This document shows, piece after piece, positions 1-64,000 of a stretch of 64,000 bases of DNA. How positions within the stretch are numbered: position 1 is the stretch's first letter; each line of letters opens with the position of its first letter. The notes under the pieces are model-generated. The model worked only from the letters and a program-made list of their open reading frames with translations. It did no database searches and was not told the origin of the DNA. A program made the translations under genes and the position numbers. The stretch spans positions 23,418 through 87,417 of the forward strand of contig VGOM01000005.1 of NCBI GenBank assembly GCA_016875915.1. The letters run 5' to 3'. The stretch is from Chloroflexota bacterium. GTDB taxonomy: Bacteria; Chloroflexota; Dehalococcoidia; UBA2247; RBG-13-53-26.

Positions 1-526
1 CCATGGCCGTCAGATCATGACCCAACTGATCCAGCGTGGGGGTCTTGCTGGAGCTCTTGGCGCCGGGCTGACCCTGGGCCGCTCCCTGATTCAGGATGCG
101 GACCACCTCCGCGCGGGCGCGTTCTAGGTTCACACCCAGGCTCTCCAGGACCCCACCGGCCACCCCTTCCCCCTCGCGCAGCAGCCCCAGCAGAAGGTGC
201 TCTGTGCCAACATAGCTGTGGTTCAGGCGGCGGGCCTCGTCCACAGCGAACTCGATGACCCTCTTCGCCCTGGGCGTGAGCCCCACCTCGGCCGAGCCGG
301 TCTTGCCACCCCGGCCGATGATGAACTCCACCGCCGAGCGGACCTTGTTCAGGTCTATCTCCAGGTTGGTCAGCACCTTGGCTGCCACGCCATCGCTCTC
401 CCGAACTAGTCCCAGCAGGATGTGCTCCGTGCCGATGTAGTTGTGATTGAACCGCTGCGCCTCTTCCTGAGCATAGGTCAGAGCGCGGCGCGCACGCTCG
501 GAGAACTTCTCAAATCGACTCGCCAT
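1..526 (-). CDS. clpC: ATP-dependent Clp protease ATP-binding subunit ClpC, N-terminal part (two Clp_N repeats); gene continues beyond window edge
   Basis: Reverse-strand translation MASRFEKFSERARRALTYAQEEAQRFNHNYIGTEHILLGLVRE...RAKRVIEFAVDEARRLNHSYVGTEHLLLGLLREGEG shows duplicated Clp_N motif; ATG at 524-526 preceded by GAGGGGAT SD. Confidence 0.85.
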   Translation of the reverse strand, partial: MASRFEKFSERARRALTYAQEEAQRFNHNYIGTEHILLGLVRESDGVAAKVLTNLEIDLNKVRSAVEFIIGRGGKTGSAEVGLTPRAKRVIEFAVDEARRLNHSYVGTEHLLLGLLREGEGVAGGVLESLGVNLERARAEVVRILNQGAAQGQPGAKSSSKTPTLDQLGHDLTAM

Positions 527-552
527 ATCCCCTCAACACCTCACTGTCTCAA

Positions 553-580
553 CAGCCCCCACTATAGCACAAAAGACATG
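553..580 (-). promoter_or_regulatory. Putative extended -10 promoter (TTTTGTGCTATAGTG) for clpC
   Basis: On clpC sense strand TTTTGTGCTATAGTGG about 35 nt upstream of ATG; the same TTTGTGCTATA core recurs upstream of ftsH. Confidence 0.4.
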
Positions 581-736
581 AAAAGGAAAGCGGCTTGAGC
601 GTCATTTCCTCTGCGGACGGCACGCTCCGCCGAGGACGGCCGCCATCCTCACATCCCGTGCTCAGCCAAGCTTGACCCGCTCCCTGCCCAGCGACTATGA
701 TGAGAGCAGAGTGTCTCCTGTGAGGCCGCTGCCGCC

Positions 737-1858
737 ATGGCTCTGAAGAAGGACTACTACAGCCTGCTGGGTGTCACCCGGGAGGCCTCTCCGGAGGAGA
801 TACGGAAGGCCTTCCGCCGGCTGGCCTTCAGGTACCACCCCGACCACAACCACCACGAAGGAGCGGCGGAGAGATTCAAGGAGATCGTCGAGGCCTACCA
901 GGTCCTCAGCAACACCGACAGAAGGACCACCTATGACCGCCTCGGGCATGCCGACGACGACCGGAGATTTGACGGCTTCGGAGATTTCTCCGCGGGACTG
1001 GGCGACGTTTTCGACGCCTTCTTCGCCGGCTCCATCCCCGTCCAGAGACGCACCCCGCAGCGGGGAGCTGACATCCGCTGCGAAGTCAACACAACCTTCG
1101 AGGAAGCGGTCCGCGGCTGCCGCAAAGAGGTCGAGGTGGTCCGCATGGAGAACTGCCCTCGTTGTCTCGGCAGCGGTTGCGAACCGGGGACGCAGCCGGC
1201 CGCCTGCCCCGACTGCAACGGCATTGGCGAGGTGCGCCGGAGTCGACATAACGTCTTCGGCCGCTTCGTCAACCGGGCCATCTGCAGCCAGTGCGACGGT
1301 GAGGGCAGCGTCATCATCCAGCCCTGCACCCACTGTCAGGGCACGGGAAGGCGGCGCACACGGAGCACCGTATCAGTGGCCCTGCCCCCCGGCGTGAAGA
1401 ACCACGCGCAGATCAAGCTGCCGGGCCAGGGGGAGACCGGAGCCAGGGGAGGCCCCCCGGGCGAACTCCTAATCGCTGTCTCAGTTCAGGAGCACGAGTG
1501 CTTCAAGCGCGATGGCAACGACATTGTCTACGAACTGCCCGTGGACTTCACTCAGGCCGCCCTGGGAGATGACCTGAAGGTGCCCACCATCGACGGCAAA
1601 GTGAAGCTCAACATACCCCCGGGGACCCAGAGCGGGACCATTCTCCGCATCAAAGGCAAAGGCATTCCCTTCGCCGACCGCCACGCCAGGGGCGATCAAC
1701 TGGTCAGGATCAGGGTGGTCACCCCCGAGAACCTCAATGCGGACCAGCGCCGGCTGCTCACGGATCTGGCCCAAAGCCTGGGCAAACCCAGGCCGAGGAA
1801 GAGAGGCAGGGCCTCGACTCCACCGGCCGGTCAGGGAACCCCCGGCCCCGACCGCTAG
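737..1858 (+). CDS. dnaJ: Molecular chaperone DnaJ
   Basis: N-terminal J domain with HPD (YHPDHN), G/F-rich linker, four CxxCxGxG zinc-finger repeats (CPRCLGSG, CPDCNGIG, CSQCDGEG, CTHCQGTG), C-terminal substrate-binding domain. Confidence 0.95.
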   Translation: MALKKDYYSLLGVTREASPEEIRKAFRRLAFRYHPDHNHHEGAAERFKEIVEAYQVLSNTDRRTTYDRLGHADDDRRFDGFGDFSAGLGDVFDAFFAGSIPVQRRTPQRGADIRCEVNTTFEEAVRGCRKEVEVVRMENCPRCLGSGCEPGTQPAACPDCNGIGEVRRSRHNVFGRFVNRAICSQCDGEGSVIIQPCTHCQGTGRRRTRSTVSVALPPGVKNHAQIKLPGQGETGARGGPPGELLIAVSVQEHECFKRDGNDIVYELPVDFTQAALGDDLKVPTIDGKVKLNIPPGTQSGTILRIKGKGIPFADRHARGDQLVRIRVVTPENLNADQRRLLTDLAQSLGKPRPRKRGRASTPPAGQGTPGPDR

Positions 1859-2556
1859 TCTGAACGGCGGTCCGGGCCCCCCGTATCTGCTTTCTCCCAT
1901 TCCTCCGCCCCCATCCGGCGGACAGTCCGTTCGCCGGCTTCACTCCTCCCGCCCAGTCTCAGTTCCACGCCGGCCCGCAAACGCTGGATGTTGTCCCGGT
2001 GCTCGTACAGCACCAGACAGCCGACGGCTGCGGCATAGACCAGATACTCCACCGGTTGCTCCTCGACAATCACCAGGACCGCCATGGACGCGATGGCCAC
2101 GGCGATGCCCGCAATGGAGCCCACGGACATGTAGCGCGTGAGCACACCCAGGCCAAGCACCACTGCCCCGGTGGCCAGCCCCACCGGCCAGTACATGGCG
2201 AACAGCCCTCCCACGAAGACGGCCACCCCCCGCCCTCCCTTGAAACGGATGTAGACCGGCCAGTTGTGGCCCACCACTGCGGCAGCGCCGGCAGCCACCT
2301 GAGCTGCATGCGTCTGAAGTAGCAGCCAGGCAAAGAGAACCGACACCGAACCCTTGGCCACGTCCAGCAGCATGGAGATCAGTCCGGCCTTGCTGCCCAC
2401 GATGCGAATGACGTTGGTGGCGCCGATCTTGCCGCTGCCATACCTCCGGATGTCTATCCCCTTGGCCAGTCGCGAGATGAGAATGCCAAACGGGATGGCA
2501 CCCACCAGGTAGGCAGTGATGATGACGGCCAGGTACTTCAATGCATCCACTGTCAC
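1855..2556 (-). CDS. plsY: Glycerol-3-phosphate acyltransferase PlsY (acyl-phosphate dependent) with ~35 aa C-terminal extension
   Basis: Polytopic membrane protein with GSGKIGATN and HRDNIQRL motifs typical of PlsY; GTG start; 3' end overlaps dnaJ stop by 4 nt (convergent). Confidence 0.8.
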   Translation of the reverse strand: MTVDALKYLAVIITAYLVGAIPFGILISRLAKGIDIRRYGSGKIGATNVIRIVGSKAGLISMLLDVAKGSVSVLFAWLLLQTHAAQVAAGAAAVVGHNWPVYIRFKGGRGVAVFVGGLFAMYWPVGLATGAVVLGLGVLTRYMSVGSIAGIAVAIASMAVLVIVEEQPVEYLVYAAAVGCLVLYEHRDNIQRLRAGVELRLGGRSEAGERTVRRMGAEEWEKADTGGPDRRSD

Positions 2557-2648
2557 CTCGGCTTGTCCCGATGATCTGCTGCTACCGTGTCACCCCAGAG
2601 CGGCCTGTCCGCCCTCGTGCGGTCAGAGCCCCCGGAAGGCCGGGCCCA

Positions 2649-4061
2649 TCAGGAGGGCCTGTCCACCCCCCTATCTTTGCTCTGGAAGACCAGTCTAATA
2701 GGAGTCCCCTGGAAACCGGCGAGCTGGCGGACCCTGTTCTCCAGATGCCTTCGATAGGAGAAATGGACCAGCTTGGCGTCATTGGCCAGAAACACGAAGG
2801 TGGGCGGACTGATCCCCGTCTGTCTGGCGGCGCCTATCTTCAGCCGCCTCCTGGCCCTCTTCGGAGAGATGTGGAGGGCTTCCGCCTCCCTGACAACGGT
2901 CTCCAGGAGAGCCACCGGGAGGGACAGACGGCGCGCCGCGGAGATCCTGCCGGCCATGGGCAGGAGCTTGTCCACTCCGTAGCCGGTCAACGCAGACAGG
3001 CACAGCACCTCTACATAGGGCATGAACTTCACCCTTTGTCTGACCAGGTCCTTCCACGATTTCAGGTAGTCTGGGGCAAGTTGAACCTGACCCCGTGACC
3101 GTGTGGACTGCATGCTGGGAGACTGGGCGCTGTCCCCAGGGCCGGCCACTTCCGATACCAGGTCGATCTTGTTGATGCCCAGTATGGCCCCCTTGTAGGC
3201 ATCGCGGACCAGGCCGAGGATATGGATATCCTGGGCGGTGATCCCCTCAACGGCGTCGACAAGGACCACGGCGATGTCACAGCGGTCGATGGCCTGCTTC
3301 GTCCGCGTGAGGCTGTGCTTCTCCACACCCTTCTCAACTCGGCCCGGCCGCCTGATCCCGGCCGTGTCGATGAGGACCACCTTCGCCCCGTGATAGCGCA
3401 GTAGGGTGTCCACAGCATCGCGGGTGGTCCCGGGCACATCATCGACGATGACCCGATCCTCCCCCAGGAGGGTATTGACCAGGAGGGACTTGCCCACGTT
3501 GGGCCTCCCCACGATGGCGATCTTCATCGCCTTCTCCTCCGGCTCCGCAGGGCCGCCGGGCAGCGAAGGCAGGGAGGCGACGATCCTGTCCTGAAGCTCG
3601 TTGACCCCCCGTCCATGATAGGCGCTGACAGGCAGGGGATCGCCCATGCTCAACTCGTAGAACTGGGCCAGCTCCTGGCGCTGTCCCGGCCCGTCGACCT
3701 TGTTGGCCACCAGGAGGACCGGTTTCTGCGACCGGCGCATGATATCGGCGATATCCTCATCGACAGGCATGACCCCCGTCTGTGCGTCCACCACGAAGAG
3801 CAGCAGATGGGCTTCGCGGATGGCCGCCTCGATCTGGTCCCTGACCTTCCGCCGCAGTCCGGACCCGGGTCGTACCTCCAATCCGCCGCAGTCGATCAGG
3901 GTGAAGTCGTGCCCTTCGAATGAGAGGGCCGCGTGGATGCGGTCGACGGTGGTTCCGGGCAGGTCCTCGACGACGGCGCGCCGTTCACCCACGAGGCGGT
4001 TGAAGAGCGTGGACTTGCCGACGTTCGGCCGGCCGATGATGGCCACTGCTGGTCCGGACAT
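2649..4061 (-). CDS. der: Ribosome-associated GTPase Der (EngA), two tandem GTPase domains plus KH-like C-terminus
   Basis: Two P-loops GRPNVGKS (N-terminal and central), DxxG motifs and NKxD in each domain; GAGAGG SD before ATG. Confidence 0.95.
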   Translation of the reverse strand: MSGPAVAIIGRPNVGKSTLFNRLVGERRAVVEDLPGTTVDRIHAALSFEGHDFTLIDCGGLEVRPGSGLRRKVRDQIEAAIREAHLLLFVVDAQTGVMPVDEDIADIMRRSQKPVLLVANKVDGPGQRQELAQFYELSMGDPLPVSAYHGRGVNELQDRIVASLPSLPGGPAEPEEKAMKIAIVGRPNVGKSLLVNTLLGEDRVIVDDVPGTTRDAVDTLLRYHGAKVVLIDTAGIRRPGRVEKGVEKHSLTRTKQAIDRCDIAVVLVDAVEGITAQDIHILGLVRDAYKGAILGINKIDLVSEVAGPGDSAQSPSMQSTRSRGQVQLAPDYLKSWKDLVRQRVKFMPYVEVLCLSALTGYGVDKLLPMAGRISAARRLSLPVALLETVVREAEALHISPKRARRRLKIGAARQTGISPPTFVFLANDAKLVHFSYRRHLENRVRQLAGFQGTPIRLVFQSKDRGVDRPS

Positions 4062-4069
4062 GGTTCCTC

Positions 4070-4996
4070 TCAGACAGCCTGTCCACCCAGCACCCTGAGC
4101 AGGACTGCCTTCTGAATATGGAGCCGGTTCTCCGCCTGGTCGAAGACCACCGACCTGGGGTGGTCAAGGAGTCCTTCGGCAACCTCCTCACCGTGATGGG
4201 CCGGCAGGGGATGCATCAAGATAGCATCTTCTCCGGCCAGTGACAAGAGCGGCTCATCCACCTGATACGCGGCGAAGGCCCGGCGGCGGGTCTCCGCCTC
4301 CGACTCCTGTCCCATGCTAGTCCACACATCGGTGTACACCACGGCGGCGCCCTTCACGGCGGTCCGGCAGTCGGAGGCAACGGATATGCGGGCTCCGCTC
4401 TTGGCGGCGGAGGCCTTCGCCTGACCCATGGTGGCATCATCCAGTCCATAGCCCGGCGGCGAGGCGATGCAGAAGTCCATGCCCGCCAGCGAGGCAACCA
4501 GGAGCAGGCTCCGGGCCACGTTGTTGCCGTCGCCGACATAGGCCAAACGCAATCCCTTGAGGGCCCCCCGCTTCTCATGGATGGTGAGCAGATCGCCCAG
4601 CGCCTGGCAGGGATGCTCGTGATCGGATAGGCCGTTGATCACGGGCACCCGCGAGTGCCGGGCCAACTCAATCAGCGTCTGATGGGAGTAGGTCCGGCCC
4701 ACGATGCCATCCACGAAGCGGCTCAGGGTCCGGGCTACGTCCGGGATGCTCTCCCTCTTGCCCAGCCCCACCTCCTCCGGCGAGAGATAGACCGCGTGCC
4801 CTCCCAGTTGCCAAATGGCCACGTCGAAGCTGACCCGGGTGCGCAGAGAGGGCTTCTCAAAGACGAGGGCAATGGCCTTGCCTTTGAGAGAGCTGGGGGC
4901 TTCTCCCTGTTTCAGGCTGGCTGCCCTGCTGATGAGGCCCCGAATCTCTTCGGCAGTCAGATCAGCTACTGAGAGCAGGCCTGCTGGAATTGCCAA
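4070..4996 (-). CDS. argF: Ornithine carbamoyltransferase
   Basis: SLRTR carbamoyl-phosphate motif, HPLP...EEV ornithine-binding region; TTG start at 4994-4996 lying inside 3' end of upstream gene. Confidence 0.85.
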   Translation of the reverse strand: MAIPAGLLSVADLTAEEIRGLISRAASLKQGEAPSSLKGKAIALVFEKPSLRTRVSFDVAIWQLGGHAVYLSPEEVGLGKRESIPDVARTLSRFVDGIVGRTYSHQTLIELARHSRVPVINGLSDHEHPCQALGDLLTIHEKRGALKGLRLAYVGDGNNVARSLLLVASLAGMDFCIASPPGYGLDDATMGQAKASAAKSGARISVASDCRTAVKGAAVVYTDVWTSMGQESEAETRRRAFAAYQVDEPLLSLAGEDAILMHPLPAHHGEEVAEGLLDHPRSVVFDQAENRLHIQKAVLLRVLGGQAV

Positions 4997-6114
4997 GACT
5001 TACCTTCTGTTCTGATCGCCGGCGCGATGACCATTTCCACCTGGTGCATCTGGGCGATGGTGGTCGCGCCGCAGACGCCCATGGCTGTTTGCAGTGCACC
5101 GATGAGGTTCTGTGTCCCATCGCTGACCGTGGTCGGTCCGAAGAGGATCTGCTTCAGCGGCGCACGGGTGTCCACCTTGATCCTTCTCCCCCGGGGCAAT
5201 GCCGGGTGGGGGCTGGCCATGCCCCAGTGGTAGCCTCCACCGGGGGCTTCTTCTGCCTGGGCCAGGATGGCACCGAGCATCACCGCGTCGGCGCCGGCCA
5301 CAATGGCCTTGTTCAGATCGCTCCCAGCATGGATGCCCCCGTCGGTGATCAGTGGCACGTAGCGTCCCGTTTCATGGAAGTAGTCATCCCGGGCAGCGGC
5401 GCAGTCCATGGTGGCCGTCACCTGGGGCACACCTATGCCCAGCACCTGCCTGGTGGTGCAGGTGGCTCCGGGCCCGACTCCGACCAGAAGTCCGGCGATG
5501 CCGGTCTTCATCAGTTCCAGGGCGGCGCTGTAGCTGACGCAGTTGCCGACCACAACGGGTATGGGCACCGACCGGCACAGCTCGGAGAAGATCAGCCCCT
5601 TGAGGCTCTTGGACGTATGCCGGGCGGTGGTCACGGTGGACTGGACGACCAGCACATCGGCGCCGGCTTCGACCATGACGGGGGCCAGCCTCTTGGTGTT
5701 GGCCGGTGTGACGGAGACGGCGCAGATCCCGCCCAGCTTCTTGATGGTCCGGATCCTCTCGCCGACGAACTGCTCCTTGATCGGCTGGGTGTAGACCTGC
5801 TGTATCAGGGCGGCCACCTTGTCGCCGGGGGCCGCAGCGATCTGATGGAGGATCTCCTCCGGCTTCTCGTAGCGGGATTGGACACCCTCGAGATTGAGCA
5901 CGGCCAGACCGCCCAGCTTGCTGAACAGCGCGGCGAACTTCGGGTTCACCACGGCATCCATGGCGGCGGCCACAATGGGGATGGAGAAGGTCAGATCGCC
6001 CAGGGTGAAATCGGTGCAGGTCTGTTCGGGGTTGACCGAGACGTCGCCGGGCACAATGGCCACCTCTTCAAAGCCATAGCAGCGTCTCATCTCCTTGAAC
6101 GAACGACCGGCCAT
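4966..6114 (-). CDS. IMP dehydrogenase/GMP reductase family protein (no CBS domains)
   Basis: TIM-barrel IMPDH fold with catalytic-Cys loop GVGPGATCTTR; ATG at 6112-6114 (MAGRSFKEM...); six-frame ORF upstream extension is unsupported. Confidence 0.75.
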   Translation of the reverse strand: MAGRSFKEMRRCYGFEEVAIVPGDVSVNPEQTCTDFTLGDLTFSIPIVAAAMDAVVNPKFAALFSKLGGLAVLNLEGVQSRYEKPEEILHQIAAAPGDKVAALIQQVYTQPIKEQFVGERIRTIKKLGGICAVSVTPANTKRLAPVMVEAGADVLVVQSTVTTARHTSKSLKGLIFSELCRSVPIPVVVGNCVSYSAALELMKTGIAGLLVGVGPGATCTTRQVLGIGVPQVTATMDCAAARDDYFHETGRYVPLITDGGIHAGSDLNKAIVAGADAVMLGAILAQAEEAPGGGYHWGMASPHPALPRGRRIKVDTRAPLKQILFGPTTVSDGTQNLIGALQTAMGVCGATTIAQMHQVEMVIAPAIRTEGKSWQFQQACSQ

Positions 6115-6340
6115 GATGTCACCCCGGAGGAATGTTGCCCCAAAATATATCAAAGAGGACGCAGGCAAGTCAATTTGGGGCCACGCGGGGGGTCGGAAAG
6201 CCGCGGACGGGAACAAAGGGGAGTAGCCCGTCAGGCTGCGGTTGACAGTCGAAGCAACGGCGGCTAGGCTGGAGCCGGCCGGAGCGAAGTGCCCGGGTAT
6301 TGTCCGGCCAACAAGCCGGGGAACTGGGAAGGGGGCAAGG

Positions 6341-7903
6341 ATGGGGACTGATTTCGATGCCATCGTAGTAGGTGCCGGCCACAACGGACTGTCGGCGGCC
6401 ACTGTGCTGGCCAGGAACGGGCTGTCAGTCCTATGCGTGGAGAAGAACGGCTGGGCCGGGGGCATGGCGGCCACCAAGGAGCTGTTCAAGGGCTTCAAGC
6501 ACAACGTGGGCGCCTGGGGCATGCTGGTCTTCCGCGACGAGATGCTCAAACGTCTGGAGTTGGAGAAGTACGGGCTGAAGCTCAACAGGCCGCGCAGCTC
6601 GTACTGCACCTTCGGCGAACCGGGGGACGCGCCTTTCATCGGCTACACGGATATCAACGAGATAGCCAATCACCTGATGAAGGACCACGGGCCGGACGCC
6701 CTGGAGGGGCTGGCGGGAATGTACAACTTCCTACAGAAGTTCAAGGCAGTGTCCGACAGGGATCTCTTCACAGAGGCCCGGCCGCTGGACAGACTGATCG
6801 CGGACGCCCCTGATGACGAGACAAGGAGCATCATCCTCAAGGTCTTCCAGGGCAGGGCCATAGACATCATCCGTCAGTTCTTCCCTGACCCCACCAAGCA
6901 CCGCATCATCCAGGCATCGCTGAGCGCTTCTGCCGTTGACGGGACGTACAAGAGCCCGTTCTCACCGGGCAGCGGGTTCTCACTGGCATACCACTACTGT
7001 ATGAGCGATTCGTATGACTTCCGGACCCCGAAAGGCGGCATTGGGGCTTTCTCGGAGGCGCTGGTGAGGGCGTTCGAGGACCATGGCGGCAAGGTGAAAT
7101 ACGGGGCTCCGGTCAAACGGCTCCTGATCGAGAAGGGAAAGGCCATCGGTGTACAGCTCAGAAACGGCGAGAAGATCTCTGCCAAGGTGGTGATATCCAA
7201 TCTGGATGCCTACGCCACATTCATCGGTCTGGTGGGCGAAGACCAGCTTCCTTCCGACTTCATCCATGCGGTGAAAGAGATCGAGTACCAGAATGGGTAC
7301 ATTCAGGTCCACATGACGCTCAAAGAGATGCCCGAGTTCACCGGCCATGTGGCCTTTGCCAACGAAAACAACATCCGCTGGATCATGGCCTATATCCCAT
7401 CGCCGGAGTATCTGGCCCGCTGCTGTGAGCAGTACCGGCAGGGCCAGGTCCCGGATGAGCCGGTGGCCTACTGCGGCTTCCCCAGTGTCCTTGATCCGAG
7501 CCTGGCACCGGCGGGCTACTACACCTGCACTCTCTTCAGTCAGTATTTCCCGTTCGCAGCACCACGTGACAAGATCAAGGAGCTCAGCCGGGTGATGGCC
7601 GATCGAGCGATAGGTCAGATAGCGGAATTCGCCCCCAACTTCAAGGCGGCGATCATGGACAAGGTTGTCTTCACGCAGCAGTACTTCGAGAGTACCTACG
7701 GGGCTACCCAGGGTGACTATGCCAACGGGCTGATACACCCCGGACAGATGTGGAACAACCGGCCGGTGCCTGGCTGGGGAGGTTACGCCACACCGGTCAA
7801 AGGCCTGTACATGTGCGGTTCCGCCTGCCATCCCGGTCCGGGGATCACCTGTGTCCCGGGCTGGAACGGTGCCCAGCGCGTGCTGCAGGACTGGAAGAAG
7901 TAG
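6341..7903 (+). CDS. FAD-dependent oxidoreductase, phytoene desaturase (CrtI)-like family
   Basis: N-terminal Rossmann dinucleotide motif DAIVVGAGHNGL; ~520 aa amine-oxidase/CrtI-like architecture; GGAAGGGGGCAAGG SD before ATG 6341. Confidence 0.7.
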   Translation: MGTDFDAIVVGAGHNGLSAATVLARNGLSVLCVEKNGWAGGMAATKELFKGFKHNVGAWGMLVFRDEMLKRLELEKYGLKLNRPRSSYCTFGEPGDAPFIGYTDINEIANHLMKDHGPDALEGLAGMYNFLQKFKAVSDRDLFTEARPLDRLIADAPDDETRSIILKVFQGRAIDIIRQFFPDPTKHRIIQASLSASAVDGTYKSPFSPGSGFSLAYHYCMSDSYDFRTPKGGIGAFSEALVRAFEDHGGKVKYGAPVKRLLIEKGKAIGVQLRNGEKISAKVVISNLDAYATFIGLVGEDQLPSDFIHAVKEIEYQNGYIQVHMTLKEMPEFTGHVAFANENNIRWIMAYIPSPEYLARCCEQYRQGQVPDEPVAYCGFPSVLDPSLAPAGYYTCTLFSQYFPFAAPRDKIKELSRVMADRAIGQIAEFAPNFKAAIMDKVVFTQQYFESTYGATQGDYANGLIHPGQMWNNRPVPGWGGYATPVKGLYMCGSACHPGPGITCVPGWNGAQRVLQDWKK

Positions 7904-7967
7904 CGAGCGCGCCGAACTCGGTGGCCCCAGGGTCCATGCTAGAATAGGCGCAGGCAGAAGTCCAAAG

Positions 7968-10361
7968 ATGGGAATCATGGCCCAAGCCACAAGCCAAGTA
8001 GCGACATCTGATGTCCCGCATGCCTCTGAACGGTTCAGCCGCATCAAGAAGGAGCTGCATTGTACGCCGGTGGCCCTGTGCCCGGAGCGGGCTGTCCTGA
8101 TCACCGACTACTTCAAGCACCACGACAATCCCAGGGAGCCCACCATCGTCCGCAGGGCGAAGGCATTGCGCCACCTCCTGAGGCAGAAATCAGTCAAGAT
8201 CTATCCCGATGAACTGGTCGTGGGCAATATGGGCACCCAGAGGGTCTCGGCCATCATCCAACCCGAGCTGGCCGGCCTGTTTATGAGCACCGAGCTGCTG
8301 TGGATAGACAGGCGGAAGACCAACCCGCTGCGCACGGCCTGGCGGGACCGAATCAAGCTCCTGCTGGGGGTGTACCCATACTGGCTGCGGCGCAACATGC
8401 CCTTCAGTGCATTCTCGCCGCACTACAGGCAGTTCCTGCGCTTCGCGCTGGAGCAACTGGACTCCACCTACTACCTCATCAACGAGGCCGGGGGCATCGG
8501 GCATTTCCTGCCCAACTACGAGAAGATGCTCAGGCTGGGGGTGAAGGGCTACCTGGCCACCATGGAGGGCAGGCAGGGCGACCTGTACGAGGCGGCGCGG
8601 ATCGCCTGTGAAGGGCTGGTTGGCTTCGCCCGGCGCTGCGCGGAGGAGGCGGAACGCCTAGCGGCCGAGGAGAAGGATCTGACCAGGGCAGGAGAGCTGA
8701 AGGAGATTGCCCGCATCTGCCACAAAGTGCCGGAGCATCCGGCGGAGACACTCCACGAGGCCCTGCAGTCGCTGTGGCTGACCCACCTGGCGGTGAACCT
8801 GGAGGGGCTTAACTCGGCCATCTCCTTCGGCAGGATAGACCAGTACCTCTACCCATACTACAGGAGCGACCTGGAGAAGGGCAGGATCACCGCGGACGAG
8901 GTTCGGGAGCTGCTGCTCTGCTTCTCAGCCAAGTGCACGGAGCACGTCTTCCTGCTCTCGGAGAAGGTCAGCCAGTACCACGGCGGCTACCTGGTGGTCC
9001 AAGCGGCGACGGTGGGGGGCATGGACCGCAACGGACAGGACGCCGTGAACGACCTGACCTACCTCTTCCTGGACGTCATGGAGCAAGCGGGCCTGAGGGA
9101 CCCGAACTACCAGGCGCGGGTCCATGCCGGCAGTACGGAGAAGTACCTCAGGCGGGTGGCAGAGGTGGCCAAAAAGGGCAATGCAGTCCCGGCCCTGTTC
9201 GGTGACGAAGCCGCCATAGCCTCCCTCGAAGCGCACGGCTACCCCGCGGAGGAAGCCCGCGACTACGGGGTGGTAGGCTGTGTGGAGCTGGCCTTGCCCG
9301 GGAAGAGCTTCTTCTCCACCGATGCCGGCCTGTTCAACTTGCCGCTGTGCCTGGAGTTGGCGCTGAACAGCGGCAAGCGCTTCGGGAGGCGGCAGAGGAT
9401 AGGCGTGGCCACGCAGGATCCGGAGACATTCACCTCAATTGAGGAGGTGATGGATGCGTTCCGCCGTCACGTAGAGCACATGGCGGACCGTATGGTGGCC
9501 GACCTGCAGGTGATCGAGAAAGGCAACCGGGACTATCATCCCACGCCTCTCTCATCCATGCTGGTGGACGGCTGCCCGGAGACGGGCAGGGATGTGACAG
9601 CCGGGGGAGCACGGTACAACTCCAGCGGAGTCCAGGGCGTGGGTGTGGCCGATGTGGCCGACTCGCTGGCCGCTCTCGATCAGGTGATCTTCCAGGGCCG
9701 CAAATACACCATAGCCGAGGTACTGAAGGCTCTGCGGGCCAACTTCAAGGGCGCTCTGGAAATCCAGGCCGCGCTGTCGCAGTCCCCGAAGTACGGCAAT
9801 GACCACCAGTCGCCGGACCGTTACGCCGATGCTGTGGCACGGATCTTCCATGATGCCCTGGCCGGGCACGTCAACATGCGGGGAGGCCGGTACGTGCCGG
9901 GCTTCTACTCCGTGACCTGCCATATCGCCTTCGGCAAGAAGGTCGGTGCTTTGCCCAGCGGCAGGAAGGCCGGCGAACCCTTTGCAGCCAGCCTGGGTCC
10001 GGCCAATGGGCGGGACCGACTGGGGCCCACAGCCCTGCTCAACTCGGTGGCCCATGTTGACTCCAGACTGGCACCCAACGGCTATGCCCTCAACCTCCGC
10101 TTTGACCCGGCCACCCTGGGTGGTGATGGAGGGGTGGACATACTGATGGGCTTGGTCAAGGGCTTCTTCGGCTCCGGGGGGATGGAGATGCAGCTGAACG
10201 TGCTCGACCCCAAGATGCTTGAGGATGCCCGCCTTCACCCCGGCAAGTACCCCGAACTGGTGGTGCGCGTATCGGGCTATTGCGCCTACTTCGACGACCT
10301 CCCCGATGATGCCAAGCTGGAGATCATCTCCCGCACCCGCCTGGGGTTCGGGGTGACCTAG
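7968..10361 (+). CDS. Glycyl radical enzyme, PFL2/glycerol-dehydratase-like clade (C-x-E active site)
   Basis: C-terminal glycyl-radical motif VVRVSGYCAYF; internal GCVELA (Cys-x-Glu) as in glycerol dehydratase/CutC/HypD/HPAD; ~800 aa; no activase adjacent. Confidence 0.85.
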   Translation: MGIMAQATSQVATSDVPHASERFSRIKKELHCTPVALCPERAVLITDYFKHHDNPREPTIVRRAKALRHLLRQKSVKIYPDELVVGNMGTQRVSAIIQPELAGLFMSTELLWIDRRKTNPLRTAWRDRIKLLLGVYPYWLRRNMPFSAFSPHYRQFLRFALEQLDSTYYLINEAGGIGHFLPNYEKMLRLGVKGYLATMEGRQGDLYEAARIACEGLVGFARRCAEEAERLAAEEKDLTRAGELKEIARICHKVPEHPAETLHEALQSLWLTHLAVNLEGLNSAISFGRIDQYLYPYYRSDLEKGRITADEVRELLLCFSAKCTEHVFLLSEKVSQYHGGYLVVQAATVGGMDRNGQDAVNDLTYLFLDVMEQAGLRDPNYQARVHAGSTEKYLRRVAEVAKKGNAVPALFGDEAAIASLEAHGYPAEEARDYGVVGCVELALPGKSFFSTDAGLFNLPLCLELALNSGKRFGRRQRIGVATQDPETFTSIEEVMDAFRRHVEHMADRMVADLQVIEKGNRDYHPTPLSSMLVDGCPETGRDVTAGGARYNSSGVQGVGVADVADSLAALDQVIFQGRKYTIAEVLKALRANFKGALEIQAALSQSPKYGNDHQSPDRYADAVARIFHDALAGHVNMRGGRYVPGFYSVTCHIAFGKKVGALPSGRKAGEPFAASLGPANGRDRLGPTALLNSVAHVDSRLAPNGYALNLRFDPATLGGDGGVDILMGLVKGFFGSGGMEMQLNVLDPKMLEDARLHPGKYPELVVRVSGYCAYFDDLPDDAKLEIISRTRLGFGVT

Positions 10362-10644
10362 GCTTGCTTCGCTTCAGCCCCACCATCGCCATCTGGCAGG
10401 CCAATGGCTTGAAGGTGGCAGTGACACAACGTGCCCGTCGATGGGCAGCTGACTCTGCAGAGGTAGCCACGCTGGCCTCCAGGCGAGAGCGCGGCCAGTC
10501 CGTGATCACGCCTGGGGGTGAATGGTACAGAGGTTCAGCAAACGGGGATTGGCCCCGATGGCGGGGCAGGGCTCCCCAAGGTGGGGGCTCGCAAGGCGCT
10601 GCATCTGGCGAGCCGCCTCTGCGTTCCCAGGCCACGACTACGGT

Positions 10645-12309
10645 CTATGCAGGCTGTACCCCTGTCATGGTGGCCACATGACGGCCGGCAATCATGCCAA
10701 AGACCATAGCCGGCCCTATCGTTGATCCAGGACCGGGGTACGTACGCCCCATGACTGAGGCTGCGTTGTTGCCTGCCGCGTAGAGGCCACGGATGACCGA
10801 GCCATCCTTGCGCAGCACACGCGCGTGCTGGTCAATGACAAGCCCGCCCATTGTGCCCAAATCGCCCGGCCAGACCTTCAATGCATAGAAAGGCGGTTTC
10901 TCGATTGGTCCGAGGTTGGGATTCGGTTTGACCCTCGGGTCGGAGTAGAAGCGATCATAGGCGCTGTCCCCACGATGGAAGTCCTCGTCCCTTCCGTTTC
11001 TGGCGAACTGAGAGAACCTCTTGGCGGTGGCCATCAGACCAGCCTCGTCGATTCCCATCTTGCGGGCGAGTTCCGGGAGCGAGTCAGCCTTGGTGATGAT
11101 GCCATTCCTATACGCTGACTTCGGTGTAATACGCGGCATCATGTCGGTCCCGATTATGTAGTTGTTGCGATGCCGTGAATCGAGGATGAGATATGCCGGA
11201 ATCGCTGGCACGACCCTGTTGCGCTGATACTGTTGGTGGCCACAGTCAACGTAGGACTGTGACTCGTTCATGAATCGCTGGCCGGAGCTGTCAACTATCA
11301 TGCTGTACGGCATGGAGCGCTCGAAAAGCAATGTCCAAGGACCGCTCTTCAACCTGAGTGTCGGCATCCACCAGGCTTCATCCATCATGGCGACGGCGGC
11401 TCCGACGTCAATTCCGGCCTGGATACCACCCCCCGTATTGCCCGGGGCACCCACCGTCCACTCGGTGGTGATGGGGTGTTCCTGGTACTGCTGCCGCATT
11501 GCATCATTGTGTTCAAAGCCACCCGCAGCGAGTATGACACCACGCCTGGCCAGGATACGTATGTCCTTGCCATCTCTCTTGGCGGTGACACCTACAACGG
11601 CATCGCCTTCCGCTATGAGGCCCACCAGAGGGGTGTTGATCCAGACCGAGACGGAGCGGTCGAGTAGGATCTTGAGCAACTGGCCAACAAGCGCCCCACC
11701 CATGGAAATGCGCCGCTTGCCCATCATTCTCCACAGGACTGTGCGCCTAAGGACAACATCCATCGTGGTGCTGAACCCACTCCAGGTGCGCAGGAATAGG
11801 GGCAAGCTGCGAGCTTCAACGGCTCGCAGTGGCACGGGCATAGCCTGCACCCTGTCTTTCCACTCCTTCCCAAGCAGACGAGGGTCAAACAGCTCGCTCT
11901 CCAGGCAGCGACCCTGGGCGCAACCGCCGGCACGCTCAGGGTAGTAGTCCGGATAGCCTCGGGCAAAGACAGCCTTGAACCCCAGACTTTCGAGCCATTT
12001 CAGCATGTCAGGACCGGTCTTGAGATAGGTCTCACGAAGCTCTTTGGAGCTAGCCGGGCCCTTCTCCGGGATGACCTCATTCATATAGGCCAGCGCTGCC
12101 TCATAGGAGTCATCAACTCCGCACGCCTTCATGAGGTGGCTGTTCGGAATCCAGAAACCACCCCCCGACTTGGCGGTCGAACCCCCGACGCTGTCCATAC
12201 TCTCGAGGACAATCACTTCGCATCCGGCATCACGAGCAGCTACCGCCGCCGTCAGGCCCCCAGCGCCTGATCCTACAACGACGACGTCTATTGCATGTTC
12301 GAATCCCAT
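10645..12309 (-). CDS. FAD-binding dehydrogenase, 3-ketosteroid delta1-dehydrogenase (KstD)/fumarate-reductase flavoprotein-like
   Basis: DVVVVGSGAGGLTAA Rossmann motif, C-terminal GLYAAGNNAASVMGRTYPGPGSTIGPAMVFG typical of FAD_binding_2 KstD-like enzymes; GGAGG SD before ATG 12309. Confidence 0.7.
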   Translation of the reverse strand: MGFEHAIDVVVVGSGAGGLTAAVAARDAGCEVIVLESMDSVGGSTAKSGGGFWIPNSHLMKACGVDDSYEAALAYMNEVIPEKGPASSKELRETYLKTGPDMLKWLESLGFKAVFARGYPDYYPERAGGCAQGRCLESELFDPRLLGKEWKDRVQAMPVPLRAVEARSLPLFLRTWSGFSTTMDVVLRRTVLWRMMGKRRISMGGALVGQLLKILLDRSVSVWINTPLVGLIAEGDAVVGVTAKRDGKDIRILARRGVILAAGGFEHNDAMRQQYQEHPITTEWTVGAPGNTGGGIQAGIDVGAAVAMMDEAWWMPTLRLKSGPWTLLFERSMPYSMIVDSSGQRFMNESQSYVDCGHQQYQRNRVVPAIPAYLILDSRHRNNYIIGTDMMPRITPKSAYRNGIITKADSLPELARKMGIDEAGLMATAKRFSQFARNGRDEDFHRGDSAYDRFYSDPRVKPNPNLGPIEKPPFYALKVWPGDLGTMGGLVIDQHARVLRKDGSVIRGLYAAGNNAASVMGRTYPGPGSTIGPAMVFGMIAGRHVATMTGVQPA

Positions 12310-12570
12310 CTTGTGGCCTCCCGTCTCCCTCCGTCCAGCACTCGCAGCCTGACAATAGAACATGATCCCCATATTGCCAGTCGTTCGTCAACTTCCTGGT
12401 GTTGGTGCCCTGCCCCACCGGTTGTGGCTCTTCTCGGGGTGCAGTCGTCGGAATGAGGGACAACTCGAAGCTCGGGGGTCCTGACATTCTCCAGCCCTGC
12501 TTCCCTGACACTCCTGCACCTGCCGCCATGATTGTGGACCCCACACGGGGATGCTATACTTCCAGGCCTG

Positions 12571-13479
12571 ATGAAGCCGGTCATAGAAGTTGAGCACCTG
12601 AGGAAGGGCTATGCCTCCGTGGTCGCCGTTGACGACGTGTCTTTCAGTGTGGCAGATGGGGAGATATTCGGTCTGCTCGGGCCGAACGGGGCGGGGAAGA
12701 CCACCACGGTGGAGTGCCTTCAGGGCCTGCGCCGGGCCGATGGTGGCCACCTCCAGGTTCTGGGGATTGATCCGCAGTCACAGGCCGGCCAACTCCGCGC
12801 CTTGATGGGCTCGCAGTTGCAGGAATCGGCGCTGCCCGACCGGATCAAGGTCTGGGAGGCCCTGGACCTGTTTGCCTCGTTCAGCCCGCATAGCGCCGAC
12901 TGGCCCACACTGATGGAGCAGTGGGGCCTGTCAGCCAAGCGGAATGCTTCCTTCTCCAGTCTCTCCGGCGGCCAGCGGCAGCGCCTGTTCATCGCCCTGG
13001 CTCTGGTCAACAGGCCCAAGGTGGTCTTCCTCGACGAGATGACTGCCGGACTGGACCCGGGAGCGCGGCGGGGGGCATGGGAGCTCATCCGGGGCATCCG
13101 TGATGGAGGGGCCACGGTGGTGCTGGTGACGCATTTCATGGACGAGGCGGAGAACCTGTGCGACCGCCTGGCCATTGTGGACCATGGCAGGATCGCAGCA
13201 CTGGGCACGCCGCGTGATCTGATCACCGAGTACGCCGGTGAAGTGCGGGTGACCTTCAGCGCCGGGGAGGCCGATCTCTCCTGGCTGGCCGAGATACCGC
13301 ACGTGCGCCAGGTGAAGCGGCGCGGCCCGGTGGTGGAAGTAGCCGGGGACGGCCCGATGGCGGTGCTGGTGGCCGGCGGCCTGGTGCAGCACGGAATGAC
13401 GCCGGCCGATCTGCGCACGGAGCAGTCTACCCTGGAGGACGTGTTCCTGAAACTGACCGGCAGCGGCATGGGGAACTGA
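12571..13479 (+). CDS. ABC transporter ATP-binding protein (ABC-2 type)
   Basis: Walker A GPNGAGKTT, signature LSGGQRQR, Walker B VVFLDE; start chosen at MKPVIEVEHL. Confidence 0.85.
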   Translation: MKPVIEVEHLRKGYASVVAVDDVSFSVADGEIFGLLGPNGAGKTTTVECLQGLRRADGGHLQVLGIDPQSQAGQLRALMGSQLQESALPDRIKVWEALDLFASFSPHSADWPTLMEQWGLSAKRNASFSSLSGGQRQRLFIALALVNRPKVVFLDEMTAGLDPGARRGAWELIRGIRDGGATVVLVTHFMDEAENLCDRLAIVDHGRIAALGTPRDLITEYAGEVRVTFSAGEADLSWLAEIPHVRQVKRRGPVVEVAGDGPMAVLVAGGLVQHGMTPADLRTEQSTLEDVFLKLTGSGMGN

Positions 13480-13488
13480 GGGAGACCG

Positions 13489-14229
13489 GTGCGCACACTG
13501 CTCAAGCTGACCTGGGTGGAACTGAAGCTCTTCGTACGGGAGCCGGTGACCATGTTCTTCACTCTCGTCTTTCCGATCATCGTTCTGTTTGTGATGGGCG
13601 GCGTCTTCGCGAATACGCCCGATCCGGATGCCTGGCGGGGGGTGGGGGCGATGAACTTCTATACCCCGGCGTACATCGGGCTGGTCATCGCCTCCATAGG
13701 GTTGGTCGGTCTACCGGTGCACCTGTCCGGCTACCGCGAGCGCGGGGTGCTGCGGCGGCTGCGGGCGTCGCCGATCCATGTGCTGAGCATCTTCAGCTCG
13801 CAGATCCTGGTCAGTTTCGTGATCGCCGTCGTGGGGGCCATCGTTATCACCGCAGTCGCCATGCCGGTGTATGACGTGGCGGCTCCGGAGGACCTCGCCC
13901 TGCTGCTGGCGGCGTTTGTGATCAGCGTGCTGACCTTCGCGTCCATCGGGATCCTGCTGGGGTCAGTGCTGCCCACAACCAGGGCGGCGCAGGGCGTCGG
14001 ACTGGTGCTGTTCTTCATCATGTTCATGATCTCGGGCGGGGGCCCGCCGCCTGAAGTCATGAACGAGCCGATGCGGAGACTGGCGGACCTGACACCGCTG
14101 AAGTATGTCATCATCATGCTTCAGGACCCGTGGCTGGGTTTCTCCTGGAACATGGCCAACTTCGGGATCGTGGCGGGGTTCCTGGTGGTGCCGGGACTGC
14201 TCTCCGTGCGGTTCTTCCGCTGGGAGTAG
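13489..14229 (+). CDS. ABC-2 family transporter permease
   Basis: Six predicted TM helices, ABC-2 permease-like; immediately follows ATPase gene; GTG start. Confidence 0.75.
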   Translation: MRTLLKLTWVELKLFVREPVTMFFTLVFPIIVLFVMGGVFANTPDPDAWRGVGAMNFYTPAYIGLVIASIGLVGLPVHLSGYRERGVLRRLRASPIHVLSIFSSQILVSFVIAVVGAIVITAVAMPVYDVAAPEDLALLLAAFVISVLTFASIGILLGSVLPTTRAAQGVGLVLFFIMFMISGGGPPPEVMNEPMRRLADLTPLKYVIIMLQDPWLGFSWNMANFGIVAGFLVVPGLLSVRFFRWE

Positions 14230-14273
14230 GTGGGCTCATGCAAGTCAGTCCTTGATCTGACGAACCGGCGTCA

Positions 14274-15440
14274 TCAGCCGACCGCGCCCATCCGCCGCAG
14301 TTCGCTGATGTGGCTTTCGGCGTAGCCCATCTCGCGCAGAATCTCGTCGGTGTGCTGTCCAAAACCGGTGGCCCAGTTCCTCATCTCCACAGGGGAATCA
14401 CTGAGCCTGTGCATCGAGCCGATCTGTTTGAGGCGGCCCGCCACGGGATGGTCGGATTCCAGGATCATCCGGCGCGCGATCAACTGGGGGTCGAATTCCA
14501 CCTCATCGATGCCGAGGACCGGAGCGAAGCAGGTGTCAGCATGCATGAGCAGCGCGGTCCACTCGTCCCGCGTTCCGGTCCCGAACTTCCCGGCGAAGAA
14601 CTCGAACATCTCGTCCCGCTTCCTGCCCTCGTCGAACTGATGGGGGATGAACTGCTCGCAGTCCAGGAGCCGGCACAGATTGGCGAAGAACTTGGGCTCG
14701 AATGTGGCGATGGTGACGTGCTTCCCGTCCTTCGTCTCGTAGACGTTGTACCAGGGGTATTTGCCGTTCCAGATGGTTTCGCCCCGCTTGGGGACTGTTC
14801 CCCGATTGTAGAGGTAAGGATTGGTCTGCATCGAGGTCACTTCCGTTATGGCATCGGTGATGGAGACATCCAGGAACCGGCCCTGGCCCGTCCGTTCCCG
14901 CGCCATGAGCGCCGCCAGGATGCCCACTCCGGCAGACAGGCCGCCGCACCAGTCGGCGATGACCGACCCGGGTATGGACGGCTTCCCGCCCTTCGGTCCG
15001 GTCAGGTCGAGAAAACCGCTGATGGCCAGGTAGTTCAATTCATGCCCCACTATGTCCCGATAGGGCCCGTCCTGCCCGTAGCCGGACAGGGATGCGTAGA
15101 TGATCCGGGGGTTGACCGCCTTGATGGTCTCGTAGTCAATGCCAAGGCGCTTGACCACGCCGGGGCGGAATCCCTCCATGACCACATCGGCGCTACCGGC
15201 CAGATCCTGGTAGACTTTCCTGCCCACTTCCATCTTCAGATTGACGCCGAATGTGCGGCAGTTGCGCAGGCCGGGATAGTCACTGAAGACCATCATGGTC
15301 AGCGCGCCATGGGTCTCCGGGTCAACATCTGAGATCCTGATGACGTCGGCGCCCAGGTCACTGAGCATTTCGGTGCAGAAGGCGCCGGGGCCGGTCCAGC
15401 ACATGTTCATTATCTTGATGCCATCGAGCGCCAGTGCCAT
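14274..15440 (-). CDS. CoA-transferase family III (CaiB/BaiF/BbsF-like)
   Basis: N-terminal IKIMNMCWTGPGAFCTEMLSDLGADVI and central catalytic region typical of family III CoA transferases; AAGGAG SD before ATG 15440. Confidence 0.8.
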   Translation of the reverse strand: MALALDGIKIMNMCWTGPGAFCTEMLSDLGADVIRISDVDPETHGALTMMVFSDYPGLRNCRTFGVNLKMEVGRKVYQDLAGSADVVMEGFRPGVVKRLGIDYETIKAVNPRIIYASLSGYGQDGPYRDIVGHELNYLAISGFLDLTGPKGGKPSIPGSVIADWCGGLSAGVGILAALMARERTGQGRFLDVSITDAITEVTSMQTNPYLYNRGTVPKRGETIWNGKYPWYNVYETKDGKHVTIATFEPKFFANLCRLLDCEQFIPHQFDEGRKRDEMFEFFAGKFGTGTRDEWTALLMHADTCFAPVLGIDEVEFDPQLIARRMILESDHPVAGRLKQIGSMHRLSDSPVEMRNWATGFGQHTDEILREMGYAESHISELRRMGAVG

Positions 15441-15839
15441 TCTTCTTTCGTCAACTCCTTTCGGCATTCGTCGCGGCGGCCGAGACAAGCCGTCTGCGGG
15501 TTCTTCTGCAAACCCATCGACCATTATCCGGTTGTCCCTTCGGATACTCAAGTTGCGGGCTGCGGGGGCGAAACGCGCGGGGCACCCAGATTCCCCCATC
15601 AAGTGCGGCATGACACCTGCAGATCACAGACGCGCTTTGGCAAGGCCATCGGGTTGTGATATTATCCCAGCGGAAGACCCCGCATCCCGGTTTGGCTCCG
15701 TAGTCAGATGGAATACCCCAAGCGCCAGGTCATATCAGCCCCTTAGACTGCACAGAGAGTGTGAACCCAGTCTTGGAGAGCAGCTCGACGAATCCGTTTG
15801 GCGACCATTTGCCCCAGAACGGAAGCAAGGAGGAAGGAA

Positions 15840-16232
15840 ATGCCTGTCTTTGAGAGTACAGAGAAGATGTACGATGTGCTGGGGACCCTGTTCAATGTGC
15901 TGGCCTCAGACCCGGTGGTCGGTCCGAAGTACCGGGAGTCGAACATCGTCATCAAGTTCACCATAACCGACCCCGACGGGTTCATCTGGTTGGACAGGGA
16001 CGCGAAGGTGATCTGCGGCCCGGCGGACCTGAAGCCGACGATAGAGATGACCCTGAGCGGCGACACCTGCCACCAGTTCTGGCTGCAGTCGATCTCCATG
16101 CCAGTGGCCCTGGCCAAGGGCCGGATCAAGGCAAAGGGGCCACTGCCGAAGGTGATCAAGCTGCTGCCCTTGCTGAAGCCAGCATACGCAGCCTATCCCG
16201 GAATCGCCAAGAAGCACGGTCTCCCCGTCTAG
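15840..16232 (+). CDS. SCP2 sterol-carrier-protein-2 domain protein
   Basis: ~130 aa SCP2-like fold; AAGGAGGAAGG SD before ATG 15840. Confidence 0.6.
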   Translation: MPVFESTEKMYDVLGTLFNVLASDPVVGPKYRESNIVIKFTITDPDGFIWLDRDAKVICGPADLKPTIEMTLSGDTCHQFWLQSISMPVALAKGRIKAKGPLPKVIKLLPLLKPAYAAYPGIAKKHGLPV

Positions 16233-16251
16233 GAACTGCCAGGAGGTTAGC

Positions 16252-16929
16252 ATGGCCAAGGAAGCCAGCATGAAGCAATTCGAGGAAGACAGGAAGGAAG
16301 CGACCAGGATCGCGGCACGGCTGCTGCTCGCATCGGGGACGACTTCGCCCAGAGTCGGAGGCGTCGGCGAGACAACGATACATATCATTGATGACGAGTG
16401 CCAGATCGAGGAGCTGTGCCAGGCCGTGGAGAGGATGGCCGAGGAGAACAAGCGTTGGGGGTTCTTCAAGAGGGACGCGGTGATGCTGCGGGATGCGGAT
16501 GCGGTGCTGATAGTGACCTCGCTGCGCTGTCTGTCCGATCCGGGCGACTTCAACTGCAATTTGTGCGGGAAGCTGACCTGTGAATACAAGAGGCAGGCCG
16601 ATATGCTGCCGAATGAGCCGGGGATCGCCTTCCCGGGCCCGCTGTGCATCTTCAGGGCCAACAACGTGGGCTACGCCATCGACAGCATGGTGGCCCTGGC
16701 CAGGAATCTGGGCATTGACTACGGCGTGTACTGGTCGGCGGGAGCGGCGGCGATGAGAATGAGGATCGTGCCCAAGAGCACAGGCTTCGCCCTGGCGGTG
16801 GCCATATCGGCCACGGAGAAGAGCCCCTTCCGGGATATCCCCAAGAAGTACGCTGAGATCAATGAGGCCACGATGAACGATCGGATCATCAAGAGGCTGT
16901 GGCCCCAGTTCCGCTCGATATACAGCTAG
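16252..16929 (+). CDS. Cys-motif ferredoxin-like protein, DUF2148-like (paralog 1)
   Basis: CNLCGKLTC (C-x2-C-x4-C) motif and PGPLCIF...GYAIDSM region; AGGAGG SD; paralogous to next gene. Confidence 0.4.
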   Translation: MAKEASMKQFEEDRKEATRIAARLLLASGTTSPRVGGVGETTIHIIDDECQIEELCQAVERMAEENKRWGFFKRDAVMLRDADAVLIVTSLRCLSDPGDFNCNLCGKLTCEYKRQADMLPNEPGIAFPGPLCIFRANNVGYAIDSMVALARNLGIDYGVYWSAGAAAMRMRIVPKSTGFALAVAISATEKSPFRDIPKKYAEINEATMNDRIIKRLWPQFRSIYS

Positions 16930-16955
16930 GGCAGTACGGAGAAGGAGTGAGGACG

Positions 16956-17612
16956 ATGGCGATACGGGAGTCAGACGAGATGCTGCAGAGCGGGCTGGAC
17001 AGGGCCGTTGACCTCATGGCTGTCGCCGCCCACAACAGCTTCCGCTTCGGGGGGGTGGATACGGTGAAGTTGATCTGCGCCGGGAAAGAGGAGATCGTGA
17101 ACATCGCGGAGTTCTGCTACTCCATGGGCGACATGTCCCCCCTGGCCGCCCGGGACGGCAGGTTCGCCATGGAACTGGTGAAGGAACCGTGCGCCCTGCT
17201 GATAATGGGGGATAAGAGGAAGTCCGATTTCAACTATGACTGCGGCGCGTGCGGCTATAGGACGTGCCGCGAGATGAACAAGGCAGAGTGCGTTGAGGCG
17301 CTGACCGGGAACGGTCCGAGCTGCCAGTTCAAGAACATGAATGTGAACATAGCCGCCGACGCCGCCGCGGCCATGGCCTGGAGGCTGGGGCTGCATTGCA
17401 GGGTTTACAGTACGCTGGGCATGGCAGCCTTCGCACTGAAGGTGATCGACGACGTGGATTTCGCCGTCAGCGTATGCGTCAGCGTGGCCAGGAGAGACCC
17501 TTTCTTCGACAGGCATCAGTTCTGGACTGACGAATACTGGGACGAGATATTCAGGAAGGAATTCCCCACTTACACCCGAGGGTTCATCGGGGCCGTCGAG
17601 GACGAGGGCTAG
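16956..17612 (+). CDS. Cys-motif ferredoxin-like protein, DUF2148-like (paralog 2)
   Basis: DCGACGYRTC motif, alignable with upstream paralog; GGAGAAGGAG SD before ATG 16956. Confidence 0.4.
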   Translation: MAIRESDEMLQSGLDRAVDLMAVAAHNSFRFGGVDTVKLICAGKEEIVNIAEFCYSMGDMSPLAARDGRFAMELVKEPCALLIMGDKRKSDFNYDCGACGYRTCREMNKAECVEALTGNGPSCQFKNMNVNIAADAAAAMAWRLGLHCRVYSTLGMAAFALKVIDDVDFAVSVCVSVARRDPFFDRHQFWTDEYWDEIFRKEFPTYTRGFIGAVEDEG

Positions 17613-17627
17613 ACGGGGGCGGCATAC

Positions 17628-19238
17628 ATGAGCAAGGCCCATCTGAATCAGGTTATCGCGTCGCACCTGGCGGAGATCAAGGCAGAGGAAGACCCGGGCA
17701 GGGTGATCTACATCTTCGAGAAGGGCGACCTCGGCGAGGACGCGGTCACCTACGAGGCCCTCTATGCCAACTCGAACAAGATAGCGCGATTCCTTCTGGA
17801 CCGCGGCATTGGCAAGGGCGATACATACGCCGTGTTCATGAGAAACCATCCGGAGTTCGTGTACTCCCTGCTGGCCGGGCCGACCATAGGAGCGGTGATG
17901 GTGCCCATAGACCCGCGGTCGAGGGGCGACCGGCTGAGGTTTCTGCTCCGGGACTGCGGGGCCAAGGCGGTGGTGGTTTCGGGCGAGTGCCTGGGGCAGC
18001 TTGAGGAGGTGGTCAAGGATGTGCCTTACCTGAAGCTGATCTCCGTTGCCCACAGGCCGGAACAGGGTATCCCGGTGACCGGGAAGCACCACGTGTTGAA
18101 CGAAGTCCTGGAGAAGACCTCGTGGAACGCCGTGGAGCAGCAGATAATGGACGTCCGCCATCCGATGCAGATCATCTATACCTCGGGGACAACAGGGGAC
18201 CCCAAGGGCGTGGCCATACGGAACAACAGGACGGGACTGTTCAACATCCTGACCAAGATCGTCTGGAAGTACGACAACAGCGACGTCCTGTACAACGGGC
18301 TGTCGCTGACACACGGCAATGCTCAGACGGTGACCCTGTTCCCGGCTTTCGCCATGGGGATCAAGGCGGTGTTCAGCGCCCGGTTTACCAAGACCAGGAT
18401 ATGGGGCATATGTCGGAAGTACGGTTGCACCTCGTTCTCTCTGCTGGGCGGGATGATGGCGGGGATATACAACGAACCGGAGAGGCCGGATGACGGGGAC
18501 AACCCGGTGCGGGTGGTGATCAGCGCAGGTACACCGCCGCCGCTGTGGGAGGGATTTGAGAAGCGGTTCAATGTGAAGATCCTGGAGTGGTACGGCTCCG
18601 TGGAGGGGGGGTTCGCCTACAAACCGATCGGAGATGGCCCGATAGGGTCATTCGGCAAGCCGGTGCCCGGTGTGATGGAGATGAAGGTGGTGGATGACGA
18701 GGACAGGGAGGTACCCGCGGGGCAGACCGGCGAGCTGATCTCCAGGCTGCTCCGGGGGGAGACCAAGGTGGACTACCTGGGGAAGCCGGAGGAGTCCAAG
18801 GAGAAGACCAGGGGCGGCTGGCTGAGGACGGGGGATATGGTCCATAAGGACAAGGAGGGGTGGTATTTCTTCGACTACAGGAAGGGGACGGAACTGCGCA
18901 GAGCGGGCGACTTCATTCAACCGGACTACATCGAGACGGTGATTGGAAAGCACCAGGATGTGAGCGAGGTCTGCGTCTACGGGATTCCGTCGGCCTCGGG
19001 AGCGCCGGGGGAGAGCGATCTGGTGGCGGCGGTGTCCCCGCTGGAGGGACACGCCATAGACCCCAGATCGGTCTTCGACCTGTGCAAGAAGGAGATGGCA
19101 GCCAACTACATCCCGACCTACCTTCACGTCCTGGAGGAACTGCCCAAGACGCTGACGGAGAAGCCACTGACCCGCGAGCTGAAGCAGTTGGCCGAACAGG
19201 GGGTGGGCAGAATGTACAGGTTCGAGGACTACAGGTAG
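17628..19238 (+). CDS. AMP-dependent acyl-CoA synthetase/ligase
   Basis: AMP-binding signature IIYTSGTTGDPKG, C-terminal GWLRTGD...K motif. Confidence 0.85.
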   Translation: MSKAHLNQVIASHLAEIKAEEDPGRVIYIFEKGDLGEDAVTYEALYANSNKIARFLLDRGIGKGDTYAVFMRNHPEFVYSLLAGPTIGAVMVPIDPRSRGDRLRFLLRDCGAKAVVVSGECLGQLEEVVKDVPYLKLISVAHRPEQGIPVTGKHHVLNEVLEKTSWNAVEQQIMDVRHPMQIIYTSGTTGDPKGVAIRNNRTGLFNILTKIVWKYDNSDVLYNGLSLTHGNAQTVTLFPAFAMGIKAVFSARFTKTRIWGICRKYGCTSFSLLGGMMAGIYNEPERPDDGDNPVRVVISAGTPPPLWEGFEKRFNVKILEWYGSVEGGFAYKPIGDGPIGSFGKPVPGVMEMKVVDDEDREVPAGQTGELISRLLRGETKVDYLGKPEESKEKTRGGWLRTGDMVHKDKEGWYFFDYRKGTELRRAGDFIQPDYIETVIGKHQDVSEVCVYGIPSASGAPGESDLVAAVSPLEGHAIDPRSVFDLCKKEMAANYIPTYLHVLEELPKTLTEKPLTRELKQLAEQGVGRMYRFEDYR

Positions 19239-19277
19239 ACCCCTGTGAGGGATAGCGCCGATACGGAGGTGTGGTAG

Positions 19278-20513
19278 ATGCCATACACCGAACTGAATCT
19301 CGATCTGACTGAGGAACACAGGCTCATCAAGAGGGAGGTGCATGATTTCGCCGTCGAGGTGCTCAGGCCGGCATCCCTCGAGCTGGACAAGATGTCGCCA
19401 GAGGACGTGACCAGAAAGGGCTCGCCCTACTGGCAGTGCATGGCCCAGGCATACCGGAACAACTATCACACCGTGCTCATTTCCGACGAGTACGGGGGGC
19501 TGGGGCTGGACCCGCTGGGGGTGCACATCTTCTGGGAGGAGCTGTCCTACGGCAGCGTGGGGTTTGCCGTTTCGCTGGGGTGCAGCTGCTTCTCTTCCTT
19601 CTACGCCACGCTGCTCTGCGACGACTACTTGATAGAGAAGTTCGTGTTGCCATTCGTCAACTGCAAAGATGCCAGCGTGATGAGCTGCTGGGGGATCACC
19701 GAGCCGGCCCACGGTTCGGACAACCTGATGACGGGAACCCCCTTCTTCCGCGACCCCTGCGCCTGTCAGGAGGTGAGAGCGGTGAAGAAGCGGGGGAAGT
19801 GGGTGCTCAACGGGCAGAAGTCGGCGTGGGTCTCCAATGGCCCCATTGCATCCGATGCGGCTCTGTTCGTGAACCTCGATCCGGGCATGGGTTTCGCCGG
19901 GGGGGGCATAGCCCTGGTGGACCTCAACCAGAAGGGCATTTCCAGGGGCAAGCCGCTGAACAAGATGGGACAGCGGGAGCTGCCACAGGGGGAGATCTTC
20001 TTCGATGATGCGGTGTGCCCCGACGAACACATGATCATCGACCCCGAGAGCTACGAGGCGATCACGGAACTTACCCTGGGACACGCCAATGCCACCATGG
20101 GGGCGTACTTCACGGGCGTGGCCCAGGCGGCCTACGACATGGCCATGGAGTACAGCCGGGACCGGGTGCAGGGCGGGAAACCCCTTTGCCAGCATCAAAT
20201 GGTGCAGAGCAGGCTGTTCGACATGTTCATAGCCATCGAGACGGCCAGAGCCTTCTCGCGAAGCGCCATGGTGTTCAACATGAACACCACGCCGCCCCTG
20301 GTGCAGTACTCCATTGCTTCGAAGGTGTACTGCACGGAGGCGGCCTTCAAGGTGACCAGCGAAGCGGTGCAGCTGTTCGGAGGGCACGGCCTGACCAAGG
20401 ATGCCCCTGTGGAGAAGCTGTTCAGAGACGCCAGGGCGGGGATGATCGAGGACGGATCGAACGACTCGCTATCGCTGGCCGCCGGAGAGATGCTGCTGAG
20501 GGAGGTACAGTAG
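19278..20513 (+). CDS. Acyl-CoA dehydrogenase
   Basis: ACAD three-domain architecture (411 aa), GGAGG SD; stop overlaps thiolase start. Confidence 0.8.
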   Translation: MPYTELNLDLTEEHRLIKREVHDFAVEVLRPASLELDKMSPEDVTRKGSPYWQCMAQAYRNNYHTVLISDEYGGLGLDPLGVHIFWEELSYGSVGFAVSLGCSCFSSFYATLLCDDYLIEKFVLPFVNCKDASVMSCWGITEPAHGSDNLMTGTPFFRDPCACQEVRAVKKRGKWVLNGQKSAWVSNGPIASDAALFVNLDPGMGFAGGGIALVDLNQKGISRGKPLNKMGQRELPQGEIFFDDAVCPDEHMIIDPESYEAITELTLGHANATMGAYFTGVAQAAYDMAMEYSRDRVQGGKPLCQHQMVQSRLFDMFIAIETARAFSRSAMVFNMNTTPPLVQYSIASKVYCTEAAFKVTSEAVQLFGGHGLTKDAPVEKLFRDARAGMIEDGSNDSLSLAAGEMLLREVQ

Positions 20514-21760
20514 CCATAGACAAGGCGTACATCGCTGGCGTGGGGATGATACGCTTCGGCAAGTATGCCGACAAGACGGTGCGTTCAATGGCGGAGGAGG
20601 CCATCCGGCTGGTGCTGCAGGACGCCGGATTGACGGCCGGCGACCTGCAGGCGGTGTTCTTCTCCAACACCTTCTGGGGCATGTTCTCCAATCAGCACTC
20701 CATCCGGGGGCAGGTCATCCTGCGGGGGATGAAGATCGACAAGATACCGGTGACCAATGTGGAGAACGCCTGCGCGGGAGGGGCGACGGCGCTGCACCTG
20801 GCCTACGCCAGCATACGGGCGGGCATGTTTGACGTGGCCATGGCCCTGGGCTCGGAGAAGATCAGCCATCCGGACAAGAACCTCTCGCTGGGAGCGTATG
20901 CCTCCTGCATGGATGTGGAGAACTTCCTGCAGCACATCAACATGATCATGGAAGTGAGCAAGACCTTCAAGGTGAAGATACCGGAGGACCAGACGGCTCC
21001 GGGGGAGGGCCGGAGCATCTTCATGGACGCCTACGCCACTGCGGCGCGGTGGCATATGGACCGGTTCGGGTCGACCCAGGATCAACTGGCGGTAGTCTGC
21101 TCCAAGAACCACTGGCACGGGTCTCTGAACCCGCTTTCTCAGTATCAGAATCCCATGACGGTCGAGGAGATACTGGCGGACAAGGCCATCGCCTATCCGC
21201 TGACCCGGGCGATGTGCGCGCCGGTGGGGGACGGGGCGGCGGCAGCCATAGTCTGCTCGGAGCGATTCCTCAAGAGGCTGAGCAGTCCCCGGCCGGTGAG
21301 GATACTGGCGTCGGTGCTGGGTCAGGGGGCAGACCGGGGACTGGACGACACCGACATCGGCGAGAGGCTGTCCAGGCAGGCCTATGAGATCGCCGGGCTG
21401 GGGCCGAAGGACATCGACACCGCAGAGTTGCATGACGCAACTGCTTTCGGGGAGCTGCATCAGACCGAGGCCATGGGATTCTGCCCGCTGGGGGAGGGCG
21501 GCCCCTACGCCTTGACTGGGGCGACGAAGCTGGGCGGGGCCAAGCCGATCAACACCAGCGGGGGGCTGGAATGCAGAGGGCATCCCATAGGGGCTTCGGG
21601 GCTGGCCCAGATCTATGAACTGGTGACGCAGCTCCGGGGTGAGGCCGGGGTCCGCCAGGTGGACGGGGCACGGATAGCGCTGGCGGAGAACGGGGGCGGC
21701 AATATCGGAGTGGAAGAGGCCGCCATGTGTATCCACGTGCTCGAAAAGAGCGGCCGGTAG
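20510..21760 (+). CDS. SCPx-type (lipid-transfer-protein, Ltp-like) thiolase
   Basis: Thiolase fold with NVENACAGGATAL active-site Cys and C-terminal GGG...NTSGGL; GTG start overlapping ACAD stop (GTGA... coupling). Confidence 0.75.
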   Translation, partial: VAIDKAYIAGVGMIRFGKYADKTVRSMAEEAIRLVLQDAGLTAGDLQAVFFSNTFWGMFSNQHSIRGQVILRGMKIDKIPVTNVENACAGGATALHLAYASIRAGMFDVAMALGSEKISHPDKNLSLGAYASCMDVENFLQHINMIMEVSKTFKVKIPEDQTAPGEGRSIFMDAYATAARWHMDRFGSTQDQLAVVCSKNHWHGSLNPLSQYQNPMTVEEILADKAIAYPLTRAMCAPVGDGAAAAIVCSERFLKRLSSPRPVRILASVLGQGADRGLDDTDIGERLSRQAYEIAGLGPKDIDTAELHDATAFGELHQTEAMGFCPLGEGGPYALTGATKLGGAKPINTSGGLECRGHPIGASGLAQIYELVTQLRGEAGVRQVDGARIALAENGGGNIGVEEAAMCIHVLEKSGR

Positions 21761-21867
21761 CACGCCGGAACGGGAGCCGCTGCCGGCACCCGGGCTCTGC
21801 GCCCACCGGGCAGAGAGGCTGAGGGGATGCCCTCCACGGAGATCTACCCAGTTCACCAATCCGGAGG

Positions 21868-22689
21868 TTGAGGGAATTGGCCAAGTACGACCTCACGGGG
21901 AGAACCGTGCTGATCACGGGCGCCTCAAGCGGCATAGGCAGGGAGCTGTCGAGGTGCTTTGCGGCCGAGGGCAGCAATCTGGTGCTGGGATGTCATCCAT
22001 CCGAGAAGGAGTCCCTGGAAGGGTTGATCGCTGAGCTGGCAGGCAGCCACGGGGTGAGGGTGTCAGGCTTGGCCATCGACCTTGCAGACAGCAGAGGACC
22101 GGAGGACTTCTACCATTCGGTCAGGCGGACTGCAGGCAGGATAGACGTGCTGGTCAACAATGCCGGAGTCCTGCACTACGGGTCTTTCGCGGACATACCT
22201 CTGGAGGATCACGAGCTGCTGGTCAAGCTGAATGTATTGGCATACTTGAAACTGATGCGGCTCTTCCTGGCGGACATGGTCAAGGCCGGGGAGGGCAGGA
22301 TACTCAACGTGGTGTCCGCGGCAGCCTTCCAGCCCACGGTGCACCATGCCACTTACGGGGCTTCCAAGGCATTCATGCAGAGTCTGAGCGAAGCGGTTGA
22401 CCAAGAGCTGAGAGGGACTGGTGTCAGGGTGTTCACCTTCAACCCTTCCTACACCAGGACGCCCCTCCTCAGCCGGGGAGGGTTTCCGGTCAAGATCTGG
22501 TGGTACAGGATCAGCGGTCTGAGCGATCCGGCCGACATGGCGCGACAGGCAGTGAGGGTCTTCAAGCAGGGAAAGCCGGTGTTCATCCCGGGGCTGAGGA
22601 ACTGGCTGGTGCATTCGATTCTGATCAGGCTGATGCCCAGAAGCCTGCTGAACGCCCTGGGCCGATGGGTATTGCGGGCCGAGGGCTGA
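21868..22689 (+). CDS. Short-chain dehydrogenase/reductase (SDR)
   Basis: TGASSGIG cofactor motif, YGASK catalytic motif; TTG start (alternative TTG at 21877). Confidence 0.8.
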   Translation: MRELAKYDLTGRTVLITGASSGIGRELSRCFAAEGSNLVLGCHPSEKESLEGLIAELAGSHGVRVSGLAIDLADSRGPEDFYHSVRRTAGRIDVLVNNAGVLHYGSFADIPLEDHELLVKLNVLAYLKLMRLFLADMVKAGEGRILNVVSAAAFQPTVHHATYGASKAFMQSLSEAVDQELRGTGVRVFTFNPSYTRTPLLSRGGFPVKIWWYRISGLSDPADMARQAVRVFKQGKPVFIPGLRNWLVHSILIRLMPRSLLNALGRWVLRAEG

Positions 22690-22715
22690 GATGGCCGCCC
22701 GGGTGCCCCCCGTCT

Positions 22716-23516
22716 TCAGCGGGTCTCGCCACGGAGGTCGTCCAGTTTCATGAAGCCGAAAGGCGCAAACTGGGCAGCGTCTGTTTCGGCCACGACGCTG
22801 CCGGGCAGCATGGAGTTGTCGCCCACAGTACGGACAGCGCCGAGGACGCGGACCACCTCGACGTCAGCCCAGGGATCGTGAGGCGAGGATTGCAGCTTCA
22901 GCGTGGCCTCGCCGAACTCCACGAGGCGGTGATTCATCCTGACTATCTCTCTGACTAGGCGTGGGTTGTAGTCGAAACCATTCCCTTGAGGGGCAGGGAA
23001 GTACTTGAAGTTGTAGACCAGTACATCGCTGGGAGACTGGAAACTCTGGGCGATGATGGTCTGGGCCATCTCGTCATTGCACTTGCCGGTGAGCTTGGCC
23101 TTGATCTCCAGGAAGCGCACCCCGTGTCTGGCCGTCCACCCTTCGATGCCCTTCCCTCGGCGGACTAGGTGAATATCGGCCATCTTCTTGGGGTAACCGT
23201 AGATCTCCCGGCCCAAGATGAGAGCGATGTCGTTGGTTACAGGCATGGACAGACAGTAGGAACCCTCCTCGCCGCCGAATTCGGCGCGCAGGAAGAGGGC
23301 GCTCTCCCTATAGGTAACGCCGAAATTGGTGCGGGGGTAGTTGGCCACAAAGACAAACCCGATGGGCAGCGCAGCCGGCTTGAGGGGTGGAGGGAGCAGG
23401 GCGTTCAGCGTCTTGGGCGTGGTCTCGAAGAAGACGGTGAGCATCTCCGCATCATGGAAGTCTCCGGTCTTCCAGGCGCCGGCGGCAAGTTCCTGTGCTG
23501 ACTTGACGAATCCCAT
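22716..23516 (-). CDS. Acetoacetate decarboxylase (ADC) family protein (possible hydratase-aldolase)
   Basis: ADC-fold hallmarks (ALFLRAEF, YGYPKK, beta-cone length ~266 aa); GGAGG SD before ATG 23516. Confidence 0.6.
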   Translation of the reverse strand: MGFVKSAQELAAGAWKTGDFHDAEMLTVFFETTPKTLNALLPPPLKPAALPIGFVFVANYPRTNFGVTYRESALFLRAEFGGEEGSYCLSMPVTNDIALILGREIYGYPKKMADIHLVRRGKGIEGWTARHGVRFLEIKAKLTGKCNDEMAQTIIAQSFQSPSDVLVYNFKYFPAPQGNGFDYNPRLVREIVRMNHRLVEFGEATLKLQSSPHDPWADVEVVRVLGAVRTVGDNSMLPGSVVAETDAAQFAPFGFMKLDDLRGETR

Positions 23517-23718
23517 AGCCAACCTCCCTAGCGGAATAGTCTCGACTGGAGCACCCAAGGTGTGCGAATCACAGCGGCCGACTGCACCCGGGACAGACCG
23601 TCCCGATTAGATCACACCAGTTGGCGGCAGTCAATGGGCGTGCGGCTGGCAGCAGCGTTCTGGCGCGGAGTCGGGACGGCCGGGTATACTGGTTCGTATC
23701 GCATCCTATGGGGGGACG

Positions 23719-24558
23719 ATGGGTCTGATGCCGACGCTGTATGTTGTAGCCACGCCCATCGGCAATCTGGAGGACACCACCCTTCGGGCGATACGGGTAC
23801 TGGGGGAGGTGGGGCTGATCGCGGCCGAGGACACCCGGAGGACCAGGATCCTGCTCAACGCCCACGGGATCAAGACCCCGCTGACCAGCTACCATGAGCA
23901 CAATAAGATAGTCAAGCTGGGCTATCTTCTGGACTGCCTGCAGACCGGGGATGTGGCCCTGGTCTCGGAAGCGGGCACCCCCGGGCTGAGCGATCCGGGG
24001 TACGAGCTGATCGTGGCGGCGGCAGAACAGGGGATCAGGGTGGTGCCCATCCCCGGCCCGTCGGCGGTGGCTACCGCCCTGTCGGCCGCAGCGCTGCCCA
24101 TGGGCCGGTTCACCTTCGTGGGCTTCCTGCCCAAGAAGAAGACAGAGAGGGTGCGGCTGCTGCAGTCAATAGCCCGGGAGACGGGAAGCATCATGGCCTT
24201 CGAATCGCCCCACCGTCTGGCGGCCTCGCTGGCCGACATCCTCGAGGTCCTGGGCAACCGGCGGATTGCCGTAGCCCGTGAACTGACCAAGGTCCACGAG
24301 GAGATCTTCCGGGGCACGGTACAGGAGGCCTTGGAGCACTTCCGGCAGCCCAGGGGGGAGTTCACCCTGATCGTCGCGGGCGGCGGGCAGGCAGAAAGCC
24401 CGACGCCGACTGCTGCCGTGGAGGACGAACTGCGCTCCCTGTTGAAGCAGGGGGTGGCGGCCAGGGCGGCGGTGGCAAAGGTCTCCGCCATCTCGGGAGC
24501 GCCCCGGAAAGAGCTGTACCGCCTCTGCCTGAAGCTGAAGCGCGAAGAGGGATTGTGA
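23719..24558 (+). CDS. rsmI: 16S rRNA (cytidine1402-2'-O)-methyltransferase RsmI
   Basis: LYVVATPIGNLEDTTLRAIRVL tetrapyrrole-methylase-like N-terminus typical of RsmI. Confidence 0.85.
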   Translation: MGLMPTLYVVATPIGNLEDTTLRAIRVLGEVGLIAAEDTRRTRILLNAHGIKTPLTSYHEHNKIVKLGYLLDCLQTGDVALVSEAGTPGLSDPGYELIVAAAEQGIRVVPIPGPSAVATALSAAALPMGRFTFVGFLPKKKTERVRLLQSIARETGSIMAFESPHRLAASLADILEVLGNRRIAVARELTKVHEEIFRGTVQEALEHFRQPRGEFTLIVAGGGQAESPTPTAAVEDELRSLLKQGVAARAAVAKVSAISGAPRKELYRLCLKLKREEGL

Positions 24559-24584
24559 TAGAATACCTGGTGAGCCAGAGCTAG

Positions 24585-26252
24585 ATGGAGAGAATCCTCG
24601 TCGCCGTGGCGTGGCCCTACGCCAATGGCCCGCTGCACCTGGGGCACGTCGCCGGCGCCTACCTTCCCGCAGACATCTTCGCCCGGTATCACCGCGCCAA
24701 GGGGAACCGGGTGCTGATGGTCTCCGGCAGCGACCAGCACGGAACGCCGATAACCATCACCGCCGAGCAGGAGGGGAAGCCCCCCCAGGAGATCGCCGCC
24801 AAGTACCATGCGGGGTTCCTGGACTGCTGGCGGAGGATGGGGATCAGCTTCGACCTGTTCACCAGCACGGGCACGGCCAACCACGCCAGGGTGGTCCACG
24901 ATTTTTTTCTGAAACTCCTGGACAAGGGCTACATCTACCGGGACAAGATGCCCCTGCCCTATTGCGCCAAGTGCCAGCGGTACCTGCCCGACCGCTATGT
25001 GGAGGGGACCTGTCCCTTCTGCAGCTACGCCGAGTCAAGGGGAGACCAGTGCGACAAGTGCGGCAAGCCCCTGGGCCCGCTGGAACTGGGCAACCCGCGC
25101 TGCCGCCTCTGCGGCAGCCCGCCTCGGACCGAAGACTCGGAGCATTTCTTCCTCCGTTTGAGCGCCTTCAGGGACCAGTTGCTGGACTGGGTGCGGCAGC
25201 AGAGCGGCTGGCGGCAGAACGTGCTCAATTTCACCCAGCGCTACCTGGAGGAGGGGCTGAAGGACAGGGCCATCACCCGGGACATCGAGTGGGGCATCCC
25301 CATTCCGCAGCCGGGCTTTGAGAAGAAGCGGATCTACGTCTGGTTCGAGGCGGTCATTGGCTACCTCTCGGCCAGCAAGGAGTGGGCCGCGGCGGGCAAG
25401 AACGATGACGGCTGGGCGGACTACTGGCAGGGGGAGTCGAAGAGCTACTACTTCATCGGCAAGGACAACATCCCCTTCCACACCATGATCTGGCCGGCGA
25501 TGCTCATGGGGTACGGCGGGCTGAATCTGCCCAGCGATGTGCCGGCCAACGAGTTCCTGACCATTGAGGGCCGCAAGCTGTCCACCAGCCGCAACTGGGC
25601 GGTGTGGCTGCCGGACTACCTGGAGCGGTATGCGCCCGACCCCCTGCGGTACCTGCTGTCGGCCAACATGCCGGAGAGCGCCGACGCGGACTTCTCCTGG
25701 CGGGAGTTCGTGCGGCGGAACAACGACGAGCTGGTGGCTACCTACGGCAACCTGGTCCACCGGGTGATGACCTTCACCCACCGCCATTTCGAGGGCTGCG
25801 TGCCGCAGCCGGGCGACCTGGATGCCGCCAGCAATGCCCTGCTCCGGAAAGCCGAGTCCACCCTGGCCGCTGTGGACGAGTCCCTGGCGCACTGCCGCTT
25901 CCGGGAAGCGGTCAGGGCGGCCATGTCCCTGGCCCAGGAGACCAATCGCTATCTGGATGAGAAGTCACCCTGGAAGACGGTGAAGACGGACAGGCAGGCC
26001 TGCGCCACGGCTCTGTTCGCCTCATTCTCGGCCATCTCCTGTCTGAAGACGGTCCTGGCCCCCTTCCTGCCCTTCAGCTCCCAGAAGCTGCACGCCATGC
26101 TGGGCGGGCAGGGGGAGGTGACGGCGGAGGGGTGGGGGCTCCACGCCGTGCAGCCGGGCCAGAGGCTGGGCGCGGCGGAGACCCTGTTCACCAAGCTGGA
26201 TGAGGCGGTGGTCGCCGCAGAGAGCAGCCGTCTGGGCAATGGACAGGGCTAG
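24585..26252 (+). CDS. metG: Methionine--tRNA ligase
   Basis: HLGH (HIGH) motif, KMSTS-like KLSTS, CxxC...CxxC zinc knuckle. Confidence 0.95.
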   Translation: MERILVAVAWPYANGPLHLGHVAGAYLPADIFARYHRAKGNRVLMVSGSDQHGTPITITAEQEGKPPQEIAAKYHAGFLDCWRRMGISFDLFTSTGTANHARVVHDFFLKLLDKGYIYRDKMPLPYCAKCQRYLPDRYVEGTCPFCSYAESRGDQCDKCGKPLGPLELGNPRCRLCGSPPRTEDSEHFFLRLSAFRDQLLDWVRQQSGWRQNVLNFTQRYLEEGLKDRAITRDIEWGIPIPQPGFEKKRIYVWFEAVIGYLSASKEWAAAGKNDDGWADYWQGESKSYYFIGKDNIPFHTMIWPAMLMGYGGLNLPSDVPANEFLTIEGRKLSTSRNWAVWLPDYLERYAPDPLRYLLSANMPESADADFSWREFVRRNNDELVATYGNLVHRVMTFTHRHFEGCVPQPGDLDAASNALLRKAESTLAAVDESLAHCRFREAVRAAMSLAQETNRYLDEKSPWKTVKTDRQACATALFASFSAISCLKTVLAPFLPFSSQKLHAMLGGQGEVTAEGWGLHAVQPGQRLGAAETLFTKLDEAVVAAESSRLGNGQG

Positions 26253-26286
26253 GGGTTTGGCCTAAGATGTTACGGAGGGGACAGCC

Positions 26287-27249
26287 TTGAGCATCGCTTC
26301 GATCTGCCTTCCCGTTCAGCCCCAACTCCTCCGTGTGGAGAAGAGGCTGGAGAAGGTGGTGAAGACGGCCCCCAGCCAGATGGTAGAGCCGTTGGAGCAT
26401 GCGGTGCAGAACGGGGGCAAGCGCATCCGCCCCGCCCTGACCCTGCTGGCGGGGAAGTTCCACCGCTACGATCTGAAGCTGCTCATACCCATGGCAGCCG
26501 GGGTGGAGCTGCTGCACACGGCCACCCTTATTCACGACGACACCGTAGATGATGCTTCACTGCGCCGGGGCAAGGACAGCATCAAGCACCGCTGGGGCAA
26601 CTCCAATGCGGTGCTGCTGGGCGACTACCTCTTCGCCACCTCGGCCGGCTTCGTGGCCGAGACCAGGAACATCAGGGTGATCAAGCTCTTCGCCCAGACC
26701 CTGATGACCATCTGCACCGGGGAGATCGAGGAGTCGCTCTATGCCTTCAACAACAGCCGGGATCTCTACTTCCAGACCATCGGCAACAAGACGGCCTCCC
26801 TCTTCTCCGCGGCCAGTGAGTCCGGTGCGGTGCTCAGTGAGGCGCCGGAGGAGGCTGTCCAGGCCCTGAAGGACTACGGCTACAATCTGGGCATGAGCTT
26901 CCAGATCGTGGATGATATCCTGGACTTCGTGGGCCAGAAGGAGACCCTGGGCAAGCCGGTGACCAACGACCTGAGCCAGGGGGTGCTCACATTGCCCGTG
27001 ATCCTGCTCCTGGACAGGCCGGAGAGCAGCGAGGCGAAGAGGATCAACCGGGCCATCCAGGAGGACAAGGCGGCCGCCGCGGCGGTGATCGCCGAGGTGG
27101 TGCACGGCTCCCCGGTGCTTGAGGAATGCTACCGCGTGGCCGAGGACTTCTCGGCCCGGGCCCGCTCCGCCTTGGAGCCGCTTCCCCGGAACAAGGTCTA
27201 TCACTCCCTGGCCGAGTTGACAAAGTACGTCACCGAGCGGAAGAACTAG
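26287..27249 (+). CDS. Polyprenyl diphosphate synthase (trans-isoprenyl diphosphate synthase family)
   Basis: Two aspartate-rich motifs LIHDDTVDD and DDILD; TTG start with GGAGGGGA SD. Confidence 0.85.
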   Translation: MSIASICLPVQPQLLRVEKRLEKVVKTAPSQMVEPLEHAVQNGGKRIRPALTLLAGKFHRYDLKLLIPMAAGVELLHTATLIHDDTVDDASLRRGKDSIKHRWGNSNAVLLGDYLFATSAGFVAETRNIRVIKLFAQTLMTICTGEIEESLYAFNNSRDLYFQTIGNKTASLFSAASESGAVLSEAPEEAVQALKDYGYNLGMSFQIVDDILDFVGQKETLGKPVTNDLSQGVLTLPVILLLDRPESSEAKRINRAIQEDKAAAAAVIAEVVHGSPVLEECYRVAEDFSARARSALEPLPRNKVYHSLAELTKYVTERKN

Positions 27250-27288
27250 CCCGAAGCGCCGCTCCCGGGCAGTCAGTCCTCCAGCGTC

Positions 27289-27681
27289 TCAGTGATCCAG
27301 CGTCTCAGTGATCCAGGCAGGCGATACCTCCTTGAATCGGTCCACGGCATACTGACAGGCTTCAAGGGCCTCTTTGCGGTGGGGAGCGCCCACGGCCACA
27401 ACCAGGAGCACCTCGCCCACCCGCAGCCGGCCAATCCTCTGGATCAGGGCCACGTCCTCCAGCCGCCACCGGTCCCGGATCTCGCCGGCGATGCCGGTCA
27501 GCTCCCGCCGGGCCAGGTCGGCGGAGGCGGCCTGCAGCTCCAGCCAGCGGACCCGGCGGCCTTCCTGGGACAGGTTGCGCACCATGCCGATGTAGCTGAT
27601 CACCACGCCGTAGGCATCACGGCGGACAGCGTTGAAGGCCGTCTCGGGGAGGATGGGGGCGGCGGTGACTTCGATCAGCAA
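27289..27681 (-). CDS. moaE: Molybdopterin synthase catalytic subunit MoaE
   Basis: ~130 aa MoaE-like; 3' end contains 16-bp tandem duplication. Confidence 0.6.
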   Translation of the reverse strand: MLIEVTAAPILPETAFNAVRRDAYGVVISYIGMVRNLSQEGRRVRWLELQAASADLARRELTGIAGEIRDRWRLEDVALIQRIGRLRVGEVLLVVAVGAPHRKEALEACQYAVDRFKEVSPAWITETLDH

Positions 27682-27707
27682 GGCGGACCTGCTTCTAGGG
27701 GCCGAAC

Positions 27708-29519
27708 CTAGGTGGAAGCGCTGGGGACGGGGTCACTGAGCAGCTTCTCCAGGGCCTCGCCCTCAATGGTCTCCTCAGCGATGAGCTTCTGGGCGATCTG
27801 GGTCAGCTTGGCTTTGTCCTCGGTGAGGATGGTCCTGGCCACATCGTAGGCCTTCTCAATGATAGCCCGGATCTCCCGGTCTATTTCCAGGGCTGTTCTC
27901 TCACTGTAGTTCTTCTGCTCCGAGATTTCCCGCCCCAGGAAGACCAGCTCCTCTCTGCGGCCAAAGGTGCGCAGCTCCAGCCTGTCGCTCATGCCGTACT
28001 CGGTGACCATGGATCGCGCGATATTGGTTACTCGTTCGATATCATCGTGAGGCCCCGTGGTCCGCTCATTGAAGACTATTTCCTCAGCCGCATGGCCAGC
28101 GAGTGCTACGGACAACGCATCCATAAGTTGAGAGCGAGTGTGTATATAGCGATCTTCCGCTCGCAGAGGCCTCATGTAGCCAAGAGCCATCCCCCGGGCA
28201 ACTATGGAAATCTTATGCGGGCGGTCGGCATTGGGCAGCTTGTTGGCCACCAAAGCATGCCCGGCCTCATGGTAGGCAGTCATCTCCTTCTCCTTGGGGC
28301 TGATCAGGCGGCTCCTCTTCTCCGGTCCGGCGATGACCCGATCTATGGCCTCTTCAAGGTCGTTGGTTCCGATGCTCTTCTTGTTCCGCCGGGCGGCCAG
28401 AATGGCTCCCTCGTTGACCAGATTGGCCAGGTCGGCGCCGCTGAATCCCGGCGTCTGTTTGGCGATCTTCTCCAGATCTACGGATTCCTCGAGAGGCTTG
28501 CCCTTGGCGTGAACCTGGAGGATGGCCTTCCTGCCGAGGATATCGGGCCGGTCGAGGGTCACCTGACGGTCGAAGCGGCCGGGGCGGAGCAGGGCGGGAT
28601 CGAGGATATCGGGCCGGTTGGTGGCTGAGATGACGATGACGTTGGTGGAGGTATCGAAGCCGTCCATCTCCACCAGGATCTGGTTCAGGGTCTGTTCACG
28701 CTCATCATGCCCGCCGCCCAGTCCGGCGCCGCGGTGGCGGCCCACGGCGTCGATTTCATCGACGAAGATGAGGCAGGGGGCGTTGCGCTTGGCCTGATCG
28801 AAGAGGTCCCTCACCCGGGAGGCGCCCACGCCGACGAACATCTCCACGAACTCGCTGCCGCTGATGGAGAAGAAGGGCACGGAGGCCTCGCCGGCGATGG
28901 CCCGGGCCAGCAGGGTCTTGCCCGTTCCGGGTGGACCGACCAGCAGCACGCCTCTGGGGATACGGGCGCCCAGGGCGGTGAACTTCTCCGGGGATTTGAG
29001 GAACTCCACGATCTCCTGGAGTTCTTGCTTGGCCTCCTCCACTCCGGCCACATCGGCGAAGGTCACCGTGGGCTTGGCCCCGCTGAAGAGCCGGGCCCGG
29101 CTGCGGCTGAAGTTGAAGGCCTGGCTGTTGGCCCCCCGCGCTCCACGGAGGAGGAACCAGAACAGACCGACGAGGAGGAACACCGGCAGGAGGGTGAAGA
29201 TCAGCGACGTCCAGTCGAAGCCGCTGGACCAGGAGGTCTCGAAGGGTATGCCGCTATCCGTGAGCAGCTTGCTGAAGTCGGCCACGTTCTCCGTGGCTAT
29301 TTCGGATTGGAGCTTCTCATCCTCACTAGTGATGACGGACAGCTTCTTCTGGTCGATGATCTTGACTTCCTTCACCTGGCCAGAGTCCACCATGGTCAAG
29401 ACCTCGGAGTAGGTGATCTCCTCCACCTTCTTGCCCCGGGGGAGGAAGGTGATCACCAGTACCACGATGGCCACGATGATGAGGAGGTAGAAGAGGGTGT
29501 GCTGCCGCTTAATCTTCAT
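27708..29519 (-). CDS. ftsH: ATP-dependent zinc metalloprotease FtsH
   Basis: Two N-terminal TM helices, AAA Walker [12 protein letters not shown], zinc motif HEAGH. Confidence 0.95.
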
Positions 29520-29551
29520 CTGTCACGCTGCATTCCAGCCACATAAGTTTA

Positions 29552-29575
29552 TCGCGCATTATAGCACAAAGCAAC
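29552..29575 (-). promoter_or_regulatory. Putative extended -10 promoter (TTTGTGCTATAATG) for ftsH
   Basis: On ftsH sense strand TTTGTGCTATAATG about 40 nt upstream of ATG; shares TTTGTGCTATA core with clpC upstream region. Confidence 0.4.
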
Positions 29576-29706
29576 CGCGGGCCCTCTCTGCGGCCTGCGG
29601 GCGGAGGGCGGGGTTGGGCAGCGCCGGATAGGCCGTGGACAGCGTGCGATAGAATATTAGGACGGGGCCATCAGACCGTTCGGAGACCGAGGCTCCCGGA
29701 ACAGCC

Positions 29707-30690
29707 ATGCCGGCCAATCTGCCACCCCAGTACTACGAAGCCGAGAGACGCTACCGCCAGGCCAAGACGCCCCAGGAGAAGATCGAGGCCCTGGAGGAGA
29801 TGTTCTCCATCATGCCCAAACACAAGGGCACCGACCGGCTGCGGGCCGAGTTGCGGACCAAGATCGCCAGGTTCTACGAAGAGGCCGAGAAGCGGCCCAT
29901 GGTGGGCCGGAAGGGCAGCCTCCTCTACTACGTGAAGAAAGAGGGGGCGGGGCAGGCCGTCCTGGTGGGGCCGCCCAACACCGGCAAGTCACAGCTGGTC
30001 ACCGCGCTGACCGGGGCCGCCTCGCCGGTGGCCGACTATCTGTTCACCACCCGGCTGCCCATCCCGGGCATGATGGAGTTCGAGAACATCCAGATCCAGC
30101 TGGTGGACCTCCCGGCGATAACCGCGCCCGGCGTCACCTCCTGGCTGCCCAACATCATCCGCAACGCCGACCTGCTCCTGCTGGTGGTCGATCTCGGCGG
30201 GGAGCCAGCGGCCCAGGCGGAGACGGTCCTGGACTGGCTGGCCGGGTTCCGGATCGGGGTGGCCGGGGATTCCCGAAGGGCCGAAGAGGTCACGGTGCAG
30301 AAGAAGGCCGGGATCGTGGCCAACAAGGTGGATGCGCCGGGGGCGGCGGAAGGTCTGCGGGCCCTGGAGTCGCGCCATCAGGGCGGTCTGCCCACCATCG
30401 CGGTGTCCGCCCTGCGGGGCCAGGGACTGGAAGAGCTGCGCCGGGACGTATTCCGGGCGCTGGACATCATCCGGGTCTACACCAAGGTGCCGGGGCAGAA
30501 GCCCGACCTGAGGGACCCGGTGGTCCTCAAGAGGGGCAGCACCGCCCTGGACGCTGCCGAGTCGGTCCACAAGGACTTCGGCCGGAATCTGAAGTACGCC
30601 CAGGTCTGGGGCTCGGGCAAGTTCGCCGGTCAGAGGGTGAAGCGGGACTGCGTCCTCCAGGACGGGGACGTCATCGAGCTGCACATCTGA
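29707..30690 (+). CDS. OBG-HflX-like GTPase with C-terminal TGS domain (DRG/Rbg-like)
   Basis: G1 GPPNTGKS, DLPG G3, NKVD G4, C-terminal TGS domain. Confidence 0.7.
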   Translation: MPANLPPQYYEAERRYRQAKTPQEKIEALEEMFSIMPKHKGTDRLRAELRTKIARFYEEAEKRPMVGRKGSLLYYVKKEGAGQAVLVGPPNTGKSQLVTALTGAASPVADYLFTTRLPIPGMMEFENIQIQLVDLPAITAPGVTSWLPNIIRNADLLLLVVDLGGEPAAQAETVLDWLAGFRIGVAGDSRRAEEVTVQKKAGIVANKVDAPGAAEGLRALESRHQGGLPTIAVSALRGQGLEELRRDVFRALDIIRVYTKVPGQKPDLRDPVVLKRGSTALDAAESVHKDFGRNLKYAQVWGSGKFAGQRVKRDCVLQDGDVIELHI

Positions 30691-30722
30691 CCGCACCCGC
30701 CGTCCGGGAGAGGAGCCGCAAC

Positions 30723-31541
30723 CTACTCCGGCAGCCCGAAGTTGGCCCGCACCCTGGCCCAGTCCTCCTTCGACGGCAGGACGTAGTTCCGGGTCCTGGC
30801 GGGGACAGGCAATCCGCTGCCCTTTCTGATATCCGCCGCCATCTCGGCCATCTTCATACCCACCATGACCGAATCCAGGATGGGCACCACCTGGCCGTCG
30901 ACGGTGATCTTGTTGAACCCCGCCATGCTGCAGAGCAGACTGGTCCCGGCGCAGCCCAGGATGATGACATCAGCCCCGTCGGCCACGCACTCCCGGGCCA
31001 CTTCGGCCACGGCGTCCGCGGCCATCTGGGGATTGCCCAGCCATTTGTCCCAGATCCTGGCGAAGGGTTCCTTGTCGAACCTGATGCCGTTGGGGATCAG
31101 CCGATCCTGAAGCCCGTGCTCCCGGACCTGCTCCTCGATCTGGGCCAGTTGTCCGGGCATGTTGGTGCCGATGATGGCGAAGCGGCGGCCGATCTGGGAG
31201 GCGAAGTGCATCGCCGACTCGGCCGGGCCGAAGATGGGCAGGCCGACCACCGCCCGGGCCTCCCTCACCCCGGGGTCCCCGAAACAGTGGACGCAGGCGG
31301 CGTCGAAGCCTTCCTTGTCGGCCTCAATGAAGGCCTCCACGATGGCCACCCTGTCCAGGAGGGCGAAGTAGGGGTTATCGAAATCCAGGACGTTGTCTCC
31401 CTTGAGCCCCCGCTTGATGGGCTTGAGGACAACCTTGGTATCGGCCCGGAGCACCTTGTTGAAGCTCTGCTGCACCATGCTGAACCAGATGTCGTGGAAT
31501 CCCTCGGGCATCTCCGTGATGTGGACCAGACAGATTCTCAT
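30723..31541 (-). CDS. Asp/Glu/hydantoin racemase family protein (arylmalonate decarboxylase/maleate isomerase-like)
   Basis: Two-domain racemase fold with conserved Cys-containing segments (ACVHCFGDPG, ILGCAGTS). Confidence 0.6.
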   Translation of the reverse strand: MRICLVHITEMPEGFHDIWFSMVQQSFNKVLRADTKVVLKPIKRGLKGDNVLDFDNPYFALLDRVAIVEAFIEADKEGFDAACVHCFGDPGVREARAVVGLPIFGPAESAMHFASQIGRRFAIIGTNMPGQLAQIEEQVREHGLQDRLIPNGIRFDKEPFARIWDKWLGNPQMAADAVAEVARECVADGADVIILGCAGTSLLCSMAGFNKITVDGQVVPILDSVMVGMKMAEMAADIRKGSGLPVPARTRNYVLPSKEDWARVRANFGLPE

Positions 31542-31542
31542 G

Positions 31543-32319
31543 CTACCCCCTTTCGCTTGCTTGGAGTCCGAAAAGGCGATGGGCGTTGTCGGTGGTCTTC
31601 CCGGCCACCGTCTCCGGCGGCAGGCCCTTGATCTCGGCCACGGCCAGCAGGACCCGGGCAACGTCGGCCGGCTCCGAGCGGTGCCCCTGATACGCCACGG
31701 GGCAGTCCGTTTCCAGGAGGAGGCTCTCCAGCGGGGCCTCCTTCACGGCCCGGCGATGCTCGGCGTGATACTCCACGGCCGGGGTGGCCGAGATGAAGTA
31801 GCCCCGGTCAATGATCTCCCTCAGCACGCTGGTCGGCCCGGTGTACCAGTGAAAGACGGCCTTGTCCACGCCGGCCCCGGAGGCCAGGGTGAAGGAATCC
31901 CGCCAGGCATAGCGGGAATGGATGATCGCCGGCTTGCCTGACCGCCGGGCCAGGGCCAGGACGGCGTTGAAGGCCCGGTGCTGCAGTTCTTTGCCGGCGG
32001 CAGCCACCACCCTCTTGTGATAGTCTAGGCCCACCTCGCCGACGGCCACGGCCTGCGGCAGGTGGTCTTCCATGAAACGAATACCCTCGCGCAGCGGCGT
32101 GGCATTGGTGAGCAGTCCGGGATGGAGGCCCAGCGCCGCATAGACGAAGCCCACGTGCGTCGCGGCCATCTCCAGCACCCTCCTGTTCGAGTCCGGGTCC
32201 GAGCCGACAGCCACTATGGCGGTCACCCCGGCCTCACCGGCCCTCTCCAGGGCCGCGGGCAGGTCCGGCAGTTCCTCCAGGTGGGCATGGGTGTCAACCA
32301 GTCTGTGGGCGGGGCTCAT
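31543..32319 (-). CDS. tatD: TatD family metal-dependent hydrolase
   Basis: N-terminal DTHAHL motif, TIM-barrel TatD signature; tightly coupled to downstream racemase gene. Confidence 0.8.
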   Translation of the reverse strand: MSPAHRLVDTHAHLEELPDLPAALERAGEAGVTAIVAVGSDPDSNRRVLEMAATHVGFVYAALGLHPGLLTNATPLREGIRFMEDHLPQAVAVGEVGLDYHKRVVAAAGKELQHRAFNAVLALARRSGKPAIIHSRYAWRDSFTLASGAGVDKAVFHWYTGPTSVLREIIDRGYFISATPAVEYHAEHRRAVKEAPLESLLLETDCPVAYQGHRSEPADVARVLLAVAEIKGLPPETVAGKTTDNAHRLFGLQASERG

Positions 32320-33074
32320 TGGCCGAGGATGTGCCCTTCGACAATGGCGCGCACCGCGGCCGGTCCCGGGGAGGCAGCGGGCAGCTCCGTGATGGGTCGG
32401 CCGATGAGGTCGAACTGGCCGATGGCCTCATCCTGGGGAACAACTCCCAGAACCTCAATGCCGATCTCACCGGCGGACCGCCGGAGCAGGTCCTCGTTGC
32501 CCTGGACCCGGTTGAACACCAGGCCCAGCTTGTCACAGCGGATCACCCCATCATCCCGGACCATCTTCTTGATCAGGGCCGCGGTCTGCAGCCCCCGGGT
32601 GGTGGCGTCGCTGACCACGATCAGGACATCCAGGTGGCGGACCACCTGCCGGTTGATCTGCTCCACGCCGGCTTCGCCGTCGATGATGATGCTGTCAAAG
32701 CTCCTGGAGAGGGTCTCGATGGCCCCCCGGAGCAGGTCGTTCACCGGACAGAAGCAGCCCAGGGTTTCGGTGCGGCCCATGGCCAGCAGGGCGAAACTGT
32801 CCGTCTCCACCAGTGCCTCCAGGACCATGTAGTCCAGCATCTCCCCGAGCTGGGCCTTCTCCTCCTGGCTGCCGCTCCGGGCCGTCTTGATGATCTCCTC
32901 ACGGACCTGGCCCATGGTCCGCTTCACCCGCACCCCGACGGCTCCGGGCAGGCCCAGCGCGGGATCGGCATCGATCAGCAGCAGCCGTCCGGCCCGGCCG
33001 CCGTCCAGCAGGGCCCGGGTCATCATGGCCGTGAAGGCCGTCTTGCCGGTGCCTCCCTTGCCGGAGACGGCCAC
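32316..33074 (-). CDS. P-loop ATPase, CooC/MinD/ParA-like (deviant Walker A); start uncertain
   Basis: VAVSGKGGTGKT deviant Walker A; no in-frame ATG; GTG at 33074 (AAGAGG SD) or TTG at 33128. Confidence 0.6.
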   Translation of the reverse strand: MAVSGKGGTGKTAFTAMMTRALLDGGRAGRLLLIDADPALGLPGAVGVRVKRTMGQVREEIIKTARSGSQEEKAQLGEMLDYMVLEALVETDSFALLAMGRTETLGCFCPVNDLLRGAIETLSRSFDSIIIDGEAGVEQINRQVVRHLDVLIVVSDATTRGLQTAALIKKMVRDDGVIRCDKLGLVFNRVQGNEDLLRRSAGEIGIEVLGVVPQDEAIGQFDLIGRPITELPAASPGPAAVRAIVEGHILGQ

Positions 33075-33102
33075 CAGCCTCTTCTTCGGGGGCGCCGCCT
33101 TC

Positions 33103-33894
33103 TCAGCCAGCGGACGCCTCCGGGGCAACGTCCTTCTGTTTGCGGATCTTGATGACCTCCTTGATCTCATCGCACACCGGTTCATCGGGGCAGGTCCGGC
33201 AGTCCCCCCCGTAGCTGCAGACGTAGGCATCGAAGCCCCGGGCCTTCCAGTCGGCGGCCAGCAGGCTCTTGTAGATCTTCCGCACCTGAGCGCCGATGTC
33301 GTCCAGCGGCCCCAGGTCCTCCCGGCTCGAGGTGACGAAGAGGATCTCCATGGCCTCCACCTTGGGGACTTCCTGCTTGAAGACGGCCATGAGGGCCCGG
33401 CCCAGTGTCTCGAAACCGAAGCCCCTCTGGGCGACATCACGGCTGACCCTGGACCAGATGAGCTGGGAGGTGCTCCGGATCATGTATCCCTCTATCCGGT
33501 CGGCCACAAACTGGGTGTGCTCCAGCGTCTGATGATCCTTCTCTGTCAGCTGTGGTCCGGCCATGATCAGCACCTGACCGAAGGGCAGGCTGGCCCCCGG
33601 CGACTCGGGGATATCGGGGCCGATGAGGGTGATCCGGCCTTCTCTGACCAGGGCGGGATTGTCCGTCCAGAACAGGAAGGCGCAGGAGCCGGCGTCGGGG
33701 TTGCCCATCTCGGCGAAGGTGTCGCCCCGGAGGATGATGCCCGGGTTGGCCCCCGGGCCGACCCTGACCGGCAATCCGTCGAGGAGCCGGTCCACCCCCG
33801 GCGGGCAGTCCATCTCCCGGATCGGCCTGCCCTTCCGGCGGAGATCGGCCACATACGCGGCGATCTTGGTCAGATAGGCATCATAGATAGCCAT
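33103..33894 (-). CDS. Hypothetical protein with C-terminal Cys cluster (CSYGGDCRTCPDEPVC)
   Basis: 263-aa ORF with good coding appearance, C-x7-C-x2-C-x5-C motif at C-terminus; no family recognised. Confidence 0.5.
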   Translation of the reverse strand: MAIYDAYLTKIAAYVADLRRKGRPIREMDCPPGVDRLLDGLPVRVGPGANPGIILRGDTFAEMGNPDAGSCAFLFWTDNPALVREGRITLIGPDIPESPGASLPFGQVLIMAGPQLTEKDHQTLEHTQFVADRIEGYMIRSTSQLIWSRVSRDVAQRGFGFETLGRALMAVFKQEVPKVEAMEILFVTSSREDLGPLDDIGAQVRKIYKSLLAADWKARGFDAYVCSYGGDCRTCPDEPVCDEIKEVIKIRKQKDVAPEASAG

Positions 33895-33999
33895 AGCGGT
33901 GGTTTACCAGCTGTCGGAAAGGATGACCCTTCGACAACTCAGGGGATTCCCTCCCCGGCAGGCGAAGGGTCTCTCCGGGAAACGTCCTCTCTTGCCGGC

Positions 34000-34821
34000 C
34001 TAGCTGTGGGACTTGGCCGCCACGGAGTCCACCTGGGCCTTCTGGGCCACCTTCTCGGCGGCGATCACCGCCGCACCCACCGCCCCGGCGATCTGGGGAT
34101 CCATGGGCAGCTTCTTGATCTTCACCTTCAGCCGCTGCTCCAGGGCTTTGGCCAGGGTCTCATTCTTGGCACAGCCTCCGGTGAGGACGACGTCCTCCAC
34201 CAGTCCCACCCGGCCCACCATGCCGCTCAATCTGCCGGCCACCGAGTTGTTCAGGCCGGCAATAATATCGGCCAGATCGACATCCTCGTTGATCAGGGTG
34301 ATCACCTCGGATTCGGCGAAGACGCTGCACTGGCTGCTGATCACCGCCGGCTTCCGGGCGTCCAGTCCCAGTGTAGAGAGTTGCTCCAGGCTGATATGGA
34401 GCGTGCGGGCCATGGCCTCATAGAACTTGCCCGTCCCCGCGGCGCACTTGTCGTTCATGACGAACTCCAGGACCTTGCCCTTCTCGGTGACGGACATCAC
34501 CTTGCAGTCCTGTCCGCCGATATCGACCACCGTCCTCACCGTCGGGAGCAGCCACTGCGCCCCCCTGGCATGGCAGGTGATCTCCGAGATGTTCTCGTTG
34601 GCAAAGTCGACCTTCAGCCGGCCATAGCCCGTGCCCACGACATAGTCCAGGTCCTCCAGTTTGGACAGCCCGGCCTTCTGCAGTGCCTCATCCATGGCCT
34701 TCCGCGCCGTCACGTCAGGCTTGACGGCGGAAGGGGTGATTGAGAATGAGACAACCTGTCCATCCTTCATGACCACCGCCTTACCGGTGGCGGAACCTAT
34801 GTCGCAGCCTCCAACGATCAT
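34000..34821 (-). CDS. CoA-substrate-specific enzyme activase (HgdC/BadF/BadG/BcrA/BcrD ATPase family), module A
   Basis: ASKHA fold; bridging-cluster cysteines in NDKCAAGTGKF and SSQCSVFAESEV; ATG 34821 with GGAGAAG SD. Confidence 0.8.
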   Translation of the reverse strand: MIVGGCDIGSATGKAVVMKDGQVVSFSITPSAVKPDVTARKAMDEALQKAGLSKLEDLDYVVGTGYGRLKVDFANENISEITCHARGAQWLLPTVRTVVDIGGQDCKVMSVTEKGKVLEFVMNDKCAAGTGKFYEAMARTLHISLEQLSTLGLDARKPAVISSQCSVFAESEVITLINEDVDLADIIAGLNNSVAGRLSGMVGRVGLVEDVVLTGGCAKNETLAKALEQRLKVKIKKLPMDPQIAGAVGAAVIAAEKVAQKAQVDSVAAKSHS

Positions 34822-34875
34822 GGCTTCTCCTCGCTCGGTCATTTCACGCAATGGTGAGCCGTGCCTTCTCTCCGG

Positions 34876-36195
34876 CTAGCCCAAGCCCATCGCGCCAAAG
34901 AACTTGCTCAGCTTGTCCTTGCACTCCTCCGGGGTGGTATACCTCCTGTCAAAGAGGTCAAGCCCAATGTGTAGGTAGGGCACCTTCAGCTCGTTGCAGA
35001 TCTCCCTCATGATGCCGGTGCTGGCCGAGCCGTCCTTGTGGCCCATATGCCCCGGCCAGATGACGCAATCCACCTTGTAGTCCTTGACCACCCGGGCGAT
35101 GTCGCTGGCAAAGTAGTCCGCGATGCCCCGGGCCTGCCTGACCATGGGCGACTCGTAGAGGTTCCTCTTGGCCAGACCCTTGAATATGGTGTCCTCATTC
35201 CGAGTATCCACCGGGGTATAGGGGGTGAAGCCGAACATCTCCATGACCATCACGGCTCCCCATTCCTGCTCCAGCCAGGGCATGAGCTCGAAGCACCATC
35301 CGAAGGGCAGCAGGTCAAACCAGAAGTACCTGATCTTCTCCTTGGGTATAACCCCCCGGCCCTCCTTCACCTTCTTCTCCGTGATGCTGACCAGCCGCCG
35401 GAACCAGTCGGTGCCTCTGGGCTGACCCACCTGGAAGATCTGAGACACGGCGAAGCACTGCGGACCGCCCATGCCCCACCCCTGAGGGCAGGGCACAGCC
35501 CGCCGCAACTGGGCGTACTCCGCCCAGAGCTCGTACTGCTTGTTGGACTCCTTGACCACCTCGCGCAGCCTGTCCAGATCCAGCTTCCGGCCGGTGTTCT
35601 CCTCGATGAAGGCGACCATCTTCTTCAGCTCGTTGGCGAAGTAGTCGATGCCCCTCTGATCCTCAAAGTAGGGTGGGTCGGTGCAGAACATGGGAATACC
35701 GCGCCACTTCTCATTGCGGACCACGGCCTGGTGGAGCATGGTGGCCGCATCGCAGGGATGCAGCAATCCGATCATGCAGGTGGGCGGCGGCGACAGCCCG
35801 GCCTCGATGTAGTACAGCGACAGCCGGCAGGCGGTGCACCAGTCGGTGCCCAGTCCCATGGCCTCGGCGGCATCAACGTCCTCCATCAGATAGGGTGCCG
35901 AGGCAGCCAGGAAGGGGGTCTGCATGATGAGGTACCACGGCAGGTCCATGGCCGTGTAGACCTCCGGGGCGGCATTGAAGTAGCCGGCCACGAAGGGCTT
36001 GTCCTCCTCCGCGCAGCGGATGATGGTGTCGTAGCGGTCCACGGTGATATCGGTGACCTCTTTGCTGAGCTGCATCTCCTCATCGGGCATCAGGGCCAGC
36101 GTGTCGCTCAGGAACTTGAAGAAGTCGCGCTCCTTCCGGTAGCGCTCCAATCCCTTCACCATCAGGGCTCTTCTAGTCTCCTTGTCCATAGCCAT
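34876..36195 (-). CDS. 2-hydroxyacyl-CoA dehydratase / benzoyl-CoA reductase B/C-like subunit (HGD-D family), module A, HgdB-like
   Basis: HGD-D family Cys-containing segments; paralogous to 38796..40070; ATG 36195 with GGGGAGG SD. Confidence 0.75.
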   Translation of the reverse strand: MAMDKETRRALMVKGLERYRKERDFFKFLSDTLALMPDEEMQLSKEVTDITVDRYDTIIRCAEEDKPFVAGYFNAAPEVYTAMDLPWYLIMQTPFLAASAPYLMEDVDAAEAMGLGTDWCTACRLSLYYIEAGLSPPPTCMIGLLHPCDAATMLHQAVVRNEKWRGIPMFCTDPPYFEDQRGIDYFANELKKMVAFIEENTGRKLDLDRLREVVKESNKQYELWAEYAQLRRAVPCPQGWGMGGPQCFAVSQIFQVGQPRGTDWFRRLVSITEKKVKEGRGVIPKEKIRYFWFDLLPFGWCFELMPWLEQEWGAVMVMEMFGFTPYTPVDTRNEDTIFKGLAKRNLYESPMVRQARGIADYFASDIARVVKDYKVDCVIWPGHMGHKDGSASTGIMREICNELKVPYLHIGLDLFDRRYTTPEECKDKLSKFFGAMGLG

Positions 36196-36200
36196 ACTGC

Positions 36201-37349
36201 CTACCTCCCCATCATTTCCAGGAAAGCCTGGACCCGCGTTCTCAACTGCCCAGCACCGATGTTGACGTAGTCCCTGTCCAGCCTGATGTAGGGAATGCCG
36301 GCCTCCTTCAGGTCTTCGCCGGTCATGAACTGCTCGCCCGTCCAGTTGTCGCACATCACCAGACGCTCGGCGATGACCCCATCGACATCGAACTGACGGA
36401 TCATCTCCTTGATGAAGGCCGATCTCCGGGGCTGGTCCCCGAATATCCGGGCACACTGGGGACGGTCATAGAGGTAGTACTGCGCCAGAGCCGTGAATGG
36501 GTCGCCCGCCTTCTCGTCCACCTCCCCCCACATGTTGCGGGTGCCGAAGCAGAGTGAATCGGTGACCACCAGGGCGCCCTGGCTCTCGATCACTTCGATG
36601 TAGGCCGGGTCGTCCAGGATACCGCCGATGAGCATGATCCTGGCCCGATGGTCGGCGTGCCCATCCTTGGACTGACTCAGCTCGTCCACCAGCTCCTTGA
36701 GGAGACCGTTGTAGTACTCCGGCGGCATGGCCGTGCCGGCCACCATCACCGCCAGTGTTTCAGCGCCGGTGATCGGGGGGTTTTTCCGCTTCTTCAACTC
36801 GTAGAGCTGTCTCTGGAGACGGCGGGTCTGGTTGTGGAGCTTGATAGCATCCCACAGCCGATCATCGGAGATCCACACGCCGAAATGGGGTCCCATGCTC
36901 TCCCTGAGGAAGCGAATCTCATCCCGGTACCAGTCGATCTGAGCCTGCTCGTTCTTCTTGGGCAGAGCCAGCAGCCGCAGATATGAGGTATCTATCTTCC
37001 GCTTCCAGTGATCGTAGATGCGGCGGACGTGGTCGCAGCTGTTGACCCAGAGGACGCCATCGAGGAAGCTGTACTCGCCCCTCAGGCCCAGGTCAAGCGA
37101 GTGGCGGACGAAGCTGCAATTGATGCTGCTGACACAGGTATCCGCCAGGTCTGTGCCGGTGCTGCCCGTGCCCCGCATTCGGAAGGGCACAAAGCCCGCG
37201 GCCGTGATCACTTCCACCGGCACGTAGGAGCAGTAGCAGCCGATGACCCGACCCCCCTGATCCTTCCACTTCTGCAACGCCGGATTGACTAGGCACTGGG
37301 TGGCTTCCTGGAACTCCTGCAAGGCCCGGGACTTGATCTTGGTCGCCAA
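36201..37349 (-). CDS. 2-hydroxyacyl-CoA dehydratase / BcrB/BadD-like subunit (HGD-D family), module A, HgdA-like
   Basis: N-terminal GCYCSYVPVEV and C-terminal GQLRTRVQAFLEMMGR shared with paralog 37645..38799. Confidence 0.75.
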   Translation of the reverse strand: MATKIKSRALQEFQEATQCLVNPALQKWKDQGGRVIGCYCSYVPVEVITAAGFVPFRMRGTGSTGTDLADTCVSSINCSFVRHSLDLGLRGEYSFLDGVLWVNSCDHVRRIYDHWKRKIDTSYLRLLALPKKNEQAQIDWYRDEIRFLRESMGPHFGVWISDDRLWDAIKLHNQTRRLQRQLYELKKRKNPPITGAETLAVMVAGTAMPPEYYNGLLKELVDELSQSKDGHADHRARIMLIGGILDDPAYIEVIESQGALVVTDSLCFGTRNMWGEVDEKAGDPFTALAQYYLYDRPQCARIFGDQPRRSAFIKEMIRQFDVDGVIAERLVMCDNWTGEQFMTGEDLKEAGIPYIRLDRDYVNIGAGQLRTRVQAFLEMMGR

Positions 37350-37533
37350 TTCACTTCCCCCCTTTCCAGGCGGCGCACTTCAAAGCGCCACTCCTGTCCG
37401 CTTGTTTCGATGGTCTACCCGCCAAATCAGCTCAGTCTAACAAGGAAAGACAGTGTGGGTCAAACGATTTGGAGCGCCCGTCAGGGGTGCCAAGGCAGGC
37501 GCAATGGGATGAATGCCGCCGGTGGGGAAATGC

Positions 37534-37547
37534 GGATTGATCAATCC
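37534..37547. promoter_or_regulatory. Perfect 14-bp palindrome GGATTGATCAATCC in divergent intergenic region (candidate operator)
   Basis: Exact inverted repeat ~100 bp upstream of module B first gene and ~185 bp upstream of module A first gene. Confidence 0.4.
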
Positions 37548-37644
37548 CACCGCAATTTGTTACGATGTACGGCTGTGTGCCTCTTCCGATCGGGGCAGGG
37601 CAACCGAGGATGATAGTGTCAATCGGACTTGGTGAGGGAGTGAC

Positions 37645-38799
37645 ATAGCCAGTACCCTGGAAACGCTGCGCGAAATCCGGGCAGTCAACTCCTCTTTCCC
37701 TTGCCCTGATCCCGTCAGATCCTGGAAAGAGCAGGGGAAGAGGGTCATCGCCTTCCAGTGCACCTATGTCCCTGAGGAGGTCGTTCACGCCGCCGGCATA
37801 CTCCCCATCAGGCTGACCGGCGATTCCGAAGAGCCCTCCCTGGAGGAAGCCAATGCCTATATGTACATCAACACCTGCTCGTTCGTCCGGGGCTGCCTCG
37901 ACCTGGTCCTGAAGAAACGCTATCAGTTCCTGGACGGCTTCGTGTCCGGGTCGACCTGCGACTGCCCCCGTCGCCTGACCGATGTGTGGCAGCACTACGA
38001 TTTCACTCCCTTTGTGTACATCCTGGATGTGCCCCGCAAGATGACCCAGGCAGCTCATGCCCTCTACCGGGAGGAGGTGCAGGGACTGAAGAAGCGGATC
38101 GAGGAGTCCTTCGGCCTGCATATCTCCGATGAGGCACTGCGCCGTTCAATCGAGACGTACAACCGCACCAGAACGCTGCTGAAGAAGCTCTATGAGCTGC
38201 GCAAGTCCGACTGCCCCCCGGTCACCGGGGCCGAGGTCCTGGAGGTCCTGGATGCCGGCTTCAAGATGCCCAGGGAGGAGTTCAACAGGGTTCTGGAGAG
38301 ATTGGTCGATGAAGCCGGCAAGGGAGAGAGAACGGTGCCGGCAAGGTTCCGGTTGATGATCAGCGGCAGCCCGCTGAACAACCCGGAGTTCATCCGGGGC
38401 ATCGAGGAACTCGGGGGGCTGGTGGTCGTGGACGAGCTGTGCACCGGGGTCCGTCACTGGTGGGACCTGGTGGACGAGAGCCCCGGCGTCGATCCCGTGG
38501 AGGCCCTCTCCCGCCGCTATCTGAACAACTTCCCCTGCCCGCGGATGTATCCGCCGGAGGAGCGGTTCGACAGGGCGGTGCAACTGGTCAGGGAATACCG
38601 TGTTGACGGGGTGATCAGCGAGGTGGTGCGCTACTGCGTCCATTGTGCCCATGATCAGCCCCTGCTGAAGCGGACCCTGGAGGGAGAGGGCGTCCCGGTG
38701 CTGGAGCTGAGCCTGGAGTACGGAGCTTCCGGAACAGGCCAGATACGGACCCGGGTGCAGGCCTTTCTGGAGATGCTGGAGGCCAGGTCAGGGAGATGA
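37645..38799 (+). CDS. HgdA/BcrB/BadD-like subunit (HGD-D family), module B; non-canonical start
   Basis: Frame opens after TGA at 37633-35; no ATG/GTG/TTG before conserved N-terminus; ATA at 37645 sits 4 nt after GAGGGAG SD where ATG is expected (ATA GCC AGT ACC CTG ~ M A S T L). Confidence 0.65.
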   Translation: MASTLETLREIRAVNSSFPCPDPVRSWKEQGKRVIAFQCTYVPEEVVHAAGILPIRLTGDSEEPSLEEANAYMYINTCSFVRGCLDLVLKKRYQFLDGFVSGSTCDCPRRLTDVWQHYDFTPFVYILDVPRKMTQAAHALYREEVQGLKKRIEESFGLHISDEALRRSIETYNRTRTLLKKLYELRKSDCPPVTGAEVLEVLDAGFKMPREEFNRVLERLVDEAGKGERTVPARFRLMISGSPLNNPEFIRGIEELGGLVVVDELCTGVRHWWDLVDESPGVDPVEALSRRYLNNFPCPRMYPPEERFDRAVQLVREYRVDGVISEVVRYCVHCAHDQPLLKRTLEGEGVPVLELSLEYGASGTGQIRTRVQAFLEMLEARSGR

Positions 38800-40070
38800 C
38801 CACGACCGTCGCCGATACCGCCAAGCTGCGGCAGATTGTGGAAGTGGTGGATGCGGTGGCCAAGCTGCAGAGGCAGCGCCTGGAACGGGAGCCCGACGCC
38901 GTCAACTACCAGATCGTGGTCCGCTATTTCAACAACGTGCTCACAGCCAAAGAGGAAGGCAAGCTGGTCGTGGCCCACACTCCCATGATTGCCCCGGAGA
39001 TCCTCTTTGCCATGGATATCGTTCCCCTCCAGCTCGAGTTCGCCGCTACCCTGGCGGCGCAGATCATCCCGGGGATTCAGGAATGCTTCAGCACCGCGGC
39101 GACGGCCGGGCTGGCCCCGGAGATTTGCTCCGCTCAGAGACTCATCGCCGGACAGGCCATCCAGAGGTGGCTGCCCCGGCCCGACGCCCTGATCTGGAGC
39201 AACCAGGTCTGTGACAACACCGCCAAAGGCGGCAATCTCCTGGCTGAGGTCTTCGACTGCCCCAGCTTCTTCCTGGACCGCCCCTATCAGTTCTCAGAGA
39301 GGGGAGTGCACTACTTCACGGAGCAACTGAAGGAGCTCATCCGTTTCCTGGAGAACCTCACCGGCCGGAGGATGGACTGGGACCGATTCTCTGAGGTGAT
39401 GGAATACTCCCGCCGCCTGCAGGACCTGCACCGGGAGATCCGGGAGTTGCGCAAGGCCGTGCCCTGTCCCTGGCGCAACCTGTGGTTCATACACATGCAG
39501 GGCACTGAGATGTATTGGGCCGGGAGCCCGGAGGCCATCGCCCACCTGGAGGCCATAAGGGACGCCGCCAGGCAGAAGGTCACCGAGGGCAAAGGGTATG
39601 TCCCCGTTGAGAGATTCCGCATCCTGACCATCTTCGTCCCCCCGACATCCGGCTGGGCAATGATGGGCTGGATGCAGGGCAAGCACGGGGCCGTCTGCGT
39701 CGCCGAGCCCTATTTCTCATTCCGGGATGGGGAGGCCATCGACCCGGCCAAACCCCTGCAGAGCCTGGCCCGGAAGTGCTTCTACTGCCCCATCTGCGGT
39801 CCCATGCACGGGCCGGCCAGCGAAGGGATTGTCCGCGATACGGTGCGAGATGCTGTAGACTACAAGGCGGAAGGGGCGGTGTGTTTTGCCAGCATCGGCT
39901 GCCGGCAGACAGACGCTTGCATCAGAATGCTCAAGGAGTCTCTGCAGGAGAAAGCGGGCATCCCCATGCTGGTCCTGGACAATGACACCTACGACCCCAC
40001 CTACGTACCGGAGGATCAACTGAGGGACAAGCTGGACGAGTTCTTCGAGTTGCTGGAGGGGCGGAAGTAG
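38796..40070 (+). CDS. HgdB/BcrC/BadE-like subunit (HGD-D family), module B
   Basis: ATGA overlap with upstream gene; AGGGAG SD; paralog of 34876..36195. Confidence 0.75.
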   Translation: MTTTVADTAKLRQIVEVVDAVAKLQRQRLEREPDAVNYQIVVRYFNNVLTAKEEGKLVVAHTPMIAPEILFAMDIVPLQLEFAATLAAQIIPGIQECFSTAATAGLAPEICSAQRLIAGQAIQRWLPRPDALIWSNQVCDNTAKGGNLLAEVFDCPSFFLDRPYQFSERGVHYFTEQLKELIRFLENLTGRRMDWDRFSEVMEYSRRLQDLHREIRELRKAVPCPWRNLWFIHMQGTEMYWAGSPEAIAHLEAIRDAARQKVTEGKGYVPVERFRILTIFVPPTSGWAMMGWMQGKHGAVCVAEPYFSFRDGEAIDPAKPLQSLARKCFYCPICGPMHGPASEGIVRDTVRDAVDYKAEGAVCFASIGCRQTDACIRMLKESLQEKAGIPMLVLDNDTYDPTYVPEDQLRDKLDEFFELLEGRK

Positions 40071-40116
40071 TCCGGGTCCAGTTTCCGGGGATCATGGCCA
40101 TCATCGAGGTTGAGCT

Positions 40117-40902
40117 ATGTTCGTGGCCGGCATTGACATAGGATCGAGAGGCTCCAAGGCAGTGATAATGGAGGACAGCCAGTTGGTGTCCTTCAGCATC
40201 TGCGAGACAGGGCCCGAGAGCACCAAGTCAGCGCAGTCCACCATCGACCAGGCCCTCGAAGGCACCGGGCTTACACTTGAAGACGTCGAGTACGTCGTGG
40301 CCACCGGCTACGGCAGGATTCTGGTGCCGTTTGCCAAGGCCAACGTATCCGAGATCTCTTGCCACGCCAGGGGGGCTCACTGGTATTTCCCCTCGGTGAG
40401 GACCATCCTGGACATGGGCGGGCAGGACTGCAAGGCCATCAACTGCGATGAGAAGGGCCGGGTGACCAACTTCATCATGAACGACAAGTGCGCCGGCGGC
40501 ACGGGGAGGTTCCTGGAGGTGATCGCCGACGTGCTCCAGGTCCCCCTGGATGAGATCGGCCACCTGTCACTGCAGTCAACACAGAGCGTGGCCTTCAGCA
40601 CGGTCTGCGCCGTCTTCGCCAAGTCCGAAGCCCTGGCCCTGGCCAGAAGCGGCGTCCCCAAGAGCGATATCCTGGCCGGGCTTCACGACGCCATCGCCGT
40701 GCGCTGCCTCAACCTGCTCAGAAGGGTGGTGCTGGACAAGGATTTCACCGTCACCGGGGGCATCTCCAAGAACGCCGGCATGGTGGACAAGATCCGGAAG
40801 AAGGTGGGGCTGGAGCCCGTTCTGGCCCCGGACCCCCAGATCATCGGCGCCCTGGGCGCCGCCCTCTACGCTCAGGAGAAGGCTCAGGGGCAGATGAATT
40901 GA
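40117..40902 (+). CDS. BadF/BadG/BcrA/BcrD-type ATPase (activase) 1, module B
   Basis: MFVAGIDIGSRGSKAV ASKHA N-terminus; NDKCAGGTGRF and STVCAVFAKSEA cluster-binding cysteines. Confidence 0.8.
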   Translation: MFVAGIDIGSRGSKAVIMEDSQLVSFSICETGPESTKSAQSTIDQALEGTGLTLEDVEYVVATGYGRILVPFAKANVSEISCHARGAHWYFPSVRTILDMGGQDCKAINCDEKGRVTNFIMNDKCAGGTGRFLEVIADVLQVPLDEIGHLSLQSTQSVAFSTVCAVFAKSEALALARSGVPKSDILAGLHDAIAVRCLNLLRRVVLDKDFTVTGGISKNAGMVDKIRKKVGLEPVLAPDPQIIGALGAALYAQEKAQGQMN

Positions 40903-40909
40903 AGGGCGA

Positions 40910-41746
40910 ATGCCATCATCGCCGGCAGCACTCCGGCCCGGACCGGCAGGCCTAGCGGTGCTCTACGCCGGTCTGGATATGGGCAACCTGACCACCAAGG
41001 CAGTCATCCTGAAGGATGAGCAGATCCTGTCTCAGGCAATGGTCAACTCGGTGGAGGACGGGGAGTCCCGGGCCAGGACGGCCCTGGACATGGCCCTGGA
41101 AGGCACCGGCTTCGGCACCGGCGATATTGCCTGCATCGTGGCCACGGGGGCGGGAAGGAAGGCCATCTCCCTGGCTCAGAAGCAGAGGGCGCCTAGCTCC
41201 TGCCTGGCCAGGGGCATCAGCCGTCTCCTTCCATCGGTCCGGACCCTCATCGACGTGGGGGCGGAGACCTGCACCGTGGTCCGGGTCAACGACAGGGGAG
41301 TGGCGGATGACTCCATCGGCAACGAGCGATGCGCCTCGGGCACAGGGGTCTTTCTGGAGACCATGGCCAAGCTGATGCAGATGCCCCTGGAGGAAATGGC
41401 CAGGGCGTCCATGCTGGCCGAGGACAAGGCCGAGATCACCAATATGTGCGCCGTCTTCGCCGAGCAGGAGGTCATCTCCCACGTTCATCGCGACCCTCCA
41501 ACGCCGAAGAATGATATCATTGCCGGCATACACGCTTCCATGGCCACACAGGTGGGCGGACTGGCCAAGAGAATGGGCATCAAGACTGACGTGGCCCTCA
41601 CCGGGGGTGTGGCCAGGAACGCCGGCTTCGTGTCTGCCCTGCAGGAGAACCTGGGCGTGGTCCTGATGGTCCCCGACAGGCCGGAGTTCGTGGCAGCCCT
41701 GGGGGCAGCCTGCGCCGCCCGCGACGAAGCCTGTCGTTCCGCCTGA
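40910..41746 (+). CDS. BadF/BadG/BcrA/BcrD-type ATPase (activase) 2, module B (divergent second ATPase subunit)
   Basis: GLDMGNLTTKAV, NERCASGTGVF, TNMCAVFAEQEV; clearly distinct from ATPase 1, consistent with a heterodimeric BcrA/BcrD-like pair. Confidence 0.75.
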   Translation: MPSSPAALRPGPAGLAVLYAGLDMGNLTTKAVILKDEQILSQAMVNSVEDGESRARTALDMALEGTGFGTGDIACIVATGAGRKAISLAQKQRAPSSCLARGISRLLPSVRTLIDVGAETCTVVRVNDRGVADDSIGNERCASGTGVFLETMAKLMQMPLEEMARASMLAEDKAEITNMCAVFAEQEVISHVHRDPPTPKNDIIAGIHASMATQVGGLAKRMGIKTDVALTGGVARNAGFVSALQENLGVVLMVPDRPEFVAALGAACAARDEACRSA

Positions 41747-41909
41747 GCCGGTCCGGCCATCGCCCAGTTCGACAAGAAGTGCGGTGGCGCCACCGTACCG
41801 TCTGCCGAGGGCTTGCCCAAAGTAGGCTCATTCTGTGACAATCATAGCTGCGTAGGAATGCGTCTCAGGAGGTGACATCGCACAGCAACCCGCAGAGATA
41901 GCCCCGGGG

Positions 41910-42899
41910 GTGTTCATGCTGGAGATCGCCTTTCCCCAAGGGTGGTTTCCTCCCGACGCCCCGGCAGGAACCCTGTGCTACCTCATACGTCAAGGACAGG
42001 GTTGGCTCATGGTGGACTGCGGCCTGAAGCACCGTTCCTGCCTTGAGAGTCTCCGCCAGCAACTGGCTATCCTGAACATCTCCCCGAGGGACATCAAATG
42101 GCTTCTGGTCACTCACTTCCACCCCGATCACTTCGGACTGGCCGCAGAGGTCAGGGCCATTTCCGGTGCCCAGATCATTCTCCACCGGCTGGACTGGGGG
42201 GTGCTGCAGCTCATCACCAAAGCGGCCGGGGGGCTGACCAGCGAGGAGTTCAATCGCTGGGTCACCTCCCTGGGGGTGTTGCCGCACGAACTGGATGGCT
42301 ATGATCGCGTCTTCGAGTTCGGCACCGCGCTCTTCCCCGCGAACGTGGAGCCCGACCTGCTGTTGGACGGCGAAGACCAGCCCGTGGGAGACGAAGGCCT
42401 CCGCGCCATGCTGACGCCGGGTCATACCCCGGGACACGTCTGCGTCTACGATGGGCAGAACCGGCTGCTCTTCTCCGGAGACCATGTGCTGACCGGCATC
42501 ACCACCCATATCACCCCGGGAATCCTCAGCGACGATGACCAACTGGGCCGCTACCTGGAGTCCCTGCACAAGGTCCAGTCCCTTGACGTTCAGATGGTTC
42601 TGCCGGCCCACGAGAATCCCTTCGCCGGCCTGAGCCAGAGGGTGGGGCAGCTTGTGGAACACCATGAAATCCGCCTGCACCAGGTGCTGGCTCCCATCCG
42701 TCTCAGCGCCCTGAGCGCCCGGGACATCGCCTCTCAGGTGGAGTGGGTGGTCGGACTTTGGGAGCAGATGGATGGCATCAACAGACTGCTGGCCATCCAG
42801 GAGACAATGGCTCACCTCCGCCTGCTTCAGGGGCGCGGTGACGTGATCGCCACCCAGATGGACGGGGTCAGCCTGTACCGGGCAACCGGGGAGGGCTAG
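41910..42899 (+). CDS. MBL-fold metallo-hydrolase
   Basis: HFHPDH metal-binding motif, downstream His/Asp ligands (TPGHTPGH). Confidence 0.75.
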   Translation: MFMLEIAFPQGWFPPDAPAGTLCYLIRQGQGWLMVDCGLKHRSCLESLRQQLAILNISPRDIKWLLVTHFHPDHFGLAAEVRAISGAQIILHRLDWGVLQLITKAAGGLTSEEFNRWVTSLGVLPHELDGYDRVFEFGTALFPANVEPDLLLDGEDQPVGDEGLRAMLTPGHTPGHVCVYDGQNRLLFSGDHVLTGITTHITPGILSDDDQLGRYLESLHKVQSLDVQMVLPAHENPFAGLSQRVGQLVEHHEIRLHQVLAPIRLSALSARDIASQVEWVVGLWEQMDGINRLLAIQETMAHLRLLQGRGDVIATQMDGVSLYRATGEG

Positions 42900-43160
42900 C
42901 TACTGGGCAGCCGCCGAGCTCTGGCGCTCGGCGATCTCTTTCATCACCCTGTCGTAGGTCCTGTCACCCACGCATTCCTTGGCATACTCACACCACTCGA
43001 CACAAGACAGCAGATCGTTGTAGATCACGAACCCGCATTTCGAGCATTTGGCGCTCGACTCGTTGCTGACGATCTCGATGTCTTCCTTGCACCTGGGACA
43101 CTCCCGTATCTCCAGCCTCGGCATTCTGATGTTCACTGCTCCAGGACACTGACTGACCAT
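42900..43160 (-). CDS. Small zinc-ribbon protein
   Basis: CPRC...CSKC zinc ribbon followed by CVEWCEYAKEC; likely start at MPRLEIRE (43124). Confidence 0.45.
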   Translation of the reverse strand: MVSQCPGAVNIRMPRLEIRECPRCKEDIEIVSNESSAKCSKCGFVIYNDLLSCVEWCEYAKECVGDRTYDRVMKEIAERQSSAAAQ

Positions 43161-43314
43161 AGCCTCACCTCCCGATGAAGACGACTGTCATCTGCAAATC
43201 CCGCGGCCAGAATACTAGCTCCCTTCCCGGAGGGGCGCAGTGACTTCCGTCACTTCGCCCTCCTCCGCCACAGCCGGCTGGCCCGAACCAAGAGTACCAT
43301 ACCGCCAAGCCCGT

Positions 43315-44610
43315 TCACGATCCCAGAATAGCCTCAAGGTCTTCTTCCGGCGTGGTGATCGGCTTCAGATCGAAATTGTCCTGGAGCGCCTTGAGCACGT
43401 TGGGGGTGATCCAAGCCGGCAGTGTCGGGCCGATCCGGATGCCCTTCACGCCCAGATACAGAAGTGAGAGCAGGATAGCCACCGCCTTCTGCTCAAACCA
43501 GGACAAAACCAAGGACAGAGGGAGCTCATTCACGCTGCAATTGAAGGCCTCCGCCAGGGCAGCGGCCACCCTGACAGCAGAGTGGGCATCGTTGCACTGG
43601 CCGATGTCTATCAGGCGGGGGATGCCGTCAATCGAGCCGAAGTCCAGGTCGTTGAAGCGGTACTTGCCGCAGGCCAGCGTCAGGATGACGCAATCCTGGG
43701 GCACCTTCTCCGCCAGTTCGGTGTAGTAGTTCCGACCACTCCTGGCCCCGTCGCATCCTCCAATGAGGAAGAAGTGGCGTATCTTGCCCGCCTTCACCGC
43801 GCCCACGACCTTGCCCGCCAGCGACAGAATGGCGGTGTGGTGGAAGCCGGTGGTCAGGGTCTTCCCTTCCTTGTGATGCAGCTTGGGCAGCGCCAGGGCC
43901 TTCCGGACCACCGGACTGAAGTCCCCATCAGCGATGTGGGTTGCCCCGGGCACGGCAACAACCCCGGTGGTGAACAGCCGGTCCTCATAGCTGCCCTTCT
44001 TCGGGATCAGCACGCAGTTGGTGGTGGCCAGTATCGGGCCGGGGAAATCGGCGAATTCCCGCTTCTGGTCCTGCCAGGCTCTGCCGAAGTTGCCGGCCAA
44101 GTGCTTGAACTTCCTCAGCTCGGGATAGGCATGGGCCGGCAGCATCTCCCCATGCGTGTAGACCCTGACCCCGCTGCCTTCGCTCTGCTCCAGTAGCTGG
44201 CGGAGGTCAAGCAGGTCATGCCCCGTCACCAGGATTCCATGGCCTGACTCCCTGCCCGTGGACACAGCCACCGGGCCCGGGGTGCCGAAGCGGTCGACAT
44301 GAGCCTGGTCCAGCACCTCCATTGCTTTGAGGTTGATCTTGCCGCACTCGAGGACCAAGTTCAACAGGCTACCGAGATCGAAGTTGACGTTGGTCAGGGT
44401 GGAGAACAAGGCTCTGGAGTAGAACTCAGCCACCTCCGGGTCGGCGTATCCCAGCCTTCTGGCATGGTAGTCATAGGCAGCGATCCCCTTGATCCCGTAG
44501 ACCAGGGTATCCTGCAGACTGCTGACGTCTTCGTTCTTGCCGCACGCCCCTGTGCTGGCGCATCCGGTGCCCGCTACCGTTTGCTCACATTGATTGCAGA
44601 ACATACTCAT
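43315..44610 (-). CDS. hcp: Hybrid cluster protein (hydroxylamine reductase) Hcp
   Basis: N-terminal MFCNQCEQTVAGTGCASTGAC cubane-cluster motif (C-x2-C-x8-C-x5-C); AAAGGAG SD before ATG 44610. Confidence 0.9.
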   Translation of the reverse strand: MSMFCNQCEQTVAGTGCASTGACGKNEDVSSLQDTLVYGIKGIAAYDYHARRLGYADPEVAEFYSRALFSTLTNVNFDLGSLLNLVLECGKINLKAMEVLDQAHVDRFGTPGPVAVSTGRESGHGILVTGHDLLDLRQLLEQSEGSGVRVYTHGEMLPAHAYPELRKFKHLAGNFGRAWQDQKREFADFPGPILATTNCVLIPKKGSYEDRLFTTGVVAVPGATHIADGDFSPVVRKALALPKLHHKEGKTLTTGFHHTAILSLAGKVVGAVKAGKIRHFFLIGGCDGARSGRNYYTELAEKVPQDCVILTLACGKYRFNDLDFGSIDGIPRLIDIGQCNDAHSAVRVAAALAEAFNCSVNELPLSLVLSWFEQKAVAILLSLLYLGVKGIRIGPTLPAWITPNVLKALQDNFDLKPITTPEEDLEAILGS

Positions 44611-44806
44611 TGACCCGCTCCTTTCCGTTTTCGGTGATGAGCCGAGTCTAGCCCGAGCCAGACCAGCGCGTAAATGATCTGGATCATACCGGATCAAGCC
44701 CCCTGAACGTCCGCGCCCCTGCCGGCCAACCCACCGCAGTCCGGGGCGACGGTTGTGCTAAGATGGAAGGTAGCAGCCGTCGTGCTGAAGGAAGGAGGGT
44801 TTCGTC

Positions 44807-45271
44807 ATGCTCAAGGAATTCAAGGAATTCATCATGCGCGGCAACGTGATCGACATGGCCGTGGGCATCATCATCGGTGCTGCCTTCGGGGCCATCGTCT
44901 CCTCGCTGGTCAAGGATGTCATCATGCCCCCCATCGGACTGCTGCTGGGCAACGTGGACTTCGCCAACCTCTTCGCGGTGATCAAGGATGGAACCATCGA
45001 ACCCGGCCCATACGACACCCTGGCCCAAGCCCAGGCTGGCGGTGCCGTCACCATCAACTACGGCCAGTTCATCAACTACGTCATCACCTTCCTCATCGTG
45101 GCCTTCGTCATATTCCTTCTGATCAGGACCATAAACAGAATGCGCCGCGCTGTCGAAGCACCGAAGGCTGCGGCTGTGCCAACCACGAAGGAGTGCCCCT
45201 ACTGCCTGTCCACCATAGCCATCAAGGCCACCCGCTGCCCCAACTGCACCTCAGAACTGAAGGCGGCCTAG
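44807..45271 (+). CDS. mscL: Large-conductance mechanosensitive channel MscL
   Basis: [28 protein letters not shown] canonical MscL N-terminus/TM1. Confidence 0.95.
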
Positions 45272-45312
45272 AATCGCTCAACCGGCAGATGGGTAGGAGC
45301 TCGGAAAAGGGG

Positions 45313-45338
45313 GAGGCCAGCTCGGCTGAACTGGCCTC
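45313..45338. terminator. Hairpin (8-bp stem GAGGCCAG/CTGGCCTC, 10-nt loop) between convergent mscL and enoyl-CoA hydratase genes
   Basis: Perfect inverted repeat in the 119-bp convergent intergenic gap; no U-tract (common in high-GC genomes). Confidence 0.35.
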
Positions 45339-45390
45339 TCCATGATCCTTGGTCGGGCTCAGAGCGCCGGCGGGCCCCCACCGGCTTCGG

Positions 45391-46188
45391 CTAGCGGCCC
45401 TGGAAGTCGGGCTTCCGCTTCTCCACGAAGGACTTCACCCCTTCTTTGAAGTCCTCGGTGGCTGTGCACACCTTCACGGCATAGCTCTCGAAGTCCAGGG
45501 TGCCTTCGATATCGGTCACCAGTCCTCTGTACACCCCGTACTTGGCCATCTCCTGGGCAATCGGCGGACCGGCAACTATCCTGGCGGCCAGGTCCCCGAC
45601 CACCGTCTTCAAGTCGTCGGCGGGAACCACACGGCCGACCAGGCGGATCCTCTGTGCCTCCTGCGCATCGATGACGTCGCCGGTGTAGAAGAGCTCCAGC
45701 GCCTTCTCGATGCCCACGACCTGGGGCAGGAGATAGGTCACGCCACCATCGGGTACCAGCCCTCTGTTCACCCAGGCACAGGTGAATCTGGCCTTGTCCG
45801 AGGCTATCCTGATATCGCAGGCGCAGATGAAGGACACCCCCATCCCTGCGGCAACGCCGTTGATGGCGGCGATGGTCGGCACCCTGAGCTGCCTGAACCG
45901 CGGTATGTGCCATCCTATCCGCTGGGTTATCTTCCGGCGGTTGGTTTCCTCAACCTGTCCGGCGATGCGGCTGGACATCACCCCGACGTCCACCCCGGCG
46001 CAGAAGGCCCGGTCGCCAGCCCCAGTCAGGACCAGGACCCGGGCGTCATCATCGTCGTTCACCTCGCCGATGGCGGCCACGATCTCCTCCCTCATTTCCA
46101 TGGAGATGGTGTTCATCCTCTCGGGACGGTTGAACGTCAGGGTGACCACATGGTTCTCCTTCTCCAGCAGGATGTTCTTGTACTGCAC
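45391..46188 (-). CDS. Enoyl-CoA hydratase/isomerase (crotonase family)
   Basis: LTGAGDRAFCAGVD oxyanion-hole segment, crotonase fold length 265 aa. Confidence 0.85.
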   Translation of the reverse strand: MQYKNILLEKENHVVTLTFNRPERMNTISMEMREEIVAAIGEVNDDDDARVLVLTGAGDRAFCAGVDVGVMSSRIAGQVEETNRRKITQRIGWHIPRFRQLRVPTIAAINGVAAGMGVSFICACDIRIASDKARFTCAWVNRGLVPDGGVTYLLPQVVGIEKALELFYTGDVIDAQEAQRIRLVGRVVPADDLKTVVGDLAARIVAGPPIAQEMAKYGVYRGLVTDIEGTLDFESYAVKVCTATEDFKEGVKSFVEKRKPDFQGR

Positions 46189-46236
46189 TTGCGATTACCT
46201 CCCCAGATTCATCATTCGGTCTGAACGCTATCTCGC

Positions 46237-47988
46237 TCAGTCGCTGCGCTCCACCACCACCAGGATGGCGTCGGCGCGAACGAAGTCCCCCTTGTGGACC
46301 CTGATCTCCTTGACCACACCGCGGCAGGGGGAGCGGATGTCGTTCTGCATCTTCATTGACTCGATCATCAGCACCACCGTGCCCTCCTCAATCCTGTCAC
46401 CAACCTTCACCGTCAGCGTGGCCACTATCCCTGGCATGGGAGACAGCAGGGCCACCTGGCGGGCTTCCCCGGTCCTCCCCTCACCTGCCTCCAGCGCCGC
46501 GCCGCCCTCCGCGCTGGCCCTACCCTGTCCGGCCAGGGCCACCCCGCTCCCGATCCTTGCGCCCTGTTCAGCATTCACCGGAGAGGGGACGCTCCTCCTC
46601 TCGGGCACACGCTGCAGAGGCGCTGGCTCACCGCCTTCGGGGAGCGCCTCTCCCACCAGTTCACCGCGGAGGAATTGCGCCGCGATCCGGGGATAGAGTG
46701 CGTAGGTGATCAGGTCTTCCTCCCGCTTGAAGATGCCCAGCTTCTGCCCTTCAGCCCGCATCTTCTCCAGTTCGGGTTCCAGCAGGTCCGCGGGGCGCAC
46801 CTCGATGGGTACCTCGTCGCCCACCACGGCCTTCCTCACTTCTTCGTCCATCTTGCCGGCAGGCCGACCATAGTGACCGAGGAGGTAGTTCTTCACTTCC
46901 TGGGTCACCACGCTATAGCGCCGCCCTGATATGACATTGAGCACCGCCTGGGTGCCCACTATCTGGCTCGTGGGAGTCACCAGTGGAGGATAGCCCAGTT
47001 CCGTTCGAACGCGAGGGACTTCCTGCAGCACCTCATCCAGTCTGTCCAGCGCCTTCTGCTCCTTGAGCTGGCTGAGCAGGTTGGAGAGCATCCCCCCCGG
47101 TATCTGGTGGATGAGAACCCCGATATCGGGGCGCACCGCCTTGGGGCTCAGCAGGCCGCTGTACTCCCGCATGACCCTGACGAAATACTCATTGATCTCG
47201 TTGAGCAACTCCAGGTCTAGCCGGGCATCGTAGCGGGTTCCCTTGAAGGCGGCCACCGTGCTCTCCGTGGCCGGCTGTGAAGCCCCCCCGCTGAACACCG
47301 AGATCGCCGTATCCAGGATCCTGGCCCCGGCCAGGACTGCGGCGTAGTAGCTCATCGGGGCCATGCCGCTGGTGCAGTGCGAGTGCAGGGCAATGGGCGC
47401 CTTCAGCCGGCTTTTCATGTGCCGCATCAACTGCCCGGCCATCGCCGGGGTGATCAGTCCGGCCATGTCCTTGATGCAGACGGAATCGCAGCCCCGCTTC
47501 TGCAGCCGTTCGGCCATCCTGGCAAAGCCGTCCGGGGTGTGTAGCGGGCTAGTGGTGTAGCAGATGGTCCCCTGAACGTGCGCCCCATACTCCTTGGCCA
47601 CCCCTATGGCGAACTCCATGTTGCGGATGTCGTTCAGGGCATCGAAAATGCGGAAGACGTCCACACCATTCTTCACCGCCAGGCGAATGAACTCCCGGAC
47701 CACATCGTCGGGGTAGTGCCGGTAGCCCACCAGGTTCTGCCCCCGGAGCAGCATCTGCAGACGGGTGTTCTTGGCCCTGGCCCGCAGTGCCCTGAGACGC
47801 TCCCACGGATCTTCGTTCAAGTACCTGATGCAGGTGTCGAAGGTGGCGCCGCCCCACACCTCGAGCGAGAAGAAGCCCACCCTGTCCATCTTCTCCACAA
47901 TGGGAAGCATATCCCTGGTGCGCATTCGGGTGGCGATCAGGGATTGGTGCGCGTCGCGAAGCGTGGTGTCAGTGATCAGGATGCCCAT
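46237..47988 (-). CDS. Biotin-dependent carboxyltransferase with C-terminal biotinyl domain (oxaloacetate decarboxylase alpha / pyruvate carboxylase subunit B-like)
   Basis: N-terminal pyruvate-carboxyltransferase TIM barrel (ITDTTLRDAHQS), C-terminal biotinyl-lysine motif ESMKM. Confidence 0.8.
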   Translation of the reverse strand: MGILITDTTLRDAHQSLIATRMRTRDMLPIVEKMDRVGFFSLEVWGGATFDTCIRYLNEDPWERLRALRARAKNTRLQMLLRGQNLVGYRHYPDDVVREFIRLAVKNGVDVFRIFDALNDIRNMEFAIGVAKEYGAHVQGTICYTTSPLHTPDGFARMAERLQKRGCDSVCIKDMAGLITPAMAGQLMRHMKSRLKAPIALHSHCTSGMAPMSYYAAVLAGARILDTAISVFSGGASQPATESTVAAFKGTRYDARLDLELLNEINEYFVRVMREYSGLLSPKAVRPDIGVLIHQIPGGMLSNLLSQLKEQKALDRLDEVLQEVPRVRTELGYPPLVTPTSQIVGTQAVLNVISGRRYSVVTQEVKNYLLGHYGRPAGKMDEEVRKAVVGDEVPIEVRPADLLEPELEKMRAEGQKLGIFKREEDLITYALYPRIAAQFLRGELVGEALPEGGEPAPLQRVPERRSVPSPVNAEQGARIGSGVALAGQGRASAEGGAALEAGEGRTGEARQVALLSPMPGIVATLTVKVGDRIEEGTVVLMIESMKMQNDIRSPCRGVVKEIRVHKGDFVRADAILVVVERSD

Positions 47989-48168
47989 TCATTCCCCGCA
48001 CCGATGACCGTGATGGCCTGCGTTCCCGCCCTCTCAGCGGGAGGCGAGCCGTGCAGCCCGCCGCTTCCGGAAGCCCATCCCATCTTATCACACCAGCGAC
48101 TGAACCACGAATCGGGGTGAGAGGCCGCGGGGCTGCCTCCGCGGTCGGCCGGCTCACACCGGGGATCA

Positions 48169-48882
48169 TCACAGCTGCTCACGCGGTGCAGCCGGCCCAC
48201 CGGGTCGTCCGAAGAGAAGCCATCTGTTCAGATACATGAACGGGATGTTGACCAAGCCAACCAGCCACTTGGTGAACAGTTGTCCCTCGATCAGCGACCA
48301 GAGGGGCATGGTCCATGCGAAGGCTATGGTGACGAAGATGAAGGTATCGACGGTGAGCGAGGGTATGGAGCTGAAGACATTTCGGGCCCAGAGGTGCCTG
48401 CCTCCCGTCAAGCTCCTGAACCGGTCGTATATCCAGGCATCGAGGTTCTCACTGATCAGGAAGGCCACCCACGACCCCAGGGTGATCCGCGGCACCAGGC
48501 TGACGATGGCCTCCCAGGACTCCTGGTCGTCCCAGAATGACGCGGGGCTGAGCCGCGTGGCCAGCCAGAGGAAGAACACCATGGCCACCTGGGTGACGAA
48601 GGCGATCAGGATCATTCGGTGGACTTCCCCTCTGCCGAATCGCTCATTGACGATGTCCGTGAACAGGTAGGTCACCGAATAGACCAGGACAGCGGCAGGC
48701 GCAGTGACCGTGATCAAGCCCAGGTCGTACTCGGCGATCTTGGCCGCAGTGATCTGGCTGATGGCCACAAACAGCACATACAGCCCGATCAGCGCGTCGG
48801 GCTTGTCGAATCTCCTGGCGTACCAGGCCCCAAAGAGGGTGAAGCTGGTTATCCCCAGCACCCACAGAATGAGTTCCAGCAT
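48169..48882 (-). CDS. Queuosine precursor transporter, YhhQ/Vut (DUF165) family
   Basis: Six-TM protein with conserved YhhQ-like segments (YSVTYLFTDIVNERFG...). Confidence 0.7.
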   Translation of the reverse strand: MLELILWVLGITSFTLFGAWYARRFDKPDALIGLYVLFVAISQITAAKIAEYDLGLITVTAPAAVLVYSVTYLFTDIVNERFGRGEVHRMILIAFVTQVAMVFFLWLATRLSPASFWDDQESWEAIVSLVPRITLGSWVAFLISENLDAWIYDRFRSLTGGRHLWARNVFSSIPSLTVDTFIFVTIAFAWTMPLWSLIEGQLFTKWLVGLVNIPFMYLNRWLLFGRPGGPAAPREQL

Positions 48883-49137
48883 GTCCTCTCGCTTCCCGCC
48901 AGTTCACTGCCACCAGGGCAGGCTGCGCCTCCCCGGAAGATCAGAGTTGTTTATATCCTGCTTGGGGCCCAAAATCAATGCCAGCCATCCGGCAGCAGTG
49001 CCGAGCGGCGTTCTCACATTGGGGTGCGATGGTTTGCTTTGACGTCTGAGATGCCGTGGCAGTATCATAGACTTGCGCCGGCCGGGTGTTGGTTGTGTAT
49101 GCCCCGCCGGGTGCAGGACCTCCACGCAAGGGAGACC

Positions 49138-50739
49138 ATGGTTACCCGCGAGCAGCAGCTAGAGATAAAGGAGATACTCCGCAAGTCCCAGCTCTTCTGG
49201 AAACTGACCGACGACCAACTGGAGAAGGTCGTGGCGCTGGGTCAGGGCGAGTGCTTCAACCGGGGGGAGTATATCGCCGTCGCCGGCGAGCCTGCCCGGA
49301 AGCTTTACGTTGTCGTCCAGGGCAAAGTAGCCTTGGAGATCGAGATCCGCGTCGGCTCACGGACCAGAAAACAGGCCACCATCGACCTCGTGGGCGTCGG
49401 CGAGGTCTTCGGGTGGTCCGCGCTGACCGAGAAGGGCATCCTCACCATGTCGGCTATGGCCAGCGACTACACCAGGGTGGTGGGGTTCGGTGCGGAGGAG
49501 CTGCGGCGGCTGTGGAATGAGGATGCCGACATCTGCCGGGCCCTGGCAGATGACTTCGTCAATCTGGTTTCCGACAGGCTGGCGCACACCAAGCGGACCC
49601 TGGCCCATGTCCTGTCCGTAGCCTCCCACGACTTGCGGGCCCCTCTGGCCACGGTTCAGAGCTGTGTGGACGTTCTGCTGGGCGGATTCGCCGGACCACT
49701 GTCCACCAGGCAGACGGAGCTGCTGGCCGGGAGCAGACAGCGCCTGCTCGACCTGATGAGCCTCATCGACAACATCCTCGACATCTCCTACATCGAGATC
49801 AGGCAGGACGACTTCGAGAAGGTGTCACTGCCCGACCTGGTGGACAGATCCATCGGCGACGTACAAGGCCTGGCAGAGAGGAAGAACATACGCGTCAAGA
49901 ACGCCCTGTCCCCCACCGTCCCCGAGGTGATGGGCGTCCCGAAGCGTTTGCGCCAGGTGCTCACCAATCTGCTGGGCAACGCCGTCAAGTACACTCCCGT
50001 CGACGGCAGCGTCACGGTGCAGTCCTCTGAGGCGGAGGAGTCGGTCCAGGTGGAGATCTGCGACACGGGAATAGGCATCGCTGCCGATGATCTGCACCGG
50101 GTCTTCGACGACTTCTACCGGGGGTCCAGAGGCGACGCGGATGGAGCCGGACTGGGACTCTCCATCGCCAAGAGGATTGTAGAGTCGCACGGCGGACTGA
50201 TCTGGGCTGAAAGCCCCTGTCCCGACACGGGGAAGGGCACAAAGGTCACCGTGGCTCTGCCCAGGATGGCGGCGGTGGCCCCCGCCCAGGTTGAGCCCGA
50301 GACCACAGCCATCAAGGGAGCCAAGATCCTCATCGCTGACGACGACCCGGACATGCTCAGGGTGACCGCCCTGGTTCTGGAGTCGGATGGCTTCCAGACC
50401 TCGGCCGCCCGCGACGGCATAGAGGCGCTGGCCAAGGTGGAGGCGGAGGAGCCCGACCTGCTGATCCTGGACCTCCTCATGCCGGAGCTGGATGGATTCG
50501 AGGTCCTGAAGCGGCTGGGGGAGCGCAGGAGAACGGGCCGGGGCCGGATCCCTGTCCTTGTGGTCAGTGCCATCAAGGAGGGCAGCAGCCGGCGGCGCTA
50601 TGAGCTGGAGACCAAGACGGAACTGGGCGCCGATGGCTACATCGAAAAACCGATATCCCCTCCTCTGCTGTTGAAGGAGGTTGCCAGGATTCTGACGGAG
50701 AGGAAGTCCAAGGTCTGCACCGAGGCCAAGAAGAACTGA
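49138..50739 (+). CDS. Hybrid sensor histidine kinase with N-terminal cyclic-nucleotide-binding (Crp-like) domain and C-terminal receiver
   Basis: cNMP-binding domain (GEYIAVAGEPARKLYVVVQGKV), HisKA H-box SHDLRAPL, HATPase_c (DTGIGI, GLGLSIAK), REC (ILIADDDPD...DLLMP). Confidence 0.85.
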   Translation: MVTREQQLEIKEILRKSQLFWKLTDDQLEKVVALGQGECFNRGEYIAVAGEPARKLYVVVQGKVALEIEIRVGSRTRKQATIDLVGVGEVFGWSALTEKGILTMSAMASDYTRVVGFGAEELRRLWNEDADICRALADDFVNLVSDRLAHTKRTLAHVLSVASHDLRAPLATVQSCVDVLLGGFAGPLSTRQTELLAGSRQRLLDLMSLIDNILDISYIEIRQDDFEKVSLPDLVDRSIGDVQGLAERKNIRVKNALSPTVPEVMGVPKRLRQVLTNLLGNAVKYTPVDGSVTVQSSEAEESVQVEICDTGIGIAADDLHRVFDDFYRGSRGDADGAGLGLSIAKRIVESHGGLIWAESPCPDTGKGTKVTVALPRMAAVAPAQVEPETTAIKGAKILIADDDPDMLRVTALVLESDGFQTSAARDGIEALAKVEAEEPDLLILDLLMPELDGFEVLKRLGERRRTGRGRIPVLVVSAIKEGSSRRRYELETKTELGADGYIEKPISPPLLLKEVARILTERKSKVCTEAKKN

Positions 50740-50753
50740 AGGAGGAGCCACCC

Positions 50754-51155
50754 ATGTCGAAGCAAGCCAAGATACTGATCGTTGACGATGACCCAGTCTT
50801 CGTTGATTCAACGAAGGCGGTGCTTGAGAGCAAGAACTACCAGGTAACCTCGGCCGGTGACGGTGACGAGGGGATACGCAAGGCGGCAGAGGTGAGACCG
50901 GACCTGATCATCCTGGACGTGATCATGCCCACCAAGGACGGGTTCACCGCCTGCGAGCAACTGAAGAAGGACCCACGGTTCTCGGACACCCCGGTGATCA
51001 TCCTGACCAGCTTCGCCGAGAAGAGGGGGGAGAGCAACATCCCGGTAAGTGCCGGGCTCAGCCTTGAAGCGGAAGCGTACGTGGACAAGCCCGTCGCTCC
51101 CCAGAAGCTGCTAGACACCGTTGCGAAGTTGCTGGCTAGAGCCAGCTCTCACTAG
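50754..51155 (+). CDS. Single-domain response regulator (CheY-like)
   Basis: ILIVDDDP, DLIILDVIMP phospho-Asp region, no output domain. Confidence 0.85.
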   Translation: MSKQAKILIVDDDPVFVDSTKAVLESKNYQVTSAGDGDEGIRKAAEVRPDLIILDVIMPTKDGFTACEQLKKDPRFSDTPVIILTSFAEKRGESNIPVSAGLSLEAEAYVDKPVAPQKLLDTVAKLLARASSH

Positions 51156-51337
51156 CCATCGGTTCCCCCGTTGACAGAGCCTTGCAGAGCGTTGAGGAGG
51201 CACTGCCGCCGCCCGGGTTGCTTCGAACCGCTGCTTCTGCGCTACGGGCTTCTGTCAGTGGATGATCATGACCGGACAGAGCTTGTCAGGATGACTCCTC
51301 TCCCCACAGACAAGCGCCGCGTCTTCCTCTGGCACCG

Positions 51338-51994
51338 ATGGCGTCCCCGGACAGCGTGATGATAGAGCAATACGACATAGAAGTGAGACTTCTGGCGATC
51401 ACCGGGCTGACTCCCTCAGAGACGACCCTGGACCGCCAGCCCGACCTGCCTCCCTCTGAGCTGCTCATCGAGTACGCCGGCCGGCTCTGCTGGGGCACCA
51501 CCGACAAGGTGGGCACTACTCCGGGCCGCATCGAGGGCTGGCTGGCCCAGGGCCATGAGTCGGTCATCGAGCATGCCGCCGCCACCTTCTACGTCAGGGC
51601 CAGCCGCGTGCTCACCCACGAACTGGTCCGCCACAGGCTGGCCAGCTACAGCCAGAGAAGTCAGCGGTACGTCAGGGAATCTAGTCCCCGGTACGTCACG
51701 CCCCCGGAGCTGGCCGCCGGTCAGCGCGGTGGCGACGTCTTTGAGAAGACCATGCTGGAGGCTTGGGCGGCCTATTCGCGACTCCTTCAGCTTGGCGTCA
51801 AGCCGGAGATCGCCCGCTACGTTCTCCCCAGTGCCTGCGAGACAGAGATAGTCATGACCATGAACTTCAGGGAACTGCGGCATTTCATCAAGCTCAGGAC
51901 CAGCAAGAGATCGCTCCCGGAGATGCGGGCCGTCGCCGGCGAAATGAAGAGGATCATGCAGCAGCAAGCCCCCAGGGTGTTCGGGGATCTGTGA
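51338..51994 (+). CDS. thyX: FAD-dependent thymidylate synthase ThyX
   Basis: ThyX signature RHRLASYSQRSQRY (RHRx7S). Confidence 0.85.
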   Translation: MASPDSVMIEQYDIEVRLLAITGLTPSETTLDRQPDLPPSELLIEYAGRLCWGTTDKVGTTPGRIEGWLAQGHESVIEHAAATFYVRASRVLTHELVRHRLASYSQRSQRYVRESSPRYVTPPELAAGQRGGDVFEKTMLEAWAAYSRLLQLGVKPEIARYVLPSACETEIVMTMNFRELRHFIKLRTSKRSLPEMRAVAGEMKRIMQQQAPRVFGDL

Positions 51995-52069
51995 CGACGG
52001 AGGGGGTGAGATGACCTGCAGGGCACCGGCCGGTCGGTCGCACCCGCAGAGACCATCGGGCAAAGTATT

Positions 52070-52099
52070 TTGTGGCAGCGAAACCATTTCTGCTATAAT
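52070..52099 (+). promoter_or_regulatory. Putative sigma70-type promoter (-35 TTGTGG, 18-bp spacer, extended -10 TGCTATAAT) for pseudo-REC::metF fusion
   Basis: TTGTGG 52070-75, TGCTATAAT 52091-99, ~28 nt before SD GGGAGAG. Confidence 0.45.
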
Positions 52100-52126
52100 C
52101 AGCGTTGACTACAGCTTACAGGGAGA

Positions 52127-54163
52127 GTGGCAGTGAACAACCTCAACCAGGCAGACCGGGTCCTTGTGATCGCCAGCGCGCGGGACCTGGTGGATATGAT
52201 CAAGGAAGGAGCCGGCGGCAATCTCGAAGTCACCTACGCCGCCAATCAGAAAGAGGGGCTGGAGAAGGCCAGGAAGGATCTGCCCGCCATCATCGTTCTG
52301 GGCTACCTGGAGCCGCAGGGCACCGCCTTCCAGCTCCATCGCAAGCTGCAGGAGGGATGGATCACCAAGAACATCCCTCTTCTGATAGTCGATCTGCAGT
52401 CGGACGACTCCCGCCCCGTGTTGAGCATGGAGGAGGGTCTGCAAATGGAGGCCGACGAGTATCTCGCCCTCCGTCGAGGGGACGGGCAGGTGTCCCTGAC
52501 CCGGCTGGCCGAGCCCATCGCCAGACTGAGGGAGAAGCTCCACACCAGACTGAAGACCACGGCGAACATCGTCAGGGAGGCTATCCTCGACCCGAACACC
52601 TTCTGCGTCACCTGGGAACAGGTCCCCGGCCGGGGAGCCTTCGAAATGCAGCAGGAGGAACTGGTCGAGAACGCCAGGAGGGCTGCCCGGAAGGGTAAGA
52701 TCCATGCCGTGAGCGTCACCGACAACCCCGGCGGGAATCCGGCCATCTCCACCGAGATACTGTGCACCGAGGTGCGGAAACTGGGCATCGAGCCGCTGGT
52801 GCACCTCGCCTTCAGGGACAAGAACAGGAATGAGTGCGAGAGCATCCTCTACGGCCTCGCCGGCCTTGGCGTGAGGAATCTGCTGCTGCTCACAGGCGAC
52901 TACCCTTCAAGCGGCGGGTTCAAGGGCAGATCCAAGCCGGTGTTCGACTTGGACTCCGTCCATGGCCTGCAGCTGGTGCAGATGATGAACAACGGAATGG
53001 AACATGAGGCCATGGGCAAGAAGACCACCCTGGCCCCCACCGACTTCTTCGCCGGCACATCTGTCTCGCCCTTCAAGCAGTCAGAGGCCGAGTTGATGGG
53101 ACAGTACTTCAAGCTGAAGAAGAAGATCGAATCCGGCGCCGACTTCGTGATCACCCAGCTTGGCTATGACGCCAGGAAGCTCCATGAGGTGCTCACCTGG
53201 CTCAAGGTCCACGGCTACAGCACGCCGGTGATGTCCAACATCTATGTGCTGCCTCTGGGGGCGGCCAAGATCATGAACACCAATCAGATCCCGGGCTGCG
53301 TGGTCACCGACAAGCTGCTGGAAGAGGTGGCACAAGAGGCCAAAGCCCCGGACAGGGGCAGGTCCGCCAGGCTCACCCGGGCGGCCAAGATGTACGCCGT
53401 GGCCAAGGGCATGGGATGTGCCGGAGCCCACATCGGGGGCCATGGCCTGACATACGAGGCGGTGGAGGAGATCATCGGCAAGGGCGAGGAGATGGCCAAG
53501 GACTGGAGGACTCTGGTCGCCCAGTTCGACTACCCGCAGAGAGACGGCTTCTATTACTTCGAGAGGGACCCCCAGACGGGGCTGAACCTGGAGACCCCGG
53601 CAGCCAGGCCGTCAAGAGGCTCACGTACGCCCATCTACGAGTTCTCCAGGCTGGCCCACGTCACCCTCTTCAATCCCAAGAGCGTGGTGTTCAAGGGGTT
53701 CAGGCCGGTGGCCAGGCGGCTCGATTCCTCGTCGACTCTGGAGTCGGCCTTCGGCTTCTTCGAGCACCTGACCAAGGTGGCCCTCTTCGGTTGCATGAAC
53801 TGCGGCGATTGCTCCCTGTTCGACGTCGCCTTCCTCTGCCCCATGTCTCAATGCCCCAAGAACCAGAGAAACGGGCCCTGCGGGGGCAGCTACGAAGGAT
53901 GGTGCGAGGTCCACACGGACAAGAAGTGCGTCTGGGTGCGCGCCTATGAGAGGCTGAAGAAGCACAAGGAAGAGGAGGAGATCGGGGACAACTGCGTTCC
54001 TCCCTGCAACTGGGAACTGATGGGCACCCCGTCCTGGCTCAATTTCTACCTGGGCAGGGATCACTCGGCCAAGAGGCTGGGGATACAACCGCCTCAAGAG
54101 AAGGCGAAGCCCGCCGAGAGCGACAAGGCCAAGGAGGCCAAGGAGACCAAGAAGGCAGCATAG
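52127..54163 (+). CDS. metF: Methylenetetrahydrofolate reductase fused to N-terminal pseudo-receiver domain and C-terminal MetV-like Cys-rich (zinc-ribbon) domain
   Basis: Residues ~1-130 REC-like fold lacking acceptor Asp (IIVLGYLEP); central MTHFR TIM barrel; C-terminal FGCMNCGDCSLFDVAFLCPMSQCPKNQRNGPCGG; GTG start (alt GTG 52133). Confidence 0.75.
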   Translation: MAVNNLNQADRVLVIASARDLVDMIKEGAGGNLEVTYAANQKEGLEKARKDLPAIIVLGYLEPQGTAFQLHRKLQEGWITKNIPLLIVDLQSDDSRPVLSMEEGLQMEADEYLALRRGDGQVSLTRLAEPIARLREKLHTRLKTTANIVREAILDPNTFCVTWEQVPGRGAFEMQQEELVENARRAARKGKIHAVSVTDNPGGNPAISTEILCTEVRKLGIEPLVHLAFRDKNRNECESILYGLAGLGVRNLLLLTGDYPSSGGFKGRSKPVFDLDSVHGLQLVQMMNNGMEHEAMGKKTTLAPTDFFAGTSVSPFKQSEAELMGQYFKLKKKIESGADFVITQLGYDARKLHEVLTWLKVHGYSTPVMSNIYVLPLGAAKIMNTNQIPGCVVTDKLLEEVAQEAKAPDRGRSARLTRAAKMYAVAKGMGCAGAHIGGHGLTYEAVEEIIGKGEEMAKDWRTLVAQFDYPQRDGFYYFERDPQTGLNLETPAARPSRGSRTPIYEFSRLAHVTLFNPKSVVFKGFRPVARRLDSSSTLESAFGFFEHLTKVALFGCMNCGDCSLFDVAFLCPMSQCPKNQRNGPCGGSYEGWCEVHTDKKCVWVRAYERLKKHKEEEEIGDNCVPPCNWELMGTPSWLNFYLGRDHSAKRLGIQPPQEKAKPAESDKAKEAKETKKAA

Positions 54164-54212
54164 CCGTCGGGAGGGTATCTTCCTTTGCGGTGAATGCGTT
54201 GGAGGTTGAGAG

Positions 54213-55103
54213 ATGCATCTTTCGGAGTTCTTCAGAAACGGCCGCTTCGTCATTACCTGTGAGATAACGCCCCCAAAGGGGGTGAACACCGACGAGTTTC
54301 TGAACACGGTGGACATGGTCAAGAACCATGTTGACGCCGTCAATATCGGCGACAACCAGAGGGCGGTGATGCGGGCGGCGGCCCTGGCCGTCTGCCACCT
54401 GCTCAAGCAGAAGAACATCGAGCCGGTCATGGAGTTGACCGCCCGCGACAGGAACCGCATCGCCATTCAATCCGATCTGCTCGGGGCCAGCATGGTCGGC
54501 ATCGAGAACATACTCCTTGTCAGCGGGTATCCCCCGGCGGTGGGCGACCACGCCCAGGCCAAGCCGGTGTATGACTTCGACTCCGTATCGCTGGTGAGCG
54601 CCGCCAAGTCCCTCACCAAGGGGCAGGATGTCACCGGCCACGCCCTGGATGGTGCTCCCGACTTCTGCATCGGGGTGGTCGCCAATCCCGGACTGAAGCC
54701 CGCCGAGCCCCATCTGGAGAGGCTGAAGCAGAAGATCGCCGAAGGGGCTCAGTTCATTCAGACGCAGACCGTCTATGACCTGGAGGTCCTGGAGCGCTTC
54801 ATGGAGGCGGTCAGCAAGTTCAATGTGCCGGTGATGGTGGGCCACACCATGCTCCGGTCCGCCAGCATGGCCAGCTTCATGAACAGCAACCTCCCCGGAG
54901 TCTGCGTGCCGGACAAGCTCATCAGGGAACTGGAGGGACTCCCCAAGCAGAAGATAGCCGAGACCAGCCTGCAACTGTCGATCGACCTTCTCAGGAGGAT
55001 GAAGCCCCTGTGCCAGGGCATTCATTTCATGGTTGCCGGGTGGGAGCAGCATATGCCCACGGTCGCAGAGGCGGTGGCCGGCAAGAGACCTCTCCGGCCA
55101 TAG
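54213..55103 (+). CDS. metF: Methylenetetrahydrofolate reductase (stand-alone second copy)
   Basis: MTHFR family TIM barrel (296 aa), paralogous to core of upstream fusion. Confidence 0.8.
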   Translation: MHLSEFFRNGRFVITCEITPPKGVNTDEFLNTVDMVKNHVDAVNIGDNQRAVMRAAALAVCHLLKQKNIEPVMELTARDRNRIAIQSDLLGASMVGIENILLVSGYPPAVGDHAQAKPVYDFDSVSLVSAAKSLTKGQDVTGHALDGAPDFCIGVVANPGLKPAEPHLERLKQKIAEGAQFIQTQTVYDLEVLERFMEAVSKFNVPVMVGHTMLRSASMASFMNSNLPGVCVPDKLIRELEGLPKQKIAETSLQLSIDLLRRMKPLCQGIHFMVAGWEQHMPTVAEAVAGKRPLRP

Positions 55104-55272
55104 TTGCAGCGACACCGCCAGTTGCAAACGACCGAATTTTGCGGTAATATTCCCAGCCAAGGTTAAAGTTCAGGTTGTCGATCTAATGTCGAGTTTCCTG
55201 CAGGACTCAATCAGCATTGGATGACCGAACTCTAGCCAATTTTTGTGCTTGTCAGAAGAAGGAGGTCATCTG

Positions 55273-55581
55273 ATGGGTTACACGGACAAGCAAATTGAAT
55301 GCAAGGAGTGCGGGGCCAAGTTCGCCTTCACCGCTTCCGAGCAGGAGTTCTACGCCTCCAAGGGGTACACCAACGACCCCAAGCGCTGTCCCACCTGCCG
55401 CCAGGCCAGGAAATCGCAGAGACACACTGAAGGCGGCTATTCCGGATCGACCCGCCAGATGTTCCCTGCCGTCTGCGCCCAGTGCGGCAAGGATACCCAG
55501 GTGCCCTTCGAGCCCAGATCGGAAAGGCCGGTATACTGTAGCGATTGCTACACCAAGGTTCGCCAGAGCAACAGGTTCTAG
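55273..55581 (+). CDS. Tandem zinc-ribbon protein (zf-trcl-like, two CxxC...CxxC modules)
   Basis: IECKECGAKFAFTASEQEFYASKGYTNDPKRCPTCRQARK and AVCAQCGKDTQVPFEPRSERPVYCSDCY; AAGGAGG SD before ATG 55273. Confidence 0.65.
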   Translation: MGYTDKQIECKECGAKFAFTASEQEFYASKGYTNDPKRCPTCRQARKSQRHTEGGYSGSTRQMFPAVCAQCGKDTQVPFEPRSERPVYCSDCYTKVRQSNRF

Positions 55582-55660
55582 CCCCGGGGGCAATCGTCAG
55601 CGCCCGCCTGCGATCTCACCTGTTCCCATAGCCCTGGCATTCAGGTCAGAGTGGCAGACC

Positions 55661-55682
55661 GCAGCACAGTGACCTGTGCTGC
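55661..55682. terminator. Hairpin (9-bp stem GCAGCACAG/CTGTGCTGC, 4-nt loop) between convergent zf-trcl and rtcB genes
   Basis: Perfect inverted repeat 10 nt downstream of rtcB stop. Confidence 0.4.
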
Positions 55683-55691
55683 CCCACACGG

Positions 55692-57149
55692 TCAACCCTT
55701 GACCACGCCTATGGGATAGGCCTTGACCACCTTCCGGCAGAGCCCGGCAAGGTGGCAGACCTCAACCACCTCCGCCACATCCTTGTACGCTGCCGAGGAT
55801 TCCTCGGCCAGGCCTCCCCTGCTGGCTGCCCTAGCCAGGATGCCTCGGGAGGCCAGTTCCGAGGCCACGTCGGCGTCCCTGACCCCCTTCCTAGCTGCAT
55901 GACGGCTCTTCGTCCGGCCCGCTCCATGACAGACAGAGCCAAAGGACTCCCTGATGGCGCCTTCAGCGCCGACGGCCAGAAACGAGTACCGTCCCATGTC
56001 CCCGGGGATAAGCACCGGTTGCCCTGTCTGTCGGTATCTCGGGGGAAGATCGGGGTGGCCAGCGGGGAAGGCCCGGGTGGCCCCCTTACGGTGCACGCAC
56101 AACCTGGTCTTCCGGCCCTCCACTTCGTAGGTCTCTATCTTGGCAATGTTGTGAGCCACGTCGTAGACCATCTCCAGGCCGATATCCCTCAGGCTGCGGC
56201 CGAAGACCGACATGAAGCACTCCCTGGCCCAGTGGGTAATGCACTGCCGGTTGGCCCAGGCGTAGTTGGCGGCGCAGGCCATGGCGGCCAGGTAGTCCCT
56301 CCCCTCCGGCGACTTCACCGGGGCGCAGGCCAACTCGCGGTCAGGGACCTCGATCTGATACCGCTGCATCACATCCCTGAGGGTCCTGACATACTCGTCG
56401 CAGACCTGATGGCCCAGGCCGCGGCTGCCGGTATGGACCAGGAGCAGTACCTGGCCCACCGCATCGATGCCCATGCCCCGGGCCACTGCCGGCTCATAGA
56501 TCTCACCGACCACCTGCACCTCGAGGAAGTGGTTCCCCGACCCAAGGGTTCCCGACTGAGGGAGCCCGCGCTCCTTGGCCCTGACGCTCACCTTGTCGGC
56601 GTCCGCCCCCTCAAGACAGCCGCCCTCCTCGCATACCTCCAGGTCCTCCTTCGTGCCGAAGCCGCGCTTCACCGCCCAGCGGGCGCCCTGAGTCAGGATC
56701 TCGTCGATCTCCTTCTTGCCCACCTTGATCTTGCCCGTCGAACCCAGCCCCGAGGGGATGTTGACTGAGAACTGCGCCAGCAGCTTCTCCAGCCTGGGCC
56801 GCATCTCTGATTCGCGCAGGTTGGTGCGCAGCAGCCTCACCCCGCAGTTGATGTCGTAGCCCACCCCTCCCGGGGAGACCACCCCATCGTCGACCCTGGT
56901 GGCGGCCACCCCGCCTATGGGAAAGCCATAGCCCCAGTGGATATCGGGCATGGCCAGGGAATGACCCACGATCCCGGGCAGGAAGGCCACATTGGCCACC
57001 TGCTCCGCCGCCTGCTCTTCCCGGATGCCCTCCAGCATGGGTTCGCTGGCGTAGATCAGCCCCGGGACCCTCATCCCCGGCTTGTGGCTCGCGGGGATCT
57101 CCCAGCGGTAGTCGTCGATCTTCCGCAGCGTTCCCTCCCAGCGTGCCAT
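55692..57149 (-). CDS. rtcB: RNA-splicing ligase RtcB
   Basis: Canonical RtcB segments (GYDINCGVRLL, HAGRTKSR-like metal/GTP-binding motifs). Confidence 0.95.
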   Translation of the reverse strand: MARWEGTLRKIDDYRWEIPASHKPGMRVPGLIYASEPMLEGIREEQAAEQVANVAFLPGIVGHSLAMPDIHWGYGFPIGGVAATRVDDGVVSPGGVGYDINCGVRLLRTNLRESEMRPRLEKLLAQFSVNIPSGLGSTGKIKVGKKEIDEILTQGARWAVKRGFGTKEDLEVCEEGGCLEGADADKVSVRAKERGLPQSGTLGSGNHFLEVQVVGEIYEPAVARGMGIDAVGQVLLLVHTGSRGLGHQVCDEYVRTLRDVMQRYQIEVPDRELACAPVKSPEGRDYLAAMACAANYAWANRQCITHWARECFMSVFGRSLRDIGLEMVYDVAHNIAKIETYEVEGRKTRLCVHRKGATRAFPAGHPDLPPRYRQTGQPVLIPGDMGRYSFLAVGAEGAIRESFGSVCHGAGRTKSRHAARKGVRDADVASELASRGILARAASRGGLAEESSAAYKDVAEVVEVCHLAGLCRKVVKAYPIGVVKG

Positions 57150-57161
57150 GGCTATCCCCCT

Positions 57162-57578
57162 CTAGACATCGAAGATCACCCGGATGCTGTGGCCGTCATC
57201 CTCCCGGGTCACCCTGAGCATGTGGTACGTCGCCGCCTTGATCCCGCCCTTCAGGTTGTGACGCCGGGGGTTCAGCTTCTCACCGTAGCACCGGGCCTTC
57301 AGTCCGGTATCGGTCAGCTCCGCCACCTCGAATCGCCTGAACAGCAGCCCCTCCACGTCGAGGAGGAAGAGCAGTTCGTTCAGCCACGACACCGCCAGGG
57401 TTTCGCAGTCCCCCGCCTTCACCTCCACCTCCCGGCAGACCCGTTCCTCCACCGCCTCCACATCGGCCATCAGCGAGGACATGGCCCAGGCCAGATTGGC
57501 GAAGGCCTCTTTCAGATCCGCCCCATAGGCCACCACACCCGTGTCGGCGGTGTGCTCGATAACGTCAAACCTCTTCAA
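57162..57578 (-). CDS. Archease (RtcB activator)
   Basis: ~138 aa, N-terminal IEHTADTG motif typical of archease; directly upstream of rtcB. Confidence 0.85.
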   Translation of the reverse strand: MKRFDVIEHTADTGVVAYGADLKEAFANLAWAMSSLMADVEAVEERVCREVEVKAGDCETLAVSWLNELLFLLDVEGLLFRRFEVAELTDTGLKARCYGEKLNPRRHNLKGGIKAATYHMLRVTREDDGHSIRVIFDV

Positions 57579-57694
57579 CAGCCAACCCTCAGAGGACCCG
57601 AATCACGGCGGGCCGTCTCACTCGTCAAGCGGCGGTGCCTACAGCCATCCTATCAGATACTATCCCAGATAGCCAGGCCAGCCGCCGCGGGCCT

Positions 57695-58480
57695 TCACTG
57701 AAGCTGGGCCCCTATCCTCTGCGAAAGCCTGCCGTGGAATACACTGGTGACGTCGGCGCAGGGTTCCAGGTCTTTGAGGAGCGTCCGTGTCTCCCGGGCG
57801 TGACCTTCAGTCCCATTGAGGCCGATCACCTCCACGTACCGGGCCCCCAGGGCGGACGGGGCCCTGAAGGCGAAGGCCAGATAGGCGTTCAGCGTCCGGG
57901 CCATGGCATCGAACGAGCCTCTGCTCACCTGAGACCGGTGCAGCCGTATGGCGGCCATCTTCCGGGCCATCTCTCCATCGATGCCGACCATCAACACCCG
58001 CTCAGCCTCACCCGGCCGTTTTCGGTAGAAGTCGGGGAAGAGCCAGACGCAGTACTCCGCCAGCAGCGGCCCCAACTGTCCGTCCCGGAGCGTCTCGGCC
58101 ACCAGGTCGTGAGTTGCCCTGTGGTCCGGATGCATGTCGCTCCGGCCGGGCATGACAATCAGGTCGGCCTTCGCCGCGGCAACGATTGACCCCAGCCCAT
58201 GCTTCAGGGCCTTCCGCTCAGCACCCCGCAGTCGGGCCACCGTTCCATCCTCCACCCCCAGCTCGATGAAGTCCTGAACGCCGAGGAATGTCCTCTCCCT
58301 TCTGGCTTCCTCCCTCCTGATCTCCGCCAGTTCCTCTGGTGGGACGGTGTCGCTGCCATGGCGGCCATCGGTGACATAGACATATGTCAGCTCCCAGCCG
58401 CGCTTCAGCATCTTGAATAGTATTCCGCCAGCCGCGATGACGCAGTCATCATCGTGGGGCTGGAAACACAGTGCCTTCAG
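57695..58480 (-). CDS. PIG-L/LmbE family deacetylase; start codon non-canonical or frameshifted
   Basis: N-terminal PHDDD and HPDH metal motifs; conserved N-terminus (KALCFQPHDDD) lies upstream of first ATG (58411) in same frame as, and right after, MFS stop; only CTG at 58480 available; C9 homopolymer 58486-94. Confidence 0.6.
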   Translation of the reverse strand: MKALCFQPHDDDCVIAAGGILFKMLKRGWELTYVYVTDGRHGSDTVPPEELAEIRREEARRERTFLGVQDFIELGVEDGTVARLRGAERKALKHGLGSIVAAAKADLIVMPGRSDMHPDHRATHDLVAETLRDGQLGPLLAEYCVWLFPDFYRKRPGEAERVLMVGIDGEMARKMAAIRLHRSQVSRGSFDAMARTLNAYLAFAFRAPSALGARYVEVIGLNGTEGHARETRTLLKDLEPCADVTSVFHGRLSQRIGAQLQ

Positions 58481-58516
58481 GGCTACCCCCCCCCGGTCGT
58501 CTCGCCGGCGGCGACT

Positions 58517-60181
58517 TCAGCCGGCCTCGCTGCGACCGTGAGACCGTCTCAGGGGCACTTCCTTCAGGAACAGCGTCATCAAGAAGGCTACCCCCACGGC
58601 CACCAGGCCCATGACGAAGACATCGCTGATGGCCAGGGCCAAGGCCTCTCTCAGCGCCCGGACCAACTCCTCCACCATGCGGGCACCGTCCGGCCCCAGC
58701 CCTTCGAACATCTCGCGCAGTCTGGAGAGGGCTCCGGCATCCATCAGCGCCTCCGGGTTGTGGGTCAGCTCTGACAGCGTGCCCGGCGGGACGCCGGGCG
58801 GGGCCAGTTTCTCAGCCTTTGAGGCGAACCGGTCGGCCATCATCGAGCCGAACAGGGCCAGGCCCACCGTGGCGCCGATGGCCCGGAAGAACTGCAATGA
58901 TGAGGTGGCGATCCCCATGATCCGATAGGGCACGGCGTTCTGCACGGCGATGATGTACAGAGGCAGCGCCATGCCCACGCCAAATCCCATGACCACGATG
59001 CTCAGGATGGCCTCCCCACGACTGCTGTCCGCGCCCAGGCGGGAGAGGAGGAACATCCCCGACCCCATGACCACTAGCCCCATCAGGGCCTGGATGCGGT
59101 AGTGGCCTCCCAGTCGGGAGAGTGCCTGACCCGAGAGCGTGCTGGCCACCACCAGGCCCAGCATCATCGGAGTGAGGAAGCTGCCGCTGCTGGTGGCCGA
59201 CAGTCCCAGAACACCCTGGAAGAACAGGGGGATGAAGATGATGCCCCCAAACAGCCCCATGCCCATGAAGAACACGGCGATCATGGAGAAGGTGGCCACG
59301 CTGTTCCCGAACATGGACAGGGGCATGATTGGCTCGGCCGCCTGCGACTCCACCAGCACGAACACTATGGCCAGCACCCCCGCCGTGACCAGCACTCCTA
59401 TGACCGGCGCCGAGGCCCATTCGTACTCCACGCCGCCCCAGGACAGCCCCAGAATGAGGCAGACCACGCACGCGATGAGCACGGCCATGCCCGGGTAGTC
59501 CAGGCGGTGCTTGGCCATGGCCGGCCTGATGCTCGGGAAGTAGCGAATGAAGGCCGCGATCACTGGTATGCCCAGTGGGAGATTGACATAGAAGATCCAG
59601 TGCCACGAGAGGTTGTCCGTGATGAACCCGCCCAGGATCGGCCCCACAATTGAGGACAGCCCGAACACGGCGGTGATCAGTCCCTGGTACTTGCCCCGCT
59701 CGCTGGGCGGGAAGAGGTCTCCGATGACGATGAAGGCATTGGCTATCATGATCCCGCCGCCGATGCCCTGGAAGGCCCGGAAGATGATCAGTTGGTTCAG
59801 CGTCTGGCTCAGGCCAGCCAGCGCGGAGCCTAGGAGGAAGATCACCAGTCCGGCGATGTAGAAGCGCTTCCGCCCATAGATGTCCGTCAGGCGGCCGACG
59901 ATGGGCATGACCGAGGTGGAGGTCATCAGGTAGGCCGTGGTCACCCAGGTGTACCGATCGAAGCCGCCCAGGTCGGCTATGATTCGCGGCATGGCGGTGC
60001 CCACCACGGTCTGGTCCAGGGAACCCAGAAACATGGCCAGCATCACGCCGCCCAGGGTGACGAACACCTTGGACCGATCCAGGGACTCAAAGCCCTGGCC
60101 CCCTGCTTCAGCCCCGGGCCCTCCCGGGCGGGCTGAGCCTCCGTCATCGGCACCCGGCGGGTGCCTGATATCCTTCTCCAT
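58517..60181 (-). CDS. MFS transporter, 14-TM drug:H+ antiporter (DHA2/EmrB-like)
   Basis: MFS motif GRLTDIYGRKR, 14 predicted TM segments. Confidence 0.8.
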   Translation of the reverse strand: MEKDIRHPPGADDGGSARPGGPGAEAGGQGFESLDRSKVFVTLGGVMLAMFLGSLDQTVVGTAMPRIIADLGGFDRYTWVTTAYLMTSTSVMPIVGRLTDIYGRKRFYIAGLVIFLLGSALAGLSQTLNQLIIFRAFQGIGGGIMIANAFIVIGDLFPPSERGKYQGLITAVFGLSSIVGPILGGFITDNLSWHWIFYVNLPLGIPVIAAFIRYFPSIRPAMAKHRLDYPGMAVLIACVVCLILGLSWGGVEYEWASAPVIGVLVTAGVLAIVFVLVESQAAEPIMPLSMFGNSVATFSMIAVFFMGMGLFGGIIFIPLFFQGVLGLSATSSGSFLTPMMLGLVVASTLSGQALSRLGGHYRIQALMGLVVMGSGMFLLSRLGADSSRGEAILSIVVMGFGVGMALPLYIIAVQNAVPYRIMGIATSSLQFFRAIGATVGLALFGSMMADRFASKAEKLAPPGVPPGTLSELTHNPEALMDAGALSRLREMFEGLGPDGARMVEELVRALREALALAISDVFVMGLVAVGVAFLMTLFLKEVPLRRSHGRSEAG

Positions 60182-60503
60182 CAGTGAACAGCCACAGCCC
60201 AGCCCACGCTGCGCCGGGCTCAGGGCAACGATCAACTAGTATACCCCCAGCCAAGCTGTGCCGACAAAGAATCCCGGAGGCGCACGTGCCTTGTTGGGCC
60301 TTTTCAGTCCCTGTATAATCTACCAAATGGCACCCAGACGTTCCCCCAAGAGCCCCCAGAGATCCCTCAAAACAGCACGTGACCACCGGGTAGCCACCAG
60401 CGACGACGTCGAAGTCTCCACCTACCTGGAGATCGCCGCTGAGAAGCGCGGGAAGCAGCCCGTGGCCCAGAAGACGCCGGCTCCGGGAGGCGAACGCGAG
60501 GCG

Positions 60504-62027
60504 GTGGTCATCCTCGACTTCGGCTCCCAGTACAGCATGCTCATCGCCCGCCGCGTCCGCGAATGGCAGGTGTACTGCGAACTTGTGCCATACGATACAC
60601 CCTGGGAGAGCATCGCCCACCTCCACCCCCGGGGGTTGATCCTCTCCGGCGGTCCGGCCGGGGTCTACGAGCCCGGGGCGCCCCTGGCCCCGGCTTATGT
60701 CTACCAGAGAGATATCCCCGTTCTGGGCATCTGCTACGGGATGCACGCCATGGCCCAGCAGCTGGGCGGGAAGGTGGCCCTGCAGGCGAAGCGGGAATAC
60801 GGACACGCCATCCTCCACCAGAGTGCCGATTCACCGCTGCTGGCCTACCTGCCCTTCTCCATGCCCGTCTGGATGAGCCACGGCGACCAGGTGGTGGAGT
60901 TGCCTCCGGGATTCACCACCCTGGCCTACACGGACAACTGCCCCATCGCCGTCATGGGCAACGATCAGGGGTTCTACGGCCTGCAGTTCCACCCCGAGGT
61001 GGTCCACACCCCGGAAGGCAAGACCGTCCTGAAGAACTTTCTGTACAACGTCTGCGGCTGCCAAGGCAACTGGACCGCCCGGAACTTCATCGCCGAAAGC
61101 ACGGAAAGGATCGCCGAACAGGTGGGGATGGGCAGGGTCATCTGCGCCCTCTCAGGAGGCGTCGACTCCGCAGTGGCCGCCACCCTCATCCACCGCGCCA
61201 TCGGCGACCAGCTCACCTGCATCTTCGTGGACAACGGGCTGCTCCGCAAGGAGGAGCCGGAGAGGACGGTCGACGCCTTCCAGAGAAACCTGAAGATGAA
61301 TGTCATTCACGTGGACGCCACGGAGCGGTTCCTCAACCGGCTGAAAGGGGTCACCGATCCCGAGGAGAAGCGCCATGCGGTGGGTGAGGAGTTCATACGG
61401 GTCTTCGAGGATGAGGCGGCCAAGCTGGGCAAGGTCGATCTGCTGGCCCAGGGGACGCTCTACCCCGATGTCATAGAGAGCGCGGCGCCCAACCAGAAGG
61501 CTTCCGCCCGGATCAAGTCCCATCACAACGTCGGCGGATTGCCGGCCAAGATGGCCCTGAAGCTGATCGAGCCCCTGCGCTATCTGTTCAAAGATGAGGT
61601 GAGGAAGGTGGGTCTGGCCCTGGGACTGCCCGAGGACATCATCTACCGGCAGCCGTTTCCAGGTCCGGGACTCTCCGTGCGCATCGTGGGCGAGGTGAAC
61701 CGGGACAGCCTGGAGGTGCTCAGGGCCGCGGATTGGATCGTCATGAGTGAAATCAAGAAGGCCAACCTCTATCGGCAGCTCTGGCAGAGCTTCGCCGTGC
61801 TCACCAACGTCAGAAGCGTGGGGGTCATGGGCGACTTCAGAACCTACGGCTACCTGGTGGCGGTGCGGGCGGTGATCAGCGAAGATGCCATGACCGCCGA
61901 CTGGGCCCGGTTGCCCTATGAGCTCCTGGCCCAGATCTCCAATCGCATCGTCAACGAGGTTCCCGAAGTGAACCGCGTGGTCTATGACATATCGTCCAAG
62001 CCCCCGGCCACCATTGAATGGGAGTAG
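60504..62027 (+). CDS. guaA: GMP synthase (glutamine-hydrolysing) GuaA
   Basis: GATase-1 ([16 protein letters not shown]), ATP-PPase SGGVDS; GTG 60504 gives canonical [11 protein letters not shown]-terminus (alternative ATG 60324 would add a Pro/Arg-rich 60-aa extension). Confidence 0.85.
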
Positions 62028-62057
62028 CGCCGGCGGCAACAGGGAGGGAAGACAGCG

Positions 62058-62318
62058 ATGGCACACCACAACGGCGACGAACTGGAAGAGATGGAGGACA
62101 GGGAACTGGACCTGGACATGCTCCGGGAGGACCTCATAGGTGAGCTTGAGGCCATCAACCAGTATCAGGCACATATCGACACCCTGGACAGCGACGAAGC
62201 CAGGGCCGTCCTGGAGCACATCCGGGACGATGAGAAGGAGCACGTAGCCGAGCTGGTCAAGCTGATCCAGAAGCTGGACACCGTGCAGGCAGCCAAGTTC
62301 AAGAAGGAAGGGCTGTAG
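62058..62318 (+). CDS. Encapsulated-ferritin (EncFtn)-like small ferritin-like protein, no obvious C-terminal cargo-loading peptide
   Basis: 86 aa acidic protein; ELEAINQYQAHID...HIRDDEKEHVAELVKL matches EncFtn di-iron ExxH/EKEH motifs. Confidence 0.55.
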   Translation: MAHHNGDELEEMEDRELDLDMLREDLIGELEAINQYQAHIDTLDSDEARAVLEHIRDDEKEHVAELVKLIQKLDTVQAAKFKKEGL

Positions 62319-62402
62319 TCCCTCTCATCGCCTGAGACAACCCCTGCAGCGCCCCCTCACTTGCCGCGAGAAGCCCGGCCGGACCCGGAGAAGAGCAGAC
62401 CC

Positions 62403-63683
62403 ATGAAGGCAATGGTCATCGGCAGCGGTGCCCGGGAGCATGCCCTGGCCTGGAAGCTGAGGCAGAGCCCCCGGGTTGACCGTCTCTTCGTCGCCCCGGG
62501 CAACGCCGGAACGGCAGCCATCGCCCAGAACCTGGATATCCCCGCCACGAACATCGAAGCCCTGGCTGAGGCGGCGGGGCAGCATCGCATCGACCTGACC
62601 GTTGTCGGCCCCGAGGCACCTTTGGCCTCAGGCATCGTCGATCTCTTCCAGAGCCGCAGCCTCCCCGTCCTCGGCCCCTCCAGGGCCGCCTCTCAGATCG
62701 AGGCCAGCAAGGTCTTCTCCAAGGAGCTGATGCAGAAGCACCGCATACCCTGTGCCCGGGGGGCGGTCTTCACTTCGTATGCCCAGGCCAGGGAGTACGT
62801 TCAATCGCAGCCGGCTCCGCTGGTCATCAAAGCCGATGGGCTGGCCGCGGGCAAGGGGGTGGTGGTGGCCGCCTCCGCGGAGCAGGCCCTTGAGGCGCTG
62901 TCCGACTTCATGGAGAAGAGGGTCCTTGGGGCCGCCGGGGACAGGATCATCGTCGAGGAATGCCTCAGTGGCCGCGAGGTGAGCCTGCTGGCCTTCACCG
63001 ACGGCAGGAACGTCCGGCCCATGGTGCCGGCCTGCGACTACAAACGGGTGTTCGACGGCGACCGCGGACCGAACACCGGGGGCATGGGCAGTTACAGCCC
63101 CCCCGGCTTCTTCAGTCAGTCAGATGTGCTGAAGATACAGCAGACCATACTGGAGCCCACCGTGCGGGCCATGGCCGCTGAGGGGATACCCTACAGGGGC
63201 GTCCTCTATGCCGGGCTGATGGTCAACCCGGAGGGGGCCAGGGTCCTGGAGTTCAACGCCAGATTCGGCGACCCGGAGACCCAGGCCATCATACCCCGGC
63301 TGAAGACAGACCTCGTAGACATCTTCCTGGCTGTCATCAACGGAACCCTGAACAGATTGGCCATAGAATGGAGCGACGACGCCTGCGTCGCCGTGGTCCT
63401 GGCCTCGGAGGGCTACCCAGGGGCATACCATACCGGCCTTCCCATATCCGGCCTGACCGGGCTGGACCCGGATATGCACGTCTTCCACGCCGGCACGGCG
63501 ATGAAGAACGGCGTGGTCACCAGCGGCGGCAGGGTGCTCACCGTGGCTGCCACCGGCCGGACCCTGCGAGAGGCCCGCGACCGGGTCTATGCCGATGTCC
63601 CCCGGATTCAGTTCCATGGCCGCCACTACAGACGAGACATCGCCGCCAGGGAGATCCCTCCCGAAGCAGGCGGCAGCAGGTAG
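62403..63683 (+). CDS. purD: Phosphoribosylamine--glycine ligase PurD
   Basis: MKAMVIGSGAREHALAWKL N-terminus, ATP-grasp core. Confidence 0.95.
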   Translation: MKAMVIGSGAREHALAWKLRQSPRVDRLFVAPGNAGTAAIAQNLDIPATNIEALAEAAGQHRIDLTVVGPEAPLASGIVDLFQSRSLPVLGPSRAASQIEASKVFSKELMQKHRIPCARGAVFTSYAQAREYVQSQPAPLVIKADGLAAGKGVVVAASAEQALEALSDFMEKRVLGAAGDRIIVEECLSGREVSLLAFTDGRNVRPMVPACDYKRVFDGDRGPNTGGMGSYSPPGFFSQSDVLKIQQTILEPTVRAMAAEGIPYRGVLYAGLMVNPEGARVLEFNARFGDPETQAIIPRLKTDLVDIFLAVINGTLNRLAIEWSDDACVAVVLASEGYPGAYHTGLPISGLTGLDPDMHVFHAGTAMKNGVVTSGGRVLTVAATGRTLREARDRVYADVPRIQFHGRHYRRDIAAREIPPEAGGSR

Positions 63684-63688
63684 AGCCC

Positions 63689-64000
63689 ATGCCCCCAACC
63701 GTGAGGCGGCAGGCGGCTTCAACACCGGTGGGAGAGACCATCCCCAGGACTGCGAGAACCCTCTCTTTGGCCACTGCCGGCCCCTCAGCCACAGCAGAGC
63801 TGGGGCGGCGGATCGGCGGACTGCTGGGCCGGGGCAGCGTTGTGGCCCTCGTCGGCGAGTTGGGCTGCGGCAAGACCTGTTTCGCCAAGGGACTGTGCGC
63901 CGGACTGGGCATCCCCGGCAGGCAGGTGACCAGTCCCACCTTCACCCTCGTCAACGAGTACGCCGGCAGGCTGCCGGTGCTGCACCTCGACCTCTACCGG
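63689..64000 (+). CDS. tsaE: tRNA threonylcarbamoyladenosine biosynthesis protein TsaE (partial, 3' end beyond window)
   Basis: GELGCGKT P-loop and SPTFTLVNEY motif; ATG 63689 directly after purD stop. Confidence 0.75.
   Translation, partial: MPPTVRRQAASTPVGETIPRTARTLSLATAGPSATAELGRRIGGLLGRGSVVALVGELGCGKTCFAKGLCAGLGIPGRQVTSPTFTLVNEYAGRLPVLHLDLYR

Follow-up and report, generated by a model that had tools for sequence, protein, structure and literature searches.

A tight family of predicted Cys-x-Glu glycyl radical enzymes with no adjacent activase gene, represented in a Chloroflexota genome

Background

The Cys-x-Glu (CXE) motif is common to all characterised eliminases and isomerases among the glycyl radical enzymes (GREs), and in glycerol dehydratase (GD) His164 is the proposed general acid and Glu435 the base (PMC13450708). 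The C-S lyases IslA, IseG and HpsG bind the sulfonate by an Arg/Gln/Arg triad (PMC13450708). X-succinate synthases bind fumarate with an arginine 15 residues behind the catalytic cysteine (C493/R508 in BSS, C477/R492 in MASS). The B12-independent GD of C. butyricum (1R8W) and 1,2-propanediol dehydratase (PD; 5I2A, 9RCO) are C-O-cleaving diol dehydratases of Firmicutes. An alkylsuccinate synthase function has been proposed for PFL2 ('PflD') of A. fulgidus (2F3O), uncultured archaea have PFL2-like genes with the same annotation, and metagenome papers take related PFL2-like genes for alkylsuccinate synthases as well. GREs may lack an activase of their own: TdcE of E. coli, a formate-lyase with the Gly loop of PFL, and likewise GrcA are served by PFL-AE, the activase of another GRE, and the activation of TdcE is the precedent for activation in trans. 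One published view holds that the sequence of the Gly loop sets the activase specificity.

Results

The window, a stretch of 64 kb of DNA from a Chloroflexota bacterium, carries on its plus strand a gene for a 797-aa GRE of the PFL2/eliminase type (7968-10361). The database entry MBM4444211.1 ('formate acetyltransferase [Chloroflexota bacterium]') has the identical sequence (100%), thus the ORF is not an assembly artefact of the window. Pfam assigned the domains PFL-like (E-value 1.7e-178) and Gly_radical (2e-25). The glycyl radical loop R-V-S-G770-Y-C772 is encoded at 10266-10283 (context VVRVSGYCAYF), with the codon of Gly770 at 10275-10277. The Cys loop G-C438-V-E440, predicted to hold the thiyl radical site and the general base, is located at 9279-9287 (context VVGCVELAL), the codon of His179 in a GIGH motif at 8502-8504 and the codon of Asp452 at 9321-9323, all on the plus strand. 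Residue alignments to GD (1r8w) and PD (5i2a/9rco) paired C433 with C438, E435 with E440, D447 with D452, Y640 with Y647 and the histidine of GxGH with H179, the latter motif reading GVGH in 5i2a and GIGH in 9rco. We take His179 to be the equivalent of His164 in GD and His166 in PD. The ORF, its coordinates and the motifs RVSGY and GCVE agreed with the preliminary description, and so did its assignment to the dehydratase/lyase GREs rather than to PFL or the X-succinate synthases: the cysteine is preceded by Gly437 and not by a second cysteine as in PFL, Ala453 occupies, counted by offset, the position Cys+15 of the fumarate-binding arginine, and the Gly motif is intact.

The GRE belongs to a family of at least 103 non-redundant loci with at least 58% identity, distributed over Dehalococcoidia, Desulfobacterota, Actinomycetota and Leptospirales. 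Across four phyla the family shows 61-86% identity. An identity gap surrounds the family: in the NJ tree it forms a clade of its own apart from GD and PD, and the nearest clade reaches 41-46%. H179, S283, A284, C438, E440, D452, Y647 and G770 were invariant in 40 full-length members (61-100% identity) and in alignment A1, in which Cys772 was invariant as well and on average 78% of the columns were identical. His179 was found in 40/40 family members and 34/35 members of other clades, the equivalent of Asp452 outside the family in only 18/35 sequences. The invariance of the catalytic residues across the family points to purifying selection on the radical chemistry. The family consensus of the Gly loop is VVRV[S/A]GYCAYFD[D/E]LP. 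In two members of the family (L043, L055) frameshifts interrupt the gene. The literature search yielded no description of this GRE clade, nor of activase-unlinked eliminases. Judged by its sequence, the window gene encodes an intact radical enzyme of the oxygen-sensitive type with a predicted activity in the Cys-x-Glu 1,2-eliminase group, a member of a tight, uncharacterised orthologous family among uncultured sediment and lake anaerobes, for which the database label 'pyruvate formate-lyase' is wrong.

Profile models placed the GRE outside the curated functions. It scored 638 bits with the NCBIfam subfamily model TIGR01774, under the cutoff of 678, and 170-490 bits with the curated equivalogs (PflD, HypD, HpsG, HpfG, CutC, IAD, HPAD, PFL) at cutoffs of 994-1150; HpsG, HpfG, CutC, HypD and PflD gave 456-490 bits at cutoffs of at least 1000. 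Among solved structures PFL2 (2f3o) matched best with 498 bits; GD reached 477, PD 451 and PflD (8id0) 441. An AF2 model based on an alignment of 29 family sequences (pLDDT 68.8), used for fold assignment only, had GD, PD and PFL2 as top structural neighbours (TM ~0.82). Cys438 is aligned with C433 of GD, and the model matched GRE structures, whose fold is a 10-stranded barrel, with a TM of ~0.8, the core loops being at low pLDDT. Confidence fell below a pLDDT of 50 at the active-site strands (166-181, 278-285, 324-346, 434-453, 647-687), so that the comparison of the substrate pocket is drawn from the sequence alignment only.

PFL2 (36% identity, TM 0.82) shares with the family the GxxH histidine, the G-C-V-E loop, the aspartate after the Cys loop and an alanine at the position of Ser282 in GD. 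It falls into the same broad NJ group of environmental sequences, but into a separate clade, and the 41-46% clade is nearer to the family. PFL2 has Gln and Asn where the family has Ser283 and Val344, and its loop RVAGW carries a Trp after the radical glycine in contrast to RVSGYC. GD and PD resemble the GRE in the fold and in the catalytic His, Cys, Glu, Asp, Gly and Tyr640, whereas the overall identity is only 31-32%. The differences concern His281-Ser282 and Tyr339 (Phe in PD), which we take to be substrate-pocket residues of GD and PD. His281-Ser282, conserved in both dehydratases, is replaced by Ser283-Ala284 in the GRE, and Tyr339 by Val344, a position with Val or Ala across the family. 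Ser642 of GD corresponds to Val649, with Val or Ser in the family; PD also has a Val there. Since three positions that are polar in GD are small or apolar in the GRE, a substrate of larger size or lower polarity than glycerol is probable. CutC has the CXE motif in common with the GRE at 417-490 bits, but presents the Asp of a 'GGGD' motif, presumably the Asp216 that contacts the trimethylammonium group, in place of His179 and a Ser in place of Asp452; the CutC model TIGR04394 gave 468 bits at a cutoff of 1050. No arginine is present at Gly175 and Tyr647, the putative equivalents of triad sites of the C-S lyases, and the C-S models scored far under their cutoffs.

According to the preliminary description, an activase, a microcompartment shell and small subunits are all missing from the 64 kb, and every search agreed. 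CxxxCxxC did not occur in any plausible ORF of the six frames, tblastn with 35 GRE activases from related loci and an approximate BMC-H shell query against the 64 kb had a best E-value of 0.09, and Pfam detected neither a Radical_SAM nor a BMC domain in 49 long ORFs spanning the window. A GRM-type arrangement with a BMC shell gene was likewise not found among the window ORFs (Pfam and tblastn with the approximate BMC-H query). The 283-nt spacer 3' of the GRE contained only an ORF at 10364-10681 with one Cys and without homologues in other genomes, and a small Cys-rich ORF of the beta/gamma subunit type did not flank the GRE. In contrast to GD and PD, the GRE has neither an activase gene beside it nor a microcompartment.

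The absence of a cognate activase, first described for this locus, is confirmed for the 64 kb and is not peculiar to the locus. Loci were counted as informative if 1.5 kb or more of sequence flanked the gene on each side; among these, a directly adjacent activase was present at 0/54 in the family versus 18/33 in related clades, and any activase within 1.5 kb at 2/54 versus 18/33 (Fisher p = 6e-8). PFL2 homologues of Archaeoglobaceae (L071, L072) have the activase adjacent, unlike the family. The missing adjacent activase is a trait of the whole GRE family. Activases near family genes belong only to a second GRE: at three loci (L055, L121, L165) a block of regulator, second GRE, activase and a 290-aa protein is followed by the family gene on the same strand, and at two (L003, L046) the family gene adjoins another GRE-activase pair. 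The co-located second GREs (L003, L048, L070, L165) match no characterised equivalog and therefore give no functional hint. Their Gly loops, RITGYNAYF and RVAGFAAYF, differ from RV[S/A]GYCAYF of the family. If the loop sets the specificity, sharing of the activase with the second GRE is thus not obviously expected; TdcE, which has no activase of its own either, carries the loop of PFL, while the eliminase-type family has a loop unlike that of its neighbours.

Upstream of the GRE and on the same strand lies a gene for a 520-aa FAD oxidoreductase of the CrtI/phytoene-desaturase family (6341-7903, stop codon TAG; Pfam Amino_oxidase). NCBIfam matches to CrtO/crtI_fam were far under cutoff, and the CrtI structure 4dgk was matched with an E-value of 9.5e-11. 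The gene and its strand are as first described, but the gap to the GRE start measures 64 nt instead of 63 nt. It contains no terminator-like site on the plus strand, and the two genes are probably co-transcribed. The GRE faces, as had been noted, a KstD-like dehydrogenase and an ABC exporter. The former, a flavoenzyme of the KstD/AcmB-like 3-ketosteroid delta-1-dehydrogenase family, is convergent on the minus strand (10645-12372, alternative start 12309) and scored 698 bits with PRK12844 (NCBIfam, cutoff 789) and 416 bits over its full length with 7p18; the latter, of the ABC-2 type, consists of an ATPase (12532-13479, Pfam ABC_tran) and a permease (13489-14229, Pfam ABC2_membrane), both on the plus strand. 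An acyl-CoA catabolic island annotated by Pfam/NCBIfam (14274-23558), regarded as context only, comprises genes for a family III CoA-transferase, a 144-aa protein without family match, two DUF2148 proteins, an AMP ligase, an acyl-CoA dehydrogenase, a thiolase-like protein, an SDR and an acetoacetate-decarboxylase-like protein.

Clustering of all ORFs within 10 kb at 57, then 170, related loci revealed no neighbour conserved family-wide at the 103 family loci, and none was present at more than ~15% of them. PAS sensor/response regulators, MCP-like proteins, AMP ligases, family III CoA-transferases and CCG-type Fe-S proteins recurred without being universal; they were dropped as a basis for substrate prediction. 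The KstD-like gene accompanies the GRE only in the genome of the window. CrtI-family genes were near the GRE at 4/9 informative loci of the closest subclade (at least 80% identity) and at none of ~95 other family loci within 10 kb. At L088, L089 and L113 (82-83% identity) they are located ~1 kb 3' of the GRE in another arrangement; these three loci may represent a single lineage. Among the CrtI-like proteins the mutual identity is only 25-28%, hence they are paralogues. The closest relatives (L170 with 86% identity, L171, L172, L087) have different neighbours. The 'sandwich' of CrtI- and KstD-like genes, earlier put forward as the context of the enzyme, is not a family feature, and the two flavoenzymes beside the GRE can at most be partners specific to a lineage.

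Discussion

We consider the GRE to be a catalytically competent Cys-x-Glu 1,2-eliminase that is activated in trans and acts on a hydroxylated compound, probably one that exceeds glycerol in size or is less polar, a reading to which we assign a probability of roughly 0.55. By analogy to the characterised relatives, a radical-SAM activase whose gene lies at another place of the genome would set the radical on Gly770, from where it would move to Cys438. The thiyl radical would abstract a hydrogen from a carbinol carbon, the hydroxyl of which would be deprotonated by Glu440, and His179, aided by Asp452, would protonate the leaving group at the neighbouring carbon, which is most probably another hydroxyl. 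Loss of water and return of the hydrogen from Cys438 would yield an aldehyde or ketone. Among the possible substrates a vicinal diol ranks first without being the sole candidate, since CXE and the histidine also occur in ring-opening isomerases and HypD-type enzymes. The substrate had been suggested to be a lipid- or isoprenoid-derived alcohol or amine. The His/Glu/Asp set of the C-O-cleaving diol dehydratases and the exchange of the CutC aspartate for a histidine favour the alcohol; lipid or isoprenoid is still a guess.

What is new is the delimitation of a tight family, the family-wide absence of an adjacent activase and the lack of any neighbour conserved family-wide. The strong conservation of a GD-like catalytic set together with an altered pocket makes the family a good candidate for a new anaerobic cleavage of C-O or other bonds, and, being unlinked from an activase throughout, it lends itself as a natural system to studying how specific activases are and whether GREs share them. 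Tentatively, the family could be a widespread, near-housekeeping GRE that carries out an undescribed radical elimination, with an apolar hydroxylated compound such as a vicinal diol derived from lipids, terpenoids or ethers as the substrate, and that depends on a shared or promiscuous activase. Such an enzyme would break the rule of 'one GRE, one adjacent activase', and 'formate fermentation' or 'alkane activation' deduced from these genes in metagenomes would be wrong.

The same Cys-x-Glu chemistry could also lead to another outcome, either in a ring-opening isomerase (PflD, YbiW, HplG-like) or in a lyase that cleaves C-N or C-S bonds, with an amino alcohol or a hydroxysulfonate as the substrate instead of a diol. 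We regard this as rather unlikely. The CXE motif occurs in isomerases as well as in all eliminases (PMC13450708), PflD (8id0) is nearly as close in bits as GD and PD, and the family forms its own clade apart from the latter two; on the other side stand the Asp of CutC at the position of His179, the HpsG, HpfG, CutC, HypD and PflD scores of less than half of their cutoffs and an H/E/D triad exactly as in GD and PD. Fumarate addition by a 'PflD-type' alkyl- or arylsuccinate synthase, with the CoA-transferase, acyl-CoA dehydrogenase, SDR and thiolase-like genes at 14-23 kb as a bbs-like beta-oxidation module, appears very improbable, although PFL2, the nearest solved relative, and its archaeal homologues bear this interpretation. 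By counting the offset, not by direct BSS alignment, Ala453 is found at Cys438+15, invariant in A1, and no Arg occurs in 439-460. The X-succinate synthase structures reached 211-217 bits and 22-23% identity as compared to 498 bits for PFL2, the window lacks beta/gamma subunits and an activase, the acid/base set of the dehydratases is kept, and the beta-oxidation genes are not conserved beside family members. The sequence backs neither the PFL nor the alkylsuccinate synthase reading of the family.

A function as pyruvate formate-lyase, implied by the name formate acetyltransferase and the Pfam PFL-like domain, is refuted at the sequence level by Gly437-Cys438 in place of the Cys-Cys dyad and by low scores (170 bits with TIGR01255 at a cutoff of 994, 137 bits with E. 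coli PFL 1h16). If the GRE were a relic, either decaying or without radical chemistry, and never became activated, the missing activase and the frameshifts in L043 and L055 would fit, but this is extremely unlikely: the identity of 61-86% over four phyla, the invariant Gly770, Cys438 and acid/base residues and the 78% of identical columns are incompatible with neutral decay. Finally, the GRE, the CrtI-like and the KstD-like protein might act in one pathway of anaerobic isoprenoid or steroid degradation, as suggested in the preliminary description. The short same-strand gap without a terminator-like site, the recurrence of CrtI-family genes at L088, L089 and L113 and the apolar pocket positions point in this direction. 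We nevertheless judge it unlikely, given the paralogy of the recurring proteins, the possibly single lineage of the three loci, the other neighbours of the closest relatives, the ~95 family loci without a CrtI-family gene within 10 kb and a KstD-like gene unique to the genome of the window. A limonene-degrading GRE was also considered as a link to the CrtI-like gene and set aside; it belongs to the BSS-type succinate synthases, shares 61% identity with BssA and is unrelated to the family.

Classification of the glycyl radical enzyme

The glycyl radical enzyme (GRE; 797 aa, 7968-10361, +) is encoded by an intact ORF and has the Pfam domains PFL-like (E 1.7e-178) and Gly_radical (E 2e-25), the glycyl loop VVRVSGYCAYF with Gly770 and the cysteine loop VVGCVELAL with Cys438 and Glu440. 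The record MBM4444211.1 ('formate acetyltransferase [Chloroflexota bacterium]') is identical, and independent assemblies of two JGI metagenome samples (3300020083, 3300020074) contain the same locus. Thus the preliminary description of a GRE with RVSGY and GCVE motifs was correct. Cys772 (10281-10283), two residues past the radical glycine (GYC), is invariant in a 29-member alignment of the family; the solved GREs aligned with it have serine or alanine here.

Within the GRE eliminases, the enzyme is an uncharacterised member of conventional appearance. None of the curated equivalog models accepted it: the PflD, HypD, HpsG, CutC and HpfG models reached 456-490 bits where their cutoffs require 1000 or more, the PFL model scored 170 bits against 994, and the PFL2/glycerol-dehydratase subfamily model 638 bits, below its cutoff of 678. 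It was about equidistant from four solved types, A. fulgidus PFL2 (498 bits, 36 % identity), a CutC (490 bits), glycerol dehydratase (GD, 477 bits) and propanediol dehydratase (PD, 451 bits); the X-succinate synthases BSS and MASS (211-217 bits) and PFL (137 bits) scored lower. The AF2 model (pLDDT 68.8, pTM 0.75), whose core loops are weak, matched GD, PD and PFL2 best, with a TM of about 0.82. In printed pairwise alignments, Cys438, Glu440, Asp452 and Tyr647 correspond to Cys433, Glu435, Asp447 and Tyr640 of GD and PD, and His179 to the GxGH histidine of PD, which we take to be the equivalent of GD His164. Ser283-Ala284 replace His281-Ser282 of GD and PD, Val344 stands for GD Tyr339 (Phe in PD) and Val649 for GD Ser642 (Val in PD). 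Ser/Ala/Val/Val in place of His/Ser/Tyr/Ser of GD suggests a roomier, less polar pocket.

The motifs with their conservation, the alignments, the clades and the statistics on gene neighbourhoods are direct observations; from characterised relatives we infer the residue roles, the activation in trans and the substrate class as follows. An unlinked activase would generate the radical on Gly770, which would be passed to Cys438. Cys438 would abstract the hydrogen of the carbinol carbon and Glu440 would deprotonate the hydroxyl, while His179 and Asp452 would protonate and expel the vicinal leaving group (most probably a hydroxyl); return of the hydrogen from Cys438 to the product radical would yield a carbonyl compound. 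According to a 2026 review (PMC13450708), the glutamate of the Cys-x-Glu (CXE) motif acts as base in all eliminases and isomerases, and GD His164 as acid.

Conservation of the family and alternative functions

Searching a database with the enzyme retrieved over 120 clusters that share 68-100 % identity with it. Scanning of species-representative genomes and metagenomes gave 103 non-redundant loci at ≥58 % identity, here called the family, from Dehalococcoidia/Chloroflexota, Desulfobacterota (Desulfobacteraceae, Syntrophales, Smithella), Actinomycetota (Geothermincolia, Anoxymicrobiaceae) and Leptospirales. A sharp identity gap follows, the next clade reaching at most 46 %. In a neighbour-joining tree the family was monophyletic with a 41-46 % clade as sister; the clade of A. 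fulgidus PFL2 lay farther out than this sister, whereas GD and PD were placed elsewhere, among Firmicutes sequences. H179, S283, A284, C438, E440, D452, Y647 and G770 were invariant in 40 full-length members, with V or A at pocket position 344 and V or S at 649; the mean column identity of the 29-member alignment was 78 %. This conservation argues for strong purifying selection and excludes a relic. What makes the enzyme more interesting is the family it belongs to, which is large, highly conserved, consistently without a linked activase, and misannotated.

The database name PFL is excluded, the Cys-Cys dyad being absent. A ring-opening isomerase, or a C-N or C-S lyase, would use the same CXE chemistry and is a less likely alternative to the eliminase. 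Far less probable is a 'PflD-type alkylsuccinate synthase', an idea from the metagenome literature: the fumarate-binding arginine of X-succinate synthases lies at Cys+15 in both BSS and MASS, but this offset leads to Ala453 here, small subunits are absent and the similarity to BSS and MASS is low.

Unlinked activases

The preliminary description had reported neither an activase nor a shell gene in the 64 kb, as was confirmed by three approaches. In a six-frame scan, CxxxCxxC was confined to two shadow ORFs, both implausible; tblastn of the window with 35 GRE activases gathered from related loci and an approximate BMC-H shell sequence gave no match better than E = 0.09; and Pfam detected no Radical_SAM or BMC domain in 49 long ORFs distributed over the 64 kb. 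Besides housekeeping genes, these ORFs include an acyl-CoA catabolic island and two gene sets that resemble benzoyl-CoA reductase/2-hydroxyacyl-CoA dehydratase.

The missing adjacent activase is a trait of the whole family. Where at least 1.5 kb of sequence was available on either side of the GRE, none of 54 family loci had a directly adjacent activase and two had one within 1.5 kb; an activase lay within 180 nt in 9 of 15 loci of the sister clade (40-46 %) and in 9 of 18 of more distant clades (<40 %). For any activase within 1.5 kb, the family (2/54) thus differs from the other clades (18/33; Fisher p = 6e-8). Within 5 kb, an activase was present in only four family loci, each time directly after another GRE. 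In L055 (4820-12400), L121 (4455-12382) and L165 (4539-12379) a FadR/GntR-like regulator, a second, CXE-type GRE (838 aa, 32 % identical to the window GRE), an activase, a 290-aa protein (282-293 aa, without NCBIfam match) and the family GRE follow in conserved order on one strand; a single activase gene appears to serve both GRE genes. In L003 the family GRE adjoins a different GRE-activase pair, and L046 shows the start of the same arrangement before the contig ends.

The simplest reading is that the family GRE would be activated in trans, its activase being encoded alongside another GRE or at some other site; activation of TdcE by E. coli PFL-AE is a precedent. As a caveat on the activases of the co-located second GREs, the family loop RV[S/A]GYCAYF, with its invariant cysteine at Gly+2, is unlike the loops of those enzymes. 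Two Dehalococcoidia MAGs, CAZKOL01 (L042 and L070) and CAIYTC01 (L022 and L067), encode besides the family GRE a second, longer one (880-900 aa, 34-36 % identical), next to which an activase is likewise missing; in this lineage, activases may often be unlinked.

Neighbouring genes

As described preliminarily, two flavoenzymes flank the GRE. Both ORFs are intact: a CrtI/phytoene-desaturase-family protein (520 aa, 6341-7903, +), 64 nt upstream, and a convergent KstD-family protein (575 aa, 10645-12372, -; 416 bits to AcmB, 7p18), beyond which lies an ABC-2 exporter (12532-14229). The sandwich is not a family feature: clustering of all ORFs within 10 kb revealed no family-wide conserved neighbour, and the KstD-like gene adjoins the GRE in this genome only. 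CrtI-family genes occur near the GRE in the closest subclade only (4/9 informative loci at ≥80 % identity). The window has its copy upstream of the GRE, and L088, L089 and L113 have one to three paralogues, which share 25-28 % identity with the window protein, about 1 kb downstream of it. Other close relatives (L170 at 86 %, L171, L172, L087, L090) have different neighbours. Since the CrtI-like/GRE gap contains no terminator-like site on the plus strand, co-transcription is plausible; a lineage-specific partnership is conceivable but does not define the enzyme. L089 (6572-13938) and L088 (13353-17498) have three consecutive CrtI-family paralogues, which lie downstream of both the GRE and a conserved, Cys-rich membrane protein of 170 aa without family assignment; in L089 an FAD-linked oxidase and an ETF subunit follow.

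The acyl-CoA island (14274-23558) adjoins the KstD/AcmB-like gene and encodes a family III CoA-transferase, an AMP ligase, an acyl-CoA dehydrogenase, thiolase-like, SDR and acetoacetate-decarboxylase-like proteins, two tandem DUF2148 ferredoxin-domain proteins and a 144-aa ORF of SCP2-like appearance without Pfam match. The island is similar to modules of steroid or alicyclic side-chain degradation. Two sets of HGD-D subunits (2-hydroxyglutaryl-CoA dehydratase/benzoyl-CoA reductase-like; 34000-42000) with three BcrAD/BadFG-type ATPase genes (34000-34851, 40117-40902, 40910-41746) indicate ATP-driven low-potential reductions or dehydrations, which fits a strict anaerobe. The mechanical ORF of an IMPDH/GMP-reductase-like gene (4966-6639, -) extends about 185 codons upstream of the domain and overlaps the start of the CrtI-like gene; its true start is probably near 6080, and a strong promoter-like site is located at 6173-6144 on the minus strand.

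Follow-up and report, generated by a model that had tools for sequence, protein, structure and literature searches.

A conserved seven-gene operon of anaerobic bacteria joins an SCP2-fold carrier and beta-oxidation-like enzymes to a pair of DUF2148 proteins

The window, a 64,000-nucleotide stretch of a Chloroflexota contig analysed as a whole, contains a tight plus-strand operon (15840-22689) that encodes an SCP2-fold protein, two DUF2148 proteins, an acyl-CoA ligase, an acyl-CoA dehydrogenase (ACAD), a thiolase, and a short-chain dehydrogenase/reductase (SDR). Of 61 informative loci in other genomes, defined as those that hold the operon's first six genes, 60 have all seven genes in this order, and this conservation of gene order is far beyond chance. 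The operon was previously uncharacterised in everything searched. We tentatively propose that it is a CoA-dependent chain-shortening module for a hydrophobic acid, possibly methyl-branched, with a new Fe-S reductase.

Gene content was checked by Pfam, NCBIfam, and separate gene predictions for public contigs of identical sequence. Domain and HMM annotation of the proteins confirmed all of the genes named in a preliminary description of the region, with the glycyl radical enzyme, KstD-like, and ABC exporter genes lying upstream where they had been placed. The features are as follows.

7968-10361, plus strand: glycyl radical enzyme (GRE), upstream of the operon
10645-12372, minus strand: KstD-like FAD enzyme, upstream of the operon
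12571-14229, plus strand: ABC-2 exporter, upstream of the operon
14274-15440, minus strand: CoA_transf_3 (PF02515) protein, Pfam 287.9 bits
15637-15665, plus strand: sigma-70-like promoter candidate, TTGGCA-17-TATTAT with an extended -10 TG
15840-16232, plus strand: SCP2-fold lipid carrier, 130 aa, operon gene 1 (fold model and Foldseek)
16252-16929, plus strand: DUF2148 subunit A, 225 aa (PF09918, 71.9 bits)
16956-17612, plus strand: DUF2148 subunit B, 218 aa (PF09918, 71.3 bits)
17628-19238, plus strand: acyl-CoA synthetase (AMP-binding ligase), 536 aa (PF00501 and PF13193)
19278-20513, plus strand: ACAD, 411 aa (Pfam ACAD N, M, and C domains)
20516-21760, plus strand: SCP2/Ltp-type thiolase (Pfam Thiolase_N and Thiolase_C_1)
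21877-22689, plus strand: classical SDR, 270 aa, final operon gene in this genome (PF00106, 153 bits)
22716-23516, minus strand: acetoacetate-decarboxylase (ADC) family protein, 266 aa (PF06314, 183.8 bits)

The gaps between the seven genes are, in order, 19, 26, 15, 39, 2, and 116 nt; the last precedes the SDR and the remainder span 2-39 nt. The best promoter-like site of the region, with 10 of 12 consensus matches, lies 5' of the operon at 15637-15665 and is a candidate for the operon promoter. The CoA_transf_3 gene is divergent from the operon and the ADC-family gene is convergent.

Median identities are 72% for SCP2, 75% for DUF2148 subunit A, 71% for subunit B, 71% for the ligase, 67% for the ACAD, 76% for the thiolase, and 53% for the SDR. 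The loci are labelled as Chloroflexota, Spirochaetota, Desulfobacterota (including Desulfarculus baarsii DSM 2075), Bacteriovoracaceae, and Bacillota, and in other phyla the operon is flanked by unrelated genes. In 41 loci the operon is preceded by a TetR gene, and in 34 it is followed by an extended SDR matching the 3Beta_HSD family. Neither the GRE, the KstD-like enzyme, a CrtI-like protein, nor the ABC exporter occurs within 10 kb of any of 80 related operon loci, including the closest relatives of the operon (92-95% identity). An enoyl-CoA hydratase, whether crotonase or MaoC, is absent from the operon and its conserved neighbourhood in the 80 loci, and etfAB is likewise absent from the conserved neighbourhood.

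The nature of the first operon protein is revealed by its predicted structure. The 130-aa sequence falls below the Pfam SCP2 cut-off (E=0.019), and a profile of its orthologs reaches Yarrowia SCP2 in the PDB with E=0.041. A Foldseek search of the PDB with the AF2 model (pLDDT 91.8) returned SCP2-fold proteins as all of the top 40 matches, among them human SCP2, Yarrowia SCP2, and the SCP-2L domain of MFE-2 (TM 0.65/0.73). Some orthologs pass Pfam SCP2 (PF02036), orthologs are named SCP2 sterol-binding protein, and the gene is found in 81 loci at 60-95% identity. The earlier assignment of an SCP2 domain is borne out by the model, the Foldseek matches, and the orthologs, and with the modelled fold confirmed despite the Pfam miss, the substrate of the operon would be hydrophobic.

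The DUF2148 proteins are the least familiar members of the set; the literature searched yielded no paper mentioning DUF2148, PF09918, or COG4739. Subunit A, which is 72-95% identical across phyla, carries an invariant C102-x2-C105-x4-C110...C132 motif, a putative [4Fe-4S] site. Its AF2 model is of moderate confidence only (pLDDT 74) and matches the FMN nitroreductase superfamily in Foldseek (E 7e-6 to 5e-4, TM 0.45-0.5); the family thus models as a nitroreductase-like fold with a CX2CX4C...C site. Subunit B is a paralog of subunit A (28% identity, BLASTP 6e-14) with its own CX2CX4C...C motif and a sub-threshold match to the PF04060 FeS family (20.1 bits). The two genes are adjacent in every locus, and their products are presumed to form a heterodimer. 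Two variant loci show the pair in other company. At L141, the order DUF2148a'-DUF2148b'-ligase is kept (ligase 34% identity, 1e-84) without an ACAD or a thiolase, and DUF2148a' is fused to a Fer4_20 and Pyr_redox_2 NAD(P)H module. At L145, the pair lies beside a tungsten aldehyde:ferredoxin oxidoreductase (AOR) and POR subunits. Since the nitroreductase fold, the cysteine motif, and both variants point the same way, DUF2148 would be a redox enzyme that works with an acid-activating enzyme.

The best NCBIfam matches of the ligase are long-chain or ATP-dependent acyl-CoA ligases at no more than 268 bits (cut-offs 476-722), and no PDB relative was found at E<=1e-40. The ACAD, encoded by a single gene, appears from its sequence to be of a generic SCAD/MCAD type: its best PDB matches are short/medium-chain ACADs (~1e-43), NCBIfam equivalogs score no more than 137 bits against cut-offs of 470-650, and a Glu occupies the catalytic-base position when IEDG is aligned by eye with YEGT. 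The thiolase matches BbsB best in the PDB (2e-54), followed by zebrafish SCP2-thiolase type 1 (2e-53), which it matches over its full length, and retains both the nucleophile Cys76 in NACAGG and His346 in GHP. It has HDAT instead of HDCF, so the HDCF cysteine is missing, which is a counterpoint to the chain-shortening reading; BbsB has HDAF. The conserved N-terminus of the thiolase begins at the ATA codon at 20516, 2 nt past the ACAD stop, which is probably the start codon, whereas the public gene call starts at the ATG at 20546. The earlier suggestion that the thiolase start overlaps the ACAD gene is refuted by this spacing. The SDR contains the TGxxxGxG, NNAG, and YxxxK motifs, is 41-78% identical in 45 loci, reaches no NCBIfam equivalog cut-off, and is presumed to be a 3-hydroxyacyl-CoA dehydrogenase or ketoreductase.

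The two flanking minus-strand genes are less conserved. The CoA_transf_3 protein had been described as a family-III CoA-transferase; its fold family (PF02515) stands, but its closest PDB matches are the Mtb Far and MCR alpha-methylacyl-CoA racemases (3e-54), only slightly ahead of SUGCT (3.5e-50). It carries GHELNY and ADWCGG motifs and has a His at the position of the E. coli CaiB Tyr. Copies of 53-55% identity with GHDINY adjoin the operon at locus L018, with one directly upstream of the SCP2 gene, and such a gene is found beside the operon only there and in the window. The gene is thus best viewed as a lineage-specific accessory closest in sequence to the racemase-like subgroup. A 2-methyl-branched acyl-CoA of the isoprenoid or steroid side-chain type would fit this racemase-like neighbour, an argument that rests on one lineage because of the limited distribution of the gene. 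The ADC-family protein has a YPKK dyad and weak PDB matches to ADC. Homologs of 52-58% identity occur near the operon in only 2 of 80 loci, and orthologs are mostly elsewhere, with unrelated surroundings where the contigs are long; the gene is probably outside the conserved module. The ADC-like gene, the GRE, the KstD-like gene, and the ABC exporter, considered as module members, were rejected as neighbours only in this genome.

In the proposed pathway, the lipid would be held by the SCP2-fold protein and converted to its acyl-CoA by the AMP-forming ligase, and in this Chloroflexi lineage the divergent racemase-like enzyme would set the 2-methyl configuration. The ACAD would introduce a 2,3-double bond, an enzyme encoded outside the operon would hydrate it, the SDR would oxidise the 3-hydroxyl, and the SCP2-type thiolase, with its Cys and His present, would release acetyl- or propionyl-CoA. 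Because there is no hydratase in the operon neighbourhood, a full turn of beta-oxidation needs such an outside enzyme or different chemistry. The DUF2148 pair would be a heterodimeric nitroreductase-like oxidoreductase, probably with FMN and one [4Fe-4S] site per subunit, that reduces the CoA ester in an auxiliary step of the ene-reductase type, electrons entering via the Fe-S clusters. Unless they worked at different positions, an ACAD and a C=C reductase from the same operon might counteract each other.

Several known systems share parts of this set. In peroxisomes, AMACR, SCPx thiolase, and SCP2 together process pristanoyl-CoA and C27 bile-acid intermediates. The peroxisomal branched-chain pathway (AMACR, ACOX2/3, MFE-2 with SCP-2L, SCPx thiolase, and SCP2) has in common with the operon an SCP2-fold carrier, whose model superposes on human SCP2 and MFE-2 SCP-2L, a thiolase alignable from end to end with SCP2-thiolase type 1, an SDR-type dehydrogenase, and, in this lineage, an adjoining racemase-like family-III gene. 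Unlike the peroxisomal system, the operon encodes separate rather than fused proteins, an ACAD in place of the oxidase, no hydratase-2 (MaoC) domain, a thiolase lacking the HDCF cysteine, and two extra DUF2148 proteins, and its hosts are strictly anaerobic bacteria. Benzylsuccinate beta-oxidation (bbs, with the BbsAB thiolase) resembles the operon in the HDA(F/T) motif of the thiolase, in the presence of an ACAD and an SDR in one operon, and in an adjacent gene of the family-III CoA-transferase fold. It differs in BbsA (Zn-finger/DUF35), the BbsH crotonase, and the BbsEF pair, none of which was found here, in having more than the single SDR of the operon, and in activation, which the operon would perform by an AMP-forming ligase; the BbsB equivalog model yields 213 bits, its cut-off being 750. 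Steroid side-chain clusters (FadD17/19 or CasG/I, ChsE heteromeric ACADs, the ChsH1-H2 MaoC/DUF35 hydratase, Ltp2 aldolase, and KstR) also combine a ligase, an ACAD, and an Ltp/SCPx enzyme, with a TetR-family regulator in the operons of other genomes and a KstD-like gene nearby in this window. In contrast, the operon has one ACAD gene and lacks both MaoC and DUF35, a KstD-like neighbour is not a conserved feature, and the CasI equivalog reaches 156 bits where the cut-off is 900. As the nucleophilic Cys is kept, the operon enzyme would be a thiolase and not an Ltp2-type aldolase.

Two further systems provide analogies for the reductase. Polyunsaturated fatty-acid saturation in Lactiplantibacillus plantarum relies on CLA-HY, CLA-DH, CLA-DC, and CLA-ER (PMC13365329, PMC9241672). 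The SDR, ADC-family, and nitroreductase-like proteins of the window have their parallels in CLA-DH, CLA-DC, and CLA-ER, an enone reductase; unlike that pathway, which works on fatty acids in free form and depends on the hydratase CLA-HY, the operon would act on a CoA-activated substrate, the ADC-like gene is no conserved member, and the DUF2148 proteins carry Fe-S motifs. CLA-ER presumably has a nitroreductase fold. FadH of E. coli is a 2,4-dienoyl-CoA reductase with FMN, FAD, and [4Fe-4S], built of an OYE TIM barrel plus an NADPH domain. As an auxiliary flavin/Fe-S reductase of unsaturated acyl-CoA, it has the role proposed for the DUF2148 pair, a functional analogy only, as the nitroreductase-like heterodimer would have an unrelated fold and no sequence similarity was seen.

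Alternative explanations concern either the DUF2148 pair or the operon as a whole. The pair may instead be the dedicated electron acceptor of the ACAD, a portable ETF substitute whose Fe-S clusters hand electrons to a carrier of the host, in a still catabolic operon. DUF2148 and ACAD co-occur in nearly all loci, etfAB is missing from the neighbourhood, a module that crosses phyla would benefit from its own redox partner, and the L145 pair lies among ferredoxin-dependent oxidoreductases. We nevertheless regard this as rather unlikely, as the L141 pair accompanies a ligase without an ACAD and its NAD(P)H module feeds electrons in, not out, and the nitroreductase-fold proteins characterised so far catalyse reactions and do not act purely as carriers. 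That the operon is a general straight-chain fatty-acid beta-oxidation set is highly improbable, even though a ligase, an ACAD, an SDR of the 3-hydroxyacyl-CoA dehydrogenase type, and a thiolase are all present and two cultured carriers, D. baarsii and Desulfatirhabdium butyrativorans, are fatty-acid oxidisers. It has no hydratase, the separate crotonase of the window being 22 kb away by a carboxylase; its thiolase is SCP2-type, not FadA-type; an SCP2 carrier with two DUF2148 proteins is part of no known general set; and D. baarsii has another ACAD just 3 kb upstream of the operon.

A synthetic operon, in which the thiolase would condense an activated starter acid, the two SDRs would reduce the product, and the ACAD/DUF2148 pair would serve as enoyl-CoA reductase to yield an unusual long-chain lipid (reverse beta-oxidation or Ole-like), would account for the thiolase, the two reductase-type SDRs, and the AMP-ligase. 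The ACAD is of a kind also used as enoyl-CoA reductase (weak matches to the acryloyl-CoA reductase AcrC and to CarC), the extended SDR weakly matches OleD and thioester-reductase domains (33-53 bits), and the missing hydratase is equally unexplained in both directions. These OleD and thioester-reductase matches are all far under cut-off, however, and OleA, OleB, and ACP are all absent. SCP2-type thiolases are known as degradative enzymes, a TetR repressor immediately before an operon usually marks it as inducible and as serving catabolism or efflux, and the weak best matches of the TetR protein include the fatty-acid regulator FadR and KstR, which together make synthesis improbable. It is also quite unlikely that the whole ~6.3-23.6 kb region, from the CrtI-like, GRE, KstD-like, ABC exporter, and CoA-transferase genes through the operon to the ADC gene, forms one anaerobic steroid, bile-acid, alicyclic, or bbs-type pathway. 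In its favour, the genes lie side by side, a 3-ketosteroid dehydrogenase model gives the KstD-like protein 698 bits (cut-off 789), equivalents of the SCP2 protein, the SCP2-type thiolase, and the racemase-like protein take part in the shortening of bile-acid side chains, and the 3Beta_HSD-matching SDR accompanies the operon in 34 other loci. Against this stand the 0 of 80 loci with the GRE, KstD-like, CrtI-like, or exporter genes, the other contexts of close KstD-like relatives (76-89% identity), and the lack of a GRE activase within the window. The preliminary description was right to see a beta-oxidation-like, CoA-dependent cluster for a hydrophobic substrate, given the SCP2 carrier and the full-length match of the SCP2/Ltp-type thiolase. 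Its hallmark combination of SCP2, Ltp thiolase, KstD-like enzyme, and CoA-transferase is a local juxtaposition, because the GRE, KstD-like, and exporter genes never, and the ADC gene almost never, co-occur with the operon. Membership of a steroid, bbs, or alicyclic pathway fails because the hydratase, DUF35 partner, and paired ACAD are missing and all curated NCBIfam equivalog scores for the cluster are far under cut-off. Nor does an anaerobic catabolic island hold, as housekeeping genes (rsmI, metG, ftsH, and others) lie between the cluster and the BCR/HGD-like modules.

The chain-shortening module proposed here would act catabolically on the CoA thioester of a bulky, poorly soluble, possibly 2-methyl-branched carboxylic acid of the isoprenoid or steroid type. 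Its DUF2148 pair is most likely a new Fe-S enzyme pair, probably FMN-containing, with a proposed role as substrate reductase. The seven-gene operon is best read as a portable module that moves between strictly anaerobic lineages.

Pfam and NCBIfam scans, plus independent gene calls on identical public metagenome contigs, define the gene map of the window. Stretches identical to the window are present on contigs of the JGI lake samples 3300020083 and 3300020084 and of Logan assemblies. Every gene listed in the preliminary description is recovered by the scans and by the independent calls, and its gene list is correct. The genes between 6.3 and 23.6 kb are as follows, assigned by Pfam/NCBIfam unless a score or another basis is stated.

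6338-7903, + strand, CrtI-like FAD oxidoreductase
7968-10361, + strand, glycyl radical enzyme (GRE)
10645-12372, - strand, KstD-like FAD enzyme
12571-14229, + strand, ABC-2 exporter
14274-15440, - strand, CoA_transf_3 protein (the family-III protein)
15840-16232, + strand, 130-aa predicted SCP2-fold protein (sub-threshold in Pfam, fold by model)
16252-16929, + strand, DUF2148 protein A (PF09918, 71.9 bits against a cut-off of 25)
16956-17612, + strand, DUF2148 protein B (PF09918, 71.3 bits against a cut-off of 25)
17628-19238, + strand, AMP-forming ligase
19278-20513, + strand, acyl-CoA dehydrogenase (ACAD)
ending at 21760, + strand, SCP2/Ltp-type thiolase
21877-22689, + strand, classical short-chain SDR
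22716-23516, - strand, acetoacetate decarboxylase (ADC)-family protein (PF06314, 183.8 bits against a cut-off of 29.8)

The seven plus-strand genes from SCP2 to SDR form a conserved operon. An alignment of DUF2148 A was scanned against one genome per species, and the best 80 loci of 150 matches were compared by tblastn with all 14 window proteins. The first six operon genes occur in the same order within 7 kb in 60 of the 61 loci that hold all six. The median identities in operon order are 72% (SCP2), 75% (DUF2148 A), 71% (DUF2148 B), 71% (ligase), 67% (ACAD), 76% (thiolase), and 53% (SDR), and relatives of DUF2148 A range from 72 to 95% identity over the best 120 of 411 protein clusters. As labelled, the carriers closest to the window are Dehalococcoidia/Chloroflexota (92-95%). 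Many carriers are Desulfobacterota, namely Syntrophaceae, Smithella, Desulfomonilia, Desulfarculus, Desulfobacteraceae, and Desulfosudis oleivorans; others are labelled Spirochaetota/Leptospirales, Bacteriovoracaceae, and Bacillota/Syntrophomonadaceae. Desulfarculus baarsii DSM 2075 and a Dehalococcoidia MAG share the complete run of SCP2, two DUF2148 proteins, ligase, ACAD, thiolase, and SDR, while the other neighbours present in the window are all missing from both. Clustering of all neighbouring ORFs places a TetR regulator upstream of the operon in 41 loci and, in 34 loci, an extended SDR (Epimerase/3Beta_HSD type) on one side or the other of the SDR. In D. baarsii (CP002085), the stretch from TetR to SDR occupies 8960-16323 of locus L008, which spans record positions 3526947-3547624. 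Other flanks vary by lineage, with only signalling and housekeeping families recurring in a scan of flanking families from other phyla. The operon is absent from the searched literature and has no curated model; in NCBIfam, the SCP2-like and DUF2148 proteins have no match and the remaining proteins match only far below cut-off.

The genes that surround the operon in the window do not travel with it. The combination of SCP2, Ltp thiolase, KstD-like, and family-III CoA-transferase genes had been taken as the hallmark of steroid/bile-acid and bbs-type pathways; GRE, KstD-like, CrtI-like, and ABC exporter genes are found in none of the 80 operon loci, and ADC-like homologs (52-58% identity) are near the operon in only two. 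The 'hallmark combination' is therefore a juxtaposition specific to the window's genome, and KstD-like, family-III, and GRE genes that lie side by side on Chloroflexi contigs of this kind are no evidence for a common pathway. The KstD-like protein scores 698 bits on the '3-ketosteroid-delta-1-dehydrogenase' model, under the cut-off of 789. A metagenome scan with this protein returned 46 loci, in which relatives of 76-89% identity sit elsewhere without the operon; these relatives are common in sediment metagenomes and have varied neighbours. A CrtI-like gene is near only one of them (locus L091), in an arrangement that differs from the window. The ADC-family protein is identical to the NCBI entry 'MAG: acetoacetate decarboxylase [Chloroflexi bacterium]' and has, by eye, the Lys-Lys dyad (YPKK). 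It scores 63 bits against 150 on the NCBIfam ADC model and is therefore no true ADC equivalog. Three ADC orthologs on long contigs have unrelated neighbourhoods.

The proposal that the operon belongs to one catabolic island with the GRE and BCR-like modules is likewise not borne out. The G+C content of the window is ∼60-67% throughout and not deviant, and housekeeping genes lie on both sides (IMPDH-like upstream; rsmI, metG, polyprenyl synthase, moaE, and ftsH downstream) and interrupt the supposed island. Proteins of the HGD-D/BcrAD_BadFG type are encoded in two separate modules, 34000-36456 (-) and 37861-41746 (+), both parted from the operon by housekeeping genes. One module consists of an ATPase and one HGD-D protein, and the other has two HGD-D proteins and two ATPases in a class-I benzoyl-CoA-reductase-like layout. 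The GRE (7968-10361, +) belongs to the PFL2/dehydratase-like group, with a TIGR01774 score of 637.9 bits (cut-off 678), and falls far under the cut-offs of the HypD, CutC, HpsG, indoleacetate decarboxylase, and HPA decarboxylase equivalogs. Its Cys loop reads GCVE (9276) and its glycyl motif RVSGY (10266), and the CrtI/CrtO-like FAD oxidoreductase (6338-7903, +) is directly upstream. No radical-SAM activase for the GRE is present among the annotated genes of the 64-kb window. A further contig (L128:1206-8400) opens with the 3' end of a KstD-like gene, 90% identical. Next come a distant homolog of the GRE (30%), an SDR gene, and homologs of the ADC-family (39%) and ACAD (37%) genes; this may represent a different GRE-associated cluster of a related organism.

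The family-III gene adjoining the operon had been described as a CoA-transferase. The CoA_transf_3 gene is present, but its product is closest to racemases by sequence and is hence better called racemase-like. Its top hits in the PDB are Far and MCR, two racemases of Mycobacterium tuberculosis (3e-54), with SUGCT near (3.5e-50). In a comparison with Escherichia coli CaiB, the protein has the His of a GHELNY motif where CaiB has Tyr, and an Asp is conserved; the racemase catalytic pair is His/Asp, His126/Asp156 in the M. tuberculosis MCR. These features suggest an alpha-methylacyl-CoA racemase-like protein. Arrays of CoA_transf_3 paralogs flank the operon in Dehalococcoidia MAGs, with six in a row in locus L018 (1302-9207) and four in locus L013 (1724-4169 and 16682-19208). 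Similar copies (53-55% identity, GHDINY) occur only in L018, one of them directly upstream of the SCP2 gene; among the L018 copies, the racemase-type GHDINY/ADFAAG motifs are limited to two. A literature search for a link between racemase, SCP2, and isoprenoids returned eukaryotic or unrelated papers only.

The SCP2 protein was the one doubtful item in the gene list. It is sub-threshold on Pfam SCP2 (E=0.019), and a profile of its orthologs gives a weak match to the Yarrowia SCP2; some of the orthologs reach the PF02036 cut-off and go under SCP2 names at NCBI. The doubt is settled by the AlphaFold model (pLDDT 91.8), for which the best 40 PDB matches are all of SCP2 fold (TM 0.55-0.73). By its predicted structure, the 130-aa protein is a member of the SCP2 fold.

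The Cys nucleophile (NACAGG) and the His of GHP are both retained in the thiolase. Its best match is BbsB, and the zebrafish SCP2-thiolase type 1 can be aligned with it from one end to the other. In place of the HDCF motif, which supplies the acid/base Cys of type-1 thiolases, it has HDAT; BbsB (HDAF) and 7yvy show a comparable replacement. The thiolase start, previously read as overlapping the ACAD gene, does not overlap it: an ATA codon at 20516 sits 2 nt past the ACAD stop and 9 nt after GGGAGG. A conserved N-terminal strand (AYIAGVGMIRF) is encoded upstream of the called ATG, and public gene calls leave the window thiolase 10 residues short. The homologous start is ATG in 19 loci of other phyla and ATA in eight Chloroflexota copies (the window, L010, and L013-L018), a pattern that suggests either AUA initiation or translational coupling. 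The ACAD is a single gene of generic SCAD/MCAD-like type with, by eye, Glu at the catalytic-base position. Neither the ligase nor the SDR reaches an NCBIfam equivalog, and searches of both against solved structures by sequence gave no match at strict thresholds.

The region 14274-23516 had been interpreted as a steroid, bbs, or alicyclic catabolism cluster. The beta-oxidation-like character holds and, with an SCP2 carrier and an SCP2-type thiolase, fits a hydrophobic, possibly branched substrate; none of the three named pathways does. Steroid side-chain clusters have paired ACADs of the alpha2beta2 ChsE type, whereas the window cluster, like the conserved operon, has one ACAD. They contain an Ltp2 aldolase that lacks the Cys nucleophile kept by the window thiolase, and they link KstD to the side-chain genes; this linkage is not conserved, as none of the 80 operon loci has a KstD-like gene within 10 kb. 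MaoC and DUF35 are not found by Pfam in the called genes of 6.3-23.6 kb, nor in the Pfam tables of L008 (D. baarsii) and L010 or the scanned recurrent flanking families, and the CasI equivalog scores 156 bits against a cut-off of 900. The bbs operon encodes BbsAB with a Zn-finger/DUF35 subunit, the BbsH crotonase, the BbsEF pair, and the BbsCD SDR pair. The window cluster, in contrast, lacks DUF35 and crotonase genes and has a single family-III gene and a single SDR; BbsA, BbsH, and BbsEF are thus missing and the BbsB score is 213 bits against 750. An alicyclic (cyclohexanecarboxylate) pathway fares no better, as the window ACAD scores 137 bits against 650 and 65.7 against 575 on the ACAD models for this type of pathway (cyclohexane-1-carbonyl-CoA dehydrogenase) and no crotonase-family ring hydratase or hydrolase is present in the cluster. 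The SCP2-type thiolase and racemase-like neighbour recall the peroxisomal AMACR/MFE-2/SCPx system. Taken together, the SDR, ADC-family, and nitroreductase-like proteins of the window also resemble the CLA-DH, CLA-DC, and CLA-ER set known from lactobacilli (PMC13365329, PMC9241672). The CLA pathway, however, works on free acids, and the ADC gene of the window is not conserved with the operon.

The DUF2148 proteins are the least characterized part of the operon. Both exceed the PF09918 gathering score and belong to the family, and they are 28% identical to each other. Each contains a CX2CX4C...C motif, of which the cysteines are invariant in subunit A. DUF2148 is a small family, with 232 representatives among 1.84 billion proteins, and the subunit-A orthologs all fall into one 50% cluster. 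Searches by sequence against solved structures and Pfam Nitroreductase gave no match. The model of DUF2148 A (pLDDT 74) is matched by Foldseek to the FMN nitroreductase superfamily, including NfsB, the FbiB C-domain, BluB-like proteins, and IYD, with E values of 7e-6 to 5e-4 and a probability of 1.0 at a TM of only 0.45-0.5. DUF2148, PF09918, and COG4739 have no mention in the searched literature (full text), and neither the searched libraries nor the papers gave a function for the family.

Two variants from other genomes provide insights into the role of the pair. In L141 (1723-6557), a 747-aa protein fuses DUF2148 to a Fer4_20 and Pyr_redox_2 (GltD/NfnB-like NAD(P)H) module and is followed by a second DUF2148 protein (279 aa) and an acyl-CoA ligase. 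The latter shares 34% identity with its counterpart in the window, and the locus has no ACAD or thiolase. The genes upstream encode a fragment of a BcrAD_BadFG ATPase and a transposase HTH protein. In L145 (2-6379), a DUF2148 pair (268 and 277 aa) is located between a tungsten aldehyde:ferredoxin oxidoreductase and subunits of pyruvate/2-oxoacid:ferredoxin oxidoreductase (POR); the locus also encodes a cupin, a ThiS-like protein, and an MIP channel. Single archaeal DUF2148 genes have uninformative contexts. From L141 and L145, the older unit would therefore be a DUF2148 pair with a carboxylic-acid-handling enzyme, with electrons reaching DUF2148 via Fe-S centres. The pair most likely serves as an auxiliary reductase that acts on a CoA ester; that it contains flavin and forms a heterodimer is inferred. 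This role is favoured over that of an ETF substitute because L141 keeps DUF2148 without an ACAD and fused to an electron-input module.

The operon would encode activation, alpha,beta-dehydrogenation, 3-hydroxyl oxidation, and thiolysis, together with a lipid carrier, and may thus constitute a portable module, inducible in its expression, for the chain-shortening of an acid of low solubility in CoA-ester form. The TetR gene accompanies the operon in most genomes and not in the window. Substrates with a 2-methyl branch, of isoprenoid or steroid side-chain types, are suggested by the SCP2-type thiolase and, in the lineage of the window, by the racemase-like gene next to the operon; both the substrate and the direction of the pathway are inferred. 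The main weakness of the beta-oxidation reading is the hydratase, which is encoded in none of the operon loci, so either the host supplies a crotonase or the reactions depart from classical beta-oxidation. Hydratase, DUF35, etfAB, TetR, and extended SDR genes were sought in the window cluster and none was found; TetR and extended SDR have no homolog anywhere in the 64-kb window. The sole hydratase of the window is a crotonase-family enoyl-CoA hydratase in the 45391-47988 (-) region, 22 kb from the operon, adjoining a carboxyltransferase/biotin-carrier protein (HMGL-like, PYC_OADA, and Biotin_lipoyl).

The object of interest is the conserved SCP2-DUF2148 operon itself with its uncharacterized Fe-S enzyme pair. 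It is abundant, with ∼150 matches in a one-genome-per-species collection and 411 protein clusters in the database, and unusually conserved, with median identities of 70-76% between lineages that carry the labels of different phyla. The breakdown of recalcitrant lipids (branched, isoprenoid, and steroid-type acids) by strict non-denitrifying anaerobes is poorly understood in sediments, aquifers, and digesters. The operon is also present in two culturable carriers, D. baarsii DSM 2075 and Desulfatirhabdium butyrativorans, which makes both its substrate and the Fe-S pair's chemistry directly testable. A speculative and, in our estimate, rather unlikely reading is that the DUF2148 heterodimer and the ligase represent a previously unrecognized class of Fe-S flavoenzyme that works on CoA-activated hydrophobic acids and enables anaerobic attack on lipids resisting ordinary beta-oxidation. 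The chemistry could be a reduction driven by ferredoxin or NAD(P)H, or it could replace the missing hydratase step, and the candidate lipids would be isoprenoid, steroidal, and hopanoid acids. If true, the operon would be the first genetic marker of such lipid attack in anoxic sediments and digesters.

Follow-up and report, generated by a model that had tools for sequence, protein, structure and literature searches.

Electrons enter the known BCR and HAD systems through ferredoxin. Acetyl-CoA synthase (ACS) occurs as bacterial AcsB with domains A1–A3 and as archaeal CdhC with domains A2–A3, and is matured by AcsF, which reportedly inserts nickel into ACS, while CooC is said to insert nickel into CODH. 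A 2026 survey of ACS forms contains A2–A3 and A1–A3 architectures only. In the class I BCR BzdNOPQ (PDB 8s02; PMC11971306), the [8Fe-9S] cluster is bound by Cys36/73/100/263/293/327 of BzdN and the catalytic [4Fe-4S] cluster by Cys95/128/380 of BzdO, and two different ATPase subunits of ASKHA type complete the system. DCCP/DCCP-R (PDB 6eno, 7yyl) and HadBC/HgdAB with HadI/HgdC have the HGD-D fold and a single activase of homodimer type; we found neither an ACS-domain protein nor a CooC-type ATPase in the literature for the DCCP and HadBC/HgdAB systems.

Here, we analyze a locus in a 64-kb stretch of DNA (the window, at its full length) in which two HGD-D subunits and one activase, resembling the DCCP and HadBC/HgdAB systems in fold and activase type, are encoded together with two further proteins: a 263-aa protein that we call mini-ACS and a CooC-like P-loop ATPase. 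We found no description in the searchable literature of these two partner genes as recurrent companions of the reductase. A preliminary description, made from the sequence alone, knew of no HGD/BCR system with such an arrangement, and full-text searches of the literature yielded none.

Results

Gene organization

Seven closely packed genes (gaps of −26 to +105 nt), all with coding-type GC3 (0.84–0.90), occupy positions 30723–37349 of the minus strand, and every minus-strand gene was found where the preliminary description had placed it. Five of them (32316–37349) form the cassette considered here: a beta-type HGD-D subunit (BzdN/HadC/HgdB-like; 36201..37349, 382 aa, TTG start; Pfam HGD-D, E 1e-92), an alpha-type HGD-D subunit (BzdO/HadB/HgdA-like; 34876..36195, 439 aa; Pfam HGD-D, E 9e-46) whose ATG start lies 5 nt past the stop of the upstream gene, a single HgdC/BcrAD-type ATP-dependent activase (34000..34851; Pfam BcrAD_BadFG, E 3e-59), mini-ACS (33103..33894; Pfam CdhC PF03598, E 1e-16) and a SIMIBI P-loop ATPase of CooC type (32316..33128, ~270 aa). 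Depending on its start, TTG 34851 or ATG 34821, the activase comprises 283 or 273 aa, respectively. The ATPase starts at TTG 33128 or GTG 33074; when read from the TTG, its gene shares 26 nt with the end of the mini-ACS gene (29 nt in the related locus L005). An extended-TG promoter-like site (TTGACC-18-TAGACT; 37434..37463, minus strand) lies ~85 nt before the start of the first gene, in the space that separates the two divergent transcription units; it is the sole match in 7.4 kb, yet this count equals chance expectation, and the site is a weak promoter candidate.

Divergently transcribed from this run, a plus-strand module (37645..41746) encodes an N-like (37645–38799) and an O-like (38796–40070) HGD-D subunit and two different BcrAD ATPases (40117–40902 and 40910–41746), as assigned by Pfam and NCBIfam. 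With its two different ATPase subunits this module has the architecture of a class I BCR, and it contains no mini-ACS or CooC gene of its own. The paralogy of the two modules, previously called clear, is a distant one, with identities of 41% for the N-like and 28% for the O-like pair. The C-terminal motif that had been taken as its mark is a family signature found in BzdN and HadC too, and is therefore no evidence of recent duplication. The divergent two-module arrangement recurs in L008.

Reductase subunits and activase

The 382-aa subunit, which ends in GQLRTRVQAFLEMMGR, has BzdN as its best solved relative (8s02_B, E 8e-46), followed by HadC, MbdN and DCCP. It aligns with BzdN from end to end, and its six family-conserved cysteines (C40, C78, C105, C267, C299 and C333) coincide with the six [8Fe-9S] ligands; in 47 homologs five are invariant and C40 is kept in 98%. 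NCBIfam scores remain far under every equivalog cut-off, the top match being the double_cubane model (222 bits against a cut-off of 350 bits), with 162 bits against 454 for the BzdN equivalog. The alpha subunit matches HadB and BzdO weakly (43 bits for BzdO, cut-off 449). Three of its cysteines are conserved among 52 homologs (C120 invariant, C148 in 98%, C400 in 85%), all three are retained in distant cassettes, and, judged by number and spacing alone, they resemble the ligands of the catalytic [4Fe-4S] cluster of BzdO.

The activase scores 260 bits with the NCBIfam model CoA_E_activ (cut-off 125 bits), and its invariant C126 and C165 (numbered from the ATG) are presumably equivalent to the bridging-cluster residues Cys127/166 of A. 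fermentans HgdC. An ASKHA-type ATPase partners the HGD-D pair as in BzdNOPQ, but it is encoded by one gene instead of two, and the mini-ACS and CooC-like genes are additional; relative to DCCP, the homodimer is replaced by an alpha/beta pair. Because the 382-aa subunit has the six [8Fe-9S]-binding cysteines of BzdN, the enzyme looks like a double-cubane reductase of the BzdNO/DCCP type and not like the radical dehydratase that had been proposed. The HgdA and HgdB labels had also been reversed: with its GQLRTRVQAFLEM tail, the 382-aa protein belongs to the beta/BzdN/HadC (HgdB) type, and the 439-aa protein belongs to the alpha/BzdO/HadB (HgdA) type.

Mini-ACS and its partner ATPase

The 263-aa protein, previously listed as unknown, is by profile and fold comparison a truncated ACS homolog built around the middle (A2) domain. 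An N-terminal helix precedes the A2 homolog, and a long helix leads to a Cys4 motif, C226-x5-C232-x2-C235-x5-C241, whose first spacing had been given as C-x7. Pfam CdhC matches residues 42–190 (61.5 bits, cut-off 24 bits); a profile search against the PDB, a check of the kind that the preliminary description had suggested, retrieved ACS/CdhC only (E 1e-18 to 1e-12), and Foldseek matched the AF2 model (pLDDT 77; 55–61, low confidence, in the Cys4 region) to ACS chains only. With 1031 homologs at E ≤ 1e-3 in a 90%-clustered database (498 clusters when grouped at 50% identity; almost all of the top 150 have 160–310 aa) and a Cys4 motif conserved to ~25% identity, where three cysteines never vary and the fourth hardly does, the reading frame is a real gene by its conservation and not the spurious one that had been considered.

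A HMMER profile alignment puts C226 opposite the first A-cluster cysteine of CdhC, and pairwise alignment with MAFFT matches C232 to the second and C241 to the third, placing the motif where the cubane ligands of the A-cluster begin in ACS. The spacing differs from the C-x2-C-x8-C-x9-C of ACS, and domains A1 and A3 and the Cys-Gly-Cys nickel site are absent from mini-ACS. The motif is also non-canonical for a ferredoxin and could bind structural zinc; no CxxCxxCxxxC ferredoxin motif occurs anywhere in the window. The gene adjoins that of a CooC-family ATPase, as acsB often adjoins acsF/cooC, but its other partners are HGD-D and activase genes, not those for CODH, CoFeSP or methyltransferase.

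The P-loop of the ATPase contains VAVSGKGGTGKT, with the deviant Walker A motif GKGGTGKT that the preliminary description had recognized, and is accompanied by an invariant G-C125-F-C127-P motif. Partner ATPases from other loci retain Walker A in 46/47 and CxC in 47/47 cases. Among proteins of solved structure, CooC1 of Carboxydothermus hydrogenoformans (PDB 3kje, E 8e-12) is the closest in sequence, and its CYC aligns with the CxC. The protein resembles CooC/AcsF in Walker A, length and CxC position, whereas its similarity to CooC1 reaches only about E 1e-11, with nickel handling being a prediction, and its gene stands beside neither CODH nor a full ACS. Close homologs bear the names "CO dehydrogenase maturation factor/protein" in IMG and NCBI. 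Structurally, the protein is about as close to MinD/FlhG as to CooC1 and NifH, and NCBIfam returns weak MinD/ParA matches only; the CooC assignment is therefore based on the best sequence match and the CxC motif.

Conservation of the cassette

We counted linkage in 51 non-redundant, independent mini-ACS loci, 38 of which have enough flank for the full set to be scored. A CooC-like gene lies directly downstream of mini-ACS, within 1.5 kb, in 46 of the 51. Both HGD-D subunits are present in 35 of the 38, as is the activase, and 32 contain the full set of two HGD-D subunits, activase, mini-ACS and ATPase. The five-gene cassette is still intact at mini-ACS identities of 33% and 26% (L062–L065), where the beta subunit, like HadC, has three of the six cysteines. 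The cassette recurs across phyla, and the pairing of mini-ACS and ATPase is not due to chance. The preliminary description had regarded a P-loop ATPase unrelated to HGD-D neighborhoods as fatal to its idea of a dedicated accessory pair for an HGD/BCR-type enzyme; these counts and the distant cassettes tie the ATPase to HGD-D/activase neighborhoods, and the genomic association supports that idea.

In some loci, activase, mini-ACS and CooC behave like a service module, in line with a functional link. Several loci have two HGD-D pairs around one activase–mini-ACS–CooC set. In L063, activase, mini-ACS and CooC form a separate unit convergent with the HGD-D pair, and in the archaeal L057 the same three genes are retained with no HGD-D gene nearby. 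L053 retains activase and mini-ACS, with the CooC-like gene ~3.5 kb further downstream. Other loci lack a partner, which counts against the link: the CooC-like gene is absent from L043 and L045, and no activase is near in the Ignavibacteria loci. In L056, the neighbors of the pair encode an aldehyde:ferredoxin oxidoreductase and a tungstate/molybdate transporter, and an 8-kb flank contains no HGD-D gene.

Discussion

We tentatively propose, with confidence a little short of even, that the five genes encode one functional system composed of a reductase, CooC-type loading of mini-ACS and electron entry. The core would be an ATP-dependent low-potential iron–sulfur enzyme of the BCR class I/HAD/DCCP family, with the six-cysteine double-cubane motif on beta, a three-cysteine catalytic [4Fe-4S] site on alpha and one HgdC-type activase. 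Because mini-ACS is a truncated ACS homolog, it and its CooC-like neighbor look like a co-opted pair of the ACS/AcsF type, probably descended from ACS and its CooC/AcsF-type maturase, with mini-ACS reduced to the A2 domain and a compact Cys4 site located where the cubane-binding residues of the ACS A-cluster start. In a first step, a dimer of the CooC-like protein, acting through its CxC motif and hydrolyzing ATP, would install or restore a metal centre at the Cys4 site, most likely a [4Fe-4S] cluster and possibly nickel. Once loaded, mini-ACS would serve the activase and reductase as a small metal-carrying subunit dedicated to them, most plausibly as the low-potential electron entry point of the module in place of ferredoxin. 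Nickel insertion by CooC and AcsF is the precedent for such a chaperone–client pairing. Gene anatomy, domain identities, motif conservation and co-occurrence across phyla are observed here; we infer the chaperone–client relation, the metal identity and the electron-delivery role, and likewise how maturation and electron delivery are apportioned to the accessory pair. BzdNO and DCCP work without such partners, and BzdNO acquires its clusters in E. coli, which counts against this proposal.

The same observation weighs on an alternative that we consider unlikely, in which the ATPase and mini-ACS act as insertase and scaffold that build or repair the Fe–S centres of the HGD-D subunits, with mini-ACS remaining outside the working enzyme. 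NifH, a SIMIBI ATPase, provides the analogy, as it matures the nitrogenase P-cluster from two cubanes, and a P*-cluster analogy for the double cubane has been drawn (PMC7317905). The [8Fe-9S] motif on the beta subunit here and in 47 related loci, the ATPase fold, as near to NifH as to CooC1, and the loci with two HGD-D pairs per accessory set are consistent with such a role. However, L062–L065 keep the pair despite a three-cysteine beta subunit, so that double-cubane assembly cannot be its specific task. Moreover, both clusters form in BzdNO produced in E. coli with no such factors, the plus-strand paralog and other HGD-D pairs lack a set of their own, and archaeal L057 has the set with no adjacent HGD-D gene.

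Somewhat less probable still is a role in substrate handling, in which the A2 domain binds coenzyme A and docks a CoA thioester or caps the HGD-D channel, the Cys4 site is a zinc knuckle and the ATPase serves in assembly or regulation. FldA, the CoA-transferase subunit of phenyllactate dehydratase, is a precedent, and domain 2 of ACS is reportedly implicated in CoA binding. The strongest conservation shared with ACS lies in the A2 block IEGYM..W-x-R-V-S..KGF-x-F, and the neighborhoods are often rich in genes of CoA metabolism (acyl-CoA dehydrogenases, thiolases, MaoC hydratases, family III CoA-transferases). Against this, Trp418 of ACS, which we take to be the residue linked to CoA binding, is replaced by Met138; the L065 cassette, in a Gram-negative bacterium, stands by itself with housekeeping genes around it and none of CoA metabolism close by; one mini-ACS per two different HGD-D pairs fits a generic service better; and the invariant CxC of the ATPase argues for metal handling.

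We regard it as very improbable that the CooC-like dimer is a second ATP-driven electron pump that, in the manner of the nitrogenase Fe protein, carries a redox cluster between its CxC motifs and, in series or in parallel with the activase, reduces the cluster of mini-ACS to very low potential. Its closest structural matches include NifH, BchL and methylthio-alkane reductase Fe proteins, two CxC motifs would place four cysteines at the dimer interface that could in principle hold a cubane, and there are weak Pfam Fer4_NifH matches; but these cover model positions 142–227 only, the cluster ligands of NifH are unmatched, and the best sequence relative is CooC1 with an aligned CxC. To our knowledge, there is no precedent for a five-gene unit with two ATP-dependent electron activators.

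An ordinary Wood–Ljungdahl origin, in which the 263-aa protein is a fragment of a CODH/ACS beta subunit encoded in pieces and the ATPase is the usual CooC/AcsF for a nearby CODH or ACS, is suggested by public names ("CO dehydrogenase/acetyl-CoA synthase beta subunit", "CO dehydrogenase maturation factor") and by a Prismane/CODH-family gene 6 kb away (43315–44697), but is effectively refuted: the A3 domain of a genuine CdhC, that of L061, is unmatched in the window and ~63 loci (best E 0.099) whereas its A2 domain has 64 significant matches across this same set, no CODH or corrinoid Fe–S protein gene occurs in any annotated neighborhood, NCBIfam ACS models give mini-ACS 54–68 bits against cut-offs of 356–809, and the gene 6 kb away encodes a genuine hybrid-cluster protein (675 bits, cut-off 361 bits).

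Two further genes complete the co-directional run, as the preliminary description had noted: a TatD-family metal-dependent hydrolase (31543..32319, minus strand; Pfam TatD_DNase, E 3e-58), translationally coupled to the ATPase gene, and, as the last gene, an Asp/Glu/hydantoin-racemase-family protein (30723..31541, minus strand; Pfam Asp_Glu_race, E 4e-25), followed by housekeeping genes (GTPase, FtsH, MoaE, MetRS). A downstream TatD gene is limited to the closest loci, namely L005 and L007–L011, and the racemase-family gene also occurs in none but the closest loci; both are lineage-specific neighbors, with TatD outside the conserved core.

Organization of the minus-strand gene run

Seven minus-strand genes follow one another head to tail from 37349 to 30723, with spacings of −26 to +105 nt and a coding-type GC3 of 0.84–0.90 in all of them. 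The run opens with two HGD-D subunits of 382 aa (36201–37349; Pfam PF06050, E 1e-92) and 439 aa (34876–36195; PF06050, E 9e-46) and continues with a BcrAD/HgdC activase (34000–34851) that scores above the cut-off of the NCBIfam model CoA_E_activ (TIGR00241, 260 vs 125 bits), a 263-aa protein (33103–33894; Pfam CdhC, PF03598) and a P-loop ATPase (32316–33128; Pfam CbiA). We refer to these five genes (32316–37349) as the five-gene cassette. A TatD-family hydrolase (31543–32319) and an Asp/Glu-racemase-family protein (30723–31541), both assigned by Pfam, complete the run, and past 30.7 kb the genes are of the housekeeping type (GTPase, FtsH, MoaE, polyprenyl synthase, MetRS). This arrangement agrees with the preliminary description apart from four details.

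TatD and the racemase were considered as core components and rejected, because they lie downstream of the cassette only in its closest relatives. We likewise dismissed the possibility that the 263-aa reading frame is spurious, given its more than 1000 homologs, its coding-type GC3 of 0.87 and its conserved motif. The window has a high GC content of ~63%, and long antisense ORFs such as 32887–34743 on the plus strand are high-GC artefacts with a non-coding-like GC3 of 0.66, compared to 0.84–0.90 in the real genes. A promoter-like site is located at 37463–37434 in the divergent intergenic region, the number of such matches being no better than expected by chance. No tRNA genes were found within the 64-kb window.

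Identity of the 263-aa protein

The protein that the preliminary description had left as unknown and Cys-rich is, by profile searches and a structural model, a truncated homolog of acetyl-CoA synthase (ACS, domains A1–A3) that retains the A2 domain only; we call it mini-ACS. Residues 42–190 match CdhC PF03598 with an E of 1e-16 (61.5 bits vs a gathering cut-off of 24 bits). Searched against the PDB, a profile built from 15 homologs retrieved ACS/CdhC chains only (E 1.6e-18 to 2e-12), and the matched region, residues 314–475 of Moorella ACS and 4–191 of Methanosarcina CdhC, corresponds to the middle (A2) domain. The AlphaFold model (pLDDT 77, pTM 0.76) retrieved only ACS chains in Foldseek (E 3e-9 to 1e-4), with the next matches at E near 1. 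The NCBIfam models cdhC and CODH_ACS alpha/beta yield 54–68 bits and do not reach their cut-offs of 356–809 bits.

The C-terminal cysteine motif reads C226-x5-C232-x2-C235-x5-C241, in place of the C-x7-C-x2-C-x5-C originally proposed, and is followed by 22 residues to the end of the protein. In the HMMER alignment, C226 lies opposite the first A-cluster Cys of CdhC; in a pairwise MAFFT alignment with the genuine CdhC of locus L061, C232 and C241 ("CPDEPVC") lie opposite the second and third cubane ligands ("FAPTNVC"). Both alignments therefore place the motif at the point where ACS starts to bind the [4Fe-4S] cluster of its A-cluster. The remainder of A3, including the Cys-Gly-Cys nickel ligands, is absent from mini-ACS, whose sequence contains no CGC, and the C-x2-C-x8-C-x9-C A-cluster spacing of the ACS A3 domain does not occur in it.

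We found 1031 homologs of mini-ACS in a 90%-clustered database, and 498 clusters at 50% identity, of which the best 150 are nearly all 160–310 aa long. In an alignment that extends down to 23–26% identity, every sequence has C232, C235 and C241, and all but one of the 31 have C226. A hypothetical protein from a Chloroflexi bacterium MAG (P0001) shares 100% identity with the window copy. In a 2026 survey of ACS phylogeny, the architectures described are A2–A3 and A1–A3 only, and mini-ACS would add one consisting of A2 alone.

The partner ATPase

The ATPase most likely starts at TTG 33128, resulting in a 26-nt overlap with the mini-ACS stop, and a homologous overlap of 29 nt is present in the related locus L005. 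Comparison with solved structures by phmmer ranks CooC1 of C. hydrogenoformans first (E 8e-12) and FleN next (1e-10), and G-C125-F-C127-P (GCFCP) is aligned with CYC of CooC1, the metal-binding CxC that CooC/AcsF ATPases carry at their dimer interface. Of 47 partner proteins encoded at other loci, all contain the G-C-[FY]-C motif and 46 the deviant Walker A motif GKGGxGK[ST], which reads GKGGTGKT in the window; four distant cassettes that we examined separately (L062–L065) keep both the Walker A and the CxC motif. No NCBIfam model scored above its cut-off for this protein. Foldseek searches with the ATPase model place FlhG, FleN and MinD slightly above CooC1 and NifH close behind, all at ~1e-11. 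We consider the ATPase to be probably CooC-like, an assignment that rests on the CxC motif and the best sequence match, since the fold does not discriminate. CooC inserts nickel into the C-cluster of CODH, and AcsF inserts nickel into the A-cluster of ACS.

At a distance of 6 kb from the cassette, the minus strand encodes a hybrid-cluster protein (hydroxylamine reductase) in its short, 460-aa form (43315–44697; TIGR01703, 675 vs 361 bits). The idea that the ATPase serves a nearby CODH was discarded, because this gene encodes a hybrid-cluster protein and is absent from the other loci.

The HGD-D enzyme and the divergent module

The subunit labels of the preliminary description have to be exchanged: the 382-aa protein is the beta (BzdN/HadC-like) and the 439-aa protein the alpha (BzdO/HadB-like) subunit. 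The beta subunit can be aligned with BzdN over the whole length (8s02_B, E 8e-46), and its six cysteines C40, C78, C105, C267, C299 and C333, conserved across 47 homologs, correspond to Cys36, 73, 100, 263, 293 and 327 of BzdN, the ligands of the [8Fe-9S] double cubane (PMC11971306). Three conserved cysteines of the alpha subunit (C120, C148 and C400) resemble in number and spacing the ligands Cys95, 128 and 380 of the catalytic [4Fe-4S]-OH2 cluster of BzdO (PMC11971306), a likeness drawn without direct alignment of the two proteins. C126 and C165 of the activase, the putative bridging-cluster cysteines, are invariant.

In contrast to HgdAB and HadBC, where the beta subunit carries a three-Cys site of the [4Fe-5S] type, the beta subunit described here has six cysteines, and in contrast to class I benzoyl-CoA reductases (BCR) with their P/Q or A/D pair of ATPases, the minus-strand unit has one activase gene. 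All scores of the equivalog models BzdN/O, BcrB/C, HadB/C and double_cubane are far below cut-off: on the beta subunit, BzdN reaches 162 vs 454 and HadC 153 vs 700 bits; on the alpha subunit, BzdO reaches 43 vs 449 and HadB 45 vs 750 bits. The BzdQ model also remains below its cut-off (202 vs 380 bits). Because all equivalog scores are sub-threshold and a single activase gene is present, the enzyme would represent an uncharacterised member of the type of BzdNO and the double-cubane cluster protein (DCCP), more probably a reductase than a dehydratase.

The divergent plus-strand module (37645–41746; Pfam, NCBIfam) has BCR architecture with two different ATPases and lacks the mini-ACS/CooC pair. 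Its divergent layout relative to the minus-strand unit recurs in the related locus L008. The two modules had been regarded as clear paralogs on the basis of a common GQ[LI]RTRVQAFLEM tail. The tail is indeed shared, but it is a family signature that occurs also in BzdN and HadC and does not point to a recent duplication; the modules are distant paralogs, with only 41% identity between the N-like and 28% between the O-like subunits. The plus-strand HGD-D protein has 72 conserved N-terminal residues in frame upstream of its listed ATG 37861 (37633–37861), and once these are added the Pfam HGD-D match spans 1–342 of 342. No ATG, GTG or TTG is present between the upstream stop and 37861; ATA 37645, following GGTGAGGGAG, could be a non-canonical start, or else the sequence contains an error.

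Conservation of the cassette across genomes

Three neighbourhoods of mini-ACS homologs on long contigs all show the order HGD-D, HGD-D, BcrAD, CdhC-like and CbiA. We performed a locus scan with one genome per species and obtained 55 loci, which are biased to the Chloroflexota-like subfamily, as its motifs seeded the scan; distant members were checked separately. The loci derive mostly from Dehalococcoidia/Chloroflexota MAGs, and further from Ignavibacteria, Binatia, proteobacterial MAGs, Deferrimicrobium, Abyssobacteria, Desulforapulum, Syntrophaceae and Helarchaeota. In tblastn searches with the window proteins, a CooC-like gene lies within 1.5 kb of mini-ACS in 46 of the 51 non-redundant loci whose downstream sequence reaches 0.9 kb or more. 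Where 4.5 kb or more of upstream sequence is available as well, tblastn detects the activase in 35/38 loci, both HGD-D subunits in 35/38 and all four genes in 32/38. The distant cassettes L062–L065 retain all five genes at mini-ACS identities of 33%, 33%, 26% and 26%, respectively, and in L065, from a Gram-negative organism, the cassette stands alone amid housekeeping genes. The association of mini-ACS and the CooC-like gene with HGD-D and activase genes is conserved and non-accidental.

Beta subunits of L062–L065 are HadC-like and keep three of the six double-cubane cysteines (the equivalents of C78, C105 and C333), yet mini-ACS and the CooC-like protein are still there; the pair thus accompanies double-cubane and single-cubane forms of the enzyme alike and does not depend on the double cubane. 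At several loci (L014, L015, L026, L029, L032, L034, L042 and L044), a single activase–mini-ACS–CooC set lies among two HGD-D pairs or additional O-like subunits, which suggests that one service module feeds several catalytic paralogs. This set forms a separate unit convergent with the HGD-D pair in L063. Within the archaeal locus L057 (7106–9557) it is kept with no HGD-D within 8 kb on either side, and L053 (archaeal; 2971–8850) keeps activase and mini-ACS with the CooC-like gene ~3.5 kb further downstream and no HGD-D in the flanks. The source organisms of L057 and L053 are listed as Helarchaeota and uncultured archaeon, and their catalytic partner may be encoded elsewhere.

Exceptions to the common arrangement are L043 and L045, which have two activases and no CooC-like gene, and the Ignavibacteria loci, in which no activase is nearby. 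In L056 (Candidatus Abyssobacteria MAG, 5061–13063), the pair lies beside a divergent aldehyde:ferredoxin oxidoreductase (AFOR), a tungsten enzyme, and an ABC transporter of the tungstate/molybdate type, with neither HGD-D nor activase within 8 kb. The pair may also work with low-potential enzymes of other kinds.

Proposed function of the accessory pair

Enzymes of the BCR, 2-hydroxyacyl-CoA dehydratase (HAD) and DCCP systems catalyse reactions that are among the most strongly reducing in biology. The components known so far are a pair of HGD-D subunits, an activase of the ASKHA type and, as electron donor, a ferredoxin or flavodoxin. The loci described here add a further widespread two-gene accessory module, an ACS domain with a CooC-type ATPase, which accounts for 498 or more protein clusters at 50% identity and ranges over Chloroflexota/Dehalococcoidia, Ignavibacteria, Binatia, proteobacterial and desulfobacterial MAGs and Asgard archaea. 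In the full-text literature, with most subscription journals outside its coverage but including a DCCP review, the BzdNO structure paper and preprints on selenoprotein/double-cubane neighbourhoods and on ACS phylogeny, neither an ACS-domain protein nor a CooC-type ATPase is described for gene clusters of the BCR, HAD or DCCP systems, and the publications in which CooC and BCR occur together are genome papers unrelated to this arrangement. The enzyme family itself is known; its widespread accessory module has so far gone unremarked, although absence from the searchable literature is not proof. The connection to ACS and CooC may surprise specialists in Fe-S or Ni enzymology, and it raises the directly testable question of a dedicated, possibly nickel-dependent metallo-subunit for electron input or maturation in this enzyme class.

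What the sequences show is the gene layout, the motifs and their joint occurrence; from these we infer that the pair probably descends from ACS and its CooC/AcsF maturase. A dimer of the CooC-like ATPase would equip the Cys4 site of mini-ACS with a metal centre, most likely [4Fe-4S] and possibly nickel. Loaded mini-ACS would then act as a dedicated small metallo-subunit of the activase/reductase, most plausibly as the low-potential electron entry in place of ferredoxin. We propose this two-step model, loading followed by service to the activase/reductase, tentatively and with slightly less than even confidence. The ferredoxin motif CxxCxxCxxxC is absent from every frame of the 64-kb window and the cassettes contain no ferredoxin gene, which is consistent with mini-ACS as electron entry.

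Alternatively, the two proteins could form a scaffold/insertase pair for the catalytic clusters. We regard this as unlikely: specificity for double-cubane assembly is weakened by L062–L065, whose beta subunits have three cysteines only and yet retain the pair, and BzdNO matures in E. coli (PMC11971306). It is more doubtful that mini-ACS is a subunit that binds CoA or handles the substrate and contains structural zinc, and the locus arrangements make the pair look like a shared service module, as is the activase, rather than a substrate-specific subunit. A Ni-dependent or A-cluster-derived Ni-Fe-S centre, formed by mini-ACS and the ATPase and involved directly in catalysis or electron activation, appears improbable; another protein would complete the Cys4 cubane site in trans, such as the ATPase with its CxC mimicking the Cys-Gly-Cys of ACS. 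With such a centre, the BCR/HAD/DCCP family of radical enzymes would gain its first member dependent on nickel, and this enzyme would bridge, in evolutionary terms, acetyl-CoA synthase and the ATP-driven Fe-S reductases. We give even less weight to the ATPase as a NifH-like second electron pump (NifH lay close behind CooC1 in the fold comparison). Ordinary or split Wood–Ljungdahl genes are hardly credible: A3 of the true CdhC (L061) has no match in the window or the loci, whereas its A2 has 64 significant matches (tblastn), no CODH, corrinoid Fe-S protein or methyltransferase genes are present in the window or in annotated neighbourhoods of mini-ACS, and the Prismane-family gene near the cassette encodes a genuine hybrid-cluster protein.

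IMG labels the mini-ACS family "CO dehydrogenase/acetyl-CoA synthase beta subunit", NCBI calls the window copy hypothetical, and both label close homologs of the ATPase "CO dehydrogenase maturation factor/protein". Such CODH/ACS labels could yield false calls of the Wood–Ljungdahl pathway or of CO metabolism (CO oxidation) in subsurface Chloroflexota genomes and MAGs.

Genes adjoining the cassette

An AFOR gene is also found near the cassette in L003 and L004. In unrelated organisms (L003, 4306–6458; L005, 305–2811; L057, 2902–3795), the cassette repeatedly has an APH-family kinase and/or a DUF7064/DUF7065 protein beside it, and in L005 and L006 the cassette adjoins a 667-aa flavoprotein of the old-yellow-enzyme type (Oxidored_FMN + Pyr_redox_2). 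The kinase, DUF and flavoprotein neighbours may provide clues to the substrate, for example alicyclic or aromatic CoA esters or phosphorylated intermediates.
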